A stretch of DNA of 64,000 nucleotides. Source: Spirochaetales bacterium. Lineage in GTDB: Bacteria > Spirochaetota > Spirochaetia > SZUA-6 > JAFGRV01. Shown here piece by piece: positions 1 to 64,000 of this stretch. A model generated the notes under the pieces. The model did not search any database. It was not told the origin of the DNA and was given only the letters and a program-made list of their open reading frames with translations. The stretch spans positions 31,340 to 95,339 of the forward strand of contig JAFGHO010000016.1 of assembly GCA_016930085.1 (NCBI GenBank), given 5' to 3'. Made by a program: the position numbers and the translations under genes. Every line of letters starts with the position of its first letter. The first letter of the stretch is position 1.

Positions 1-12
1 TCCCTTTTTTAA

Positions 13-1050
13 TCATGCACCGCTCTCTTTCCGCTTTTCCACTGTTTGTGCGACGGGAAGCATCGGGTAGCGTTTCTGCAATCCGGCGAGCCTCGAAATC
101 TGTTTTTCCATAAATAGTCTGTATTCATCGGTTTCACCGTGAAGGGGCCGGTGATTGAAGGCTTTCTTTATTTTTTCCATTTCTTCCATAAAAGCTCGCG
201 CCTCCTCCGAAAAACAGGATTCGCAGAATCTGCTCATGATATAATCCGCCGCACTGCTTGACGGATGACAAAGATCATCCGCATAATAACGGTAATCCCT
301 CAGTTCATCAAGCAGGATTTCATACGAAGGGAAATACCACGAATCGGGGAATTCGGCCAGCTTCCCTATTGAGCAGCGAAGAACCGCCTTGCTCAAGGAA
401 TTTTCTTCCGCCCTGTCCCGAAGATGCCGCACGGGACTCAACGTAAGAATGACGATGAGGTGCGGATGCGCCTTTTTGAGCGTCTTCAATGCTTCACCGA
501 GGCGAGAGGTAATCTCCGTGGTGTCTAAGCGTTTCCGTTCAAATAAGGCCGGGGACAGTTTATGGCAGTTGTTCACCACGCGGCCTGTCTCCCGGTTGAT
601 ATAGGTATACGCGGTACCGAGGGTGAGGACAATAACACCCGCGTTTTCAAGAAACGCCCGGGCTTCCTCTAGACGCCCGTTTATCGTTTCAAGAAAAAGT
701 TGTTTATCCGGCATGCACACCTTCGTGTGAAAGGCGAAATGGCGGAAAAGCCCATGGTGTTCGAAAATCTCATCGTCACCGATAACATGACGGCGACAAA
801 GCATCTCGAGTCCGGAGGCGATCGAAAGGGGATTGTAGATATTGCCGAACGGTGACGTACAACAGCGGAGGGCATGTTTTACGAGATAGTCCGAAAGATA
901 TTCCGAAAAACATGAACCGATAAAGAATATTCCCTGTTCCGGTTTTATGGCAAACGGCGGTTTTGCGACAGCGACGGGTGTTATACTTTTTTTCAGGAAT
1001 TCCCGGGTAACAGGATTCATAAGCCCCCCGATATCAAGATGTCGATCCAT
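13..1050 (-). CDS. GSCFL-family (GDSL-like) hydrolase-like protein
   Basis: 345-aa ORF with a 'FFIGSCFSEY' motif near the N-terminus, characteristic of the GSCFL family. Other conserved blocks were not verified. Confidence 0.5.
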   Translation of the reverse strand: MDRHLDIGGLMNPVTREFLKKSITPVAVAKPPFAIKPEQGIFFIGSCFSEYLSDYLVKHALRCCTSPFGNIYNPLSIASGLEMLCRRHVIGDDEIFEHHGLFRHFAFHTKVCMPDKQLFLETINGRLEEARAFLENAGVIVLTLGTAYTYINRETGRVVNNCHKLSPALFERKRLDTTEITSRLGEALKTLKKAHPHLIVILTLSPVRHLRDRAEENSLSKAVLRCSIGKLAEFPDSWYFPSYEILLDELRDYRYYADDLCHPSSSAADYIMSRFCESCFSEEARAFMEEMEKIKKAFNHRPLHGETDEYRLFMEKQISRLAGLQKRYPMLPVAQTVEKRKESGA

Positions 1051-1173
1051 TGTCCCACAAGCCGATTACTCTGTCAAGGGAGCGCCGTTTATGAGGCTGC
1101 CGGACGTGAACGGGAAAATATTCCGACATGCGATATTACCGGCCGGTTTTTTTATTAAATTCACATTGTACGT

Positions 1174-3711
1174 TTAACCCGTGGCGTTGTCCCCGGGTGA
1201 GCGATCGAGTATTTCCCGGACTTTCTTCGCGAGCATTTCAGGTGAAAAGGGTTTTTGCAAAAAATCGACGCCCCCGGACCTGATACCGTGATCGATGATC
1301 GTGTGTTCCGTGTATCCCGAAATATAGAGTATCTTTATTTCAGGGAATATGGCGGAGATTCTTTCGGTGAGGGACGTAACATTCATCTCCGGAAGAATCA
1401 CATCGGTAATAAGCATATTCACGACGTGAAGCTGTCTTTCGGCGATGATCGAAAGAGCCTCCTGTCCGGAGTGTGTATCGATAACCGTATAACCGAAACC
1501 GGAAAGTGTCCGCCGCATCACTTTTCTGAGGCTTTCATCGTCTTCGACAAGAAGCAATGTTTCAAAACCGCCCGCCGTATCGTGTCCTGTAGTTTCCTTT
1601 TGTATATCCGTTCGCTCACTTCCATGCTGCCGCGGGAAAAAAATCTTGAACGTGGTACCGTGGCCGACCTCACTGTAGACATTAATGTGGCCACCGCTTT
1701 GTCTGACAATACCGAAAACCGTCGCGAGTCCGAGTCCCGTCCCCTTTTCCCTGTCCTTGGTGGTAAAAAATGGTTCGAAGATATTCTTTATGGTTTCACC
1801 ATCCATTCCGCACCCGGTATCCGTCACGGTGATCACCACATATTCCCCGGGTTTCACATCGGCGTGCAGTTCCGTATACGATTCATCGAGGTGAACGGCG
1901 CCTGTTTCGATGATCAGTTTCCCCCCGTGCGGCATGGCATCCCGCGAGTTAACCGCTAGATTCATCACAATCTGTTCGATCTGGGACACATCGGCCCTCA
2001 GAAACAAATCTTCTTTAGCGGTGATAATTCCAAGCTCGATATCTTCTCCGATGATACGGCCCAGCATTGTATTTATATTACGGATCAGTTCATTCAGATC
2101 GAACACCTGCATCATCATAATCTGTTTTCTGCTGAAAGCGAGCAACTGCTTTGTCAGGGTTGCCGCCATTGCCGCCGAGTTCCTGATTTCCTCGAATATT
2201 TCAAGCACATTTTTCGGCAGGTGAAATTGTATTTTGGCAATGTCGCAATACCCGAATATCGTGGTGAGAAGGTTGTTGAAATCATGGGCGATACCGCCCG
2301 CCAGTCTGCCAAGGGCTTCCATTTTGACGGAGTGGTTCAACTGCTCTTCGAGTTTTTTACGTTTTCGTATATCCCTGAGAACGGCGCAATGCACCCCCGG
2401 CAGTATGTTCGATGTCGCGTTGAACTCAAACTCGGCGGTCGTCCCGTCCTTCCTGATGAGGATTCGCTCCCCGCGAATACTCCCCATCCGGTGAAACCTC
2501 CCCCACTCGTTTTCCGATGCTTCATTTTTTGTACCGCCCATTAATGTATCCCACACCGTCATGGAAAGCAGTTCTTGTTTCGAATACCCGGTCAATTCGC
2601 ATGCGGCGGGATTGACTTCGATATGCCGGGCATGATCGTCGACGAGAAAGATCGCATCCAGCGTGCTGTTAAAAACAGCCTCGAAGCGTTTTCTGCTTTC
2701 TTCGAGCGCGACGTCGATTCTCTTCTGTTCCGATATGTCGTACACGAGACCGAGGACCGAATGAGGCGTTCCGTTCGCATCGCTTGTATTCTGTATATAT
2801 TCATGAATCCACCTCGTTTTTCCGTCCTTTCGGATGATCCGGTACTCCCTGTCACATGAATAGTTCGGTATTTCGGCGACAGCCTTTATCGTGTGATACA
2901 CCCTTCTCAGATCGTCTTTCTGGATTAGTTCGTCCCACCTCACCTTCCCCGATATAAAATCATCTTCCGTATACCCCGTTATTTCCTCCACGGCCCCGTG
3001 AAAAAAGACCGGAGTGAAATCGATTTCTCCGCGGTAGGTGATCCCCTTGAAATTTTCGACAAACAAGGAATACCTTTCCTCGCTGGTTTCGAGTTCCTTC
3101 AGGGTTTGCCGCTGAAGAGTCAACGCCTTTTCCGCGGATTCGGTCGAATCTTTGAGTTCACCCACCATCATGTCGAAACTTCGCATCGAGATCCAGCAGA
3201 TAAAGGCGATCAGAAAGAAAAAGACGATCGAGGGAATATTGGGAAACCGGCCCAGCCCGACCGCGAATACCGAGATAATCAAGCCCGATACAAAGGCGAC
3301 AATATAGGCCGCATACGGTCTGATAATCACACTCGCTATGATAATGGGAAGGGAGAAAAGGAGGAGACTCCTGCCGCTTGCGAGCTGGATCGGGGCGTCC
3401 GAAAGCGCAATAAGAACGGTCAGACAAAAGGTGAAAATGACACCGGAGGCGATGCCGGAGACATAACGGTTGAGCAGAAAACAGGCCGCACAGAGGATGA
3501 ACGCAACGGCCACGATAATTCCGAGACGAACGAGTTCCTCTGCCGAAAACAGTATCGGGAAAAAAAAATGAACAAGTACTAAAAAACCAAGGAACAGAAT
3601 GCAGCATCCGGCTGTTCCGGCAAGAAGTATGGAAAGAATTTTCCGCTTCCGCCTGTCATCCGGTTCATGTGCGTTTGTTTCGAAAATCCGACAGATCAAT
3701 TCCATACTCAT
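1174..3711 (-). CDS. Hybrid sensor histidine kinase with C-terminal receiver domain
   Basis: Several hydrophobic TM segments at the N-terminus are followed by PAS-like regions. An HisKA H-box 'GGIAHDFNNLLTTIFGY' and HATPase_c G-boxes 'DTGCGM' and 'GTGLGL' follow. The C-terminus is a CheY-like receiver ('LLLVEDDESLR ... ITDVILPEMN'). Confidence 0.8.
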   Translation of the reverse strand: MSMELICRIFETNAHEPDDRRKRKILSILLAGTAGCCILFLGFLVLVHFFFPILFSAEELVRLGIIVAVAFILCAACFLLNRYVSGIASGVIFTFCLTVLIALSDAPIQLASGRSLLLFSLPIIIASVIIRPYAAYIVAFVSGLIISVFAVGLGRFPNIPSIVFFFLIAFICWISMRSFDMMVGELKDSTESAEKALTLQRQTLKELETSEERYSLFVENFKGITYRGEIDFTPVFFHGAVEEITGYTEDDFISGKVRWDELIQKDDLRRVYHTIKAVAEIPNYSCDREYRIIRKDGKTRWIHEYIQNTSDANGTPHSVLGLVYDISEQKRIDVALEESRKRFEAVFNSTLDAIFLVDDHARHIEVNPAACELTGYSKQELLSMTVWDTLMGGTKNEASENEWGRFHRMGSIRGERILIRKDGTTAEFEFNATSNILPGVHCAVLRDIRKRKKLEEQLNHSVKMEALGRLAGGIAHDFNNLLTTIFGYCDIAKIQFHLPKNVLEIFEEIRNSAAMAATLTKQLLAFSRKQIMMMQVFDLNELIRNINTMLGRIIGEDIELGIITAKEDLFLRADVSQIEQIVMNLAVNSRDAMPHGGKLIIETGAVHLDESYTELHADVKPGEYVVITVTDTGCGMDGETIKNIFEPFFTTKDREKGTGLGLATVFGIVRQSGGHINVYSEVGHGTTFKIFFPRQHGSERTDIQKETTGHDTAGGFETLLLVEDDESLRKVMRRTLSGFGYTVIDTHSGQEALSIIAERQLHVVNMLITDVILPEMNVTSLTERISAIFPEIKILYISGYTEHTIIDHGIRSGGVDFLQKPFSPEMLAKKVREILDRSPGDNATG

Positions 3712-3943
3712 TCACCATTCATTGCCTTCCACCTCGTATCAAAAGCAATGCGGAATAAAAATGAGGTATGCTTCATCGAAAAAGTTACCGCTTCATCAAT
3801 GGTTGCCGCTTATGGTTTTGCTTTTCTCTCACAATGCATAGTATACTGATATTTTTCTTACTTTCAATCTTTTTTTCCCTTGTAAGCGGCATAAGAGTTA
3901 ATGAAATATCCGTTTTCGACCATGCCCGCGAAAACCTCAGCCG

Positions 3944-6900
3944 TTATTTCACGGAAAGTTTTCCACGAGAAAAAACGGCCAAAAGCCTGCCGGAAGCCGA
4001 GTCACGCAGGATTGTACCCCCGTGAACGGCCGATCCCTTTCGGACGGGAGTCAGCATATAGGTTAACTCGAATTGACCCGCGACACTCACCAGAGAGAGA
4101 TACAGTTTCCCCCCGGAAACCCTGTATCCGGTAATCCGGTGATCTGCGAGCAGTTTTTCGAGCGAGGTCTCCATGACCGTACAGTTTGAAGGAAGGGCTT
4201 CCTCGATGAGAACCGCGGGAATGGGTGTTTTGGTCTCCAGCGAAAGTTTTACCCGTACCGGCTGGCCGATTACCGCTTCTTCCGCCGCGCTGCGTACCAC
4301 CCCGACGTTCCCGTCATCCGTTTTCACCCTGCCGCCCCACACCTTTACCTCCACGATGACTGACGCCTCGAGCTTACCCGAGTAACCGGCCGTCACCCTG
4401 TTTTCACCCGGTACTATCCACGGAGAAATATCGACATAACCGAGTGCCGCTGCCGAGAGAAAAGGATCGTCGGGATCGACTTTGACTTTCGCCGCTTCCC
4501 TGCCGTTCACCGTCAAAACGATGGTTCCCTCCTCTTCTTCCGCAAAAGCCCCTGTTTCAAGAAGCGCGCGAATTGCCTGCGCCGTTCCGATCTCATTGTG
4601 CCAGGCGCCCCATGCCTCCCTGGTAGAAAGAAGCCATGTTATCCCTTCCCGGAGGAAACCTTTATAGGAAGCCGGATCAAAGGCCGCAAGGAGAGAAAGA
4701 ATGCGCGCATTAAGCTCGACCATGCCCCCGTACGCGTGATACCAGTGAGGTTCCCAATATCCCGTCCGCTTGAGCGATATGAGGTGTTTGATGCCTTTCT
4801 GTATAATATGATCGACGGATGTATCCTGCGCGAATCGCCTCCAATACAATAGACCCTGAATAGCGGCGGCGGCCGTCATCGGTTCGTCCGGCCTTTCTTC
4901 GAGGACGTTCGTCATTGTCTCCTTGAGTTCCCTTACATCCGATTCAACGCGATAGGGATCCGCCATCCCGGTAAGGGCGAAACAAAGCACCTCGAATATC
5001 TCCGCACTCAGGGCATAGTCGGTCTTTTCATTGAATACCTCCCAGAAATATGCTCCGCGCGACGACCAGAGCCCGTCGTTTCCGCGCCGAGCAAGAATAT
5101 ATTGCACCGCCTTATCCAGTACCGCGGACTCGACGTTAAGCCCCGCGTTTCGTATATCCATAAGGGCCCTCAGGCAGGCAACCGTGTAGTAAAGACCGGC
5201 CGATTCCTTATCTTCCTGTCCGCGGCCGTTTCCGGAAACGGCGTACCACCCCCAGCCCCCCGACTGAAGCTGATTATTTACCAGAACAAGCAGGGCGTCT
5301 TTGAGCTTGTTTACAAGCAATGCCTCCTTCTCCGCGTTCCGGTCCATAACGCGGACATAATCGAGCATCGCCGCGTTTGCGATCGCGGTCGCGGCGACGG
5401 TCCACGGCGAATACCAGGGATGGATGTCGAAAGCGTACCACGCCTGGAAAGCGGGAAACACATTTGGAAGCGAAACATTTACGCTTGCCGTATAATAAAC
5501 GGCATCACGGTCGATGCTGAAGCGGTGTTCGAAAGGCATGGCTCTGCCGATGACCGCCTTTGTCACGGAGGTATCGGGAATTCCGTCCGGCAGGACCATA
5601 ATCTTCTTTTTTTCGGCATCACCATATGTACCGGTATTGACCGATACCACATAGGTTTTTTCCCCGCAGGACGAGGCCGAGACGGTCCACTCGGCGAGGC
5701 AGTTTGAGTACGGGGGGATGACACACGTGTGTTCATCATCCCCGATAACGGAAAAACCGTCCGGGGAAAGCTTTGCTTTACAGGCAAGTGCCGAATCGGT
5801 GAGGTTTCTGAGTTGCGCGTGAACCGTCAACCGGTCACCCCTCGTCATGGCCGGAGGAAATGCCGACCGTATGAAAACGGGCTGCCTTACGCTTATTTCC
5901 TTCCGCAGCATCCCGATATATCCCTGCCGGTCCGTCGCCACGATCGTCAGATTTTGTGTGGTTATTTCATCGGGAATCCGGACGCTGACGGTCGCTTTGC
6001 CGTTTTTTGTCGCGAGTGACGGTTCCCAGAGTGCGGTCTCGGGAAAGCTTGTCCTGATGATGATCGTTCCGCCGGCTTTCGCTTCACCCGGTGAGTCGTC
6101 GGCATCTCTCCTCTTCGATGTATCGCCATTCGTCGTCTCATCATCCCCCGCTTCCATGGACTCCGCGATCATGTCTTCCTTTTCCGCCATATCAATCGAT
6201 TCTTCAAGCATCATACTTTTCGATTCCATCCCCTCTTCCATATATCCCCCGGCGTCGGCTTTTGAGGGGGGGGCCGCCTTTTCCAGTTCATCGGCGCCGA
6301 ATTGAGAAGCGACGGCGGAACCCGGTGCTTTCCAGCCCCAGTTCGAGTAGGCAATATCACGCCACGGGGAACCCCAGTTCCGGTCGACCACAGGCCAGGT
6401 GAGAACGCCGGCACCGCCTGTTGCGATCACCTTGGCCTGGGGATTATAGAAATGGCCGACCGGCGGTACAATAAATGGATCGAGAAGTGAAATGACAGCA
6501 TCATCGACAACGGAAACACCCAACGATTTCTCACCCTTACCGCCCTTGACCGTGATGCGGAAGACGGCCTTTTCACCCGGGGCCGACTGGGGTTTGAAGT
6601 TTTCAATAACGATCTCGAGTTCCCTGTCCGGATAAAACGTGATATGCTGGCCTTCCGTTATGAACCCGACATTCCCGCGGGTGTATGGTTTTCCACTCTG
6701 TTCCTTCTCGACCGCGCAGCAGTAGAGGTTGGCCAGCATCGAGCCCCATGTCGGCGCCGCTACTTCCCCCTCCGCATAATACTCGTTTCCCCGTTTTTTG
6801 ACGGGAATCGTCGTTGCCTGCACCAGGGCGCCGGAGATATCGGTGAGATCGACATGCACGACCTTTTCAATCGGAATATATGAAGGATCGAAATACACGG

Positions 6901-8284
6901 TGATTTCTGTTTTCATACCCGCTTTTTTGGGCAATTCGGCGACCTTGGAACTCATCGGCTTTTTTTCCTGAAAGGGAACGGCCCGTTCTCCCAACGCCGG
7001 TTTCATGATCGGACTTGACAGGACTGCGGTAACGGACGAGGAGGGCATGACGAATTCGAATCGTGCCAGTCCTTTTTCGTCTGTTTTCGATGTCAGGTTG
7101 ACCCCTATCTCCCCCACATTCAGAACAAGCTCGATTCCGGCCGCGGGCTGGCGGTCGATATCGACCACTTTGGCCAGTAGTTGAACCGTCTCTCCCGCCG
7201 GATAGGCGTCTTTGTCCAGTTCGATCACCGCCGAATATGGCCGCGCGGTATAAAGGACATCCCAGACAACCTCATCGGACTGGCCGTAGCTGTCTATGAC
7301 GCCGAGTTTTATCGTGAAGTAGCTTTCGACCTCGAGTCCCCTCCTTATTTCATCGAGTTCGGTCTTTCCGAGTGTGACCTCATAGTCCGGTTTCCCGGAC
7401 TCGAACGTTCGTGAAAACACTACCGTTTTTTTTTCATCTTCCACTATCATGGAAAGCTTCGAAGAAGACAACCGGCCGCCGGAAAAATAACCGAGTTCGA
7501 CATGAACATCGAGTCGTGTCTGGGTGTCCGTCAAATAGCGCTTCAAGTCATGTTTGATGCTTATAATCGGGGGAACAAAACGCTTGACCCTGATCCGCGC
7601 GCTCTCACGGGCCTTACCATAGAGAACGACAAGCTCGTAATCACCCTCTCTCATGTGCGGGGGAAGGGAAAACTCGGTCCACGCGATCCCGTCATCACCC
7701 GTCCTCACGTACTCGCCGTTATAGACATTCCCGGATGTATCCCGGAAGAGAAGCTGAATGTCCGCGTCCGGTATGGCGGTATATTCGCCTGCAAGCGACC
7801 ACGCGATCATCCGGACATACACTTTCTGGCCCGGGTTGTATACCCCCCTGTCCGTATAAACATACAATCGTTCCGCTTTGAAGCTTGCCGTCCGTGAACC
7901 GCAGGAAAAAAGTTTTTCTTCCCTGTAGCGGACGCCACCTTCGACGAGCACCGCTTCAAGATGATGGCTTTCCTTATCACCCGGTACGTAATCGAAAATA
8001 CAGACCCCGTTTTTGTCCGAACGCCCGACGACCTTGCCGTTCACCTTCACTTCCGCTTTGCCGGCGGGAGAAAAATCGGGTTTGAAAAGGGTAACGTGGA
8101 TTTTGGTCGGGTCCGTCGACCAGATCTGATACGGGTAATTGATAATCATCACCAGGCGCGATTCCTCTTTTATCTCCTGTTGCCCGGTTGCATAGCTATT
8201 AAAAGCGGAAAGGAGGAACACAACAAGTAAAAGTCCTCCCGTTATTCCCCTCATACCGCTTCTTTCAATTATTGTATGCTTCAT
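3944..8284 (-). CDS. Large secreted alpha-2-macroglobulin-family protein; no canonical CxEQ thioester seen
   Basis: The ORF runs 3944-8488. The likely start is the internal Met at 8284, 'MKHTIIERSGMRGITGGLLLVVFLLSAF', which gives a Sec signal peptide. The body is long and beta-rich, like MG domains. An acidic low-complexity stretch 'EEGMESKSMMLEESIDMAEKEDMIAESMEAGDDETTNGD' looks like a bait region. The C-terminal half has alpha/alpha-toroid prenyltransferase-like repeats ('SGGWGWYAVSGNG ... GLYYTVACLRALMD'), as in A2M TED domains. No CGEQ/CLEQ thioester motif was found. Confidence 0.45.
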   Translation of the reverse strand: MKHTIIERSGMRGITGGLLLVVFLLSAFNSYATGQQEIKEESRLVMIINYPYQIWSTDPTKIHVTLFKPDFSPAGKAEVKVNGKVVGRSDKNGVCIFDYVPGDKESHHLEAVLVEGGVRYREEKLFSCGSRTASFKAERLYVYTDRGVYNPGQKVYVRMIAWSLAGEYTAIPDADIQLLFRDTSGNVYNGEYVRTGDDGIAWTEFSLPPHMREGDYELVVLYGKARESARIRVKRFVPPIISIKHDLKRYLTDTQTRLDVHVELGYFSGGRLSSSKLSMIVEDEKKTVVFSRTFESGKPDYEVTLGKTELDEIRRGLEVESYFTIKLGVIDSYGQSDEVVWDVLYTARPYSAVIELDKDAYPAGETVQLLAKVVDIDRQPAAGIELVLNVGEIGVNLTSKTDEKGLARFEFVMPSSSVTAVLSSPIMKPALGERAVPFQEKKPMSSKVAELPKKAGMKTEITVYFDPSYIPIEKVVHVDLTDISGALVQATTIPVKKRGNEYYAEGEVAAPTWGSMLANLYCCAVEKEQSGKPYTRGNVGFITEGQHITFYPDRELEIVIENFKPQSAPGEKAVFRITVKGGKGEKSLGVSVVDDAVISLLDPFIVPPVGHFYNPQAKVIATGGAGVLTWPVVDRNWGSPWRDIAYSNWGWKAPGSAVASQFGADELEKAAPPSKADAGGYMEEGMESKSMMLEESIDMAEKEDMIAESMEAGDDETTNGDTSKRRDADDSPGEAKAGGTIIIRTSFPETALWEPSLATKNGKATVSVRIPDEITTQNLTIVATDRQGYIGMLRKEISVRQPVFIRSAFPPAMTRGDRLTVHAQLRNLTDSALACKAKLSPDGFSVIGDDEHTCVIPPYSNCLAEWTVSASSCGEKTYVVSVNTGTYGDAEKKKIMVLPDGIPDTSVTKAVIGRAMPFEHRFSIDRDAVYYTASVNVSLPNVFPAFQAWYAFDIHPWYSPWTVAATAIANAAMLDYVRVMDRNAEKEALLVNKLKDALLVLVNNQLQSGGWGWYAVSGNGRGQEDKESAGLYYTVACLRALMDIRNAGLNVESAVLDKAVQYILARRGNDGLWSSRGAYFWEVFNEKTDYALSAEIFEVLCFALTGMADPYRVESDVRELKETMTNVLEERPDEPMTAAAAIQGLLYWRRFAQDTSVDHIIQKGIKHLISLKRTGYWEPHWYHAYGGMVELNARILSLLAAFDPASYKGFLREGITWLLSTREAWGAWHNEIGTAQAIRALLETGAFAEEEEGTIVLTVNGREAAKVKVDPDDPFLSAAALGYVDISPWIVPGENRVTAGYSGKLEASVIVEVKVWGGRVKTDDGNVGVVRSAAEEAVIGQPVRVKLSLETKTPIPAVLIEEALPSNCTVMETSLEKLLADHRITGYRVSGGKLYLSLVSVAGQFELTYMLTPVRKGSAVHGGTILRDSASGRLLAVFSRGKLSVK

Positions 8285-8591
8285 GGTAACCCTCTCATTC
8301 TCATTGATGTAATCCGGATGTTTCGGCGGGGGCGGAAAAGATCCGGCCTTTCCGCCTTCCCCTTTCTTCCGGATTATCACCCTTTCAACTAGTATAGATG
8401 TAATAAGGAAAATTCTCCACAGGAATTTCATTGACTCATATAGTACGGGGTTATCCGATAATAGTAACACAATCTTCGATTCTTGCATTTTTTAAAAATA
8501 TTATGCATTATATCGTTAAGGCCTTTTGTTTCGTGAAAACATTGAGGCAGCGCATGCGGCAATCGATATTCGCGCACGGGGAGGTGAACTC

Positions 8592-9251
8592 ATGGGGAAA
8601 AAATTTCCGTTTACGCTTGAAGAGAATCCGGATGAACTGGCCGGGCTTTCCTTCTGGAATGCCGATGTGTATCGCGATCTCCTTGCCTGTCAACGCGGCA
8701 CTATGACGGAAGACGAGTTTGATGTAAAATACGGAAAAAAAGCGGCAATTCTCATTCTCGATATGACGGGATTCACGAAATCGACACTCAGGATTTCTCC
8801 CCTCTATAGTTTTTTCCGGATCCTGAATGCCCAGAAAATTTGCCTTCCCGTTTTCAGGGAATATGGGGCCTATACCATTCATGCTTTTGCCGATAATTTC
8901 ACCGCCGTTTTCCATGAACCCTCTGCGGCGATCGATGCGGCATGTGAAATTCACCGGCGGATCGGGTGCTATTATGAAATCGAAAGCGAATCCGGCGAGA
9001 TAGCCCAGTGCTGTATCGGGATCGGGTACGGCAAGGTATACGCGATCGGAGCGGATAAGGCCATGGGAGATGAAATGAACCGGGCATCGAAACTCGGCGA
9101 GGATATCGCGAAAGGCTCGGAAACACTCGTGACGGAAAATGTCTATAATGAAGCGAAAAACCGGCCCGACCTCCGGTTTCACCTCCAGACACACGATGAG
9201 GTTCCCTTCCCGTTTTTTACGGTAACGAGAAAAAAAAAGAGGAAAGGCTGA
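8592..9251 (+). CDS. Minimal class-III adenylate/guanylate cyclase homology domain protein
   Basis: A GGAGG RBS lies 7 nt upstream of the ATG at 8592. Motifs 'AAILILDMTGFTKST' (first metal-binding Asp), 'HAFADNFTAVFHEPSAAIDAACEI' and 'CCIGIGYGKVYAIGADKAMGDEMNRASKLGEDIAKGSETLVTENV' match the conserved class III cyclase blocks. Confidence 0.6.
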   Translation: MGKKFPFTLEENPDELAGLSFWNADVYRDLLACQRGTMTEDEFDVKYGKKAAILILDMTGFTKSTLRISPLYSFFRILNAQKICLPVFREYGAYTIHAFADNFTAVFHEPSAAIDAACEIHRRIGCYYEIESESGEIAQCCIGIGYGKVYAIGADKAMGDEMNRASKLGEDIAKGSETLVTENVYNEAKNRPDLRFHLQTHDEVPFPFFTVTRKKKRKG

Positions 9252-9564
9252 TGGTAATATTTCCAGGCCAGCCATCCTCTTGAAACCCCTGTATTATTAT
9301 GTAGTAGCATAATACTACTATTAATCAGGATTATTTCCTGAATGCCGTTACATTGATAAATATAACAGAGAAATAGAATATTTCAACTATACCAGATGGC
9401 ATGTTTTTTTGTACCATTTGGCATATTTATATGATAAAAATTTTTACGGTACCTTACTGTCAACAGGGTCAAGAACCCTTTATTGACATAAAAAGAATAA
9501 CCTATTATTATATATAAAGAAGAAAGACGTAAAGAAACATCGAACAATACATGAGGCAGATTAT

Positions 9565-10161
9565 ATGCTTTTGAACAATAAGAAGACCGATAATGCCGAA
9601 TGGTATCTCGAAGCACAGCATAGCGGAGGTGAGGTATACAGTATACCGATTGACAAAGATCCCTTCATAATCGGCAGAAAAAACGATTGTCATCTCATAC
9701 TTCCCGCGCGTGATATTTCACGAAATCACGCAAAAATATTCAAAAAGGGAACCGCGCTTCTTATTAAAGATCTTCAAAGCACAAACGGTACCTTTATCAA
9801 TCAGAAAAGGATAAAAGAAGAAGAATCCCTGAATAACGGGGACCTTGTCCAGTTCGGTTCCATGAAATTCAGAATATGCAAAAAAGACGAAGAAGAACTG
9901 GAGCATACCGCGACCTTTTTTTCCGACAGTCCCCAGGACGAGGAAGATTTCTTCAGCTATTTCAATTTTACTTCACGTGAAAAAGAGATCTTTTTCCTTC
10001 TCATCGACGGAAAAGCGACAAAAGAAATCGCGACGACACTTTTCATCTCGCCGGGAACGGCGAAAAACCATGTCCTCAATATCTTCAAAAAAACGAATGT
10101 TCATTCGAGAATGATGCTGATGACAAAATATCTCAATTTCAAACAGCATGTGAATGAATAA
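9565..10161 (+). CDS. FHA-domain / LuxR-type HTH transcriptional regulator
   Basis: The N-terminal FHA signature is 'FIIGRKNDCHLILPARDISRNHAKI...STNGTFIN'. The C-terminal LuxR/GerE HTH is 'TSREKEIFFLLIDGKATKEIATTLFISPGTAKNHVLNIFKK'. Confidence 0.7.
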   Translation: MLLNNKKTDNAEWYLEAQHSGGEVYSIPIDKDPFIIGRKNDCHLILPARDISRNHAKIFKKGTALLIKDLQSTNGTFINQKRIKEEESLNNGDLVQFGSMKFRICKKDEEELEHTATFFSDSPQDEEDFFSYFNFTSREKEIFFLLIDGKATKEIATTLFISPGTAKNHVLNIFKKTNVHSRMMLMTKYLNFKQHVNE

Positions 10162-10252
10162 GCCGGGTATTTTTCCGGATTAAAGAGACGGGCCATCCGT
10201 ATATCGGATTTTTTGAATTGGTTTCCCTTGACTTTTACGATATACCTCCGTT

Positions 10253-11233
10253 ATGCTTTTTCCTATGAACAGCCTCAATAACCTTATACCCCTTATACAA
10301 GACGAGAAGCATGTGTTTATCCAGACACATAACTTCCCCGATCATGATTCGGTCGCTTCGGCCTTCGGGCTGCAATATCTTTTAAAGCAGCGGGGAATCA
10401 CCTCGTTTCTCATTTACGAGGGAACGGTCCAGCGTGATTCGTTACGCCAGCTCATCGAACATCTTAAAATCCCTATAGCGCATGCGGGTACCCATCATAT
10501 TACGGAAAAGGACAAGATTATTATCGTCGACGGCTGTAAGGGGAACAAAAACGTAACGGATCTTGTCGGGGACGAGGTCGCGGTCATCGACCACCATGAA
10601 GTGACTTCACCGGATGACGTCCGTTTCAGCGACATACGGCCCCACTATGGCGCCTGTTCGACGATCATTTACGAATATTTCACCGGCCTTCGTATCGTAC
10701 CTCCGGTGCCGATCGGGACGGCCCTGCTCGCCGGGCTTCTCATGGATACGGCGCTGATGAGCCGCGGGGTTTCCGAGGAGGACCTGGCCGCTTATTCCGG
10801 TCTTTATCCCGCATCCAATATCGGTTTTGTCAATTCAAACCTGAGAAATTATATTCAGACAAAGGACCTCGAGTTCTTCGAAAAGGCGATCAAAAACTCA
10901 CGGATACAGGAATCATTCGCATTCTGTTATTTCGATGAGGGCTGCAATCAGAATCTTCTTGGTATTATCGGCGATTTTTTCCTTGCCCTGCGTGAAGTCG
11001 ATCTGGTTTTTCTCTGCGCCGACAATGAGGTCCAGATCAATTTTTCACTCAGAAGCGAAGCCCCCTGCTGGAACGCCGCGCTTATCATTCAGGAGGTGCT
11101 TCGCGGAATCGGGTTCGGAGGGGGGCATGCCGATATGGCGGGAGGAATCGTCAAGGACATAGCCTTATTCAATCCGGAGGACATCTTTGTAAAGCTCGGG
11201 CGGGTACTCCGGGAATCGAAAGCCGCGGTATAA
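10253..11233 (+). CDS. DHH/DHHA1 phosphoesterase (NrnA-like bifunctional oligoribonuclease/pAp phosphatase)
   Basis: The DHH motif 'HNFPDHDSVASAFGL' and the metal site 'IIVDGCKG...IDHHE' are present. The DHHA1 motif 'GFGGGHADMAGG' is also present. Confidence 0.7.
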   Translation: MLFPMNSLNNLIPLIQDEKHVFIQTHNFPDHDSVASAFGLQYLLKQRGITSFLIYEGTVQRDSLRQLIEHLKIPIAHAGTHHITEKDKIIIVDGCKGNKNVTDLVGDEVAVIDHHEVTSPDDVRFSDIRPHYGACSTIIYEYFTGLRIVPPVPIGTALLAGLLMDTALMSRGVSEEDLAAYSGLYPASNIGFVNSNLRNYIQTKDLEFFEKAIKNSRIQESFAFCYFDEGCNQNLLGIIGDFFLALREVDLVFLCADNEVQINFSLRSEAPCWNAALIIQEVLRGIGFGGGHADMAGGIVKDIALFNPEDIFVKLGRVLRESKAAV

Positions 11234-11238
11234 GACCG

Positions 11239-11766
11239 ATGCGGCAAAAGAACGAGCGGGTATCCGGAACATTGCCCCCAAAAAAGGCACTGAGTGTCGA
11301 AACCAATGATATCGTCCTTCCCGGCGATACGAATAAATACAACACCCTCTTCGGCGGCCGTCTCATGGAAATGGTGGACAAAGCCGCGGCAATCTGTTCG
11401 GCGCGATACTGTCACGAAGAAGTGGTCACCGCGTCGATCGAGGCGGTCGATTTTCATATTCCTATCAAAGAAGGTTATTTTGTCAGGATTACGGCAACAC
11501 TCATCTTTACGGGGACATCGTCGATGCTTGTCCGGGTCCGCGTCCTTGGAGAAGAACCGGTCACCGGGAAAAGCGAACACTGCTGTACGGCCTATGTCAC
11601 GATGGTCGCTATCGATACCGGCGGAAAACCGAAAGCCGTCCCGCCTCTTCTGGTCGAAACGGAAGAAGAAAAGCTCGACCGGGAAGAAGGATACCGCATC
11701 AGGGAAAGCACGCAGAAACGCAGGAAGGGGATGGGCGAAACGCACTCAGAAAAACGGTTCGGATAG
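11239..11766 (+). CDS. Acyl-CoA thioesterase (hotdog fold, YciA-like)
   Basis: 'LPGDTNKYNTLFGGRLMEMVDKAAAICSARY' matches the hotdog acyl-CoA hydrolase block. The C-terminus is a basic tail. Confidence 0.6.
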   Translation: MRQKNERVSGTLPPKKALSVETNDIVLPGDTNKYNTLFGGRLMEMVDKAAAICSARYCHEEVVTASIEAVDFHIPIKEGYFVRITATLIFTGTSSMLVRVRVLGEEPVTGKSEHCCTAYVTMVAIDTGGKPKAVPPLLVETEEEKLDREEGYRIRESTQKRRKGMGETHSEKRFG

Positions 11767-11847
11767 CACGCATCGCATTGCGGAAATATCTTTTATGGTT
11801 TTGTTGCGATGACATAATGTGCCCGGCCGGGTTCTTCGGCGTGTCGT

Positions 11848-13542
11848 TCACAAAACAGTCGTTTTGATATACTCGCCGTTCGAGTATTCTTCTTCCTTTA
11901 TTTTTATATCGTCTTCCCAGAATTCCTGAATACCTTCTTTTTTCCCGTCGATAAAATTCACCTTTGACGACAGACTTCCGTCTTCATTCCACCATATCCA
12001 CTCGCCGTCCCGCCTGCCGTCCTTGTAGTCGCCGCAGCAGTATTTTTCTCCATTGCCGTGGTATATAACGCTTTCACCGTGCTCGAGTCCTTCTGAATAC
12101 ATTGACGTGCTGAACACATTTCCCTCGCCGTTATAGGCGACAAATTCGCCTTCAAGCCTGCCGTTTTTATAGTGTGCCTCGAGGGATTTGTTTCCGTTCT
12201 CATCGTAAACGATATAATCGCCGCTGCCGTCAGCGATCAGCAATCTTCCGCCCGCGGACCAGAACCGTATAAGTCTGATATGTTCCCCGGTATGATCGAA
12301 CTCATCCCTCATCCGGCCGCTTTCATACCATGATTTCCAGAGACCGGTTTTTCGGCCGTTTTTTATTTCACCCCGCGAGAGCAGCTCGCCGCTGTCGTAA
12401 AAAGACGAATAGATGCCGTTTGCCTCACTTACCATCGTTTCTCCGCCGACAGAATGGGCTTCGATAATCAATCGCTCCTCATCGCCTGTATATTCAACAA
12501 TTTCTTTTATTGATCCGTTTTCATACCAGTATTTCCAGACCCCGATGGGTTTGTCGAGTTCGTACTCCCCCTCGTTCGATATCGTCCCGTCATCATAATA
12601 GTTTTTCCAGACCCCTTTCTGCCTGCCGTATTCATAGGTCCCTTCCAGTGTCACGGCTCCTTCCTCGCTAAAGAGGCGCACCGGTCCGTGCAGGAGTCCC
12701 TTGCTGTAATATTCCTCCGAAGATTGTTTCCCGTTCGGATAATAAAAGTTCGCCGCGCCGTCTTTACGGTTATTTCTGAAATTGATGACCGCTATCAGCG
12801 TACCGTCTTCGTTCCAGTATCGCCATTCGCCTTCCGCCCGGTTCCACATCATTCGCCCCTGAAACTGTTTCGCCCCTGAAGGATAACAATGTGTATATTC
12901 CCTGTTGATCAAACCAAAAAGGAAAACACAAAAAGCCAGCAGGAATGCACCCATGACAAGCCCGAATATTTTTTTTAGTTTCGGATATCGCGGCGGCAGT
13001 CCATTGGTTAACTCGCCGTTCACCCTGACATCGTCCGGTTTGTTGATCGAGAATTTGAACCCCTCGTATATCGCGATCAGATAAAATAGAAAATCCATTG
13101 GTTGAGCCGATTCGGCGATTAATTGAGGGATCAAGGTGAATGGAACGGATGAAACGACATCAAGGATATTGATCTTCGCTTCTACCGCATAAAAACCGTA
13201 TTGACTGAAAACATTTCCCAAAAGACAGCCGAACAATGCAACGGCCGCCCCGACGATCCCGAAAACAGGTTTGTCGCTTTGACCGAAAAACCTGATACTC
13301 AACCCGACCAGCGCGCCGACGCCCATGGCCATGAAACCGATCTGGTATCTGGTCGCGACCGTAATGAGCGCCCAGATAAAGGCGCCCACTATACTTGCAC
13401 ATATACCACTTAAGACCGCCAAAAGCATGCTTTGCGGGATATTTATATAGTGTGTTTCCCTGACGGCGTTATTTTCGTTTTCCATATACACTCCCGTTAC
13501 CATCATAGTGGAGGCGGCCGCGAGTTGCAAGTTTTTTTTCAC
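11848..13542 (-). CDS. Membrane-anchored MORN/YwqK-type repeat protein
   Basis: The N-terminal third has several TM helices. The rest is many tandem 'G.W..YY.NG......Y.NG...G' repeats (e.g. 'GVWKYWYENGSIKEIVEY', 'GLWKSWYESGRMRDEFDH'). Confidence 0.5.
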   Translation of the reverse strand: MKKNLQLAAASTMMVTGVYMENENNAVRETHYINIPQSMLLAVLSGICASIVGAFIWALITVATRYQIGFMAMGVGALVGLSIRFFGQSDKPVFGIVGAAVALFGCLLGNVFSQYGFYAVEAKINILDVVSSVPFTLIPQLIAESAQPMDFLFYLIAIYEGFKFSINKPDDVRVNGELTNGLPPRYPKLKKIFGLVMGAFLLAFCVFLFGLINREYTHCYPSGAKQFQGRMMWNRAEGEWRYWNEDGTLIAVINFRNNRKDGAANFYYPNGKQSSEEYYSKGLLHGPVRLFSEEGAVTLEGTYEYGRQKGVWKNYYDDGTISNEGEYELDKPIGVWKYWYENGSIKEIVEYTGDEERLIIEAHSVGGETMVSEANGIYSSFYDSGELLSRGEIKNGRKTGLWKSWYESGRMRDEFDHTGEHIRLIRFWSAGGRLLIADGSGDYIVYDENGNKSLEAHYKNGRLEGEFVAYNGEGNVFSTSMYSEGLEHGESVIYHGNGEKYCCGDYKDGRRDGEWIWWNEDGSLSSKVNFIDGKKEGIQEFWEDDIKIKEEEYSNGEYIKTTVL

Positions 13543-13638
13543 GTGACTCCGGATATGAGGTAAAAGCGGCTTCGAATTCGGGCCTCATAACCGGCATTAT
13601 ATTTCGGGAAAAACAACATCCTTCGGATTTCTTAAGGA

Positions 13639-14670
13639 TTAATGATTTATATCCAAAAACGCGATACCGTACTTGTCTCTTTTATAGTGAACGATCCCGT
13701 TCCTCCCTAAAAACGCCGATATATTCGAAGCGTTCTGTCCGGCGCTGATCATCTTATCCAAAAGGGGAAAAAGATGGCTGTCACTCGGAGGTTGATTCGT
13801 ATGAATGTAGCGGCTTTTTGGATTCGGTCTGAAGACGACAAGAATTTCCTGAAGCATCCCGACGCAGAATCCCGCTTCCGAAAAAGCGGCCCCCCCCGAA
13901 CACCCCGCACGCGTCTTTTTATCCGGATCTGAAAAGAAAATCCTCGATTCCTTGTCCAGGAGAAAAAAGGTAAGTAAATCGACGGTGTGCCTCGGGTATG
14001 GAAGATGTTTTTTGGACATCGGATCGGAAATAAGGCTGGTCGTTACCGGATCGAAAAGGATGTTTTTCAGGAGTTCGTCCTGAACAAAATCCTTCGTATC
14101 CGGATTTGAAAGCATTTCATCGAGATTGTTGAAAGAGATGATTCTGTGATTGTCGCTTCGAAGGAGGAAAGCGGAAGCCAGATAGGTCCCTTCATCGGAA
14201 GCAACCAGTTCGGGAGGAACGGCACGAAAAATTATCCTTGATCGCGGTTCGAGTACGGTGTCGTCTGAGAACACGACAAAAGGTACCGGCCCCTTGTGTT
14301 CAATCGACAGAACGGCAAGATCCTTCTCCCTGTCCGTCGCAATGGTGCGGGCCGGAATAAGTGCGTTGCCGTCATTGATGAAAATCTCTATATCCTTCTC
14401 ATATTGTGTAAACTCGATCACATGAAAGGCGGTGACAAGATATCCTTCTTCATTGACAAAAAAGCCCGTTCCGCCGGTTATATAGTAATCATTCTTTAAA
14501 AGGAGGACCTGGACGATCGCGCGGTCGTTTATCTCCTGTCTGCTTAAGCCGTCCAGTGGCGAAAGGATTCGCTCCGATACACCCTTTTGCGTCATGCACG
14601 CAGATATGACGAATAATAACAATACGATCCCTGTTATGGTGAAAATTTGTTTCATTCTCACCCCCCTCAC
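13639..14670 (-). CDS. Secreted trypsin-like (S1/DegP-family) serine peptidase
   Basis: A signal peptide is present. The 'GGTGFFVNEEGYLVTAFHVI' block carries a catalytic His. A likely Ser motif 'AGCSGGAAFSEAG' is also present. Confidence 0.55.
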   Translation of the reverse strand: MRGVRMKQIFTITGIVLLLFVISACMTQKGVSERILSPLDGLSRQEINDRAIVQVLLLKNDYYITGGTGFFVNEEGYLVTAFHVIEFTQYEKDIEIFINDGNALIPARTIATDREKDLAVLSIEHKGPVPFVVFSDDTVLEPRSRIIFRAVPPELVASDEGTYLASAFLLRSDNHRIISFNNLDEMLSNPDTKDFVQDELLKNILFDPVTTSLISDPMSKKHLPYPRHTVDLLTFFLLDKESRIFFSDPDKKTRAGCSGGAAFSEAGFCVGMLQEILVVFRPNPKSRYIHTNQPPSDSHLFPLLDKMISAGQNASNISAFLGRNGIVHYKRDKYGIAFLDINH

Positions 14671-14874
14671 TTAAAAAAAATCAAGAAAATACTCTTTGTA
14701 CTTTTTCCTCCTCTATATAAAAAATACTAAAATTTCGATCCGAAATCACTAAATTTCTGTCGGGTATTTTGGTTATTAATGCTAAACAGACAAACAACAA
14801 GCGAAGTATTACGGTGTGTGAAACCGTTACAGGAATGGAATCCCGTCAATCACGTTGATTGTTCTAAAAAACCA

Positions 14875-16467
14875 TTACTGTCCGGCAGGCAATATCATAT
14901 AAAATGAAACACCCCTGCCATCGCTGTTTTTTACGTCAATACGCCCCCCGTATCCTTCGATAATCGCTTTGGCAAGCGAAAGCCCCAGACCCGTATGATC
15001 GGCCTTTTTCCCTACTCCCGGCCTGAAACTGAAATACCGGTTAAAAATACGGTGAATATTTTCTTCCGGTATCCCCGGCCCCTGATCGCTGATGATGACG
15101 GTCGCCTGCGAATCATTCCGTTCCAGTTCGAGACTGATCGTTCCTCCGGACGGAGAGAAACTCACCGCATTATCTAAAATATTTTCGAACACCTGCTGCA
15201 GGCGCTCAGGTGAAGCGGAGAGTGTCACCGGATGTTCGGGAATCGACAGATCGAAGACGACTTTGTTTGTCCTCAGCCGAAATCCCTCAACAATATGCGA
15301 AAGCAGGATCCCCACATCGAGTTCCCTGCATTCTTCCGCCTCGAGACCGGTATCGATCCTGCTTATCTCCCGCGCCCCGACCAGAAGCCGTTCCATCCTT
15401 CCGACATCCCGTAATGCCATTCTGAGAAAATGTTCCCTCTCTTTTTTATTGTCGACTTCCAGGGCAATGTCGATCGCGGACCGTATCGATGCAAGGGGGT
15501 TCTTGAACTCGTGAGAAAGGTCCGATGCGAACGATTCGATAAAACTCATATGTTTGACCAGACGCTTTGTCAGTTCTTCCAGCGACCTTGTCAGGTCCCC
15601 TATCTCGTCCATTCTTTTCGTGTGCGTAAACAGGCGGGTGAGTCTGCCCCTGCGATCGAGAATGGCCTCCGCCTCGTTTCTGAGTTTTTTAACCGGTCTG
15701 GCTATCGTGGCCGAAAGTATGAAACTCAAAATAACGGCGACAAAAATAGAACCGAGCGATATCTTGAAAATATCCAGCCTTACTTCATAAAGATTGCTGA
15801 GTATTTTATATGTCGATTGTGATACCAGAACGGCGCCGATGACTTTTCCGTTTTTCCACACAGGCAGGGCGCTGTAAAGTGTTACCGACCGCTGCCCGCC
15901 TGCCGATATCCGCCAGACCGCTTTATACCGCCCCATGAGTGCGGCCTGTACCTCCGGGCCCATAATCGGTTTATCTGCGGCATAGAACTGGGAATCTTCG
16001 ACAGCGGGCAGCGGCGGCTGAAAAAAACGGCGGTAAAGGCGAAAAGGCCAGGTCGCAATTAAATACAGCCAGTCGTCCTCATCCGTCGTCTCCGCCGCAC
16101 CGATCTCATCGCCGGCCGCTTCATCATCGGGACGGTCCGCTTCCGCCACGGTGATTTCTTCGCCTACCCTGCTTGAATCGGCAAGAAGAATGCCCTCTTT
16201 TGAGATAACCCGCAACCGCGCGTCCGTTCGCTTCTTGAGATGGAAGAGAATTTCTTCCGCCACCTCGGGCCCAAAGCCGTCCCGCTCGGAAAGTGAGGCG
16301 GCCAGAAGCCGGCCCTGCTGTACCATGGAATCTTCCTGGGCTTTCAGCATCTGTTTTTCATAAGTATCGAGAAAAAGGAAACCGGCGACGGGGAGAAAAA
16401 CGACGAGAATATTGAATCCGAGAAGACGAATCGAAATTCGCGAAAGAAAGCGGAGAAAACCCGACAT
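14875..16467 (-). CDS. Sensor histidine kinase (HAMP-HisKA-HATPase)
   Basis: Two TM segments flank a periplasmic region. The H-box is 'DLSHEFKNPLASI'. The N and G boxes are 'ENILDNAVSF' and 'DQGPGIP...GLGLSLAKAII'. The likely start is 'MSGFL' at 16467, 1 nt after the upstream RR stop. Confidence 0.8.
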   Translation of the reverse strand: MSGFLRFLSRISIRLLGFNILVVFLPVAGFLFLDTYEKQMLKAQEDSMVQQGRLLAASLSERDGFGPEVAEEILFHLKKRTDARLRVISKEGILLADSSRVGEEITVAEADRPDDEAAGDEIGAAETTDEDDWLYLIATWPFRLYRRFFQPPLPAVEDSQFYAADKPIMGPEVQAALMGRYKAVWRISAGGQRSVTLYSALPVWKNGKVIGAVLVSQSTYKILSNLYEVRLDIFKISLGSIFVAVILSFILSATIARPVKKLRNEAEAILDRRGRLTRLFTHTKRMDEIGDLTRSLEELTKRLVKHMSFIESFASDLSHEFKNPLASIRSAIDIALEVDNKKEREHFLRMALRDVGRMERLLVGAREISRIDTGLEAEECRELDVGILLSHIVEGFRLRTNKVVFDLSIPEHPVTLSASPERLQQVFENILDNAVSFSPSGGTISLELERNDSQATVIISDQGPGIPEENIHRIFNRYFSFRPGVGKKADHTGLGLSLAKAIIEGYGGRIDVKNSDGRGVSFYMILPAGQ

Positions 16468-16468
16468 A

Positions 16469-17182
16469 CTACTCCATCCTGTAGCGGTATCCCAGGCCGT
16501 ACACCGTTTCAATACAGGAAAAATCGTCGTCGACCTGGAAAAACTTCTGCCTGAGCCGTTTTATATGACTGTCGATCGTTCTGTCACTGACGAATGTATT
16601 GTGTGGATATGCCTCCCTCATCAGTTGTTCCCTGTTTTTGACATGACCCGGATATTTCACCAGCGACAGGAGAAGCATGAATTCGGTGACGGTAAGATTG
16701 ACCTTTATTCCTTTCCACGTCACGGTATAACACTGCATGTCAAGATCGAGTTCACCCAGCGTCAACAGATCCTTTTCGTCTTTCTTTTGTGTCTGGAAGA
16801 GCAGGCGGCGGAAAAGGACCTTGATCCGCATCATGAGTTCACGCATGGAAAAAGGCTTGCAGAGGTAATCGTCACCCCCGATCTGAAGCCCGAGAATCCG
16901 GTCGAACTCCTCGTCCTTTGATGTGAGAAATATAACAGGAAGTGTCTCGGAAATGTTTCGTATCTTTCTGCAGAGTTCAAGGCCGTCCATTCTCGGCATG
17001 ATGATATCCAGGACCACGAGATCAGGCATCTTATCCTTGAAAGCCTCCCACGCGACGAAGCCATCGCTATACGAGAGGGGTATATATCCCTCTTTTTTCA
17101 ATGCGTATGAGACGGTCTCCCTTATATTCTCCTCATCGTCGACAATCGCGACAAAGCGTTTTCGCGTTCCCGGATCTTCCAT
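16469..17182 (-). CDS. OmpR/PhoB-family response regulator
   Basis: The receiver is 'RFVAIVDDEENIRETV...LVVLDIIMPRMDGLEL'. The winged-helix trans_reg_C is 'VKNREQLMREAYP...RTIDSHIKRLRQKF...IETVYGLGYRY'. It is translationally coupled to the downstream kinase. Confidence 0.8.
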   Translation of the reverse strand: MEDPGTRKRFVAIVDDEENIRETVSYALKKEGYIPLSYSDGFVAWEAFKDKMPDLVVLDIIMPRMDGLELCRKIRNISETLPVIFLTSKDEEFDRILGLQIGGDDYLCKPFSMRELMMRIKVLFRRLLFQTQKKDEKDLLTLGELDLDMQCYTVTWKGIKVNLTVTEFMLLLSLVKYPGHVKNREQLMREAYPHNTFVSDRTIDSHIKRLRQKFFQVDDDFSCIETVYGLGYRYRME

Positions 17183-17399
17183 GAAAACACTATAGCATGT
17201 GAGAGAATACTGGTAAAGTAGAGACGGCAGGGCCAAAATTCCCGAATGCCTTATTTTTGCCACAATTCCTCCACATTTCAAATATAATTATAACCGATGC
17301 TCATTATGATTGTACTCGGTTATTCATGATGCGTTACGTTGAATTATTGAGGTAGTGTTGAAAACCTCAATCAGCCGTATTCAGAAGAAGGAAAAAAAT

Positions 17400-17507
17400 A
17401 TGATTATAGCAATGGCTATTCCGAGCGGTGTTTTCATGCTTCTTGGGTTTTTTGTTTTGATTATCATGGCGATCCTCATGTGGAATTCGCAGGAAGAAAA
17501 AAAGTAA
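17400..17507 (+). CDS. Putative 35-aa hydrophobic single-TM mini-protein
   Basis: An AGAAGGA RBS lies 6-7 nt upstream of the ATG. The product is MIIAMAIPSGVFMLLGFFVLIIMAILMWNSQEEKK, a hydrophobic helix with a charged C-terminal tail. It converges on the 3' end of the WYL regulator gene. Confidence 0.25.
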   Translation: MIIAMAIPSGVFMLLGFFVLIIMAILMWNSQEEKK

Positions 17508-17525
17508 GGGTATTTGGTTATTGAT

Positions 17526-17555
17526 TAAAAAGCGGAATATCTCAGACTATTCCGC
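17526..17555 (-). terminator. Rho-independent terminator downstream of the WYL regulator gene
   Basis: An 8-bp stem gcggaata/tattccgc is followed, on the minus strand, by a TTTTT run. Confidence 0.5.
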
Positions 17556-17590
17556 ACCTGAATGACACAAAAGCGGCTTCATGTGAGCTT

Positions 17591-18598
17591 TCAGACCGGC
17601 GGATAATGCTTCAGCATGCGCTGCACCTCTTCACCGATCTGCTCCGCAAGATACGACGGTTCGAGTATTTTTGCATGAGCTCCATAGGAAAGTACCCATT
17701 TTTTTACATCGAATATTCCCGAGGTGTGGAGAGAGAGAATGATCGAACCGTCCGGCTGCTCTTCGATTTTCTGCTCCGCTGCCCATTTTCTTTCCCTGAT
17801 ATAATGTGCTATTTCGGCGGAAAACCATACCCGCGCCGAAACGGGATCTCCGAATGTCAGAACATATGCGGTATCAAGGACTTCTTCCGGATCAAATCCC
17901 TGCGGATATTCAAAATGACTTTCCAATACGGCAAGTTTTCTGATCCGTTCGACAGAGAGGATGCTGATGGAATCGTATTTGACCACCCTGACAAAAACAT
18001 ACAATCCACCGCCGTGCTGAAAGAGCTTTAGCGGATCAATCTGAAACAATTTCGGTGTATCCGAAGAAAAAGAATGGTAGGTAACGATGCAGCGTTTATA
18101 CTGAACGATCGAGTCGGTGAGATCGTCCAGAATATCTTCCTTTCCCGAATAATCTTTTAATCCCTGGCTGAAGGGGATAAAAATATCGTCCAGCTTTGTG
18201 ATGGACTGCTGATTTCTCAGATTATCGGGAAGAAAAATATCGAGTTTGTTTTTGAGGGAAAGCAAATACTGTTCGAGTTTCGTTGTCTTGAAAATGCTTC
18301 CCCTGCTGAAAAGAAAGAAAAGAAGGATGATTTCTTCTTTCGTAAGCTGCAAATCGGCCAAACTCAAATTGGGGAGCTTCGAAAGATACTGTTCGTCCAG
18401 TTTCCATTTTTTTGCTATTCCGTCCTCTGTTTTTCCCTCTTTGAGGGGGAAATTGAGTTCCTGCAATGTATCCAGAAGCCGGTAGACAGATCTGCGGCTT
18501 GTTTGGAGTTGTTCCTGGAGTTCGGTAATCGTCGCGCCTTCCGGTTGAGTCAGTATATTGATCGCCTTGAAAAGTTTTATCAGGTTCTTCCCGTACAT
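17591..18598 (-). CDS. HTH-WYL-WCX transcriptional regulator (CapW/BrxR-like)
   Basis: The N-terminal HTH is 'ATITELQEQLQTSRRSVYRLLDTL'. The WYL core is 'KRCIVTYHSFSSDTPKLFQIDPLKLFQHGGGLYVFV...ISILSVERIRKLAVLE'. A C-terminal WCX-like block is 'VWFSAEIAHYI...WVLSYGAHAKILEPSYL'. The ORF extends to 18685 with a hydrophobic 29-aa extension, so the true start is uncertain. Confidence 0.65.
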   Translation of the reverse strand: MYGKNLIKLFKAINILTQPEGATITELQEQLQTSRRSVYRLLDTLQELNFPLKEGKTEDGIAKKWKLDEQYLSKLPNLSLADLQLTKEEIILLFFLFSRGSIFKTTKLEQYLLSLKNKLDIFLPDNLRNQQSITKLDDIFIPFSQGLKDYSGKEDILDDLTDSIVQYKRCIVTYHSFSSDTPKLFQIDPLKLFQHGGGLYVFVRVVKYDSISILSVERIRKLAVLESHFEYPQGFDPEEVLDTAYVLTFGDPVSARVWFSAEIAHYIRERKWAAEQKIEEQPDGSIILSLHTSGIFDVKKWVLSYGAHAKILEPSYLAEQIGEEVQRMLKHYPPV

Positions 18599-18739
18599 GG
18601 AGATAAGTATAGTAAAAAAAAGCGATTTGTAAAATAAGGAAAGGGACAAAGTTATACGAAAACAACTCCGGTCAACCTTTGCCATCCCGTTTCACGGCAT
18701 TGATAGAATTTCGTTCGCCGACGACGTTCATATTCAGCG

Positions 18740-19732
18740 TTATTTTACGATAAAAACCGGCCTTTTCATCCTGAAAATAGCCCTGTTTTCATAGGTTCCG
18801 GCAGGAACAAAATATCTTTTTATTTTCTCCGGGGTAAATGTCATGACATCGTCGGTAACATAGAAATTATCGGGTTCCGCGAATTTCCTCCCCAAATGAA
18901 ACAATGAATTGATCGTATCAGAGATTATCTCGCCGGTATCCTCGGTAAAATAGAGGAGATTACCGAGATGCAACGCGATTCTGAATGAAATAAAGTTTGG
19001 AAAGAGTGATTCTTCAACATCATGAATATATTTATTCAGCATTATCCTGAAACCGCAGAGGACTGAAAGGCAGTCGGACCCGTTAAATGGAAATAAAACG
19101 ACCCCGCCCACGCCCGACCATATCCATATTCTCCCGTCAAAGGGTGTAACGTTTCTTTCGATAAATTTTGCAAAGGTGGTAATCGCCCTTTTGAGGTTTT
19201 TTCTCCCGTATTTTTTTTCCATTTCATTTTCACCGTCGAACTCGATAAACATGATGGAAAACGCATATTCACGGCCGGATGTGATTCCTTTCCAGCCCTG
19301 CGGTGAGATGATATATCTTGATTTTTTCTTTGATTGCTCGGGTTTTTTCCGTTCGTCATAATCACGCCTGTATTGCCGTATGTATTGTATCACTTTCTGA
19401 AAACGCTTTGTCGTAAACGCGGTTTCTAAAGCGCTTTTCCCGATATAATCGACCGCGCCGTCTGAAATCAACTGTCCGTAATCTTTTACTTTCCCTTTTG
19501 TATCGATAATTCCAAAAAACACCCCTTCGCCTTTGGAGAGGTAGCGAATCTCCTTTTCATATTCGGGAAGTCCGGAAATATCGAGATATACCACAATCGG
19601 TTTTTTCTGAGTCGGTATCTTTTTTTTCATTACCTCGACGCTGAACGATGTCACTGTCAGCTTTGATCTCCGGGTGAAAGCTTCAAGACGCTTTATCAGT
19701 CTCGTATTGTCGGAAAAAATCAGCAGTTCCAT
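18740..19732 (-). CDS. Receiver (REC)-domain protein fused to class-III nucleotidyl cyclase homology domain
   Basis: The N-terminus is REC-like: 'LLIFSDN' (β1), 'IVVYLDISGLPEYEKEI' (phospho-Asp position) and 'DYIGKS' (conserved Lys). The C-terminal cyclase blocks are 'AFSIMFIEFDG', 'GRIWIWSGVGGVVLF' and 'FRIALHLGNLLY'. Confidence 0.55.
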   Translation of the reverse strand: MELLIFSDNTRLIKRLEAFTRRSKLTVTSFSVEVMKKKIPTQKKPIVVYLDISGLPEYEKEIRYLSKGEGVFFGIIDTKGKVKDYGQLISDGAVDYIGKSALETAFTTKRFQKVIQYIRQYRRDYDERKKPEQSKKKSRYIISPQGWKGITSGREYAFSIMFIEFDGENEMEKKYGRKNLKRAITTFAKFIERNVTPFDGRIWIWSGVGGVVLFPFNGSDCLSVLCGFRIMLNKYIHDVEESLFPNFISFRIALHLGNLLYFTEDTGEIISDTINSLFHLGRKFAEPDNFYVTDDVMTFTPEKIKRYFVPAGTYENRAIFRMKRPVFIVK

Positions 19733-19733
19733 T

Positions 19734-20654
19734 TTACGACTCCCACTTCAACGTGAATTGATATAGGTTCGAAGCCTTGTTTTTCGGGATCGGTTTAAAG
19801 AATTTTTCCAGTTTACGCCCGAGATCCTGATACACGCTCGGCGAAATGGTAAGGGAATCGGGTTCGGTATACTCGGAAACAAGTTCCTCGAGTTTTTGTA
19901 TCGTCTCATGTTTTATATTCCCCATATCATGATGAAACTGGCACGGCCCGGTGTGGACCGCCATTCTTATCGAAAGGGATTCATCAAGCCTGCATCTTAA
20001 TATGTTATAAAAAAGAAGGTCCAACAAAATGTCGATACCACTCAGGACCGCCATGACATTCTTGTTCTGGAAATAGAAAGCCCCCAGACCGCCGTCGCCT
20101 TCCCATCCCCATATACGGCCGTTACGCTTTTCCATGTTCTTTTTTGCCAGTTCACGTATATCCGAATATGTCCGGGAAATGATATCCATCGAATACCGGC
20201 GGACGAGTTCCGTATTGTTGACGATATCGATTGAAAGAAGTGAGAACTCGTAGCTTTTCCCTTCTTCAAGAATTCGCCAGCCTTTCGATACCTTCTCTCC
20301 CTTGTTCTCGACAAAGGTCCCGAGATCAGGATTATAATAGAGTCCCTGTGAAACGAGTTCCGAAAGGATTTGCGGCAATGCCTTGATCTGGATTTTTTTC
20401 CCCATAAATCCGTTCTGATAAACATCGATCAGCAGCGTGACAAACTGGATGAATATCTCTTCCTTGATTACGTCTTCGGTTATCTGCTGGGCGGCATGCA
20501 TGGGCGGAACCGGCATATTTTCAGGGTACCCCGTGCGTTCGTGAATATTATAGCTGGGGAATATCCGGCGGGTCAGCTTTACCATTTCCCGTGTGGACAT
20601 GGATTCATATAACGCCTTGATCATGAGCTGTGCGAGATTTCTGTTAGCCCTCAT
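19734..20654 (-). CDS. Class-III nucleotidyl cyclase homology protein with unknown N-terminal domain
   Basis: The C-terminal blocks are 'FSLLSIDIVNNTEL', 'GRIWGWEGDGGLGAF' and 'SIRMAVHTGPCQF'. They are paralogous to the downstream gene. Its stop is 1 nt from the next start, so the two form an operon. Confidence 0.55.
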   Translation of the reverse strand: MRANRNLAQLMIKALYESMSTREMVKLTRRIFPSYNIHERTGYPENMPVPPMHAAQQITEDVIKEEIFIQFVTLLIDVYQNGFMGKKIQIKALPQILSELVSQGLYYNPDLGTFVENKGEKVSKGWRILEEGKSYEFSLLSIDIVNNTELVRRYSMDIISRTYSDIRELAKKNMEKRNGRIWGWEGDGGLGAFYFQNKNVMAVLSGIDILLDLLFYNILRCRLDESLSIRMAVHTGPCQFHHDMGNIKHETIQKLEELVSEYTEPDSLTISPSVYQDLGRKLEKFFKPIPKNKASNLYQFTLKWES

Positions 20655-20872
20655 TCATCGGTCCTTTCGCCTTGATTATCGACACCTCTTATAATAGGAA
20701 AAACCAACTTTTTTCCTGTTCCCTTCGTGTTCTATCACATTCGGCCGACATTGTCATTATCATAAAATCGGGATATATTGCCATTGCATATGAACATCAG
20801 CTTCTTTTTGAATTATATAGGTATGACGGTCTTTTTCAACCGCCAGTTTATCCCGAACAGGAGAAAAGAACA

Positions 20873-22066
20873 ATGAATACACTCTCCGCCGATATTACCA
20901 GGGAAATACTCAAAAGCAATATCCGCAGGGAATACAGGACATTGAGTCCGTATGCAGAAAAAAGTACCAAAGGGGTGCGGCTGCACGGGGAAAGGGAAAT
21001 AATTCCCGACAAGCTGAATATTCGTCCGGTTTTTTTTCATGATGCCGACAGGATCATTCATTCCCTGGCATATACTCGATATATCGATAAAACACAGGTT
21101 TTTTCCCTGTTTGAAAACGATCACATCACTCACCGCGGCCTCCACGTTCAGTTTGTTTCCAAAATAGCACGGGTCATCGGGAGGTTTCTCAGGCTTAACG
21201 AGGACCTTATCGAGGCGATCGCACTCGGACATGATCTGGGTCATGTCCCCTACGGCCATGAGGGGGAACGATTTTTGAACGCTATCGCGCAGAAAAGGGG
21301 AGCCGGTTGTTTTTGCCACAACGCACAGAGTGTCAGGTGCCTCATGGAACTCGAAAATCACGGAAGAGGATGCAACCTGACCCTTCAGGTTCTCGATGGT
21401 ATCCTTTCCCATTATGGCGAGAAAGTGGAAAAAAGCTATACACCGGGTCCGGCCAAGACCTGGGACGCCTTCCTTGAGGAATACCGCAAGTGCTTCATGA
21501 TTGAAGATTATTATAAAACCTTGCGGCCCATGACCATGGAAGGCAGTGTCGTCCGTATAGCGGATATAATCGCCTATATCGGGAGGGATATCGAAGATGC
21601 GATCGAGGTAGGGCTTGTGAAGCGGGAGGATATTCCGGAACCGGTGACAAAAATACTCGGTAATACCAACAGGGAAATCATCAATAACCTCATCATTGAT
21701 ATTATCAATGAAAGCTATGAGAAAAAGTCGATCTCGTTTTCGACCGTTACGTATACTGCCCTGCACAAACTCCTCGTCTGGAATTACAGGCATATCTACA
21801 ATAACCCGAAAAAGACCAATCAGAACGACAAGATCGAATATATGATGAATTTTCTTTTTGAAAAATACATCAATGATCTGCGGATACAAAACAGGCGTTC
21901 GGCCCTTTTCACCCTCTTTCTCGACAATATGAATGCGGATTATGTAAAAAAAACAAAAAACGAACGTATCGTCTTAGATTTTATCGCGGGCATGACCGAT
22001 GATTTTTTCAATAACGAGTTCAGAAAATACATCATGCCGGTCTCCTACGGGCTGACCGTCGATTAG
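20873..22066 (+). CDS. dGTPase-family HD-domain triphosphohydrolase
   Basis: An AGGAG RBS precedes the ATG at 20873. The N-terminus is 'RPVFFHDADRIIHSLAYTRYIDKTQVF'. The HD motif is 'HITHRGLHVQFV...ALGHDLGHVPYGHEGE'. Both are typical of Dgt-like enzymes. Confidence 0.7.
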   Translation: MNTLSADITREILKSNIRREYRTLSPYAEKSTKGVRLHGEREIIPDKLNIRPVFFHDADRIIHSLAYTRYIDKTQVFSLFENDHITHRGLHVQFVSKIARVIGRFLRLNEDLIEAIALGHDLGHVPYGHEGERFLNAIAQKRGAGCFCHNAQSVRCLMELENHGRGCNLTLQVLDGILSHYGEKVEKSYTPGPAKTWDAFLEEYRKCFMIEDYYKTLRPMTMEGSVVRIADIIAYIGRDIEDAIEVGLVKREDIPEPVTKILGNTNREIINNLIIDIINESYEKKSISFSTVTYTALHKLLVWNYRHIYNNPKKTNQNDKIEYMMNFLFEKYINDLRIQNRRSALFTLFLDNMNADYVKKTKNERIVLDFIAGMTDDFFNNEFRKYIMPVSYGLTVD

Positions 22067-22174
22067 ATGTACGCAGGACGCTATTTGATTACCTTTCCGG
22101 ATGCCGCTTTCAAAACGGGATTTGTCGCTTTTAGCGAATATCGTAAACGGGACCGCTTCGATGACGCGATGAAG

Positions 22175-22510
22175 TTACTGAAGCTGTTCGATCGCCTCTT
22201 GGAGTGTCGCGGTGATGGGCAGAATATTGTTGAGTCTGCTCAATACGAACAGCTTCTTGACCGTTTCCTGGGGATGTGCATATTTCAAACCGATCGCCTG
22301 AGCTTTTGATTTCTGCCAGAGTGTGATGAGTGTTCCCAATCCGGTACTATCCATATAGGGTACCTTTTCGAGGTTGATGATGATATTCTTTTTTTTTGCG
22401 TCGATAAGCTCCATTATCACCTGTCTGAGTGAGACGGCATTGAGGTAATCCATTTCCCCTTCCATATCGACGATGACACAATTGCCTTCAATTCGTTTCT
22501 TGATTTCCAT
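22175..22510 (-). CDS. STAS-domain anti-sigma-factor antagonist (SpoIIAA-like)
   Basis: A 111-aa protein. 'VPYMDSTGLGTLITL' carries the conserved phosphorylatable Ser/Thr region. Confidence 0.7.
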   Translation of the reverse strand: MEIKKRIEGNCVIVDMEGEMDYLNAVSLRQVIMELIDAKKKNIIINLEKVPYMDSTGLGTLITLWQKSKAQAIGLKYAHPQETVKKLFVLSRLNNILPITATLQEAIEQLQ

Positions 22511-22686
22511 TTATCCCCATCTTTCCGTTTACTATAGATAGTATTGCGTCGTTTTGTCCATAGTTTTGATCAAATTTTCGTTTTCATCCCATTTTATTCA
22601 GGTATCGCACAAAACCATGGATAATGAGGGCGACAATCGGATGTTACCACATAACGGATTTATTTTCTACCTTAAATTATATCGTT

Positions 22687-23061
22687 TCAGCCGATCTCCT
22701 CAAGGATGCCGTTCACGGCGTCAAGGAGATCCCCTTTTTTGAATGGCTTGAACAGAACACGATGCGCCCCCAGCTGTTCGATCAGTATCTTGAATGCGTC
22801 CGAATCGGGAGACACCTTTCCGGTGATAACGATTATTTTTTTGTCTTTCAGTTCACTCTTCATCTCGAGTAACACGTCGACTCCCCCCTTACCGGGCATG
22901 ACGACATCGGTAATAAGAAGGTCTATTTTTTTATCGCGGATGATCTCACAGCCTTTGAGACCATTTTCCGCCGTATAGACCGTATGACCTTCTTTCTGCA
23001 AAAAATGACTGACACGCTCCCGTACGTACTCAATATCATCGATAACAAGAATTGTTGCCAT
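22687..23061 (-). CDS. Single-domain CheY-like response regulator
   Basis: An AAGGAGG RBS precedes the start. The receiver is 'MATILVIDDIEYVRE...IDLLITDVVMPGKGG...KPF'. Confidence 0.75.
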   Translation of the reverse strand: MATILVIDDIEYVRERVSHFLQKEGHTVYTAENGLKGCEIIRDKKIDLLITDVVMPGKGGVDVLLEMKSELKDKKIIVITGKVSPDSDAFKILIEQLGAHRVLFKPFKKGDLLDAVNGILEEIG

Positions 23062-23358
23062 GCCGTCCTCCTTATTAATAGAGTGGATTCCGTTACTTCG
23101 GGAGAAAAAACTCTTTATAAAAACTCTCGATATACGCCGGACCTGAATCCGGTAATATATCAAGCGGTCTGTTTTACCCTTTTCCCGGTACACCATCAAT
23201 TCTATACTATTTTTCGGAAAAATACCATATAAAACAAAGACGAAAGTACCTTGGGGGGGTACGGAAACAAAAAACTTGACTATGGCGAATTTTCAATGTA
23301 TATTTTCATCGAGAGACGAATAATCGCAAAAAAAACATTATAAAAAAGGAAAGAAGCT

Positions 23359-24426
23359 ATGAAAAGAATTATTTCTTCGTGTATCCTTGTAACAGGAATC
23401 ATATTGCTCGCCGGCTGCCCCCCGGTGGAAGAAGGCTCGGCGGACCTTTTTTCACTCAGCGTATCGACAAATACGGCGGAAGTGACGGCGGATAAAATAG
23501 AAAAAATTCCGGATAAAGCCTCCTATCGAAAGGGCGAAGAAGTCACACTAAAGGCAAACTCGATCCCCCATTACCTTTTCTCATCATGGTCGGGCGGATA
23601 TAACGGCCCGGAAAAATCGATTTCCGTGACGATAACATCCGACATGACTGTTACCGCGAACTATGATTATGTGGAGAACGTATACCCCCTTGGGATATCG
23701 ACCTTGCCCAGCGCCACCTACGGATATATCATACCGGACCCCGTCCGTACGGAAATAAACGAGGGGGAGACCGTTACCCTGACCGCCGTTCCGATGCCCG
23801 GGTTCATGTTCGTCAATTGGGATTCCGGTTCGGATGAAAGGGTCCAGGAGTTCGTGATGGAGGATGAAGTCTCCTGTACCGCCAATTTCGAGTCGAATAT
23901 AGCGTATCTTGACGTTGTCGCCGATGCTATTGATTATGTGGGCAATAACAAAGGAACAAAAATCTATGATGTCACCGATATCGACGGCAATGATATCGGC
24001 GATGTCTATCTGGTCCCTTCTCCGGAAGACGGTGAAGACGGAGACTGCCTTTTTCAGGATATAAACTGGACTGACGACAACGATACACCGGACGATGTGA
24101 CGGATGATATCCAGACGTTAATTAAAATATATGATTTCGCGCAGTTCAGACAGGGCGGCGCCATTATAACGTCTATGGAAGGACACAATTATACGTGCTA
24201 TCATAGATACAGGCCATATGATCTCTATCATTTCGAAGCTTCACTGGAAGGTTTTTTCTCGGTGGATAACGATGTCGCTTCCGTGCCTGATGAGCCCGCG
24301 GAAGTCGAATATCACATTACCTATGAAACCGGAACCAGCTGGAAAATCAACAAGGATCCCGCGGTCAGTTATTACAGAATCGAAACGGTAAAATATGATT
24401 GGGATAAAAACAAGATAGAAGAATAA
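23359..24426 (+). CDS. Lipoprotein, beta-rich repeated domains, unknown function
   Basis: The lipobox is 'ILLAGCPP'. Internal repeated 'TVTLTA / VTITSDMTVTANY' blocks are Ig-like. The C-terminal region is acidic. Confidence 0.45.
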   Translation: MKRIISSCILVTGIILLAGCPPVEEGSADLFSLSVSTNTAEVTADKIEKIPDKASYRKGEEVTLKANSIPHYLFSSWSGGYNGPEKSISVTITSDMTVTANYDYVENVYPLGISTLPSATYGYIIPDPVRTEINEGETVTLTAVPMPGFMFVNWDSGSDERVQEFVMEDEVSCTANFESNIAYLDVVADAIDYVGNNKGTKIYDVTDIDGNDIGDVYLVPSPEDGEDGDCLFQDINWTDDNDTPDDVTDDIQTLIKIYDFAQFRQGGAIITSMEGHNYTCYHRYRPYDLYHFEASLEGFFSVDNDVASVPDEPAEVEYHITYETGTSWKINKDPAVSYYRIETVKYDWDKNKIEE

Positions 24427-24472
24427 CGCGCTTAAAACAGTTCCCGCCGGTTGACTTATTAAGGCCGCGCGG

Positions 24473-25312
24473 CTACTTCTTTTTCCGTCTGGGGTCGTTT
24501 TTATTCGCTTTCGGAGCGGGGGAATCAATTTCCTCCTCCTTTTGTCCGGTTGTCGTAATATCGGACTCATATAGCTTTTCTGCGCTCACGATATACAACG
24601 TATCTCCGATTGCCGCTATCCCCGCCACGTCACTCCACATGTCACTGATTTTGGCGTAATCGCCGCTGCTCGTCGTCGCTTCGTAAAGGACCTCGGCACT
24701 TACCATATACAGCTTGTTTCCTATAGAAGTCATTCCCCTCACATCCGCCCATGTGTCACTCAGCTGTTTGTAGGCGCCGTCGGTTTTCGAAACCTCATAG
24801 AGAATTTCACCGCTTACAGCGTACAGTTTCCCCGCCGCGGAGGCCATACCGGTGACATTACTCCATGTGTCGCTGAGTTTTTTATACGCTCCATTTACTT
24901 TATTTACTTCATAGAGTATCTCTTCACTGACGATATACAGCTTGCCGTCAAGTGATGTCATTCCGGTAACATCACGCCAGGTGTCGCTGAGTTTTTTATA
25001 CGCCCCATTTGCTTTATTTGCTTCATAGAGTATCTCTTCACTGACGATATACAGCTTGCCGTCAAGGGACGTCATTCCGGTAACCTCACGCCAGGTATCG
25101 CTGAGTTTTTTATACGCTCCATTAACCTTGTTCACTTCATAAAGTATGTCTTCACTGACGATATACAGCTTACCGTCGAGTGCGGTAATACCGGTAACAT
25201 CACGCCAGGTATCACTCAGCTCCTTGTAGTCACCTGAAAAAACGGTACCGGAAATAAAAATGATCATATAGACCGCCATCGTAAAACAACCGATAACCGG
25301 GATTCTCCTCAT
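24473..25312 (-). CDS. Secreted protein built of six 37-aa tandem repeats (propeller-like)
   Basis: A signal anchor precedes 6x 'DTWRDVTGMTSLDGKLYIVSEEILYEVNKVNGAYKKLS'. The C-terminus is Lys/Pro-rich. Confidence 0.5.
   Translation of the reverse strand: MRRIPVIGCFTMAVYMIIFISGTVFSGDYKELSDTWRDVTGITALDGKLYIVSEDILYEVNKVNGAYKKLSDTWREVTGMTSLDGKLYIVSEEILYEANKANGAYKKLSDTWRDVTGMTSLDGKLYIVSEEILYEVNKVNGAYKKLSDTWSNVTGMASAAGKLYAVSGEILYEVSKTDGAYKQLSDTWADVRGMTSIGNKLYMVSAEVLYEATTSSGDYAKISDMWSDVAGIAAIGDTLYIVSAEKLYESDITTTGQKEEEIDSPAPKANKNDPRRKKK
24590..25260. repeat. Tandem ~111-bp coding repeats (about 6 copies; two adjacent copies nearly identical)
   Basis: The ~111-bp units are near-identical at about 24.94-25.05 and 25.05-25.16 kb. 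Flanking copies are more divergent. Confidence 0.6.
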
Positions 25313-25660
25313 TTTAAAATACCTCCTCGATTGATTTCAATATCTTCTCCGGGGATCGTCTTGTCTCACACCCGGATATATCCGTAATACGACAATTGTC
25401 GTAAATCCCTCGCCCGAATTTACTGATGTCCCGGACATAAAAGCGTCCCTGTGTTTGTATCCCGCGTATTATCGTCAGGCGACGCCTTCTTCCTGCACCG
25501 CTTCGGCAACACTTCTCCAAGCCTCAACCACGTTAATACTGCACTAATAGCTGCAGCGCACATGTGCTATCACAATTATAGATGAAGCAAATTCATATTA
25601 TCAAATTAATTTTGCCTGCCTGTTTCCTTATCCGTGAAAAAAAGTGTTTGACATTTTAAT

Positions 25661-25688
25661 GTAACAATGTTATATTAACTTTGTTAAA
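25661..25688. promoter_or_regulatory. Palindromic TAACAATGTTA / TTAACTTTGTTAA putative TetR operator in the tetR promoter
   Basis: Inverted repeats sit just 5' of the RBS. The same motif recurs at 26375-26400. Confidence 0.4.
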
Positions 25689-25700
25689 CAAAGGAGTATC

Positions 25701-26303
25701 ATGACCAGGCGGCCGAACAGTGAATTACCGGAACAAATACTCGGAGAAGCGGAAGCGATCGTCGTTTCATCCGGATACGAGGCGGTCAATATGCGGACGA
25801 TTGCAAAACGGGCGGGGGTAAGCGCGACGATCATCTACCACTATTTTAAAAGCAAGGACGATCTCCTGTACCGGCTGCAGTTGATCACGGCGGAAAAACT
25901 CAATGCCCGCATCCGGCATCTGGAAAACCACCCGGACCCCCATGAAGCCCTCCATCTTTTGGGAAAAGAGTATATTGCCTTTGCGGAAAACAATCCTGAA
26001 CTCTACCGCCTCCTTTTAAGCAATATGGGCGGAGGCAGTCTGACCGAGGAAAATCAGCCGGTCATTTTTTACACCTACAATATCGCCCGTCAATGTCTTC
26101 AAAGGATGGCTGAAATGCACGAAACACGCGTCAATCCGTCCTATGCCGCCATGATGGGCTGGGTAATGCTTCACGGGTTTTCATCGCTTCTTCTGGCGGG
26201 TAACCTCGAACTTGCCGAGGGACTGGACAGGGAAAAATTGAAACGGATATTTTTCGATTTTTATACATCGGGTCCGCAAACGCGGAAGTATGAGACCGAT
26301 TGA
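25701..26303 (+). CDS. TetR/AcrR-family transcriptional regulator
   Basis: The HTH is 'NMRTIAKRAGVSATIIYHYFKSKDDLL'. Confidence 0.8.
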   Translation: MTRRPNSELPEQILGEAEAIVVSSGYEAVNMRTIAKRAGVSATIIYHYFKSKDDLLYRLQLITAEKLNARIRHLENHPDPHEALHLLGKEYIAFAENNPELYRLLLSNMGGGSLTEENQPVIFYTYNIARQCLQRMAEMHETRVNPSYAAMMGWVMLHGFSSLLLAGNLELAEGLDREKLKRIFFDFYTSGPQTRKYETD

Positions 26304-26374
26304 AACACCCGGAAACCATTCCGGCGAACACAGGCAAACGGCACCAGATAAGGTGGTTTTTTTATAGCAAAAAC

Positions 26375-26400
26375 TTAACATTGTTAAGTTAACTATGTTA
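26375..26400. promoter_or_regulatory. Second copy of the TetR-type palindrome (CTTAACATTGTTAAG) upstream of the oxidoreductase gene
   Basis: A near-perfect 15-bp palindrome shares its TAACAnTGTTA core with the site at 25661. Confidence 0.4.
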
Positions 26401-26412
26401 AAGGAGTACGAC

Positions 26413-27792
26413 ATGAATATCATTGTCATAAACGGAAGCCCGAAAGGGAAGCAGAGTATCACCATGCAGTATACAGCCTATCTGGCAAAAAAGAGGGGCG
26501 GACACACATTCAACACCCTGCATGTTGCCGCAATGATAGGCCGTCTGGAAAATAACATCGACGCATTCAAGGCCGCGATAACGAAAATAAGAAGTGCGGA
26601 TGCCGTTCTCTGGGCGTTTCCCGTCTATTATCTTCTTGTCTCCTCCCAGTACAAACGCTTTATCGAACTTGTCTTCGAGCGAAACGCCGAATCGGCGTTT
26701 TCGGGGAAACCGGCGGTTTCCCTGTCCACCTCGATCAGATTTTTCGACAACATGGCGCATCAGTACATGAGATCGATCATGGATGACCTCGGGATGCGCT
26801 GCGGCGGCAATTATTCGGCGTATATGTCCGATTTGACCGACAGCCGGGAACGTGCGCGTCTACTCGCTTTTTTTGACGTGTTTCTGCTTTTCACCGAATC
26901 GCCTGCGCCCTTCATTCCCGCCTTTCAGCCGGTCGTCCATTGTCAACGCCCCTATATTCCGGAAAGACCGGTCGTAAAAGTCGATACCAAAGGTAAACGC
27001 ATCGCCTGTATTACCGATGCCCGGCCCGGAGACGAAAACCTGAAGGCGATGATCGAACGATTTTCTGCGGCAGTCTCGGAAAAAGCGGAAATCGTCAACC
27101 TCCGCGAAATCGATTTTACGGGCGGATGCCTCGGCTGCCTGCGGTGCGGACAAAACAACCGCTGTGTCTATGAGGGCAGGGATGATTTTATCGGGCTGTA
27201 CAGGAATATCGTCGAAAAGGCCGATATTCTCGTTTTTGCGGGGACGATTGCCGGTCGGCAATTGAGTGCCGTCTGGAGGCGTTTTTTCGACCGGAGTTTT
27301 TTCAACAATCATACCCCTACCCTGATGAACAAACAGATCGCCTTTCTCGTTTCGGGCCCCCTCAAGCAGCTTCCCGACATCAGACGGCCGTATGAGGCAT
27401 GGCTGGAAATCCAGCGGGCTAATCTCATCGATTTTATATCGGACGATATGATCACATCCCCGGCACTCGACGCGGCGATCGATCAGTGCGCCCGGCGGCT
27501 CGTCCTTTGTGCGGACAGCGGTTATGTAGCGCCGCGCACCTTTTACGGGATCGCGGGGATGAAACTCTTCCGCGACGAAATCTGGGGCGGTCTGCGCTTT
27601 ATATTCCGTGCCGATCACAAGGCCTACAAACGCATGGGGTTCTACGATTTCCCGCAAAAGCGAATCGCTTCCAGGCTGAAAATATTTATCGCCACCCTCA
27701 TAACCGGACTGCCCGTGATCCGAAAACATTTTCCTTCCAGGATCAAAAGCGGCATGCTTGAACCCTTCAAGAAAGTGGTGAACGAAGCATGA
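26413..27792 (+). CDS. Tandem flavodoxin-like NAD(P)H-dependent oxidoreductase (FMN-reductase-like)
   Basis: 'MNIIVINGSPKGKQS' is the classic NADPH-dependent FMN reductase N-terminus. A second flavodoxin-like half has a 'CLGCLRCGQNNRC' cluster. AAGGAG precedes the ATG at 26413. Confidence 0.5.
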   Translation: MNIIVINGSPKGKQSITMQYTAYLAKKRGGHTFNTLHVAAMIGRLENNIDAFKAAITKIRSADAVLWAFPVYYLLVSSQYKRFIELVFERNAESAFSGKPAVSLSTSIRFFDNMAHQYMRSIMDDLGMRCGGNYSAYMSDLTDSRERARLLAFFDVFLLFTESPAPFIPAFQPVVHCQRPYIPERPVVKVDTKGKRIACITDARPGDENLKAMIERFSAAVSEKAEIVNLREIDFTGGCLGCLRCGQNNRCVYEGRDDFIGLYRNIVEKADILVFAGTIAGRQLSAVWRRFFDRSFFNNHTPTLMNKQIAFLVSGPLKQLPDIRRPYEAWLEIQRANLIDFISDDMITSPALDAAIDQCARRLVLCADSGYVAPRTFYGIAGMKLFRDEIWGGLRFIFRADHKAYKRMGFYDFPQKRIASRLKIFIATLITGLPVIRKHFPSRIKSGMLEPFKKVVNEA

Positions 27793-28002
27793 AACATACA
27801 TAACTCCGTGGATACGGGCTCGCTTTATAGGTATCTTGTCGTGAGGTACAATGCCGTCTGCAAAGGACATTCTCCGGACTACGGCGATATGGTTGATATA
27901 ACTTTATCGCTGCTATAACGAAAAAGACTCTATTATTTATTGCGGGTAATAACTCAGACGGTATTCCGAAGTATCTGTTATACCGATGTATTAACCTTTT
28001 TT

Positions 28003-28983
28003 TTATTCATTTTGAATCAGAACCGGTTCCCCGTCACCGTGTTCCTTTTCGTAGATAATGAGAATTCGGCACTCCTGAAGCATCCTTCTGTTCGATTCCC
28101 TTTTCGTCAGCTTTTTTACCGCATCGTCGGGGAGGATGATATCACCGTTATGCTTTCCGAATATCCGGTTCGCCGTCGTTCGCAGCGGATCGATACCGAT
28201 TCTCCTGGTAAACGGGATCTCATTCAGGGATTCCGTATACAACGCCATCCCCCACCTCTTCAGGTATCCTGGATCACACGTGTGTTTATCCAGGATAACG
28301 TTCATATTCACGTCATACAGGGTCGGAAACAGGACGGGATTCAACATCCCGGGCGAATCCTTGCCGTGCATCATATATTCTCCTTTTACATAGATGACAA
28401 GACCCGTATAGTCTCTCGAAGGGACGAATCCTAGTATTCTTCTTACCGGATTCGCACGTTCATGCCTGATAAATACGCAGGCGATTCCTTTTTCACCATA
28501 CAGCGGATATGAATATGAGACGATAATGTTGTTCAAATCCTCGGAGAGGCAGGCATACTCCTTTTTTCCCCCGATCATCACCTTCTTTAATCCCGACAAA
28601 CCGTTTCGTTCCCGTTGAAGCATATCCCCCAGGGTATAATATGAATCGATCCTCAAATCCAGGACAGACGAGATGAATATATCCGGCATCATTTCCTGAA
28701 TCTGCATCTCCGCCGAATATCTGCCGTCCGGCTGCCGTTCACCTGCTGAGACAACCGGCGTTGAGAGATTGAGGGATAAAACCCCTTTTTCCCAATCCAC
28801 CTCTTTCCTGACACGGATCGAGTCGACACTCACATTCGATGCGGAAGTAAGTAAAAATAACGCGGATAATAAAATCATCGTGCATATCAAACCGGAAAGA
28901 ACGGACGCGTTACCCTTCTCGGCGCATCGATAAAAAAACAAACGTAAATTCCGTTTTCCGGAGAAAACCTTTTTTTCTTGCAT
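28003..28983 (-). CDS. Hypothetical secreted/membrane-anchored protein
   Basis: The ORF runs to 29076. The start was chosen at a Met followed by a basic stretch and a hydrophobic signal-like region, 'MQEKKVFSGKRNLR...MILLSALFLLTSA'. No recognisable motif was found. Confidence 0.3.
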   Translation of the reverse strand: MQEKKVFSGKRNLRLFFYRCAEKGNASVLSGLICTMILLSALFLLTSASNVSVDSIRVRKEVDWEKGVLSLNLSTPVVSAGERQPDGRYSAEMQIQEMMPDIFISSVLDLRIDSYYTLGDMLQRERNGLSGLKKVMIGGKKEYACLSEDLNNIIVSYSYPLYGEKGIACVFIRHERANPVRRILGFVPSRDYTGLVIYVKGEYMMHGKDSPGMLNPVLFPTLYDVNMNVILDKHTCDPGYLKRWGMALYTESLNEIPFTRRIGIDPLRTTANRIFGKHNGDIILPDDAVKKLTKRESNRRMLQECRILIIYEKEHGDGEPVLIQNE

Positions 28984-29139
28984 AACCGGACGTAACGATT
29001 CAGCCGCTTTGACTGAAATCTTTCTCCCCCTCTCCCGTAACAACAGGTTATCTATGTATATAATGATTTTCGTCATTCATGAGAAAGTGACTTGAGAGTT
29101 TTATTACGAAGGTTGCCTCAACGGAAATTGTGATTCGAT

Positions 29140-29763
29140 TCACTTACAGGTTTGACACCCGTTATTCACAAATTCTTCGATTGCCTCCAGAGCTTCTTTC
29201 GCTTCCCGGCCGGTAGCGATAAACTCCAGTTTCTCTCCTTTACAGGCGGCAAGCGTAAGCACCCCCAGCACGGACTTGACATTCATATATTTCTGTCCAT
29301 TCAGGACAAAATTATAATGCTCCATCCCGTCTTTATGGACATAGACATCACAATCGTACCTGCTGGTGAGAACGGCCAGTGTCGACGACGGCCGCATATG
29401 AAGTCCCTTCTCGTTTTGGACTATGACATTAATCTTTGCGAATCCGTTTTTTTCAAGCGATTCCTTTTCCGCACGCCAGATATGCGCGTACTGGGTCCGC
29501 CATTCCTCCGCCGCGGTCAATTCCCCGATCGTCTGCCCCATTTCCTCCGATCGCATATGCATATATTTCTTTATTTCTTCTATCTGTTCGAGATTCTCAT
29601 TTTTCTGTTTTTCCTTGATCCAGGCTTCCTTGTAATGACGGATAAAATCCTCGATCGCCTCCTCAATCGTGACTTCACGATTCTGCCGTTGAGACATATA
29701 ATACTTGTGTTCCTCAATGGCTTTGAGTTCGGCAGGAGTAATGTCTATTTCCTTTATATCCAT
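29140..29763 (-). CDS. HPr-family phosphocarrier domain fused to an N-terminal coiled-coil/charged domain
   Basis: The C-terminal ~90 aa, 'GLHMRPSSTLAVLTSRYDCDVYV...NVKSVLGVLTLAACKGEKLEFIATGREAKEALEAIEEFV', matches the HPr fold, with the active His in 'GLHMRP'. The N-terminal 110 aa are Glu/Lys-rich. Confidence 0.5.
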   Translation of the reverse strand: MDIKEIDITPAELKAIEEHKYYMSQRQNREVTIEEAIEDFIRHYKEAWIKEKQKNENLEQIEEIKKYMHMRSEEMGQTIGELTAAEEWRTQYAHIWRAEKESLEKNGFAKINVIVQNEKGLHMRPSSTLAVLTSRYDCDVYVHKDGMEHYNFVLNGQKYMNVKSVLGVLTLAACKGEKLEFIATGREAKEALEAIEEFVNNGCQTCK

Positions 29764-30131
29764 ATCCTTCTCCCCCTCATCCCATACCCGTTCCCGAGAT
29801 TCAAAAACCTTTCTTGATAATAGTCAGACATTTCAGGTTGTAAGAGAAATGTTGTTTTTCTGGTCCGAATCACAGAACCCTCTATATTTCTCATTTTCTT
29901 CACCTGTCTGTTAAATTTACATTTTTTTTATAAAAAAAACCACTCCTTTTTTAATTTCGGTGTAAATTTTACGCAAAAAGAGGCTTTTCAAACAAGAAAA
30001 AATGTTATTTTCACTTGCCGATTTTCTACGTTCATCGACAATTTTAACCGTCTATCTCATCGTCCGGGCTTCGTGTCGCTTTTCCTTGAGGGAAGAAGAT
30101 GGTATTGTATGTTCATTCAGGTGATATATTG

Positions 30132-31661
30132 ATGAAAGCGGCAGTTGTTGTTCCCCCACTCAGAGATTTTTATATGACACGGCACCGGTTTTCCATTCTG
30201 GGAGCAAAAACCGTCACCGCGATCCTTCAAAAAAATAATATCGAGCCGGTGCTTTTTAATTTCCCGGTGATGAGAAATAAACCGGCGGTTATTCCGCTTC
30301 CCCTCGATCTATCCTACCTCGAGCGGTTTATCATTCCGAACGAAACGGGAAAAGCGAGTTTTTTTACATCGTACAAACATTTCGGACCTTCCTTTGAGAA
30401 TGCCGCACGGATCGTGGCCTCCTCCCGGCCGGACATCCTTTTTCTCTGCTGTTTTGCTTTCTGTTACGCGGGAGACCTGCTTGAGACGGCAGCGGCACTC
30501 AAGAACATCATTCCGCGTGTTCCTGTCACGGCGGGGGGAAACGGGGTTTCGGTGTATCCCCATTATTTCCTCGAACATCCCTGTATCGATTATGTACTGA
30601 CCGGTGAAGCGGAAGTCTCTCTTGCCGCATTCATACACGCCATAGAACACAAAACCGGCATGCGTCATGTTCCCAATCTCTATCGGAAAGAGGGGAACCG
30701 GATAGTCGCCCCTCCGCTTCAGGGAAAATCAAGCGGCGACGACCTCCTCTGCATTTTCAACAAAACACACGAAACTGAAAACTCACTCTTTTTTTCCACC
30801 GCGGTGACGCGCGGTTGTACGAAAAAGTGCCGGTTTTGCGTACACTACCATGAAACCACCCTCAGAACAGTCCCCTATAAAAAAATCCTGAAAGAAAGCG
30901 AGAAAGCATTCGATACGGAATGCCGCGAAAAGGAGATCGCCCTCAATTTTGAGGACGACAATCTGCTTCTCCGCTCTTCTTACTTTCTCCGTCTCCTCAG
31001 GGGCCTCGCCTCCCCGCGGAGGAAGACTTCATTTTATATCGAAAGCGGTATCGACTATACGCTGCTTACCCCTTTCCTGGTAAATACCCTTGTCGCCCAT
31101 GGCCTGTCACGGTTCAATCTCTCCCTTGCTTCGACCGATCCGGAATGCTGCGAGGCGGAAGGAAGGTCCCTTGATCTTCCCCGTTACGAAACGATTATCG
31201 GAGTGCTGAACGGACTCGATATCCCGTCCGTGACCTACTTTATCTGCGGACTTGAAAACGATACAAAGGAGTCCGTCGCGGAAAGCCTGCTTTATCTCGC
31301 GCGGCAGCCGACGGTTTGCGGAATCTCCCTTTTCTATCCGGTTCCGGGACTTCCCGGATTCGAGAATATGAACCGCTTCATGACCCGTTCCCCCGCCCTG
31401 ACGGCAGGATCGTCGGCATATCCCTGGAACGGTTCGCTTTCGACATCCACCCTCATCACCGCATTCAGGCTTAGCAGGTACATCAATGCCGCGAAAGCCC
31501 TTGTCCGCACCGATATCGAGAGGGAACTTCTTTTGAGGATTGCCGGAAAAAAACGCCTTCATACGATCGTGAACGACAAAAAGAAAAAACGGATCGTCGA
31601 AGTACCGGAAATGGATACGGAACTCGAGAACATTTTTTTCAGCAGACTGGCTACATTGTAA
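30132..31661 (+). CDS. B12-binding-domain radical SAM protein
   Basis: An N-terminal B12-binding-like region precedes the CxxxCxxC motif 'TRGCTKKCRFCVHY'. Confidence 0.55.
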   Translation: MKAAVVVPPLRDFYMTRHRFSILGAKTVTAILQKNNIEPVLFNFPVMRNKPAVIPLPLDLSYLERFIIPNETGKASFFTSYKHFGPSFENAARIVASSRPDILFLCCFAFCYAGDLLETAAALKNIIPRVPVTAGGNGVSVYPHYFLEHPCIDYVLTGEAEVSLAAFIHAIEHKTGMRHVPNLYRKEGNRIVAPPLQGKSSGDDLLCIFNKTHETENSLFFSTAVTRGCTKKCRFCVHYHETTLRTVPYKKILKESEKAFDTECREKEIALNFEDDNLLLRSSYFLRLLRGLASPRRKTSFYIESGIDYTLLTPFLVNTLVAHGLSRFNLSLASTDPECCEAEGRSLDLPRYETIIGVLNGLDIPSVTYFICGLENDTKESVAESLLYLARQPTVCGISLFYPVPGLPGFENMNRFMTRSPALTAGSSAYPWNGSLSTSTLITAFRLSRYINAAKALVRTDIERELLLRIAGKKRLHTIVNDKKKKRIVEVPEMDTELENIFFSRLATL

Positions 31662-32060
31662 TATCGAGCGGCATACAACGCGGTGCCGTTTCGACGCCTC
31701 GCCGAGAACCGGGTAGCGGACGGGACAGCCCGTTCAGTCTAGTAAGCGGCAAGGACAGTCCCGGTGTCATCCGATCTGCCGCCCCATTTCATTCCCGTCT
31801 GTCCCCGTCCGTTATCCCGTCGATTCCAGAAAATAACCCTTGTGAAAAAAATCCCACACTCAATCGATCCCGGCATCACCTCTCCCTTGACACAAAACTC
31901 CAAAGTTGTATACATTATTGTCGGAGGGGATATGGGATATCCGCTGAAAATACTTCGTATCCTCCATGAAAAGAGGGAATCCTTTTAAGGAAAAACAAGT
32001 TTTTTCAGGGAAGCTACCTATCCTTATCCATTGATAATAATACAAGTGCAGGAGAAACGT

Positions 32061-33050
32061 GTGAAAGTTCTTTTTTCCGGAATACAGCCCACCGGTTCGC
32101 TTCATATCGGTAATTATTTTGGCGCGATAAAAAACTGGGTCAAAATACAGTATTCCTATAAAACATTTATCAGTGTGGTCGACTACCATGCAATCACCGT
32201 GGAATATGAGCCGTCGGCGATGCCCGACAGAGTGATGGACATGGCCGTCAATCTTTTTGCCTGCGGGATAGATCTTGAAAAAACTATTCTCTTTATCCAG
32301 TCCGAAGTACCGGGCCATGCCGACCTTACCTGGATATTCAATACTATTACTCCGCTGGGCGAACTCGAGAGAATGACGCAATTCAAGGAAAAGGCGAGCC
32401 AGCACAGAAAAAATATCAATGTGGGGCTTCTTGATTATCCCGTACTCCAGGCCGCCGATATCCTCCTTTATAAGGCTGAACTCGTCCCCGTTGGAGAAGA
32501 CCAGGTGCAGCACATCGAGTTCACGCGGGAAATTGCGCGCTATTTCAACAAGCGATACGGGGAAACTTTTCCCGAATGCCAGGCCCTTCTCACAAAAACA
32601 CCGCGTATCATGGGGCTCGACGGTGAAACAAAAATGAGTAAAAGCAAAAACAATTATATCGGAATTCTGGAAACGGAAAACGAGATATGGAATAGGGTAT
32701 CCGTGGCCAAAACAGATCCCGCACGGATCAAACGGTCGGATCCGGGAAATCCGAATATATGCAATATCTTCTATTACCATAAACTCGTCACCCCCGAGGA
32801 AGAACGTGAAGAGGTCGCCGAAGGCTGCATGAACGCGACAATCGGGTGTCTCGACTGTAAAAAGGTATTCATGAAGCACCTCATGAATGTCCTCAACCCC
32901 ATCAGGGAACGGTACGAGAATCTCATGAAAAACAAGCACAGCATTCGCGAGATATTAACGAACAACGCGGAAAAATGCAGACACATCGCCAAACAGACAA
33001 TACTTGAGACAAAAGAAAAAATGGGGATAAACCCGGTATGGAAGATTTGA
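32061..33050 (+). CDS. trpS: Tryptophan--tRNA ligase
   Basis: The HIGH motif is 'QPTGSLHIGNYFG' and KMSKS is 'KMSKSKNN'. The probable GTG start at 32061 follows an AGGAG. Confidence 0.9.
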   Translation: MKVLFSGIQPTGSLHIGNYFGAIKNWVKIQYSYKTFISVVDYHAITVEYEPSAMPDRVMDMAVNLFACGIDLEKTILFIQSEVPGHADLTWIFNTITPLGELERMTQFKEKASQHRKNINVGLLDYPVLQAADILLYKAELVPVGEDQVQHIEFTREIARYFNKRYGETFPECQALLTKTPRIMGLDGETKMSKSKNNYIGILETENEIWNRVSVAKTDPARIKRSDPGNPNICNIFYYHKLVTPEEEREEVAEGCMNATIGCLDCKKVFMKHLMNVLNPIRERYENLMKNKHSIREILTNNAEKCRHIAKQTILETKEKMGINPVWKI

Positions 33051-34399
33051 ACATAAATGAAGAAGATCTTCATATAGAGTCGCTCGGAACCCCTGCACTG
33101 CGATCGCCGCTCAAGCTTTCGACGGTATACGGCGACCAGATAGCCAATTATGTCGAGGATACCGAATCCGTGCTGTTTTACTCGGATAAAAACATGATCC
33201 TCGAGAAAATCAAAGAAAACGAACAACTTCCGGCTTTCGAGAAGGCGGGCCCCCGATACAATATCTTTTTCGAACCCTCGAACACAAAAGCCGCCATCGT
33301 CACCTGCGGGGGGCTTTGTCCGGGCATCAACAATGTCATCAGGTCCCTGGTCATGGAACTCTTTTACCGGTATGGGGTGCCCGTCACGTATGGTATCAGA
33401 TACGGGTATCAGGGATTCATTCCCGAATACGGCTACGAACCTCTTCTCCTGACACCGGACCTTGTCAAGGATATTCATATGCAGGGCGGGAGTATTCTCG
33501 CATCGTCACGCGGGAAACAGGACGTCGGGAAAATCGTCGACACCCTCTCGAAACTCGGGGTATCCATCCTCTTTACCATCGGCGGGGACGGAACCCTGCG
33601 CGGGGCGCATGCGATTCATGAAGAAGTGAAAAAGCGGCGCATGTCAATGTCAATCATCGGTGTACCGAAAACCATCGACAACGATATCTCTTTTGTCGAA
33701 CAGACCTTCGGGCTCGAGACCGCTTTTTCCATTGCCGGCTTTGCCATCCGCAGCGCGCATACGGAAGCGATCGGGGCCCCGAACGGGATCGGTCTGGTAA
33801 AGGTCATGGGCAGGTTATCCGGTTTTATCGCGGCCAATGCCGCACTCGCACTGAACGAAGTCAATTTCGTCCTGGTTCCGGAAATTCCCTTTGACCTTGA
33901 AGGCCCGAACGGTCTCTACACCCATCTCGAAACACGTTTGAAAAAAAAGGGACATGCGGTCATCGTTGTCGCCGAAGGGGCGGGCCAGGAATTGCTGGCA
34001 ACCGCATCCTCCGAACGGGACGCTTCCGGCAATCCGAAACTGGGCGACATCGGTATATTTCTGAAGACCGCGATCAAGGAATATTTCACGAAAAAAATAT
34101 CGATGGAAGTCAATCTCAAGTACATCGATCCTTCCTATATGATCCGTTCCGTACCGGCGAATGCCCATGATGCGATCTTTTGTATGCAACTCGCACAGAA
34201 TGCCGTCCACGCGGGTATGGCCGGGAAATCGGGTATGGTTGTCGGGATATGGAACGGAAAGTTCACCCATATCCCTCTCGCGCTCGTGACAAGCAGGAAT
34301 AAGTATCTTTCTCCGGAAGATTCCCTCTGGTTGTCCGTTCTCGAGGCGACAGGACAACCATATATAATGAAGAACGGTGAGGGTACGGCGGGCCGCTGA
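33038..34399 (+). CDS. 6-phosphofructokinase (long-type; ATP/PPi specificity ambiguous)
   Basis: 'TCGGLCPGINNVIRS', 'IGGDGTLRGA' and 'PKTIDNDI' are present. The K in PKTIDND suggests PPi-type, while GGDG suggests ATP-type. Confidence 0.85.
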   Translation: MEDLNINEEDLHIESLGTPALRSPLKLSTVYGDQIANYVEDTESVLFYSDKNMILEKIKENEQLPAFEKAGPRYNIFFEPSNTKAAIVTCGGLCPGINNVIRSLVMELFYRYGVPVTYGIRYGYQGFIPEYGYEPLLLTPDLVKDIHMQGGSILASSRGKQDVGKIVDTLSKLGVSILFTIGGDGTLRGAHAIHEEVKKRRMSMSIIGVPKTIDNDISFVEQTFGLETAFSIAGFAIRSAHTEAIGAPNGIGLVKVMGRLSGFIAANAALALNEVNFVLVPEIPFDLEGPNGLYTHLETRLKKKGHAVIVVAEGAGQELLATASSERDASGNPKLGDIGIFLKTAIKEYFTKKISMEVNLKYIDPSYMIRSVPANAHDAIFCMQLAQNAVHAGMAGKSGMVVGIWNGKFTHIPLALVTSRNKYLSPEDSLWLSVLEATGQPYIMKNGEGTAGR

Positions 34400-34484
34400 G
34401 AAGGCCGGACGGACGCAAGGTATTGAGGGGGGCTTTCTGGGAAAAGCCCCGGATACTTCGATAACAAACAGGAGATGATGAAGA

Positions 34485-34862
34485 ATGAGTATCAGCAAAT
34501 ACCTGGATACACAAACGATTCATGACATCGTAAAATACAACAGGAAGCAGGATTATTCAAAAGGGAATGTTTCTTTTACCGGTGCACCCCGAAAACACCC
34601 CTATGACCCGAAGAAACTCCTTCTCGTTTCCGATCCGTTCAGTTCGAACACCATTTTTTTCGAGTTCAATCTCAAGGATATCACCCATCTGGAAGAACTT
34701 TCCCAGATCGCATCGGAAAAAGGAGATATCCTGAAATTAATAAAAATCTGGGTAAAAAAAGGAAGCCTCGGCGTCAGATACGAACCGTTTATCGTTGAGG
34801 ACACACTCAATTACCTGAAAGATACCGAGGTCCTGCTTCAGCGTGAGAATAAGGGTACTTGA
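34485..34862 (+). CDS. Hypothetical protein
   Basis: 125-aa ORF with an upstream AGGAG. No recognisable motifs. Confidence 0.35.
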   Translation: MSISKYLDTQTIHDIVKYNRKQDYSKGNVSFTGAPRKHPYDPKKLLLVSDPFSSNTIFFEFNLKDITHLEELSQIASEKGDILKLIKIWVKKGSLGVRYEPFIVEDTLNYLKDTEVLLQRENKGT

Positions 34863-34960
34863 GTGCGATAAAGTCGCCTGTACGCGATTAAAGCCCCGCC
34901 TGAATGCGATAAAGAGTTCGCTTGAACACGATAAAGCCGCCTGATACACGATAAAGCCGG
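34863..34960. repeat. Five phased direct repeats of CGATAAAG(N)CGCCTG (~20-21 bp period) upstream of metK
   Basis: The copies are tgcgataaagtcgcctg, cgcgattaaagccccgcctg, tgcgataaagagttcgcttg, cacgataaagccgcctg and cacgataaagccggc. Confidence 0.55.
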
Positions 34961-35087
34961 CACTTTATACTTGACCTTTTCAACAACTTCTGGTATTCAG
35001 TAGTGTTATCAAAAGGAAATTACCAGTAACCCGCCATACACGAGTAATTTCCCGACAATCTATAATACATCGGGAGGATATAAACCA

Positions 35088-36251
35088 TTGAACAAAAGAG
35101 AGCATTTTGTATTCACGTCCGAAAGCGTCGGCGAAGGCCACCCGGATAAAGTATGCGATCAGATTTCAGACGCCATTTTAGACAACGCGATCAGCCAGGA
35201 TGAAAACTCGCATGTTGCCTGTGAAACCTTTACCACCACCGGGTTCGTACTGGTCGGTGGAGAAATAACAACCCGCGGTTTTATCGATATTCAGCGTATT
35301 GTCCGCGGCGTTCTCAAATCCATAGGATACGACGATCCATCTTACGGCATCGATTTCGAATCATGTGCCGTTGTCTCGACGATTCACCCCCAATCCCCGG
35401 ATATCGCCATGGGTGTGGACCCGGACGATTGCCATCACAAGGAACAGGGGGCGGGAGACCAGGGGATGATGTTCGGATACGCGACAAACGAAACACCGCA
35501 CCTCATGCCTGCACCCATTTATTACGCCCACCAGATCATGCTGAAAGCCGCCGAAGTCAGAAAAAATGGATTGTTGCCCTTCCTCAGACCGGACGGCAAA
35601 TGCCAGGTAACGGTCGAATACAAAAACGATAAGCCGGTGAATATACCGACCGTCGTTCTCTCACATCAGCACTCGGAAGAAATCAGCCGCGAGGAATTGT
35701 GTGAAAGCCTGATTGAAACGATTATCAAAAAGGCGCTGCCGCCGGAAATGCTCAAGGGAAATGTGACCTATCATATAAACCCAACGGGCAGATTCGTCAT
35801 CGGCGGGCCGCACGGCGATTCGGGGCTGACGGGAAGAAAAATCATCGTCGATACCTACGGTGGTATGGCACGGCATGGCGGCGGCGCGTTTTCGGGAAAA
35901 GATCCCTCGAAGGTCGACCGATCCGCCGCGTACATGACCAGGTATATCGCCAAAAACCTCGTCGCAGCGGGCGTCTGCGACAAATGCGAGGTTGAACTCG
36001 CCTATGCGATCGGTGTCGCCGAACCGGTCTCGGTATTTGTCACCACATTCGGAACGGGTAAAATCGAAGATGAAAAAATCGAAGGCGCGGTCCGGGAAGT
36101 TTTCGAACTCAAACCGGCCGGCATCATATCGTCACTCAATCTGAAAAAACCCATTTACCAGCAGACGGCCTCCTACGGCCACTTCGGGAGGGACATCTTC
36201 TCCTGGGAAAAAACAGATAAAGTCGAAGCGATAAAAGCCAAACTCATGTAA
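35088..36251 (+). CDS. metK: S-adenosylmethionine synthetase
   Basis: 'GEGHPDK', 'GAGDQG' and '[19 protein letters not shown]' are hallmarks. A TTG start follows GGGAGG. Confidence 0.95.
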
Positions 36252-36256
36252 TACGG

Positions 36257-36296
36257 CGCGGCTGTTCGCGGAGCTGCGGACAGCCGCTTTTTTTTT
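36257..36296 (+). terminator. Rho-independent terminator after metK
   Basis: The stem gcggctgt...acagccgc is followed by T9. Confidence 0.7.
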
Positions 36297-36318
36297 CAAA
36301 CGTTATTTCATAATATCG

Positions 36319-37395
36319 ATGAAAACGACATTGCCAGAGAAATATTCTGTTTTTGCAGTCATATGCCTGTTCTTGCCGCTTCTCGCAGGCTGCTATCTTC
36401 TCAAACAGGGAAGCTACATTATCTCCTATAACATGAGGGCGAAGAAAATCGACACCCTCATCGAAGACCCCTCCATTTCACCGGAGAAAAGGGAAATGCT
36501 TTCGCTGGTTACAAAAATCAAATCCTATGCCGTTTCCACCCTCGGTCTTGCCGATGATAAAAATTACACCACCTATGTAGCAATCGACAGGGATTACTGC
36601 GCCGATGTGGTTTCGGCATCCAAAAAGGATTGCTTTGAACCGTACACATGGTGGTATCCCTTTTTCGGATCATTTCCCTACAAGGGATTTTTCGAACGGG
36701 AGGACGCACTCAGGGAAGCCGAAGCGCTTGGGAAAAAGGGCCTCGACGTTCTCTTGAGAAAGGTCGATGCGTTCAGCACACTCGGTTTTTTCACCGATCC
36801 CGTCTACTGTTACATGGCCGACTATTCACCTTACGCCCTCGCATCGCTTATTATCCACGAACAGACGCATGCGACGATCTGGCTTTCCGGCCGCATTCAG
36901 TTCAACGAAGAACTTGCGACATTCGTCGGCAGGGAAGGCGCGCTCGCATTTATAAGTGAAACCTACGGGGAAGACTCACCCCACTACAAGGAAGCGGTTG
37001 CCGTCATCGATGATTCATCAAGATTCGTCCGGCTTATCAAGTCCCTGTACAAGGACCTCGAAATCCTTTACGAAAAGGACATCGGAAGACAGTACAAACT
37101 TTCAGCGCGCGGACGGATCATACATGCCTTCAAGGAACGCTACAGACTCTTTTACCGGAAGGAGTTTCAATCGGAGGGCTACCGTGTCCCCCTCACCTTC
37201 CCCATCAACAATGCCTATATCATGCTTTTTATCACCTATACGGAAGATCTTTCCCTTTACTATGACCTCTTCAGGCGGCAGGGGGAAGATCTGCCGTCGA
37301 CGATAGCGCTTCTCAAACAGGTTAAAACGGTTGGTGGCGATCCGAAGGAATATATCAGGAACGTGCTGCTCGCCGATAATCGAAATGACGAGTGA
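36319..37395 (+). CDS. Lipoprotein, predicted Zn-dependent aminopeptidase-like (HExxH)
   Basis: The lipobox is 'LLAGC'. 'LIIHEQTHATIW' is an HExxH zincin motif, as in the predicted-aminopeptidase (DUF2265-like) family. Confidence 0.5.
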   Translation: MKTTLPEKYSVFAVICLFLPLLAGCYLLKQGSYIISYNMRAKKIDTLIEDPSISPEKREMLSLVTKIKSYAVSTLGLADDKNYTTYVAIDRDYCADVVSASKKDCFEPYTWWYPFFGSFPYKGFFEREDALREAEALGKKGLDVLLRKVDAFSTLGFFTDPVYCYMADYSPYALASLIIHEQTHATIWLSGRIQFNEELATFVGREGALAFISETYGEDSPHYKEAVAVIDDSSRFVRLIKSLYKDLEILYEKDIGRQYKLSARGRIIHAFKERYRLFYRKEFQSEGYRVPLTFPINNAYIMLFITYTEDLSLYYDLFRRQGEDLPSTIALLKQVKTVGGDPKEYIRNVLLADNRNDE

Positions 37396-37649
37396 AAGGA
37401 GAAAGGCTATCAGAATAAGAGGAAAAAAAGAAAAAATCAGAGAAGCCGTCAATGTGAGCCGCCGGAACGGCGAGAAAGCGCCCGCCAAAAAAACATTGAT
37501 TTTGAAGCGATTCCATGTCATAATGAGTCAGGCGGTTAACAAAAATATTCAATCTAGCCATAATAAACGAATAATTTTTTTTGTCATAATAGACGTGTTG
37601 ACATCTGTTAAAAAACCATTGGCAAAAATCAAAAGGAGGTTTTTATAAC

Positions 37650-39533
37650 ATGAAAAGAAACCTGTTGTTTCTCTGGATTATTCTGTTGATGTGCGCAATA
37701 CTGCACACGGGCGCGGCCCTCGATTTTATCGGGAACGTTTTTCTAAACGAGTCCGTACCGGAAGAATTCGGGTCCTACTGGAACCAGGTCACCCCTGAAA
37801 ACGGGGGAAAATGGGGCGTCGCGGAATCGAAACGCGACAGCTTTTCATGGGGATGGCTCGACGGGGCATACAATTATGCGAAAAGCAATGGCATCCCCTT
37901 CAAGGAACACACATTCGTGTGGGGTAATCAGGAACCGAGCTGGATCAGTTCACTGTCCAGCAGCGAAAAAGCGGCCGAAGTCGAAGAATGGATAAAGGCC
38001 TACGGCCAGCGGTACACGGACACGGATTATATCGAGGTCGTCAACGAACCGTTACACGATCCTCCGTCGTTCGCGGACGCCCTCGGGGGTTCGGGCTCGA
38101 GTGGATGGGACTGGGTTATCTGGAGTTTCGAGAAGGCCCGCCAGTACTGTCCGAACGCACGCCTTCTCATAAACGATTACGGCATTATCAGCGATCCGGG
38201 GGCCGCAAACAATTATCTCAATATCATCAATTTACTGAAAAACGAAAACCTCATCGACGGGATCGGTATCCAATGCCATTCGTTCAACATGGACGGTGCG
38301 TCGACAAGCACCATGAACCAGGTACTCGATTCACTGGCCGCCACCGGCCTGCCCATATACGCGTCCGAACTCGATATGACCGGAGACGACAATACGCAAT
38401 TACAGCGTTACCGGGAGAAATTTCCCGTTTTGGCGGATAATTCGTCTGTCAGGGGAATTACCTGCTGGGGATATATCGAAGGATCGATATGGGAGGAAGA
38501 GGCGTACCTTCTCAGATCGAGCGGTTCCGAACGTCCCGCCCTTACCTGGCTCAAGACCAACTATCTGCTTAAAACGGACGCCTCACCGGCCCCGGCCCAA
38601 ACGCCGATTCCCACCGATGTTCCGACCCCGACACCTGACCCCCAGAATGCGTATAATACGGTGGAAGCCGAATTGTTCGTCGACATGAACGGTATCATGG
38701 TGGAAAGCTGTGATGAAGGCGGTGAAGGGATCGGATATATCGAAGACGGCGATTATTCGGCATATCTTGTCGACTTTACCGACGGGGCCTCCCGTATTGA
38801 AGTACGGGCGGCGAGTGAAAACTCCGGCGGAACCCTCGAAGTAAGGCTCGACGGCGTGTCGGGGACACTCCTGGGCACCGTGAATATCAGCGGTACCGGC
38901 GGATGGCAGTCATGGCAGACCTTCAGCGCGGACGTCGGAACCGTCAACGGCCTCAACACGATATACATGGTCTACAAGGGAGGAAGCGGCTACCTTTACA
39001 ACATCAACTGGTTCAATTTTACCGCAGGAAGCGGCTCGACGCCGCAGCCGACGGATGTGACCACGGCGCCTCCCGGACAGGAAACGCCCGTCCCGACCGG
39101 CCCGCCTGCGGGCGGAGATTGTACCAATGTTCCCGTTTGGACCGCCGACGCCGTTTATGAAACCGCCGGTATGCGGGTTCAGTACAACGGGAATCTGTAT
39201 GAAAACAACTGGTATTCAAAGAACCAGAATCCCGAACAGAACTCCGGTGAATACCAGGTCTGGACGCTTATCGGGCCCTGCGACGGCGGCGTCACTCCTG
39301 TCCCGGACCAGACCCCGGTCCCCACGCAAGCGGGGGGGCTTATCGGGGACGTGAACGGCAATGGAACGATCGATATTGTCGATGCGTTGCTTGTCGCCCA
39401 ATACTATGTGGGACTCGAACCCGCGAATTTCACCTCAGCCAGCGCGGACGCCAACTGCAGCGGGAATATCGATATCGTCGATGCCCTGCTCATCGCGCAA
39501 TATTACGTCGGGTTGATCGATCAATTCTGTTGA
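37650..39533 (+). CDS. Secreted GH10 endo-xylanase with CBM(s) and C-terminal type-I dockerin
   Basis: A signal peptide is present. The GH10 catalytic motifs are 'IEVVNEP' (acid/base) and 'ASELDMT' (nucleophile). A beta-sandwich CBM6/35-like region and a Cys-flanked CBM5/10-like module 'CTNVPVWTADAVYETAGMRVQYNGNLYENNWYSKNQNP...C' follow. Two dockerin repeats are 'DVNGNGTIDIVDALLVAQYYVGL' and 'DANCSGNIDIVDALLIAQYYVGL'. Confidence 0.8.
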   Translation: MKRNLLFLWIILLMCAILHTGAALDFIGNVFLNESVPEEFGSYWNQVTPENGGKWGVAESKRDSFSWGWLDGAYNYAKSNGIPFKEHTFVWGNQEPSWISSLSSSEKAAEVEEWIKAYGQRYTDTDYIEVVNEPLHDPPSFADALGGSGSSGWDWVIWSFEKARQYCPNARLLINDYGIISDPGAANNYLNIINLLKNENLIDGIGIQCHSFNMDGASTSTMNQVLDSLAATGLPIYASELDMTGDDNTQLQRYREKFPVLADNSSVRGITCWGYIEGSIWEEEAYLLRSSGSERPALTWLKTNYLLKTDASPAPAQTPIPTDVPTPTPDPQNAYNTVEAELFVDMNGIMVESCDEGGEGIGYIEDGDYSAYLVDFTDGASRIEVRAASENSGGTLEVRLDGVSGTLLGTVNISGTGGWQSWQTFSADVGTVNGLNTIYMVYKGGSGYLYNINWFNFTAGSGSTPQPTDVTTAPPGQETPVPTGPPAGGDCTNVPVWTADAVYETAGMRVQYNGNLYENNWYSKNQNPEQNSGEYQVWTLIGPCDGGVTPVPDQTPVPTQAGGLIGDVNGNGTIDIVDALLVAQYYVGLEPANFTSASADANCSGNIDIVDALLIAQYYVGLIDQFC

Positions 39534-39546
39534 CATATGGTTATCG

Positions 39547-39584
39547 CGGCCGCCCCGGACGAGGGTATCGGGGCGGCCGTTTTA
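39547..39584 (+). terminator. Rho-independent terminator after the xylanase gene
   Basis: The stem gcggccgcccc...ggggcggccg is followed by TTTTA. Confidence 0.65.
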
Positions 39585-39640
39585 CATACACCCCCGAAAC
39601 AAAGCGATCACCGGGACGACCATATAAGGCGGTATCGTTA

Positions 39641-40708
39641 TCAGGCGATCGTCACCTCTTTTGATAAATAGACATCCTGTATCGCGTTCAGGATTTTGAT
39701 TCCTTCCGCCATGGGTTTCTGGAAGGCCTTCCGGCCTGAAATAAGGCCCATACCTCCCGCCCGCTTGTTGATGACAGCCGTCCGGACGGCATCCGCGAGG
39801 TCGTTGGTGCCGGATGCGCCGCCCGAATTGATGAGACCGGCGCGCCCCATGTAGCAGTTGGCCACCTGGTAGCGGGTGAGATCGATCGGGTTGTCCGCGG
39901 CAAGCCGCTCGTACATCAGCTTGTCGAACTTGCCGTAACCGACCCCGCCTGAGTTCAGGGCGATATAACCGCCGTTGTTTTCCGGCAGCTTCTGTTTGAT
40001 GATGTCCGCCTCGATGGTGACACCGATATGGTTTGCCTGGCCGGTAAGGTCCGCCGAAACATGAAAATCGGCTTCCTTTGTTTTAAAGGCGGCGTTTCGC
40101 GTATAACACCAGAGGATGGTCGCCATGCCCAGATTGTGGGCTTCCTTGAACATTTGACTTACCTCCCAAATCTGCCGCCTTGATTCCGGAGAACCGAAGT
40201 AAATCGTGGCGCCAACGGCAGTGCACCCCATATCGAATGCCTGTTCGATATCGGCATACAGCGTCTGATCGTGGGTATTCGGGTACGACAATAATTCGTT
40301 GTGGTTGAACTTGAGGATGAAAGGGATTTTGTGTGAGTATTTCCGCGCGACCGAGCCCAGCACGCCGAGCGTCGAAGCGACGGCGTTGCACCCCCCTTCG
40401 ATAGCCAGCCTGACGATATTTTCGCCGTCAAAGTAGGAGGGGTTTTTCGCGAACGAAGCGCCCCCCGAATGTTCGATGCCCTGATCGACGGGGAGGATGG
40501 AAAGGTACCCCGTGCCCGCAAGGCGCCCGTGATTGAAAAGCTGTTCGAGGTTTTTCAGGACCGGAACCGGCCGGTCCGAATCAATAAAGACATCATCCAC
40601 GAAGGTGGGAGACGGGACATGAATAGAACCGGCCGGAATCGTTTTGCAAGTATGGGTAAGCAGGCTTTCCGCCTCCGCGCCGAGAACTTTTTCGATGTTA
40701 ATTGACAT
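39641..40708 (-). CDS. fbaB: Class I fructose-bisphosphate aldolase (DhnA/FbaB-type)
   Basis: An AAGGAGG RBS precedes 'MSINIEKV'. The body is a DhnA-family TIM barrel ('[12 protein letters not shown]', 'ILKFNHNEL'). Confidence 0.7.
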
Positions 40709-40904
40709 ACATTCCTCCTTTTTGTCGTCTCCCCGGTGCGGCCCGCCGCACCGGGGCATAACCACAATCGCTCCTCCATCCGTTATTTATACCGAGGCCG
40801 TATTTATATACATTACCGTTCACTTCCGTGACAAACAAGGATCATTTTCCACATAATCATTACCGTTTTATGCTTTCGCTATCTTTCCGGCTGCGTTACC
40901 ACCG

Positions 40905-41642
40905 TCATCGCATTCCCGTTTTCCGGCGGTAATTCTGAAAGACATGGCCGTGTCCCGGTATGATATAGTCCGATGATTCGATAATGGCGTTCATCGCTTC
41001 CGCGCACTTTTCCTTTCCCATATTACCGGCGTTATACGGCCACGCCTCCCCCCGTTCGTAATACGATTGCGAAACGATCGCGTCCCCGGCGATACAGAAA
41101 ACCCATCCCCCGTATTCCGCGAGAAGGGAGCAATGATCCGGTGTATGTCCCGGTGTCGGCAGCAAGGTGCAGCCCGCAAAGGTATCCCCTGCTCCGCAAT
41201 AACTCGGCGGCATCATGTGCGTAAAACCGCACTTTTCGGCAAGCACCTCGAGGTTCAGCCCCTTCTCCGGCCCGGTGGTGTAAAGCCGCGCGTTCGGGAA
41301 AAACGGGAGGTTGCCGAAATGATCGTGATGCCAGTGCGTGATAAAGATGCCCGCGATACTTTCGAAAGAGAGCCGTTGAAGCGTCAGATGGTAATTCAGC
41401 ATCGCTTTGTTCAATTCCCTCGAAGCGGGCTCCAGATTCCACTCATCGGCATAGCCGGTGTCGACCAGATAATGCTTTCCCCCGAAGGTAATCCGGACGA
41501 CCGACGAGTCGCCCGATTTCAGGAACTGCTTCCGGTACTCTGTGAAATCGGGATTATAACGCTCCCCCGCTTCGATACCAAGGGTTCCCGTTTTCACGAG
41601 GGCGAGTGTCTCTATCAATTGATTTCTTTTTTTTATCTTCAT
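40905..41642 (-). CDS. MBL-fold metallo-hydrolase
   Basis: 'ITHWHHDHFGN' is the HxHxDH motif, and a downstream 'PGHTPDH' is present. Its start overlaps the stop of the upstream PHP-UvrD gene by 4 nt. Confidence 0.7.
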   Translation of the reverse strand: MKIKKRNQLIETLALVKTGTLGIEAGERYNPDFTEYRKQFLKSGDSSVVRITFGGKHYLVDTGYADEWNLEPASRELNKAMLNYHLTLQRLSFESIAGIFITHWHHDHFGNLPFFPNARLYTTGPEKGLNLEVLAEKCGFTHMMPPSYCGAGDTFAGCTLLPTPGHTPDHCSLLAEYGGWVFCIAGDAIVSQSYYERGEAWPYNAGNMGKEKCAEAMNAIIESSDYIIPGHGHVFQNYRRKTGMR

Positions 41643-44600
41643 TGCGTATAATCCTTGAACAGCAAACGCTGGCGGTAATCTTCATCGGCCGTTTTTTTTC
41701 TTGCACCCTCCGCATCACTTGTCAATCGCGCGGGGATATCCCGAAGATACCTGCTTTGTTCGTTCTCCTTCCATTTTCCGAAAACCTTGCGGCGTTTGCT
41801 CCATGAAAGATACAGCAGATCTTTCGCCCTTGTTAGGGCGACATAAAAAAGCCTTCGTTCTTCATCGGGATCGCTCGACGGACCGGTCAGGGGGGTAATT
41901 CCCTCTTCGCAGCCCGCGACAAACACAACGGGAAACTCGAGACCCTTCGAAGCGTGGAAGGTAAGCAGCCGTACCGTATCCGTTTTAAAAGGGCACCCGC
42001 TTTCGTTCGGGCCGATCATACAATAGGTGAGAAATCCTTCGAGATCGGATTGAAACCGCCCGGCCGATTCGAGAAGGGCGTCCTTTTTCATGACGATCGT
42101 CTGGTCCGTCACCGGGAAACAGGGAAATGTGTCGAAAATACACTCTAAAACTGCGGGGACCCCTTTTTCTTGAAGCAGCTTGCAAAGGTCACCGTGAAAA
42201 GCCAGCAACTCATCCGTCTTCCGCTGCTGCTTCTCCGTCAAAAGCCCGCTTTCAGCGAGTCCCCTCATCAGACACCGGTCTTCCGTCTGTTTCGCGTTTT
42301 CATCAAGAAATGGAAGCGGTTCATTTTCCGAAAACACCCCGTAAAGATGAACCAGCACATCACGCAGAGAAACGATATCATTTTCGTTCAAAAGAAGGTG
42401 GAGAAGGCTGCCCGCGCAGGAGAACGGTTTTTCCGAAAAAACCGGCCGTGCGGCCCCCCCGCTAACCGGTACGCCGGCTCCCGCCAGAAACGGTACGAGT
42501 GCTTCACCCGCCGCTTTGGTCCGTGTCAGTACGGCAATGTCGGAAAACGAATACTCGCATTTTCCCGCAAAGGCGGAATCCACGGAGGTAAAACTCATTC
42601 CGCCGACGAGTTCCTCTATCCGTGAAGCAATAAAAGCCCCTTCTTCAACCGGTTCTCCCGCCCTGAAAATCAGCACTTGTTCACCCCTGCCCCTGACCGG
42701 TACGAGTGTTTTCTTCCCCGTTGCCCCGTTTTTTCCGATAACGGAAGCCGCCGAACGGAGGATTTCCTCAGTGGAACGGTAGTGATTAATGAGTGTGATC
42801 GAAACGGGTGAATATTCCCGCCCGAGGCGGAAAAACAGCTTCACGTCGGACCCCCTGAATCCGTAAATTGCCTGATCCGGATCACCGATCGCGAAAAGAC
42901 ACCGCCTGAGTCCGTCGTCTGTTTCATGATACCGCGGAAAGAGCGTCGAAACCAGCTCATACTGTCCCGGATTGATGTCCTGAAACTCGTCGATGGCGAT
43001 AAACCTGTATCGCATCCTCAGGGATTGAAGAAGTTCGGGATCTTTTTGGAGGCAGGCGCACGTGCCCGTAATGAGCGACGAAAGGTCGAATCCGCCGTAC
43101 GCCTTGACCGCATCGAGGTAGCGTTGCGCAAGGGAACGGAGCCGTTTATCTGAGGATTCCCGCGGATTCATAAAAAGCCGCTCCATCCTGTCAGCCAGAC
43201 GAAGTACCTCCTTTTTTTTCATATCGGGATTGAGTATGCAAAGCAACTCGATCCGCCTGTATTTATCGTAGATGTTCCTGATTCGTGGGAATCTCTCCCT
43301 GATAATGTCAAGGCAAAAACCGTGAAACGTACAGACCTTGATACCGCCTGAAGACTTCCCCAGCATGACCGAGAGCCTCGATGCCAGTTCCTTTGACGCC
43401 CTGTTGGTGAAGGTGATCGCAAGAACCTGGCCCGATGAGGCCTGCCCGGTTTCGATGAGGCGTGCGATCCACGATGTGAGGGTTTTTGTCTTGCCGGTCC
43501 CAGGCCCGGCCGTAATTAGGAGCGCCCCTTCGGTCGTATTCAGAACCTCCCGCTGCTCCCGGTTGAGGGTATCCTTACTTTCGGGTTCACCGCTTCTTTC
43601 GCTTTTCCCCTTTTCCCCTTTCCGGATTCCCTTGTGCCCGGATGACCGCCGTGGAGAAAATTTTTTTCTTTCCGGAAGATTGCCGGCCTCAAAAAGGCTT
43701 TCCTGGCCGAGCAGGGCTTCGAGTTCATCGGCATCGAATACCCGTATAACACCAAACTCACCGTCGAAACCCGGCTTCGGGCGAATTCTTCCTTCCCTCA
43801 TCCGTCCGATCGCCTCTCGATAAACGGGACCGAACCTTTGTTCGATATCCGGAAGCGGAACATCGAGAAGAAAGGTGAACTCGTTTCCCCCGAATCCGAC
43901 GAGTTCGGCATAGGTCGAGAGAACCCCTTTCGAGCCCGGGCCGGTTCCCGTGATTTCGGAAACGATTTCGGGCAGGGGGATACAATATCTGAAGCCCGCG
44001 GAAGCTGCCGGCTTTATTCCCTTTTCCCTGTCAGCACATTCCAGAACACGGTGCATCACCCCCACGGTAAGCTTTCCCCCGCAGACCGGACACTCACCCG
44101 AGAGTCTCCTGGTTTCTTCCGGATCGCAGCAAATCCCGCATTTCCTGTGACCGTCGAGATGGTATTTCCCTTCTTCCGGATAAAATTCGATCGTTCCCTC
44201 GAAGCCTTCTCCGGTTTTAAGGGCCCGGAACATCGCGTCATAGGTGAGACCGGTTGAAAAAATATTTGCTTCCCGGCCGAGTTTTTGGGGCGAGTGGGCG
44301 TCCGAATTGGAAATCAGGGTATAGCGGTCGAGGGCGCTCCACCGCCAGTTCATTTCCGGATCGGATGAAAGCCCCGTCTCGAGGGCGAAAATATACCCGC
44401 TTAAATCTTCGAAACATTCCTCGATCGTATCGAACCCGCTTTTCGATCCGAAAAGAGAAAACCACGGCGTCCAGACATGGGCTGGAACGAGATACGCGTC
44501 CTCCGACGCATCGAGGACGATCTCGAGCAGGTGTTTGACGTCGAGTCCGAGGATTGGCCTTCCATCGGACGAAATATTTCCGATGGCATCGAGTTTTCTG

Positions 44601-44977
44601 TTTATCTTTTCGGCAACGGCAAAGTCCGGGGCGAAAAGCACGGAATGCACCTTTCTCGTCCGGTCGCCCTTTTTATAGATCGAACTGATTTCCGCCGAAA
44701 GGCAGAAACGGATATCGATATTCCCGCACCCGGCATCGTTGAACGGAAGATTCTCCGGGAGGTCGTCCGGCGGATCTTTCAGGATGAAAAAACCGTTCGA
44801 ATCCGGTTTCAGTTTTTCCTTGAGTTCGGAAAACCAGACGGGGTGAGTAAAATCCCCGGTCCCGATCAGATTAATGCCCTTGACCCTCGCCCACCGGTAA
44901 AACCCTTCGAGGTTCGACGCTTTGCTCGTCGCGCGTGAATGACATGAATGAACGTGAAGATCCGCTATATAATTCAT
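41639..44977 (-). CDS. PHP-domain phosphoesterase fused to UvrD/PcrA-like superfamily-1 DNA helicase
   Basis: The N-terminus 'MNYIADLHVHSCHSRATS' is a PHP His-cluster. A Cys4 cluster 'CGICCDPE...CPVCGG' follows. The UvrD Walker A is 'ITAGPGTGKTKT', with 'AITFTNRASKEL', 'DEFQDINPGQYEL' (motif II) and C-terminal helicase motifs. Confidence 0.7.
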   Translation of the reverse strand: MNYIADLHVHSCHSRATSKASNLEGFYRWARVKGINLIGTGDFTHPVWFSELKEKLKPDSNGFFILKDPPDDLPENLPFNDAGCGNIDIRFCLSAEISSIYKKGDRTRKVHSVLFAPDFAVAEKINRKLDAIGNISSDGRPILGLDVKHLLEIVLDASEDAYLVPAHVWTPWFSLFGSKSGFDTIEECFEDLSGYIFALETGLSSDPEMNWRWSALDRYTLISNSDAHSPQKLGREANIFSTGLTYDAMFRALKTGEGFEGTIEFYPEEGKYHLDGHRKCGICCDPEETRRLSGECPVCGGKLTVGVMHRVLECADREKGIKPAASAGFRYCIPLPEIVSEITGTGPGSKGVLSTYAELVGFGGNEFTFLLDVPLPDIEQRFGPVYREAIGRMREGRIRPKPGFDGEFGVIRVFDADELEALLGQESLFEAGNLPERKKFSPRRSSGHKGIRKGEKGKSERSGEPESKDTLNREQREVLNTTEGALLITAGPGTGKTKTLTSWIARLIETGQASSGQVLAITFTNRASKELASRLSVMLGKSSGGIKVCTFHGFCLDIIRERFPRIRNIYDKYRRIELLCILNPDMKKKEVLRLADRMERLFMNPRESSDKRLRSLAQRYLDAVKAYGGFDLSSLITGTCACLQKDPELLQSLRMRYRFIAIDEFQDINPGQYELVSTLFPRYHETDDGLRRCLFAIGDPDQAIYGFRGSDVKLFFRLGREYSPVSITLINHYRSTEEILRSAASVIGKNGATGKKTLVPVRGRGEQVLIFRAGEPVEEGAFIASRIEELVGGMSFTSVDSAFAGKCEYSFSDIAVLTRTKAAGEALVPFLAGAGVPVSGGAARPVFSEKPFSCAGSLLHLLLNENDIVSLRDVLVHLYGVFSENEPLPFLDENAKQTEDRCLMRGLAESGLLTEKQQRKTDELLAFHGDLCKLLQEKGVPAVLECIFDTFPCFPVTDQTIVMKKDALLESAGRFQSDLEGFLTYCMIGPNESGCPFKTDTVRLLTFHASKGLEFPVVFVAGCEEGITPLTGPSSDPDEERRLFYVALTRAKDLLYLSWSKRRKVFGKWKENEQSRYLRDIPARLTSDAEGARKKTADEDYRQRLLFKDYTQ

Positions 44978-45258
44978 CCCCGCCAGATTAACAGATTCGG
45001 GGGTGATTGTACAGGGACTTTTTTTCCTGTTTCGCCGGGAGTGTATCCCCGCATCGAACGGCGGATTGACGATATCGCCGGCCCTTAGCGGCTTTGCTTC
45101 GTTACACGTTGAAGCCGCGCGTTCATGGCGTGTTTCTCCATGATTGTGCGGAAAACCGCCTGTGTTACTGCGTCTTTTCGTATTGTTTTAACGAAAAAAA
45201 AATTATAAATGTCATTTTTTTGTTTTTTTTTTATTGACTCTTTTGGAATTGTATTTTA

Positions 45259-45274
45259 CGATTTGCGCAAATCG
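45259..45274. promoter_or_regulatory. Perfect 16-bp palindrome CGATTTGCGCAAATCG in the promoter region of the precursor operon
   Basis: It lies about 110 bp upstream of the precursor ATG, between a TTGACT -35-like hexamer (45234) and the RBS. An extra CAAATCG half-site follows. Confidence 0.3.
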
Positions 45275-45382
45275 TAATGATTTACACAAATCGCAAGCGC
45301 CCGGCGATGCCGTTTTTATTCATTTGGATGACATTACCTATGCTCGTTGAGCATTGACATTTTTACGAAAGGAGGAAACCTT

Positions 45383-45529
45383 ATGTACGAATCTCCATCA
45401 ATTGAAATGCTGGGTGATTCCCAGATGAACAACGTAATGGGAGCCTTTGTTTGGGCAATAGGTCCTGTTTTTGTTGCAGTAGCAGCCGTTGTATTACTCA
45501 TTTTGTCAGTAATTGATATCACTCCGTAA
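45383..45529 (+). CDS. RiPP/bacteriocin precursor peptide (48 aa): double-glycine-type leader with a Cys-free hydrophobic core
   Basis: An AGGAGG RBS lies 7 nt upstream. The leader is MYESPSIEMLGDSQMNNVMGA and the core is FVWAIGPVFVAVAAVVLLILSVIDITP. Leader positions L-12, M-7, V-4 and G-2/A-1 fit the GG-leader consensus. Confidence 0.6.
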   Translation: MYESPSIEMLGDSQMNNVMGAFVWAIGPVFVAVAAVVLLILSVIDITP

Positions 45530-45552
45530 CTGATTATCAATTAACTGAGCCA

Positions 45553-45587
45553 CGGTCGGAATTGAGATATTATCTCTTTTCCGACCG
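45553..45587 (+). terminator. Partial terminator/attenuator hairpin between the precursor and the maturase genes
   Basis: A 9-bp stem cggtcggaa...ttccgaccg has a ~17-nt loop and is followed by a weak T-rich tract. Confidence 0.4.
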
Positions 45588-45665
45588 ATTTACATTTGTA
45601 AAAGCTCATTATCGTATAATAAAATACTGATGAAATTATAATACAAATCAGGAAAGGAGTCAACT

Positions 45666-46712
45666 ATGGCGGAATTGCAATTGCCGGTGAATACATCGAT
45701 ACAGATCAAGCATGCAGAAATCGTAAAAGGGCCCACACAAATCGCTTTCGATATCACGAACAAATGCAATTTTAGGTGCCTTCACTGTTTTAATCGAAGC
45801 AGCGAGAACGACCGGATGAACGATGAATTAACCGACAAACAGGTAAAATATTTTATAAAAGATATAATCAAAATGAAACCGTTTAATATCTGTCTGTGCG
45901 GGGGAGAACCCCTGATCAGGTTTCATTTGATATGCGACATCTCCTCGATGCTCAAGGAGAACGACATCATGGTTTCCATGGTGACGAACGGATACCTGCT
46001 GACGGAGGAAAAGGCGGAAAAATTGTTCGCTTCCGGCGTACGCCGCGTCCAGGTAAGCCTCGATGGGGCCTGTCCGGAAACCCATGAGCGATTGAGAGTG
46101 AAAAAGGGAAGTTTTAATAAAGCGATCGAGGCGATAAAAATATTCAAGACTGCGGGATTCGACGATGTCGGTGTGGCGTTCACCCCGACCAATTTCAATT
46201 GTCACGAGGCAAGCGATGTGATCGCTTTATGCCGGAACCTCGGTGTCAGGGATTTCAGGGTACAGCCATTGATGTGTATCGGCCGGGCGAAGACGAACAT
46301 GGGAAATATACTTCCTTCGAATTACCAATACCGCAACCTCGTCAAGACACTCAATGAATCAAAGACCGAATATACAGACATTAAGATCGAATGGGGCGAT
46401 CCGATCGACCATTTGATTCGCTTCCGTACCGTCACACAACACCTGAACGTCTTTCTCGTCGTTCAGGCGAACGGAGATATAGCGGCTTCCCCGTATTTGC
46501 CGATAACGATCGGCAATATTAAAAAACACTCGATTCTGAAATACTGGAAAAAGGGATTGCCGAAAGTCTGGCAGTTCGAACCGATAAAAAAAATAGCGAA
46601 TAACATCAAATGCATGTCCGATTTCTCCAAAGAACACAAGGATTTGCCGATTGTTTGGTTCGATCAGAATATTCGATACGATGTTATCGACGACAAACTT
46701 ATCAGTTCATAA
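45666..46712 (+). CDS. Radical SAM peptide-modifying enzyme (partial SPASM/twitch-like C-terminal region)
   Basis: The radical SAM motifs are 'FDITNKCNFRCLHCF' (CxxxCxxC) and 'CLCGGEPL'. 'SLDGACPETHERL' is also present. The C-terminus has only scattered Cys (NFNCHE, IALCRN, LMCIG, IKCMS), so no full seven-Cys SPASM. Confidence 0.8.
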   Translation: MAELQLPVNTSIQIKHAEIVKGPTQIAFDITNKCNFRCLHCFNRSSENDRMNDELTDKQVKYFIKDIIKMKPFNICLCGGEPLIRFHLICDISSMLKENDIMVSMVTNGYLLTEEKAEKLFASGVRRVQVSLDGACPETHERLRVKKGSFNKAIEAIKIFKTAGFDDVGVAFTPTNFNCHEASDVIALCRNLGVRDFRVQPLMCIGRAKTNMGNILPSNYQYRNLVKTLNESKTEYTDIKIEWGDPIDHLIRFRTVTQHLNVFLVVQANGDIAASPYLPITIGNIKKHSILKYWKKGLPKVWQFEPIKKIANNIKCMSDFSKEHKDLPIVWFDQNIRYDVIDDKLISS

Positions 46713-46744
46713 TATTTTAGTTATAATAAAATGGAGATGTAATC

Positions 46745-47653
46745 ATGAAAAAAGGAACACCGCACTTTAAAAGTGAAAATCTGCTTTACATGAGGGAGGA
46801 AAACAAAGGTTGTGTCACACTGTTATCCAAATTCCACCCCGAACTGAGAGAATTGGTGATAAACAAAACAACGAAAGAAATCATCGATTTATGCGACGGT
46901 CAAAACACGATCGAAGACATCATTTCAAAAATGAAAGCGAAATATCCGATGGTCCAGTCGGCCATCATTACAAATGACGTACACAAAATTCTCGCTAGTA
47001 CCTCCAGATTGATGTTGATTCAATGGGAACACGAGAACCCGTACCTTTTTCTGAGAGAAGAAATCATAGACGATACGTACGGATTGAGAATCGGCGTCGA
47101 AGACGATTTGTTGAAGATAAAGAAATTTATTATGGACAGCGATATTCTTACAAATGGGAACGACGTTTCTTCCTCGCATTTTTATTATAAAAATGTTTAT
47201 GTCAACACATATGAATACGACGAAGTTTTATTGCGGCAGAAAATATTCAATTTTAACGAGGAGTTCTTCTTTTTAACAAAAAACGGGGAAATAGAAGGAT
47301 TATTATCCTTTCAGCTGCCCATTCCCCCGTCAAAGGCCGCCGTATTGAAGATGTGCATTTGTGCAAAAGAATATTTCAGGGAATTGTTTCGCTATGCATC
47401 GGACAATCTCCCGCACATATCCGTTTCGCAGCTTTCGAAAATTAAATTTATTATCAGTTCGAAGGAGCCTGTTGACGACTCCCTGGTTGAATTGCTAATA
47501 TCTGAAGGATTCGGGGACGAGGGATTGTTCAGGGACGAACTGGGTTTTGATCATGATATTTCCGTCATGGGCTTGAGCTACGATCCCGTCCTTATCGATG
47601 AGATCGAAAAAAACAGGAAAGCGGCTACCGCTATCGGCGGACTGGCGCAGTAG
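46745..47653 (+). CDS. PqqD-like RiPP recognition element (RRE) fused to a ~200-aa domain of unknown function
   Basis: The N-terminal block 'VTLLSKFHPELRELVINKTTKEIIDLCDGQNTIEDIISKMKAKYP...ITNDVHKIL' matches the PqqD/RRE consensus ('ln.ta..iw.l.dG..t..ei...l...y......DV..fl'). Confidence 0.5.
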   Translation: MKKGTPHFKSENLLYMREENKGCVTLLSKFHPELRELVINKTTKEIIDLCDGQNTIEDIISKMKAKYPMVQSAIITNDVHKILASTSRLMLIQWEHENPYLFLREEIIDDTYGLRIGVEDDLLKIKKFIMDSDILTNGNDVSSSHFYYKNVYVNTYEYDEVLLRQKIFNFNEEFFFLTKNGEIEGLLSFQLPIPPSKAAVLKMCICAKEYFRELFRYASDNLPHISVSQLSKIKFIISSKEPVDDSLVELLISEGFGDEGLFRDELGFDHDISVMGLSYDPVLIDEIEKNRKAATAIGGLAQ

Positions 47654-47721
47654 AAACGGGACCGGCGCACAATCGGACGGATTTACCGAAATATCACAAG
47701 GGGAGTGACAGGAATCGAACC

Positions 47722-48486
47722 ATGTATCGACGTTATATGTTAAACGTATCGTTTTTCGTTTTGAGTTTCTTTTTCTCGCATTGTTTCATTTTCGCGGAAC
47801 CGGCCCTGGGGAAAATCGTTTCGGATATAAAAAACAGTAAAAAGGAAATGAGCGGCAAAATCGCCGATATAACGATCATACAGGAAAGCGAAATATATTC
47901 GGAGAAGGGAACGATGCACCTCCGGTCGACGATTTACAAAAAGTCAGATAAATTCCGGGTCGAGAATTCCTGTGAGTTCGCCGGCGCAATTACCGAAGAA
48001 ACAATCATCTATGACGGCCGCGATTACTGGAAAATAGGAAGCGGCCTGAAACAGAAAATAAACAGGGACGAAATGCTGGAGAAGAACAAAACGATTGCCT
48101 TGCAGAAAAACTGGTGGGAAATAATTTCGGAGGAATCACGGCTTGAACAAGCCGACGATGAGGTAACGAACTGCTATATCATCCTGAGTGATAACAACAA
48201 TGAAACATATCGGTGCTGGGTTAACAGGGACAATCTGCTTCTCGAAAAAATCGAAATCATGTTTTCCGAAGACGACAGCATCATTATCGTCTACGGCGGT
48301 TTTGAATCAGTTGTCGACGGGCACGAAATGGCGACGAAAATCGAGCTGTACAGAAACGGTATATTGGACTCGAGAATTTCAATCAAAAAGATCGACATAA
48401 ATACCGGCGTCTCCGACGAGTTATTCGATCCGGACAGGGAAAAAAGTTTCGACCTGAATCGTATATTAAAGGATCTTTTTCAATAA
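47722..48486 (+). CDS. Secreted protein, LolA-like / unknown function
   Basis: A signal peptide 'MYRRYMLNVSFFVLSFFFSHCFIFA' is present. The length and composition suggest a beta-rich lipoprotein-carrier-like fold. The fold assignment is weak. Confidence 0.35.
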   Translation: MYRRYMLNVSFFVLSFFFSHCFIFAEPALGKIVSDIKNSKKEMSGKIADITIIQESEIYSEKGTMHLRSTIYKKSDKFRVENSCEFAGAITEETIIYDGRDYWKIGSGLKQKINRDEMLEKNKTIALQKNWWEIISEESRLEQADDEVTNCYIILSDNNNETYRCWVNRDNLLLEKIEIMFSEDDSIIIVYGGFESVVDGHEMATKIELYRNGILDSRISIKKIDINTGVSDELFDPDREKSFDLNRILKDLFQ

Positions 48487-48563
48487 ATCGGTATAGCGAA
48501 TACCCGAACAATAAACCATTGTTTATATGATCGATAAAAAATTACAATCAGAGAGGATGTTAT

Positions 48564-49055
48564 ATGAGATTATCCAGAATAATCGGATTCCTGAACAGGA
48601 GAAAGGAAAATGAAATGACGGGGGCCGGATTTATCGCCGGAACCGTCCTGGGAATTATCATCGGGCTGTATATCTTTCTTTCGGTACTTATTCTGAAAGA
48701 GGTCACATTAAACCAGCTCGAACTCTCACTCAAGCCGTACGAACGGCTTATCAGCATGGACCCGGTTACCATTTATTATATTACCCTCATCGCGACCCCG
48801 CTTATCGTGGTCTTCATTCATATGATAATCGGTGTGGTGATCGGGATCGGTGTCAATAAACTGAAAAAACCGTCCGCCTGGAAGATCTTGCTCGGCGGGG
48901 CCGCTCTGGGGACGCTTTTCGGCTTTATCACGAGTGCCCCGGCCCCGAGGATTGTTACGTTTATAGTCTGTTTGGCGGCGTGGATTGTTTTTTCCCTTGT
49001 TTTTCTCCTGACCGTTCGTTTATCGAACAGGGAACCGGAGGATAAAACGGCCTGA
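48564..49055 (+). CDS. Small 4-TM membrane protein (candidate immunity protein)
   Basis: Four hydrophobic helices are present. The RBS is 'gagagga'. No catalytic motifs were found. Confidence 0.4.
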   Translation: MRLSRIIGFLNRRKENEMTGAGFIAGTVLGIIIGLYIFLSVLILKEVTLNQLELSLKPYERLISMDPVTIYYITLIATPLIVVFIHMIIGVVIGIGVNKLKKPSAWKILLGGAALGTLFGFITSAPAPRIVTFIVCLAAWIVFSLVFLLTVRLSNREPEDKTA

Positions 49056-49172
49056 TGCCCTGAAGGGAAAAGACAGAGAGATAATGAAAAGCGGCGGGGC
49101 GTATTTCCCGGCGACACCCGAGTCGATTGCGGTCTCCGCGGAAATGCGGATGGAAATATAACTCATGGAAAA

Positions 49173-50948
49173 ATGGAAGAACCGATGAATAAAACTATAC
49201 TGGCGTATAAGGATTTAAAACGGTTACTCGGAATTTTTACGACCTATATTAAAGGGAAAAAGGGGTTATTGTTCCTCGGCGTATTTCTGGGGATAATAAG
49301 CCGGTTATGTGCGTTATCCATCCCCTTGTTTTCGAAATTTATTATCGACACCGTCATCTTCAAAGGTTTTGACAGTTACCTCAACATAACGATACTCTCC
49401 GGGATCGTCATTCTCATTCTTCTTGCGGGGTCATCGATTCTGTCGAATTATCTTCTCTTTAAGGTAAACGGTCTGGGCGGGATCAAGTTCAAGTATTCTT
49501 TTTTCAGAAAACTGCAATATGCGCCATTTACCTTTTTTACCACTATTCAAAAAGGCGCGATCGCCCACAGAATATTGACGGACACCGAACGGATTATCGG
49601 TTTCTGGACGCAGACCGTCGCGACATTGCCGCTGATCGTTATCCTGGGCGCGGGCGGGGCGATAATGCTTCATTACAATCCCGTTCTCTCCTACTTTATC
49701 TTTAGTATTATTTTGCTTCAAATCCTTATCATCGTCGTCTTCAAGGGCCCGATCATGCGGTCCTCATTTTCAATCAAGGAAAACATGGAAAAGCTCACTT
49801 CCTATACCGTGGAGTTTTTTACAAAAATAGAACTGGTGAGAACCCATTCCACCGAAAAAAGCGAACAAAAGAAATTTCTGGGTTCAGTACGGAAATTGTT
49901 CCGGGCGGCATTCAGAAACTTCATGCTCAACAAGGGATATAACAACATCATCGCCTTTCTTTCCTATCTGTGGATCTTCGTCGTGCTCTGGTACGGCGGC
50001 ACACAGATACTGGCGGGTAACATGACAATAGGGACGCTTTCCGCGTTTTTACTCCTTGTCAATATCCTCAACACTCCCATTTTCATGCTGACCGAACTGG
50101 TCCTTTCATTTCAACAAATACGAACCAGCCTTTACCGGTACGAGGAATTCGCAAGGGTCGGAAGATATCTGCCGCCACCTTCCGGCGGCAGGCCCCTGAA
50201 ACCATACAAACCCCAGGAAGGCAGGATCGAATTGAAAGGCGTATCGTTCGGCTACAATGACCATTACGTTCTCAGAAACATCAATGAAGTCATCGAACCG
50301 AATTCCATAACTGCCCTGGTCGGCAGGACCGGCGCAGGTAAATCCACCTTTTGCCGGCTACTGATTAGACTGTTCGATCCGCAATCGGGCTCCATCTATC
50401 TGGACAACAGGGACATCAGGGAAATCAAAATACCTTCTTTAAGAAAATCGATTCATCTCTCTCTGCAGAACAACCATGTGATGAACGGCACACTCTGGGA
50501 AAATCTGACATACGGTACCGGTCATGTCGATAAAAAGGATGTCCTTCTGGCAATGAAAAAAGCGGGAATCGATTTTCATTATAAAATGCCGGCCGGATTC
50601 GACACGTTGATCGGTGTTCACGGATTGAATCTGTCAGGCGGGGAATGCCAGCGGATCGCCATAGCGAGGGCATTGCTTTTAAATCCGAAGGTTTTCATAT
50701 TCGACGAAACGACGGCATATATCGACAACAGGACGGAAGAAAAGATCAAGGATGTATTATGCGAATTGAAACGATCGGGCACCGTTATTCTCATCACGCA
50801 CCGCAGCTCGACGCTGGATGTCGTCGATAATGTCCTGTTATTCGATAATGGAACGATAACGGAATCCGCACCCTCGCATGTTCTGAAACGGGACAGGGGA
50901 AGCGAGTTTTTTAAATCTTTTTATTCAAAAGGAGGCACCCCGGAATGA
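49173..50948 (+). CDS. ABC transporter, fused permease/ATPase (peptide/bacteriocin exporter type; no fused C39)
   Basis: Six N-terminal TM helices precede Walker A 'GRTGAGKST', the signature 'LSGGECQRIAIARAL' and Walker B 'IFIFDETTAYID'. Confidence 0.85.
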   Translation: MEEPMNKTILAYKDLKRLLGIFTTYIKGKKGLLFLGVFLGIISRLCALSIPLFSKFIIDTVIFKGFDSYLNITILSGIVILILLAGSSILSNYLLFKVNGLGGIKFKYSFFRKLQYAPFTFFTTIQKGAIAHRILTDTERIIGFWTQTVATLPLIVILGAGGAIMLHYNPVLSYFIFSIILLQILIIVVFKGPIMRSSFSIKENMEKLTSYTVEFFTKIELVRTHSTEKSEQKKFLGSVRKLFRAAFRNFMLNKGYNNIIAFLSYLWIFVVLWYGGTQILAGNMTIGTLSAFLLLVNILNTPIFMLTELVLSFQQIRTSLYRYEEFARVGRYLPPPSGGRPLKPYKPQEGRIELKGVSFGYNDHYVLRNINEVIEPNSITALVGRTGAGKSTFCRLLIRLFDPQSGSIYLDNRDIREIKIPSLRKSIHLSLQNNHVMNGTLWENLTYGTGHVDKKDVLLAMKKAGIDFHYKMPAGFDTLIGVHGLNLSGGECQRIAIARALLLNPKVFIFDETTAYIDNRTEEKIKDVLCELKRSGTVILITHRSSTLDVVDNVLLFDNGTITESAPSHVLKRDRGSEFFKSFYSKGGTPE

Positions 50949-51595
50949 GATATGGGCCGTATCGGCGTCTTGCGTGCTCCCTCCTTTTTCTTGCCGTCAC
51001 ACTCAATGCCGCCTCGGGCGGCCAGACCGTCGTCACACCGTATTACCGGCTGAAGTTCGAATCGATGGACCGGCAGATATCCGAGTATGCGTGCGGCATC
51101 GCCGTGTTGACGACGTTATTCAATCATTACTTCGAGATAAACCTTTCACAACAAGAAGTCATCGATCGATATGTCGCACAAATTATGGAAGAAAGGCGAG
51201 GAATTAGTTTTTTAGACTTAAAAAAAATCGCCGCCGACCGGGGATTTACCGCAAAGGGATTTAAAATCAACCTCGCCGCCCTGCTGGAATTTTTGAAAGT
51301 CAATACCGTGCCGCTTATCATTCATCTGAATGTCAGGTACGGCGCGGAGAAGGTCGGTCACTTCTGCCTGTTGCTTGGTGAAACGGACGGTTATTTCATT
51401 ATCCAGGACCCGGCATACGGCAATTGCGTTTATACGAAAAGCCAGTTGCTCGATAAATGGAGCGGCAATATCCTCGTTATCGTTCCGCCGGAAAACGACA
51501 AGACGACCGTTGAACGCAGCCGGGAGAATATGGAAAAAGTCATCGAACGGGGAATAGAACGAATACAAAGGATGTTATATTATGAATCATACTAA
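50945..51595 (+). CDS. Standalone C39-like cysteine peptidase (double-glycine leader peptidase type)
   Basis: A signal/anchor is present. The catalytic Cys lies in 'SEYACGIAVLTTLFNHY'. The His is in 'VGHFCLLLG' and the Asp in 'IIQDPAYG'. It overlaps the ABC stop by 4 nt. Confidence 0.6.
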   Translation: MRYGPYRRLACSLLFLAVTLNAASGGQTVVTPYYRLKFESMDRQISEYACGIAVLTTLFNHYFEINLSQQEVIDRYVAQIMEERRGISFLDLKKIAADRGFTAKGFKINLAALLEFLKVNTVPLIIHLNVRYGAEKVGHFCLLLGETDGYFIIQDPAYGNCVYTKSQLLDKWSGNILVIVPPENDKTTVERSRENMEKVIERGIERIQRMLYYESY

Positions 51596-52493
51596 AAACC
51601 CTCTCTTCATCATACTTTGCGCGTCTATTTCGCTCTGTACCGCAAACGATATACACGCGCAATCGGAGAATTCATTATTCAAATTCGGTCTGGAAAAAGC
51701 TTTGGTCCTTTCGGATTCGCTCCATTACAGAAGCGCGACGTCAACGGATGTACAGGAACGGACGATCACAAACACGTTTCAGGCGGGCTATTTCTTTACC
51801 GATGCCTTGTCTCTGTTTCTTACCGTTCCTTTTTCATGCGCTATCTATTCGATTAAAAACATCAATAAAGAAGCAGCCTATGAAACCCAGGCGTTCCTTC
51901 GACTTGAAAACAGCAGCGCGGCCCTTCATTATAAACTCGATTTTTCCCGTATGACCCTCAAAGTCATAGCGGGCCTTGAAATTCCGTCGATGGCCGCCGT
52001 CTGTGACTATTCATCGATCGACAATCCGGGCGACGTTCTCATATCATTCGATTCCGAGTATTCCGATGCCGCACTCGATGATCTCAGAATGTTGACATTG
52101 CTTGCCGGTGAGACATGCTGTTTCACCATAGACCCCGTCATATTGTTCGTATCCCTGAATATTTCATACCCCCTTTGGCGGGAGAAGGATACCGAAGCCA
52201 TCTACACGACGTTCAAGAGCCAGTTGATTCAATCATTGTATTTCATCGTCAACGACTCGATCAGTCTTTTTTACGATATCGGCATCATGCTATACAAGGG
52301 AGAAAATGCCGCCATGATTGAAACCTATGTTGTAAACGGCGGATGCAATATATTGATCTCCCCGACGACGGAAATCGGATTAAATGTAATGACCGCTTTC
52401 AGCGGAAACACGGCCTTCCCGGGTCTCGGCGTCACGCTGACAAAAATAATCAAGGCGGAAGGAAGCGACGCCGGTATTCCTGAAAGCCGTTAA
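51582..52493 (+). CDS. Secreted hypothetical protein
   Basis: A signal peptide 'MNHTKNPLFIILCASISLCTANDIHA' is present. It overlaps the upstream gene by 14 nt. Beta-rich, no motifs. Confidence 0.35.
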   Translation: MNHTKNPLFIILCASISLCTANDIHAQSENSLFKFGLEKALVLSDSLHYRSATSTDVQERTITNTFQAGYFFTDALSLFLTVPFSCAIYSIKNINKEAAYETQAFLRLENSSAALHYKLDFSRMTLKVIAGLEIPSMAAVCDYSSIDNPGDVLISFDSEYSDAALDDLRMLTLLAGETCCFTIDPVILFVSLNISYPLWREKDTEAIYTTFKSQLIQSLYFIVNDSISLFYDIGIMLYKGENAAMIETYVVNGGCNILISPTTEIGLNVMTAFSGNTAFPGLGVTLTKIIKAEGSDAGIPESR

Positions 52494-52556
52494 CCGTCCG
52501 AAGTCCAGGCCGGCGGCGGACGGCCGTTTCCGGAACCGGTTGTCGTGAGAGGGAGT

Positions 52557-53411
52557 ATGAATAAAAAAATCATCCTCTATATTCTCGTCAATTGCATACT
52601 CATCGGAATAGTGGCGGCCGTTTCCGTTATCCTCCATACCGAAATCCGTTATTTCGCGGCGCTTTATATGTTTTTCCCGTTCATTGCGACACTCGTCGCC
52701 GCCGTAAAATACCGGATACCGGCAGCCGACCTGGGATTGAAAATAAGCATCGGTCCGTGGTACGCGGCGGCGTGGATACTCCCCTTTTTTCTCGCCGTTC
52801 TCTCGATCCTCATCAGTCTGATGATGGGACCCGGCATGTCGTTTTCCCCCGGCATGGAAGGACTCGAACGTTTCGGCATCGCCCCCGATGCATTGCCGTC
52901 AAACGGGGGGCTTTCCGTTTGCGGTTGGATCGGCCGTATTTTCCTTGCGTTTGCCGGGGGAATCACCGTCAACGCGATATTCGCGCTCGGAGAGGAAATC
53001 GGATGGAGGGGGCTTCTCTACAAGGAATTGCGCGGCCTCGGTTTCTGGAAATCGTCGCTTGCCGCGGGACTCCTCTGGGGCGTCTGGCACGCGCCGGTCA
53101 TTCTTTCCGGCTACAATTACCCGAACCACCCCGAAATCGGTGTTTTCATGATGACCGCATTCTGCATTCTGCTTTCCCCCCTCATGCAGTTCTTGCGGGA
53201 AAAAACGGGTTCCGTCATACCCCCCGCCGTTTTTCACGGCACTATCAACGCCTTTGCGGGATATACCGTCATATTGATCAAAGGCGGAAACGACTTGCTG
53301 ACCGGCATGACCGGACTGAGCGGGATGATCGTTTTCCTGCTTATGGACGGCCTTTTGTTCGTTTATATGCGGACAGGGAAAGCGGATGGAGAGGGCAACC
53401 GGGAAGTTTGA
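52557..53411 (+). CDS. CPBP-family (CAAX/Abi) intramembrane metalloprotease, bacteriocin-immunity-like
   Basis: Multiple TM helices are present. Motif 1 is 'FALGEEIGWRGLLY' (EExxxR), with 'FWKSSLAAGLLWGVWH' and 'VFHGTINAF' (His motif). Confidence 0.7.
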   Translation: MNKKIILYILVNCILIGIVAAVSVILHTEIRYFAALYMFFPFIATLVAAVKYRIPAADLGLKISIGPWYAAAWILPFFLAVLSILISLMMGPGMSFSPGMEGLERFGIAPDALPSNGGLSVCGWIGRIFLAFAGGITVNAIFALGEEIGWRGLLYKELRGLGFWKSSLAAGLLWGVWHAPVILSGYNYPNHPEIGVFMMTAFCILLSPLMQFLREKTGSVIPPAVFHGTINAFAGYTVILIKGGNDLLTGMTGLSGMIVFLLMDGLLFVYMRTGKADGEGNREV

Positions 53412-53794
53412 TTTATAGAGAAACATATTTTCGGGCGAGGACAACTCTTCGCAGGAGTTACGGAAAAACAAGGGAAATAAAGAATAATAGATTATAAAAT
53501 CGGAAACAGCCATTTTTCAGAATATCTTGCTGATATGCCTTGTATCATTGCTGTACAAAACAGGGTAGATTAATTGCCTGATCTCCATTGTATATTGAAG
53601 CTGAAAAACAAACAAATCATTATATCAAAAGGAGATCAAGAATGTAAAAAAATATCACGATAATAATGCAATTTTGACAGCCTATTTAGCCATGCGAACC
53701 TATAAAGTCGAAAAGAATGCGAAAGGTTTTTCTTCATGGAAACGGTTTATTGAGATGGTTTTAGGTCAGATTCAATATCTTAAAGGTAAGCGGC

Positions 53795-53832
53795 CTTACA
53801 AACCGCCTCCAAAGGAGGCGGTTTGCTTTTGT
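53795..53832 (+). terminator. Strong GC hairpin terminator in the intergenic region after the RiPP operon
   Basis: An 11-12-bp stem caaaccgcctcc-aaa-ggaggcggtttg is followed by CTTTTGTT. Confidence 0.55.
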
Positions 53833-53883
53833 TAATCGACAGCGCTTTCGGGGGAGATTATTCCCATGAATAAGGTCTCCCTA

Positions 53884-54327
53884 TTACAGAAGCACCACAC
53901 CCGGAAAAATCAGATGGATAACCGCGACCGACATACCGGTTATCCCTATCAGTACATGGTACTTCTTGATGGTCGATCTTATTTTTCCGGTATCTTGTTT
54001 AACAATCTCCCCTTCCACTTCTTTATCCTTTTTTGTAAACACGGCGAGCAGCAGGCTTCCGCCTATTGCACAACCCGTCAGTGCGGGGAGCAGGTCTTCC
54101 AGAATAAAAATCCCTCCCGGTTTGATAAACACGAAAAACTGAAGAATCCCGACAGCCAGTGCCGTGATCCCTAATACGGTTTGTATACCCTTGTTGACCA
54201 AAATTCTCCTTATCGGATTAAGCAGCTTAATATCGGTTTCTATATTTCTGAACATGAGAGCCAATCCCCCCAGGAATAGCGTTAGAATGGAAATAAAATA
54301 TAATTGCAGCATGTTTGACTCCTCCAC
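53884..54327 (-). CDS. Hypothetical 4-TM membrane protein
   Basis: Hydrophobic helices throughout. No motifs. Confidence 0.4.
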   Translation of the reverse strand: MEESNMLQLYFISILTLFLGGLALMFRNIETDIKLLNPIRRILVNKGIQTVLGITALAVGILQFFVFIKPGGIFILEDLLPALTGCAIGGSLLLAVFTKKDKEVEGEIVKQDTGKIRSTIKKYHVLIGITGMSVAVIHLIFPGVVLL

Positions 54328-54538
54328 TTTATATTAAAATACCTATTTGTTATGGCTATATACCGTATTCTTATTTTTTAATAGTTATAATGACACATAT
54401 CCTCTTTTTACTGCTTTTTTTCACTTCTGCGGCTCCACGGGATTTTGCCGCCCGTTCTCTTTTTATATTGATTTTTTTATCCGGAATCAATAATCCGCTT
54501 GTCTAAAAATTATCCAGGGTGTAATATGATACGCTGTC

Positions 54539-55249
54539 ATGCCGTATAGTATTTTAATTGTGGATGATGATAAAGATTTCAGAGTCGAGTTCCGTGATAT
54601 ACTGGAAGAAGAATATGATGTATATGAAGCAGCAAGCGGAGAAAAGGCTATTGAAATCATAAAAAAACCGAATATTGTCGATCTCGCCATTCTGGATGTT
54701 AAAATGCCGGGAATACAGGGAACAGAGGTTTTAAAACAATTAAAGCAACTGGTACCGGACTTGATAATCATAATTGTTACCGGTTATGGTTCAAAGGATG
54801 TCATAATTGAATCCTTAAGAAGGCATGCCGATGATTTTCTGGAAAAACCTTTGAAAATAGAAACGGCGCTGCAAAGAATCAAACAGCTTTTATACAACAA
54901 ACAATGTGAAGTAAAAGGCGTCATTGAAAAATTAAAGCATTTTATCGAAAAAAATTTTCACAAGAAAATAAGTCTAAAGGATGCTTCAAACGTTGTCTGT
55001 TTGAGTCCCAAATATATCTCAAAAATATTTAAAGACGAGGTCGGGATTGGATTCAATGAATATAAACTCAGGTTAAAAATGGAGAGGGCAAAAGAATTAC
55101 TGGGTTTGCATACGTACAATATCAATGAGATTGCCGGTAAAATAGGATATCTGAATATCGAATCCTTTGCAAGGATATTTAAACACCTGACAGGTGTTAC
55201 TCCCTCTGAATATAGACAGCTTTTATTTCATGGAGAAAAACATGAATAA
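54539..55249 (+). CDS. Response regulator with AraC-type HTH output
   Basis: The receiver is 'ILIVDDDKDFRVEF...LAILDVKMPGIQG'. The C-terminal AraC HTH is 'LKDASNVVCLSPKYISKIFKDEVG ... IAGKIGYLNIESFARIFKHLTGVTPSEYR'. Confidence 0.8.
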   Translation: MPYSILIVDDDKDFRVEFRDILEEEYDVYEAASGEKAIEIIKKPNIVDLAILDVKMPGIQGTEVLKQLKQLVPDLIIIIVTGYGSKDVIIESLRRHADDFLEKPLKIETALQRIKQLLYNKQCEVKGVIEKLKHFIEKNFHKKISLKDASNVVCLSPKYISKIFKDEVGIGFNEYKLRLKMERAKELLGLHTYNINEIAGKIGYLNIESFARIFKHLTGVTPSEYRQLLFHGEKHE

Positions 55250-56840
55250 ATTGTTAAAAACCATATTTAGTAAAAACCGGTATCATCCCGACGAATGTGA
55301 TGTGATATTCAATGCTTTTACCGATCCCGTCATTGTCTATAATGCTTTAGGATGTATTATAAAAGCAAACAAGGCAGCAGAAGATTTTTTACAATTCAAT
55401 CCGATAGGATTACATACCATCGGACTTGCCGAAATTCCCGCATCCGGTTTATCGACCGGGAAACCGGATGCGGTCGAGACTCTTTTATCAAAGGCTTTAA
55501 AAGGAGAAATCGGCAAAGATGTATCGTGTCAATTTACGGATAAAAACGGAAATAAAAGGTTTTGCAGCTGTTCAGCCGCGCCAATCCTCGATCGTACCGT
55601 TGTAGCCGGAATTATCCTTGTTTGGCATGACATTACAGAAATAACAGAAAAAGAAAAACAATTGGAAATAAACAATAAAAAGCTGGAAAACCTGGTTAGC
55701 GAAATAAATGAAAAGCAAAAAGTATCGGATAAACAGATAATAAACGATAAGAAAGAAATTGATACAAAAGATTCACAGATAATGGTTTCAAATAAACTGC
55801 TGGAAATAATATTTTCCAATACTCACTTTCTGATTGCTTACTTATCCACGGACTTTACTTTTATCCAGGTGAATGATGCTTATGCAAGGGCATTTAATCG
55901 GTCGCCTGATTTTTTTGCGGGAAAAAATCATTTTGATTTATTTCCCAACGAAGAAAACAAGGCTGTCTTCTCTCACGTTGTAAAATCGGGAGTTTCCTAT
56001 ATAACATATGTAAAGCCGTTTTTTCATCCCGACAAATCGGAATCCGATGCTACCTATTGGGATTGGAGTCTTCAGCCTATAAAAAACAATAATAAAGTTG
56101 AAGGAATCATTTTAGTCCTCATCGATGTGACCAGAAGGAAAAAAGCGGAAGAAGATTTATTTAATGCAAAAAGATTATCGGATATCGGAACACTGGCGGC
56201 GACGGTGGCCCATGAACTCCGCAATCCCCTTGCGGTCATTCAGGCAGCTATTTATAATATCAAGAGAAAAAGTCGGAATAGCGATATTGAGAAACATATA
56301 GAAAATATCAACGCAAAAGTCGAAGAGAGTGAACAGATTATCAATAATCTGCTTGGTTATTCGAAGTTTAAAATTCCTCAAAAGACGGACGTTTCAATTT
56401 ATAATTTTTTAAATGATCTGTTTGATGACATCCAGGGCAAAATGACTAAAGACACTATTATCATCAACAGAAAATACGAATCCCTAAAAGATACGATTAT
56501 TCATATCGATCCCGTCCAAATTCGTGAAGTACTCAATAATATAGTGAATAATGCATATCAAGCCATACCGCAGGTTAACGGCCGTATTGAAATTCAGGGG
56601 AATCTCTCAGGTAACAATCGATTGAATTTATACATTACGGATAACGGAAACGGAATAGAAAATGAAGATTTGGAAAAAATATTTAATCCCTTTTTTACAA
56701 ATAAGTCCAAGGGCACGGGATTGGGGCTAACCATCTGTAAAGAGTTGATCAAACTGCATAATGGAAATATAGAAATACTTAGTCAAAAGGGAGAGGGCAC
56801 TATTGTGAGGATTTCCCTTCCTCTAAACGTGATACCATGA
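55242..56840 (+). CDS. Cytoplasmic PAS-domain sensor histidine kinase
   Basis: Two PAS-like regions and a coiled-coil precede the H-box 'ATVAHELRNPLAVI'. The N/G boxes are 'NNIVNNAYQAI' and 'DNGNGIE...GTGLGLTICKELI'. The start MNKLLKT follows a GGAGAAAAAC RBS and overlaps the upstream RR's last codons. Confidence 0.8.
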   Translation: MNKLLKTIFSKNRYHPDECDVIFNAFTDPVIVYNALGCIIKANKAAEDFLQFNPIGLHTIGLAEIPASGLSTGKPDAVETLLSKALKGEIGKDVSCQFTDKNGNKRFCSCSAAPILDRTVVAGIILVWHDITEITEKEKQLEINNKKLENLVSEINEKQKVSDKQIINDKKEIDTKDSQIMVSNKLLEIIFSNTHFLIAYLSTDFTFIQVNDAYARAFNRSPDFFAGKNHFDLFPNEENKAVFSHVVKSGVSYITYVKPFFHPDKSESDATYWDWSLQPIKNNNKVEGIILVLIDVTRRKKAEEDLFNAKRLSDIGTLAATVAHELRNPLAVIQAAIYNIKRKSRNSDIEKHIENINAKVEESEQIINNLLGYSKFKIPQKTDVSIYNFLNDLFDDIQGKMTKDTIIINRKYESLKDTIIHIDPVQIREVLNNIVNNAYQAIPQVNGRIEIQGNLSGNNRLNLYITDNGNGIENEDLEKIFNPFFTNKSKGTGLGLTICKELIKLHNGNIEILSQKGEGTIVRISLPLNVIP

Positions 56841-57217
56841 AAAAGCGCATACTGATAATCGACGACGATATTCAGCTTTGTGAAGAATTTCAGGATATTT
56901 TAGTAGCTGAAGGGTTTTGTGTAAACATAGTTCACAACGGACTTTCCGGGAAGAAAATCCTGGAAAATGAAGTATTTGATATACTCCTTTTGGATATAAA
57001 AATTCCCGGTTTATCTGGTTTTGAAATTCTGAAATGGCTAAAGGATAATCATTATCAGTTGAGAATAATTATATTAACGGGAAGGCCTTTGTACAGGGCA
57101 GGGTATATAACGGATAAGAACGACGTGGAAGAAATATTGCTGGATTATGCCGATGAAGTCATCAACAAACCATCAACCATTGAAAATATAATAAATAAAA
57201 TCAAACACTATCAATAA
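56837..57217 (+). CDS. Single-domain response regulator receiver
   Basis: 'ILIIDDDIQLCEEF...ILLLDIKIPGLSG'. It overlaps the kinase stop by 4 nt. Confidence 0.7.
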   Translation: MKKRILIIDDDIQLCEEFQDILVAEGFCVNIVHNGLSGKKILENEVFDILLLDIKIPGLSGFEILKWLKDNHYQLRIIILTGRPLYRAGYITDKNDVEEILLDYADEVINKPSTIENIINKIKHYQ

Positions 57218-57342
57218 AAGCCGGCGCGGCCATTGTCAAAGGTAATAGAAAAACGGAAAACAGACAGAAGAAACAGGAAACACCTGATGTTAATTGACCG
57301 TAATTCGTCTAGAATTGGAACGTTCCCAATAAATGGAGGGTC

Positions 57343-57660
57343 ATGATGAGTTTTGTCGATCGAATGAAAAAAATTATCCAAAAAAGCCTTGAAGACTCGC
57401 CGGTTTCTTCAGAGCAGCAATTGATAAAGACTAAAGAATACGGAAAGAAGAATTTTTTAATCCGCGACATTAGTCGGTTGGAAAAAGCAATGGAAAATAA
57501 ATTTATAATTATCGGGAATGAAGTTTATTCGGCCTTAATGGAGAAACACCTGGGTACTATCGACAAAGAGACACCGGAAATAAAGGATATTCTTCTTGAC
57601 ATTATGAACCTTGAAAAACTGATATCAGCGAAAAAAATTCTATTAAAAAAAGTGGATTAA
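57343..57660 (+). CDS. Hypothetical protein
   Basis: 105-aa ORF with an AT-rich context and a GGAGGG RBS. No motifs. Confidence 0.3.
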   Translation: MMSFVDRMKKIIQKSLEDSPVSSEQQLIKTKEYGKKNFLIRDISRLEKAMENKFIIIGNEVYSALMEKHLGTIDKETPEIKDILLDIMNLEKLISAKKILLKKVD

Positions 57661-57898
57661 AATGCACCAATCACGGATATGGAAATAGATCAATAAAAAA
57701 GGGAAATCCGCTCTTGAGTTAAATGCGGTTTTGAATGAGAATGTATGTATGAGAATTCAAGGTATTCTCGGATGAGCTTAGTGAGCCGACATTTGCATGT
57801 ATATTGTTTTCATTTGTAATTAGAATACTTTTTAAGCACATAAAAATGTTTTAATTGTAGTAAAATCTTAATTGTTCTTCACATGAGGAGAAAAGAGT

Positions 57899-58216
57899 AT
57901 GATCACAAAAGATGAATTTGTCAACGACTTGAAAAATCAACTTGATGAACTGAATACCGGAATCGACAATATCGAAAAGAAGGTCAAAGTAGTCAGGGAA
58001 GGATCCAAAGCGAGGCTTCAAGCACGGATAACGTATCTTCGTGAAAAGCGTGACGCTGCCCTGTCAAAGCTTCAGGAAGTAAAAAATACGAGCGAAGAGA
58101 CATGGCAGGACATGAAAAAGGGAACGATCAATATCATTAATTCTCTTAAGAACGCTATATTGAAAACAAAGTCGCATTTCAAAAAAAGGAAAGACGATAT
58201 CATCGTCGAGAATTAA
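57899..58216 (+). CDS. Hypothetical coiled-coil protein
   Basis: 105 aa, Lys/Glu-rich. A GAGGAG RBS is present. Confidence 0.3.
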   Translation: MITKDEFVNDLKNQLDELNTGIDNIEKKVKVVREGSKARLQARITYLREKRDAALSKLQEVKNTSEETWQDMKKGTINIINSLKNAILKTKSHFKKRKDDIIVEN

Positions 58217-58270
58217 TCGGACGGGACGGTAATCTACCGTTATCTTTCGGGTGCAATTGGAATACAATTA

Positions 58271-59695
58271 TCACCCGACATATTTTATGATCCCTTCCGC
58301 CGCCCGTTTCCCCGCTTCGATGGCGCGGACGACCAGGGAGGGACCGCTTGCCATGTCGCCGGCCGAGAAAACGCCTTTGACATTCGTCATCCCCTCCTCA
58401 TCGGTCTTTATGAATCCGTTCGGGGATACCTCGATTCCCATGGATTCGACGAGCCGCCCGTTGCCGTGGCCTGAAAATCCCATGGCCAGGATCACCAGGT
58501 CCGCCTCGAGGTCGAATTCGGTTCCGGGTTTTTCTTTCATCCGTGCCGGGAGCCCGTTTTCTCCGGCAGACCATTCGACACGGACCGCTTGCAATCCCGT
58601 CAATTTCCCTTTTTTCCCGGAAAACCCGGTCGTCTTGACCGACCAGAGCCGGGTTCCGCCCTCTTTGTGGCTGCTCGACTCGCGGAGCTGATACGGCCAC
58701 TTCGGCCATGGTGTGAACTCCGATCTCGCAGCCGGGGGTTCGGGAAGGATCTCGAGTTGATGAATCCGTGCGGCACGCTGGCGTATCGCGGTGCCGAGGC
58801 AGTCGGCGCCGGTATCGCCCCCGCCGATAACGACCGTCTTTTTCCCGGTCGCGAGAATCTGCCTGATACCGCTTACATCCTCTCCGGCCACACGCCGGTT
58901 CTGCTGAATCAGGTACTCCATCGCGAAGTGAATCCCGTCGAGGTTTCTTCCAGGCACATCGATATCCCGCGGCGCTTCGGCCCCGCAGGCCAGGCATATC
59001 GCGTCGTATCTGCTTTCGAGATAATGAAACGAAATATCGGTTCCCGCCTCGATACCGGTTTCGAAGACGATCCCTTCGGCCTTCATGAGATCGACCCGCC
59101 GTTCGACGATGTTTTTCTCCAGTTTGAAATCCGGAATCCCGTACCGCAAGATACCTCCCGCCCGATGGGCTTTCTCGAATACGGTAACGGTATATCCCGC
59201 CCTGTTGAGAAAGAGGGCGGCGGCGAGTCCCGCCGGTCCCGAACCGACAACCGCCACCGACAACCCGTTTCTTTCCGCCGGGGGTTCCGGGAAGATATAT
59301 CCTTCCCTGAATCCCTTTTCGATAAGCGCGAGTTCTATCTGGCGGATCGTCACCGCATCATCGTTGATGGCGAGCACGCAGGATGTCTCACAGAGCGCAG
59401 GACAAATTCTCCCGGTAAACTCGGGAAACGGGTTTGTCGAAAGGATGAGCCTGATCCCTTCCCGCCATTTTTTCCGGTACACGAGTTCGTTCATTTCGGG
59501 TATGATATTTTCAACGGGGCACCCGTAACCGTGGCAGAAGGGGGTCCCGCATTCCATACAACGCGCCGCCTGGACGTGGAGCGTTTCTTCGTCGAGCATC
59601 CGCTCCACCTCTCTGAAATCCCTGACCCGCTCCTCCGGTTCGCGGTACACCGGATCGGTCCTGTCGTATTCGAGAAAACCGCCCTGTTTACCCAT
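58271..59695 (-). CDS. gltD: Glutamate synthase (NADPH) small subunit
   Basis: The Fe-S Cys cluster is 'CMECGTPFCHGYGCP'. The FAD/NAD Rossmann motifs are 'VAVVGSGPAGLAAA' and 'VVIGGGDTGADC'. Confidence 0.9.
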   Translation of the reverse strand: MGKQGGFLEYDRTDPVYREPEERVRDFREVERMLDEETLHVQAARCMECGTPFCHGYGCPVENIIPEMNELVYRKKWREGIRLILSTNPFPEFTGRICPALCETSCVLAINDDAVTIRQIELALIEKGFREGYIFPEPPAERNGLSVAVVGSGPAGLAAALFLNRAGYTVTVFEKAHRAGGILRYGIPDFKLEKNIVERRVDLMKAEGIVFETGIEAGTDISFHYLESRYDAICLACGAEAPRDIDVPGRNLDGIHFAMEYLIQQNRRVAGEDVSGIRQILATGKKTVVIGGGDTGADCLGTAIRQRAARIHQLEILPEPPAARSEFTPWPKWPYQLRESSSHKEGGTRLWSVKTTGFSGKKGKLTGLQAVRVEWSAGENGLPARMKEKPGTEFDLEADLVILAMGFSGHGNGRLVESMGIEVSPNGFIKTDEEGMTNVKGVFSAGDMASGPSLVVRAIEAGKRAAEGIIKYVG

Positions 59696-62600
59696 GGACC
59701 ACCTCCTCTCGCTGAACCTTCTCATCCTCCCGCATCATTTTCCCCAGAACGCGCCGGTATTCCATGGGAAATACCTTGACAAACGATGGAAGACACGCCT
59801 CCCAGTTGTCAAGGATGTGGCACGCTTTGGCGCTTCCCGTCAGGGCCGCGTGACGGCCGATCATCTCCTTCAGTTCTTCACAATCACCGGATTCCGTCAC
59901 AATCTCCAGATCGACCATGGCGAGGTTGCACCGTTCATCGAAAAGCCTGTCTTCATCGTAAACGTAAGCGATGCCCCCGCTCATACCGGCTCCAAAGTTG
60001 ACCCCCGTTTTCCCGAGTACGACCACAACGCCGCCGGTCATGTATTCGCACCCGTGATCGCCGACCCCCTCGACAACGGCGCGCGCGCCGCTGTTCCGTA
60101 TGCCGAAGCGCTCCCCCGCGACGCCGTTCAGGTATACTTCTCCCGCGGTCGCTCCGTAAAGATTGACGTTTCCGGAAATGATGTTTCCTGAGGGATCGAA
60201 ACTGCTTCCCTCCGGGGGTTTGACGATAATCTTCGCGCCGCTCAACCCCTTGCCCAGATAATCATTCGCCTCGCCTTCCAGAACGAACGTAATACCGTGC
60301 GCGCCGAACGCCCCGAAACTCTGACCCGCCGGGCCGGAAAATCGAAGGGTAATCGTATCGTCCGGAAGCCCGGCATACCCGTACCGCCTGGCGATAATTC
60401 CCGAAAGCATGGCACCGACGGTTCGGTGAATGTTTTTTATATCCAGACCGATCGTGACCTTCTCCCTTTTTTCGATCGCCTTCCGTGCCTTTTCGATAAT
60501 TTTCGCATCCAGGATACCGTTCAATCCGTGATCCTGCTTCTCCGTACACCGCACGGCCTGAAGCGTCCCTTCTGGGTGTGAAAAAATTCGCGAGAAATCC
60601 ATTCCTTTCGATTTCCAGAAATCGACAGCCTTGTTGGCCGAAAGAAGATCACTTCTGCCGATTATTTCATCGAGCGTTCTGAAACCGAGTTGCGCAAGAT
60701 ATTCCCTCACTTCGGAAGCGATCATATGAAAAAAATTGACGATATATTCCGGTTTTCCGCTGAACCGCCTTCTGAGCCGTTCGTCCTGTGTCGCGACCCC
60801 GACGGGACATGTGTTCTTGTGACATTGGCGCATCATCACGCATCCGCACACGACAAGCGGCGCCGTCGCGAACCCGAACTCCTCCGCGCCCAGCATCGCG
60901 GCGATAATGACATCGCGTCCGGTCTTCATCTGCCCGTCGGCCTGCACCCGTATCCTGTTCCGAAGGTTGTTCAGCACCAGTGTCTGGTGTGTTTCGGCGA
61001 GGCCGAGTTCCCACGGTACACCGGCGTGGCGAATCGACGAAAGGGGGGATGCACCCGTGCCGCCGTCGTAACCGCTGATCAGAACCATATCAGCCCGCGC
61101 CTTGGCAACGCCGGCCGCGATCGTTCCAACCCCGATTTCCGAAACGAGTTTCACCGAGATTCTTGCTTCCGGATTGACATTTTTCAGGTCAAAGATCAGT
61201 TGTGCGATATCCTCGATCGAGTAGATGTCGTGGTGCGGAGGCGGTGAAATAAGAGTAACCCCGGGCGTCGAGTGGCGTACTCTGGCTATCTCGGCATTGA
61301 CCTTGTGACCGGGCAGTTGCCCCCCCTCGCCCGGCTTCGCGCCCTGTGCTATCTTGATCTGAAGTTCTCTTGCATTGACCAAATATTCGGTGGTCACACC
61401 GAACCGCCCGCTCGCCACCTGTTTTATCATACTGCACCGGGAGTCCCCGTTCGGCAGCTTTCCGTACCGTTCCGGGTCTTCCCCCCCCTCACCGCTGTTG
61501 CTTGCCGCCCCGAGTCTGTTCATCGCAATGGCGAGCGTCTCGTGGGTTTCCCTGCTTATCGAACCGAACGACATCGCGCCGGTGACAAAGCGTTTGATGA
61601 TGGCTTCCGCGGGTTCGACCTCGGCCAGGGGGATAGGTTTTGTTTCCCTGAAAGAAAACATCCCCCGAATGGTCGAAAGGGCCCCCGCCTGTTCATTAAT
61701 CAATGCCGAATACCGCCGGTAGAGCTTCATATCGAAAGTTCGCGTTGCCTGTTGAAGACAGTGAATGGATTCCGGCGTCCAGAGATGGCGCTCCCCGTCT
61801 TTACGATAACGGAAATGTCCCCCCGAAGGAAGCAGATCCGCGGCAAACGAAAAAGGCAATGCCGTTGTTTCATAGCGCGATTCTATTTCCGCGCATATTT
61901 CCCTGAGTCCGATACCCCCGATGCGTGTCGGCGTTCCGCGAAAATATGAATCCACGAACGCTTCACTCAAACCGATCGCTTCGAATATTTTCGCCCCGCG
62001 GTAACTTCGCAATGTCGAAATCCCCATTTTCGACATGATTTTCAGCAATCCCTTGCAGAGCGCCTTGATATAATTCTCAAGGGCCGTTGTAACGCTTCGT
62101 TTTTCACTCAGTTCATCATTGCCTGCCATTGCCGCGATCGATTCAAAAGCGAGATAAGGATTGACGGCCGTCGCCCCGTAGCCCAGAAGCAAAGCGATAT
62201 GCATGACCTCACGGGGTTCTCCCGATTCGACGATGATTCCGGCCTCTGTCCTGAGTCCTTTATTTATAAGATGCTGATGTATTGCGGAGACGGCAAGGAG
62301 TGCCGGGATCGGGGTGAGATGGTCGGGCAGATCGCGGTCGCTTACGATAAGCAGGTTATCGCCGTACGATACCGCGGCCTCCGCCTTGTTGCGGAGATAG
62401 CGGAGGGCCTCTTCCAGGTCCGCCTCCGTCCCGTGGCGAGGATACGCCATGCGGATAAGCCGTGTGCGGAAATCCTTATGGTTCAGGTTCCGTATACGGT
62501 CGATGTCCTCATTCGAGAGGATCGGATGCTTGAGTTTGATGAGCCGGGCATGCTGCGGGGTTTCGGTAAGAATATTCGCGGGATTTCCGATAAAGGTCAT

Positions 62601-64000
62601 GAGGGACATGACAAGTTCCTCCCTGATCGGATCGATAGCCGGATTGGTAATCTGCGCGAAAAGCTGTTTGAAATAGTTGTAGAGCAATTGCGGTTGTTCC
62701 GAAAAAACCGCGAGGGGCACATCATGCCCCATGGACCCGACAGGTTCGTGTCCGGTGACCGCCATGGGCCCGAGTATGCCGGAAAGATCCTCGCGGGTGT
62801 AACCGAAACGCTTCTGACGAAGCAGGAGGGTTCCGGTGTCGGGGGTTATCGGTGCTATCGCGGAATAAAAACCGTGCAGTTCGATTTTATTTTCCTGCAC
62901 CCACCGTCTGTAAGGCTTGTTTCGCGCACAGCCCGCCTTTATCTCCCCGTCTTTGAGTACCCGCTTTTTTCCGAGGTCAACGAGAATCATTTCACCGGGC
63001 TGCAGGGCTCCTTTTTCTTCGACATCTTCCGGTTTCACGTCAAAAACGCCCACTTCGGACGCCAGAACAACGAGACCGTCTTTGGTGACCGTATACCGCG
63101 CGGGTCTGAGGCCGTTTCTGTCAAGAAGCGCACCCACTTTCACACCGTCGGTAAAAACAACGGTCGCCGGACCGTCCCAGGGTTCGATAATACCGGCGTG
63201 GTATTCGAAAAACCCGCGTACATCGGGCCCCATCCTGTACTTCTCTCCCCACGCCTGGGGAATCAGCATGAGCATCGCGTGTTCGATCGAACGCCCCCCG
63301 GCGACAAGCAGTTCGAGGGCGTTATCCAGACAGGCTGAATCGCTTCCCCCTTCATCGATCACCGGCAGAATCTTTTCAATCTCAAATCCCGGAATCGCCG
63401 TGGAAAGCTTCTGCTCGCGGGATTTCATATGGTTGATATTTCCCCTGATTGTATTGATCTCTCCGTTATGAGCCAGATATCTGAACGGCTGGGCGAGGCT
63501 CCATGAGGGAAAGGTGTTGGTGCTGTAGCGTTGATGGACAACGGCAAGGGCACTGGCGAAATCTTTTTCGCCAAGATCGGGGAAATACCCCTTCAACTGG
63601 GGGGCGATAAAAAGGCCCTTGTAACAGATCGTTCTGCATGAAAGACTCGGAATGTAAAAACGCTCCCCGGCAGGAAGCTGAGCCCCGCATGTTTTTTCGG
63701 CCGTCCTCCGGATGATGTAAAGCCGGCGGTCGAAATCTTCCGGCACAGGTATATCCGCCCGTATAAAACATTGCATGACAACGGGCTGCTCATCCCTGGC
63801 TTTCCCCTCGATCGCACTGTCATCAACAGGAACCCGGCGCCATCCGCACACTTCACACCCTGAAGCCGACGCGATACGCTCGAACCGTTCGATACACTCA
63901 TCGCGATACCGGACATCCTGCGGCAGAAAGAACATCCCCACACCGTAAGGGCCTTTTTCCGGCAGTTTAATGGAAGATTCCTGGGCGATTCTCCGGAAAA
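59688..64000 (-). CDS. gltB: Glutamate synthase large subunit (N-terminus lies beyond the window end)
   Basis: The central FMN/Fe-S domain ('GGSNSGEGGE', 'ISPPPHHDIYSIEDL') and a C-terminal GXGXG-repeat domain are present. The GATase-II region 'GMFFLPQD' sits near the window edge. The true N-terminal Cys start would lie past 64000. Confidence 0.9.
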   Translation of the reverse strand, partial: FRRIAQESSIKLPEKGPYGVGMFFLPQDVRYRDECIERFERIASASGCEVCGWRRVPVDDSAIEGKARDEQPVVMQCFIRADIPVPEDFDRRLYIIRRTAEKTCGAQLPAGERFYIPSLSCRTICYKGLFIAPQLKGYFPDLGEKDFASALAVVHQRYSTNTFPSWSLAQPFRYLAHNGEINTIRGNINHMKSREQKLSTAIPGFEIEKILPVIDEGGSDSACLDNALELLVAGGRSIEHAMLMLIPQAWGEKYRMGPDVRGFFEYHAGIIEPWDGPATVVFTDGVKVGALLDRNGLRPARYTVTKDGLVVLASEVGVFDVKPEDVEEKGALQPGEMILVDLGKKRVLKDGEIKAGCARNKPYRRWVQENKIELHGFYSAIAPITPDTGTLLLRQKRFGYTREDLSGILGPMAVTGHEPVGSMGHDVPLAVFSEQPQLLYNYFKQLFAQITNPAIDPIREELVMSLMTFIGNPANILTETPQHARLIKLKHPILSNEDIDRIRNLNHKDFRTRLIRMAYPRHGTEADLEEALRYLRNKAEAAVSYGDNLLIVSDRDLPDHLTPIPALLAVSAIHQHLINKGLRTEAGIIVESGEPREVMHIALLLGYGATAVNPYLAFESIAAMAGNDELSEKRSVTTALENYIKALCKGLLKIMSKMGISTLRSYRGAKIFEAIGLSEAFVDSYFRGTPTRIGGIGLREICAEIESRYETTALPFSFAADLLPSGGHFRYRKDGERHLWTPESIHCLQQATRTFDMKLYRRYSALINEQAGALSTIRGMFSFRETKPIPLAEVEPAEAIIKRFVTGAMSFGSISRETHETLAIAMNRLGAASNSGEGGEDPERYGKLPNGDSRCSMIKQVASGRFGVTTEYLVNARELQIKIAQGAKPGEGGQLPGHKVNAEIARVRHSTPGVTLISPPPHHDIYSIEDIAQLIFDLKNVNPEARISVKLVSEIGVGTIAAGVAKARADMVLISGYDGGTGASPLSSIRHAGVPWELGLAETHQTLVLNNLRNRIRVQADGQMKTGRDVIIAAMLGAEEFGFATAPLVVCGCVMMRQCHKNTCPVGVATQDERLRRRFSGKPEYIVNFFHMIASEVREYLAQLGFRTLDEIIGRSDLLSANKAVDFWKSKGMDFSRIFSHPEGTLQAVRCTEKQDHGLNGILDAKIIEKARKAIEKREKVTIGLDIKNIHRTVGAMLSGIIARRYGYAGLPDDTITLRFSGPAGQSFGAFGAHGITFVLEGEANDYLGKGLSGAKIIVKPPEGSSFDPSGNIISGNVNLYGATAGEVYLNGVAGERFGIRNSGARAVVEGVGDHGCEYMTGGVVVVLGKTGVNFGAGMSGGIAYVYDEDRLFDERCNLAMVDLEIVTESGDCEELKEMIGRHAALTGSAKACHILDNWEACLPSFVKVFPMEYRRVLGKMMREDEKVQREEVVHG

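Follow-up and report, generated by a model that had tools for sequence, protein, structure and literature searches.

The window, a stretch of 64,000 nucleotides from a Spirochaetales bacterium, contains an operon of nine genes on the forward strand (45,383–53,411), of which the interval 48,564–53,411 is the cell-envelope-side half. The genes encode, in order, a 48-aa precursor peptide, a radical SAM enzyme, a PqqD fusion protein, a LolA-like protein, a small membrane protein (4-TM), an ABC exporter, a C39 protease, a 303-aa secreted protein, and a CPBP protease, and a terminator-like hairpin at 53,799–53,825 (+; 12-bp stem, eight G-C pairs) is the probable end of the operon. Gene content and conservation, domains, catalytic motifs, signal-peptide-like N-termini, and the co-variation of leader motif and C39 gene were computed directly. 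This nine-gene operon is found again in over 10 independent loci, with the same genes in L002/3, L005/6, and L097, the same genes in permuted order in L004, the same gene families in another order in L093, from which the precursor was not recovered, and variant gene orders in L007, L012, L013, L045, L094, and L098–L102. As this recurrence extends to loci with proteins only 20–65% identical, the gene set is not a product of chance. The operon is conserved and hitherto uncharacterised, with a very hydrophobic radical-SAM-modified peptide (RiPP) as its product. A sequence-only reading of the interval had described it as an export/immunity module, and its interpretation as the part of a RiPP cluster that handles export and processing is supported. 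All of the features listed in that reading are present at the given coordinates and conserved, though the reading omitted the 303-aa gene inside the interval and the LolA-like gene just upstream. Neither a domain search nor an independent gene call identified an HlyD or TolC-type gene in the cluster.

The precursor gene (45,383–45,529, +) has an AGGAGG sequence 8 nt upstream of its ATG and homologues in related loci. The peptide reads MYESPSIEMLGDSQMNNVMGA up to the predicted cut and FVWAIGPVFVAVAAVVLLILSVIDITP beyond it, a 21-residue leader and a hydrophobic, 27-residue core free of Cys, and hydropathy indicates one hydrophobic segment of membrane-spanning length. The leader possesses the motif YxxPxIxxxG (here, YESPSIEMLG), which resembles the lasso-peptide leader motif, YxxPxLxxxG. 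The predicted double-glycine-type site follows Gly20-Ala21 (VMGA/F), with hydrophobic residues at positions -4, -7, -12, and -15. Directly after the stop codon, RNA folding places a stable stem-loop (45,553–45,587, +; -29 kcal/mol for the fold of 45,527–45,620, with z = -6.0 relative to 200 shuffled sequences), which may set the precursor:enzyme ratio by attenuation or by stabilising the mRNA. The radical SAM maturase (348 aa; 45,666–46,712, +; PF04055, E = 1.5e-27) has 490 homologues at E ≤ 1e-10, and its alignment reveals a CX3CX2C motif and no Cys-rich SPASM tail. It is followed by the PqqD/RRE fusion (302 aa; 46,745–47,653, +), with a leader-binding domain at residues ~39–85 (PF05402, matched by 8/8 orthologues, best E = 4.6e-9) and, for the remainder, a conserved ~200-aa domain with no family match beyond PF05402 amongst the eight orthologues. 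None of the NCBIfam models compared with the window's radical SAM RiPP genes reaches its cutoff.

The ABC half-transporter (591 aa; 49,173–50,948, +; 587 aa in the independent gene call, which starts four codons later) has intact Walker A (GRTGAGKS, 384), LSGG (487), and Walker B (VFIFDE, 507) motifs and is predicted to be the inner-membrane exporter. A Pfam search detected PF00664 (33–302) and PF00005 (367–515) and no C39 domain, in agreement with the earlier description of an exporter that starts directly with its transmembrane domain, and the orthologous exporters of clusters without a C39 gene lack the domain as well. An orthologue of the exporter is present in most related loci, with or without a C39 gene, and the loci in which none was found are mostly short contigs or have a radical SAM enzyme that is a distant relative. 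Upstream, the LolA-like protein (254 aa, including a signal peptide; 47,722–48,486, +) is assigned through its orthologues, 7/9 of which match PF17131 (LolA_like; best E = 4.6e-9), the window copy alone reaching 16.6 bits, under the cutoff of 30. All loci in which this gene was detected have the C39 gene too, and the protein is proposed to be a periplasmic carrier of the hydrophobic core peptide.

The C39 cysteine protease (216 aa; 50,945–51,595, +; PF03412, E = 1.4e-19; 70.7 bits, cutoff 22) has a gene of its own, the start of which shares 4 nt (ATGA) with the ABC stop, as had been noted from the sequence. Re-inspection of the alignment also upheld the intact catalytic residues, including the Cys: Gln44, Cys50, His139, and Asp155 align with the active site of the ComA peptidase (3k8u) and are invariant in five orthologues. 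The C-terminal tail is conserved and ends in aromatic residues. The N-terminus consists of MRYGPYRR, a hydrophobic stretch of only ~13 residues, and AAS/GG, which resembles a cleavable Sec signal peptide more than a membrane anchor of full length. Almost all orthologues whose N-terminus is complete share the positive start, the brief hydrophobic segment, and small residues where the cut is predicted.

The family placement of the protease points in the same direction. The NCBIfam models FapD and FilB are the best matches in 5/5 C39 orthologues, ahead of the models for peptidase-containing exporters (PCATs), with 64–69 bits compared to 31–47 bits. Amongst 1.8 billion representatives, the 150 nearest relatives are without exception small and stand-alone (median length, 229 aa), none of them of PCAT size, and an N-terminal hydrophobic segment is present in 128 of 149. 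Amongst 13 loci retrieved with the C39 alignment, 12 hold other genes of the cluster and one (L103, 2.2 kb) consists of the C39 gene alone, which marks these C39 proteins as a clade dedicated to this cluster. FapD itself is periplasmic by experiment and requires its catalytic Cys (PMC5557850). Taken together, the Sec-type signal, the FapD/FilB placement, the stand-alone relatives, and the C39-free ABC orthologues indicate that the catalytic domain most likely faces the periplasm and that the protein is probably a secreted protease, not a detached piece of the exporter; these localisations follow from a rule-based reading of N-termini and homology to FapD.

Between the C39 and CPBP genes lies the gene for the 303-aa secreted, beta-strand-rich protein (51,582–52,493, +); the first 14 nt of this gene lie within the C39 gene. 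In every contig that reaches beyond C39 it comes next, and the two ORFs overlap in 4/4 loci with gene calls and also in L026 and L099. A 12-sequence profile of the protein has a single PDB match, the Fap outer-membrane channel FapF (5O65/5O67/5O68), which is weak (E = 0.0038, 15% identity); hhalign against FapF gave 78%, and the NCBIfam FapF model is matched at 3e-4 by two proteins of the family. Alternating hydrophobic patterns occur in 82 windows compared to 42 ± 12 in shuffles. Two structure predictions were of low confidence (pLDDT 28 and 43), so no fold is confirmed for either this protein or the LolA-like protein, and the profile matches and strand pattern suggest a probable outer-membrane beta-barrel distantly related to FapF.

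A link between the protease and the precursor, implied previously for the double-glycine-type leader, is supported by the distribution of the motif [ML]xx[VI]xG[A/G/E], which is present in 11/11 distinct precursors of C39-bearing loci and 0/17 of C39-lacking loci, counts that ignore shared ancestry and include some short contigs amongst the C39-lacking loci. In the radical SAM tree (neighbour-joining, without support values), the C39-bearing clusters are spread over separate branches. The spacing of the leader's hydrophobic residues (-4, -7, -12, and -15) is the one recognised by C39 peptidases (PMC10885120). Glu is the residue at -1 in 6/11 precursors, which is unusual for C39 sites and makes the exact cut position uncertain. 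It is also one of the observations favoring a different substrate, in which the protease would cut the machinery (the 303-aa barrel or the LolA-like protein) and so open or activate the outer-membrane route; the constant co-occurrence and usual overlap of the C39 and 303-aa genes and the suggested cleavage of FapE or FapF by FapD (PMC5557850) point the same way. We consider this unlikely, as the hydrophobic residues at -4, -7, -12, and -15 and the invariant Gly are confined to C39-bearing clusters and the motif goes with the C39 gene in separate branches of the tree.

Periplasmic cutting by the C39 protease and release of the radical-SAM peptide through an outer-membrane barrel is the best reading of the locus, and one that we hold to be reasonably probable. 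The cellular locations, cleavage site, order of steps, carrier and channel roles, immunity, and toxicity in this scheme are inferred. The 302-aa protein would bind the precursor at YESPSIEMLG through its PqqD domain and the radical SAM enzyme would modify the hydrophobic core, both in the cytoplasm, after which the peptidase-less ABC half-transporter would move the leader-bearing peptide across the inner membrane, or out of it. The Sec-exported C39 protease would then remove the 21-residue leader in the periplasm at V-M-G-A/F, and the LolA-like protein would shield the 27-residue core and hand it to the 303-aa FapF-like barrel, for release through the barrel or insertion into the outer membrane. 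The inner-membrane CPBP and 4-TM proteins would most likely protect the producer.

The small inner-membrane protein (163 aa; 48,564–49,055, +) is present as reported before, and orthologue alignments show it to be conserved in five further loci; it never occurs apart from the CPBP gene, and hydropathy gives it three strong hydrophobic segments and a weaker fourth. The CPBP (Rce1/Abi-like) protease (52,545–53,411, +; PF02517, E = 4.8e-15) has the previously recognised EExxxR motif (EEIGWR, 150–155), as well as WGVWH (178–182) and HGTIN (231–235), all conserved in five orthologues. In the corresponding gene places, related clusters have SdpI, bPH_5, a DUF1648 protein together with an ABC-2 transporter, or PrsW or YhfC, and with immunity-type genes at equivalent positions a self-protection role is plausible for both proteins, the 4-TM protein as a candidate immunity or accessory protein and the CPBP protein as a candidate for immunity or, alternatively, processing. 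Abi/CPBP proteins are established bacteriocin immunity factors and require their motifs for this role (Kjos 2010, as cited in PMC8692603). The processing alternative, that the CPBP and 4-TM proteins trim the membrane-embedded peptide, for example at its conserved C-terminal IDITP or its leader, in the manner of the CPBP protease MroQ acting on AgrD, draws on the full conservation of the active-site motifs, the presence of YhfC or PrsW, both related intramembrane proteases, in its place in other clusters, a weak match to the myxosortase core (E = 0.0016), and the restriction of CPBP and 4-TM, amongst diderm clusters with a recovered precursor, to those with IDITP-type cores (the window, L002, L004, and L005/L097). 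It appears improbable, given the established immunity role reported for the family and the Firmicutes IDITP-type precursors (L020, L023, and L029) with no CPBP, YhfC, or PrsW gene nearby, where L023 and L029 each have an ABC-2-type transporter, accompanied in L023 by a DUF1648 gene; further, these proteases are all missing from many family members (e.g., L009 and L010), so an intramembrane protease is not needed for maturation.

The 'unfused' PCAT peptidase of the sequence-only reading, which would be expressed separately, anchored in the inner membrane with its domain in the cytoplasm, and docked on the ABC protein for cutting before transport, is compatible with the directly adjoining, overlapping genes, with a fold and active site common to the ComA, LahT, and PCAT1 peptidase domains, and with the double-glycine-type site, but is very unlikely in view of the predicted export signal, the FapD/FilB scores and stand-alone relatives, the C39-free ABC orthologues throughout, and the tightest coupling of the C39 gene being to the 303-aa gene.

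Compared with known systems, the operon shares a PqqD domain beside a radical SAM enzyme with the RRE/PqqD-dependent radical SAM RiPPs (PQQ, mycofactocin, and sactipeptides), from which it differs in the Cys-free core, the missing SPASM tail, and the fusion of PqqD to an unknown domain of ~200 aa. With the PCAT/AMS exporters (ComA, PCAT1, LahT, and CvaB) it has in common the Gln/Cys/His/Asp site, an ABC exporter of the same fold, and leaders in which position -2 is Gly and positions -4, -7, and -12 are hydrophobic, whereas here the protease is separate and bears a signal peptide, such that cleavage would come after transport and not before, the ABC protein is peptidase-free in every member of the family, and HlyD and TolC partners are absent. 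The likeness to LolA/LolA_like (TP_0789-like) carriers lies in a secreted protein of ~250 aa with the LolA_like domain in most orthologues, but the cluster has no LolCDE or LolB genes and the presumed cargo is a peptide, not lipoprotein acyl chains. The CPBP protein resembles the Abi/CPBP immunity proteins (Kjos et al. 2010) and the wider CPBP/PrsW/YhfC superfamily in crossing the membrane several times, in its EExxxR, FxxxH-like, and HxxxN motifs, and in being the last gene product of a putative peptide-toxin operon, and departs from them in always accompanying a novel 4-TM protein and in its replacement by YhfC or PrsW in sister clusters. In the Acinetobacter Fil putative pilus system (so named by NCBIfam), FilB is the single best NCBIfam match of the C39 protein (68.7 bits) and FilC matches the 303-aa protein faintly (E = 0.036 over 35 residues), both far under their cutoffs (475 and 630 bits), and pilin-like genes are absent from the cluster. 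A further parallel is found in Pseudomonas Fap amyloid secretion, in which a Sec-exported stand-alone C39 protease is co-encoded with an outer-membrane beta-barrel (here, a probable one), FapD being a top family match of the C39 protein and FapF the only PDB match of the 303-aa protein. The window protein scores 64.5 bits against the FapD equivalog cutoff of 330, the 303-aa protein is too short for FapF's N-terminal coiled-coil, FapA/B/C/E homologues and amyloid repeats are absent from the cluster, and the cargo is a 48-aa radical-SAM peptide that has no Sec signal and would cross the inner membrane by the ABC exporter. A secreted C39 protease paired with an outer-membrane pore is known for bacterial amyloid secretion, and no description for modified peptides was found in the literature.

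The peptide module is an operon of nine genes on the + strand (45383-53411), with short gaps or overlaps between genes, in a contig from a Spirochaetales metagenome-assembled genome. In order, the genes encode a 48-aa precursor (45383-45529) with a strong ribosome-binding site, a radical SAM enzyme (45666-46712), a PqqD-domain fusion (46745-47653), a LolA-like secreted protein (254 aa; 47722-48486), a protein with three strong and one weaker hydrophobic segments (4-TM protein, 163 aa; 48564-49055), an ABC exporter (591 aa; 49173-50948), a C39 protease (216 aa; 50945-51595), a 303-aa protein between the C39 and CPBP genes (51582-52493), and a CPBP/Rce1-like protease (288 aa; 52545-53411; E=4.8e-15). 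A sequence-only reading of the interval 48564-53411 had listed the exporter, the C39 protease, the 4-TM protein and the CPBP protease, and each of these features is present where it was placed; that gene list left out the 303-aa gene and the LolA-like gene, which is the upstream neighbour of the interval.

Directly 3' of the precursor stop codon, between the precursor gene and those for the enzymes, lies a very stable stem-loop (45553-45587; fold of 45527-45620, -29 kcal/mol, z = -6) that plausibly acts in attenuation or stabilises the mRNA. The CPBP gene has a terminator-like hairpin on its 3' side. Rfam and tRNA scans across the window returned no match. The genes flanking the operon are housekeeping genes. 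Between 44000 and 58000, GC content is 43-48% in the operon, ~36% in the adjacent two-component genes (54539-57217; a response regulator with an AraC domain, a PAS histidine kinase and a second receiver) and 53-57% in the flanks, a departure from the flanks suggesting that the operon and the two-component genes are acquired DNA. A convergent gene for a 147-aa membrane protein with four segments (53884-54327, - strand; precomputed Pfam match TP_0070, PF27362) sits past the terminator-like hairpin and is therefore probably outside the operon. Elsewhere in the window, this Spirochaetales genome encodes a GH10 xylanase that also carries a CBM6 module and a type I dockerin domain (37650-39533), and a separate B12-binding radical SAM protein (30099-31661) and a 1514-aa alpha-2-macroglobulin-like protein (3944-8488) both seem to have no connection with the cluster.

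Word-indexed searches for homologues, run with the C39 protein or the 303-aa profile, returned the query alone, or three proteins, and orthologues were instead located on the contigs of radical SAM homologues, which number in the hundreds. Contigs of radical SAM relatives carry the full gene set, in the same order in loci L002/3 and L005/6, permuted in L004 and in a variant form in L007. A scan of species-representative genomes recovered 256 loci with the radical SAM enzyme, many of them in Collinsella, Clostridia, Paenibacillus and Caldisericota; this is a widespread, uncharacterised radical SAM peptide family. Scanning metagenomes with the C39 alignment yielded 13 loci, 12 of which have other genes of the cluster, the 13th (L103) being a 2.2-kb contig with the C39 gene alone. 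In an HMM census of the loci, the radical SAM enzyme and PqqD-fusion are present in nearly all and a peptidase-less ABC exporter in most, the LolA-like gene is confined to loci with a C39 gene, and the CPBP and 4-TM genes always co-occur and are confined to the sub-clade of the window and the locus L093. A 303-aa gene lies 3' of the C39 gene in every contig reaching beyond C39, including L026, where the divergent copy is beyond the reach of the HMM and was recognised from ORF reading.

Lasso leaders carry a YxxPxLxxxG motif that is bound by RRE/PqqD domains, and the leader start common to the whole precursor family, M(x)YESPTIExxG, resembles it. At every locus bearing a C39 gene, xx[M/L]xx[V/I]xG[A/G/E] comes after the YESPTIExxG motif and ahead of a hydrophobic core. 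The window precursor has the features of a double-glycine leader (Ala-1, Gly-2, Val-4, Met-7, Leu-12, Ile-15), with cleavage predicted between ...LGDSQMNNVMGA and FVWAIGPVFVAVAAVVLLILSVIDITP, and hydrophobic residues at -4/-7/-12/-15 are the pattern recognised by C39 peptidases (PMC10885120). The extended leader motif occurs in 11/11 distinct precursors with a C39 locus, as opposed to 0/17 without a C39 gene; Gly-2 and the hydrophobic residues at -4 and -7 are kept in all 11 C39-linked leaders, six of which have Glu at -1. C39-bearing clusters fall in at least three separate places in the radical SAM neighbour-joining tree (built without support values), with C39-lacking clusters between them. 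As a pattern of sequence conservation, the leader motif ties the C39 protease to the precursor as its predicted substrate. An alternative cut site, LGD, which corresponds by homology to VGG in relatives that lack C39, was rejected because its LG belongs to the YxxPxIxxxG motif and because the -4/-7/-12/-15 pattern fits the Gly-Ala site alone.

The radical SAM family conserves a CX3CX2C motif, and near- or fully invariant cysteines in the 29-sequence alignment are C34/C38/C41 and C76/C78; the C-terminal domain has no conserved Cys in that alignment, placing the enzyme outside the SPASM definition. The precursor core contains no Cys, and possibilities for the chemistry include epimerisation and a crosslink close to the conserved IDITP at the C-terminus. 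The precursor has no matching NCBIfam model, and no curated cutoff is reached by the radical SAM enzyme. In the PqqD-fusion, the PqqD/RRE domain spans residues ~39-85, while the other ~200 residues are conserved in 8/8 orthologues and the C-terminal domain has no Pfam or PDB match. In one related locus (L009, 11981-17583 of a 1.37-Mb contig, GCA_017880035.1), at least six precursor genes lie in tandem, with an identical leader, MEKYESPTIEQVGG, and divergent hydrophobic cores; bPH_5 and SdpI genes are interleaved with them, like a multi-toxin/multi-immunity array.

The ABC exporter begins with its transmembrane domain (PF00664 from residue 33), and its ATPase starts at residue 367; the Walker A, LSGG and Walker B motifs are intact. 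It has no PF03412 match, as is also the case for its orthologues of 541-625 aa, and thus does not have the N-terminally fused C39 domain of PCAT (peptidase-containing ABC transporter)/AMS exporters. No HlyD or OEP domains occur in the operon genes or the scanned flanking genes; among these genes, the set of ABC exporter, HlyD and TolC-type factor that characterises type I secretion is incomplete.

The C39 gene, whose start shares 4 nt with the end of the ABC gene at the stop codon, encodes a product that matches Peptidase_C39 (PF03412; 70.7 bits against a gathering threshold of 22; E=1.4e-19). That its catalytic residues are intact, as had been claimed, is borne out by alignment with the ComA peptidase domain (3k8u), in which Gln44, Cys50, His139 and Asp155 align with the oxyanion Gln and catalytic triad, and by the invariance of all four across five orthologues. 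The sequence-only reading had taken the protein to be an unfused PCAT peptidase, a view that several lines of evidence oppose. ABC orthologues from clusters without a C39 gene also have no peptidase domain, so there is no sign of a fused ancestor having split. Nearly all C39 orthologues that are complete at the N-terminus begin with a positive charge and a hydrophobic stretch of 10-15 residues (too short to score as a membrane-spanning segment), then small residues where cleavage is predicted, a signal peptide as judged by simple rules. Among curated families, FilB (68.7 bits) and FapD (64.5 bits) score best, against 31-47 bits for the PCAT models, and both rank above the PCAT models in 5/5 orthologues, with FapD best or second-best in each. 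An exhaustive search of 1.8 billion representative proteins gave, as its best 150 matches, exclusively small proteins that stand alone (median 229 aa), and in 128 of the 149 of these that start with Met a hydrophobic segment at the N-terminus precedes the catalytic Cys. Stand-alone C39 relatives number roughly 1200.

The score against the FapD equivalog NF058616 (64.5 bits, E=8.4e-18) is far below its cutoff of 330, as is the FilB score relative to its own equivalog cutoff, and the protein is accordingly a relative of FapD/FilB and not a member. It has the features of a broad FapD-type class: a stand-alone protein of ~200-280 aa, a signal-like N-terminus (by simple rules) and a constant 303-aa partner with a FapF-like match. 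FapD is a periplasmic, Sec-exported C39 protease with a catalytic Cys required for secretion through the FapF channel (PMC5557850). Both the signal-peptide-like N-termini and the relationship to FapD favour a location of the C39 domain in the periplasm, and the protein is probably a secreted FapD-like protease and not a detached PCAT domain. All orthologues have a conserved tail (residues ~186-216; 51500-51595) with an aromatic end (...RMLYYESY in the window, ...YFYQNHP..F elsewhere), and this tail may serve in docking to the barrel. Between the C39 and 303-aa ORFs there is an overlap of 14 nt in the window and of 14-59 nt in the loci where both starts are defined.

The 303-aa protein has a signal peptide, an all-beta secondary structure and an alternating hydrophobic pattern (82 windows, compared to 42 +/- 12 in shuffles), and the last residue is aromatic in several orthologues. 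The family is without a Pfam match. A search of the PDB with a 12-sequence profile returned FapF (5O65/5O67/5O68) as the sole match, a weak one (E=0.0038; profile positions 45-187 against FapF 58-221), with an hhalign probability of 78% over that region, and a 5-sequence profile did not retrieve FapF from the PDB. FapF itself forms a 12-stranded beta-barrel that has an N-terminal plug and coiled-coil. The NCBIfam FapF model NF058560 is matched by two of the 12 family members at 3e-4, and other members have weak matches to porins. An AlphaFold model built on a 3-sequence alignment has a pLDDT of 28. Collectively, the profile matches and beta pattern point to a probable FapF-like outer-membrane beta-barrel, a reading strengthened by the partner gene being independently FapD-like.

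LolA_like (PF17131) matches 7/9 orthologues of the LolA-like protein (best E=4.6e-9); the window copy scores 16.6 bits (E=0.0064), below the gathering threshold of 30. PDB profile searches with this family gave no meaningful match, and a single-sequence AlphaFold model has a pLDDT of 43. Lipoprotein status was rejected for both the LolA-like and the 303-aa proteins, as the N-terminal Cys (the lipobox Cys of the 303-aa protein) is not conserved in orthologues.

The analysis establishes the gene content and its conservation, the domains, the motifs and the way the leader motif co-varies with the C39 gene. From these components a route across the envelope can be proposed. Leader binding by the PqqD domain and modification of the core by the radical SAM enzyme would take place in the cytoplasm, after which the ABC half-transporter would export the peptide with its leader still on. 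The C39 protease would take the leader off in the periplasm, where the LolA-like protein may shield the core, and the FapF-like barrel would release the core outward or insert it into the outer membrane. The CPBP and 4-TM proteins would protect the inner membrane of the producer.

CPBP membership is clear (PF02517; 56.1 bits, cutoff 22.4), and the motifs EEIGWR, WGVWH and HGTIN, the counterparts of EExxxR, FxxxH and HxxxN/D in the family, are conserved in orthologues. At the equivalent position, related loci encode other membrane proteins: a YhfC protease and a bPH_5 protein in L026, a PrsW protease and a bPH_5 protein in L099, PrsW/YhfC, bPH_5 and DUF1648 proteins in L008, repeated SdpI and bPH_5 genes beside the multiple precursors of L009, a DUF1648 protein with an ABC-2 transporter in L023 and L010, and an ABC-2-type transporter with no recognisable DUF1648 protein in L029. 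CPBP (window), YhfC (L026, 14223-14999) and PrsW (L099, 6115-6876) are three branches of one intramembrane-protease superfamily that interchange among sister clusters, and each shares its cluster with a small membrane protein, either 4-TM or bPH_5. Bacteriocin immunity is a recognised function of Abi/CPBP proteins (Kjos 2010, cited in PMC8692603). The membrane proteins vary between clusters in a cargo-specific manner, as self-protection genes do, and we infer a role in immunity. An essential part for a CPBP-type protease in peptide maturation is argued against by family members that have no such protease.

It is also conceivable that the cargo is a radical SAM-modified, membrane-helix-like peptide destined for the outer membrane or surface of the producer, similar to Fap amyloid. 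That a previously unrecognised, envelope-spanning route for ribosomal peptides of diderm (two-membrane) bacteria, from the ABC exporter through the FapD-class C39 protease and LolA-like protein to the FapF-like barrel, delivers such a membrane or fibril component of the cell's own surface and not a diffusible toxin seems to us unlikely. If true, FapD-class proteases would thereby gain a first clear natural substrate along with a motif by which it is recognised; the target of FapD in amyloid biogenesis was still unknown as of a 2017 Fap study (PMC5557850).

A literature search found no prior description combining FapD/FapF-like, C39, LolA-like and radical SAM peptide elements. If the module works as proposed, leader cleavage can shift to the periplasm, the export of peptide natural products can recruit a Fap-type protease and channel pair, and a LolA-like carrier would offer a way across the aqueous periplasm for a 27-residue membrane-helix-like peptide; the module also offers a tractable substrate for FapD-class proteases. 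In Gram-negative bacteria, removal of double-glycine leaders has been described as cytoplasmic and performed by the C39 domain of the exporter itself, the sole C39 form in a 2023 review of RiPP leader proteases (PMC10885120). The window module has protease chemistry and leader logic in common with PCAT systems, but the fusion is absent and it is proposed to depart from their defining trait, a fused peptidase acting in the cytoplasm. In the Fap system, too, a C39 protease of the periplasm is paired with a barrel in the outer membrane, a localisation that is predicted for the window proteins; however, the window module has no Fap amyloid subunits, and its cargo would cross the inner membrane by the ABC exporter, whereas Fap uses Sec.
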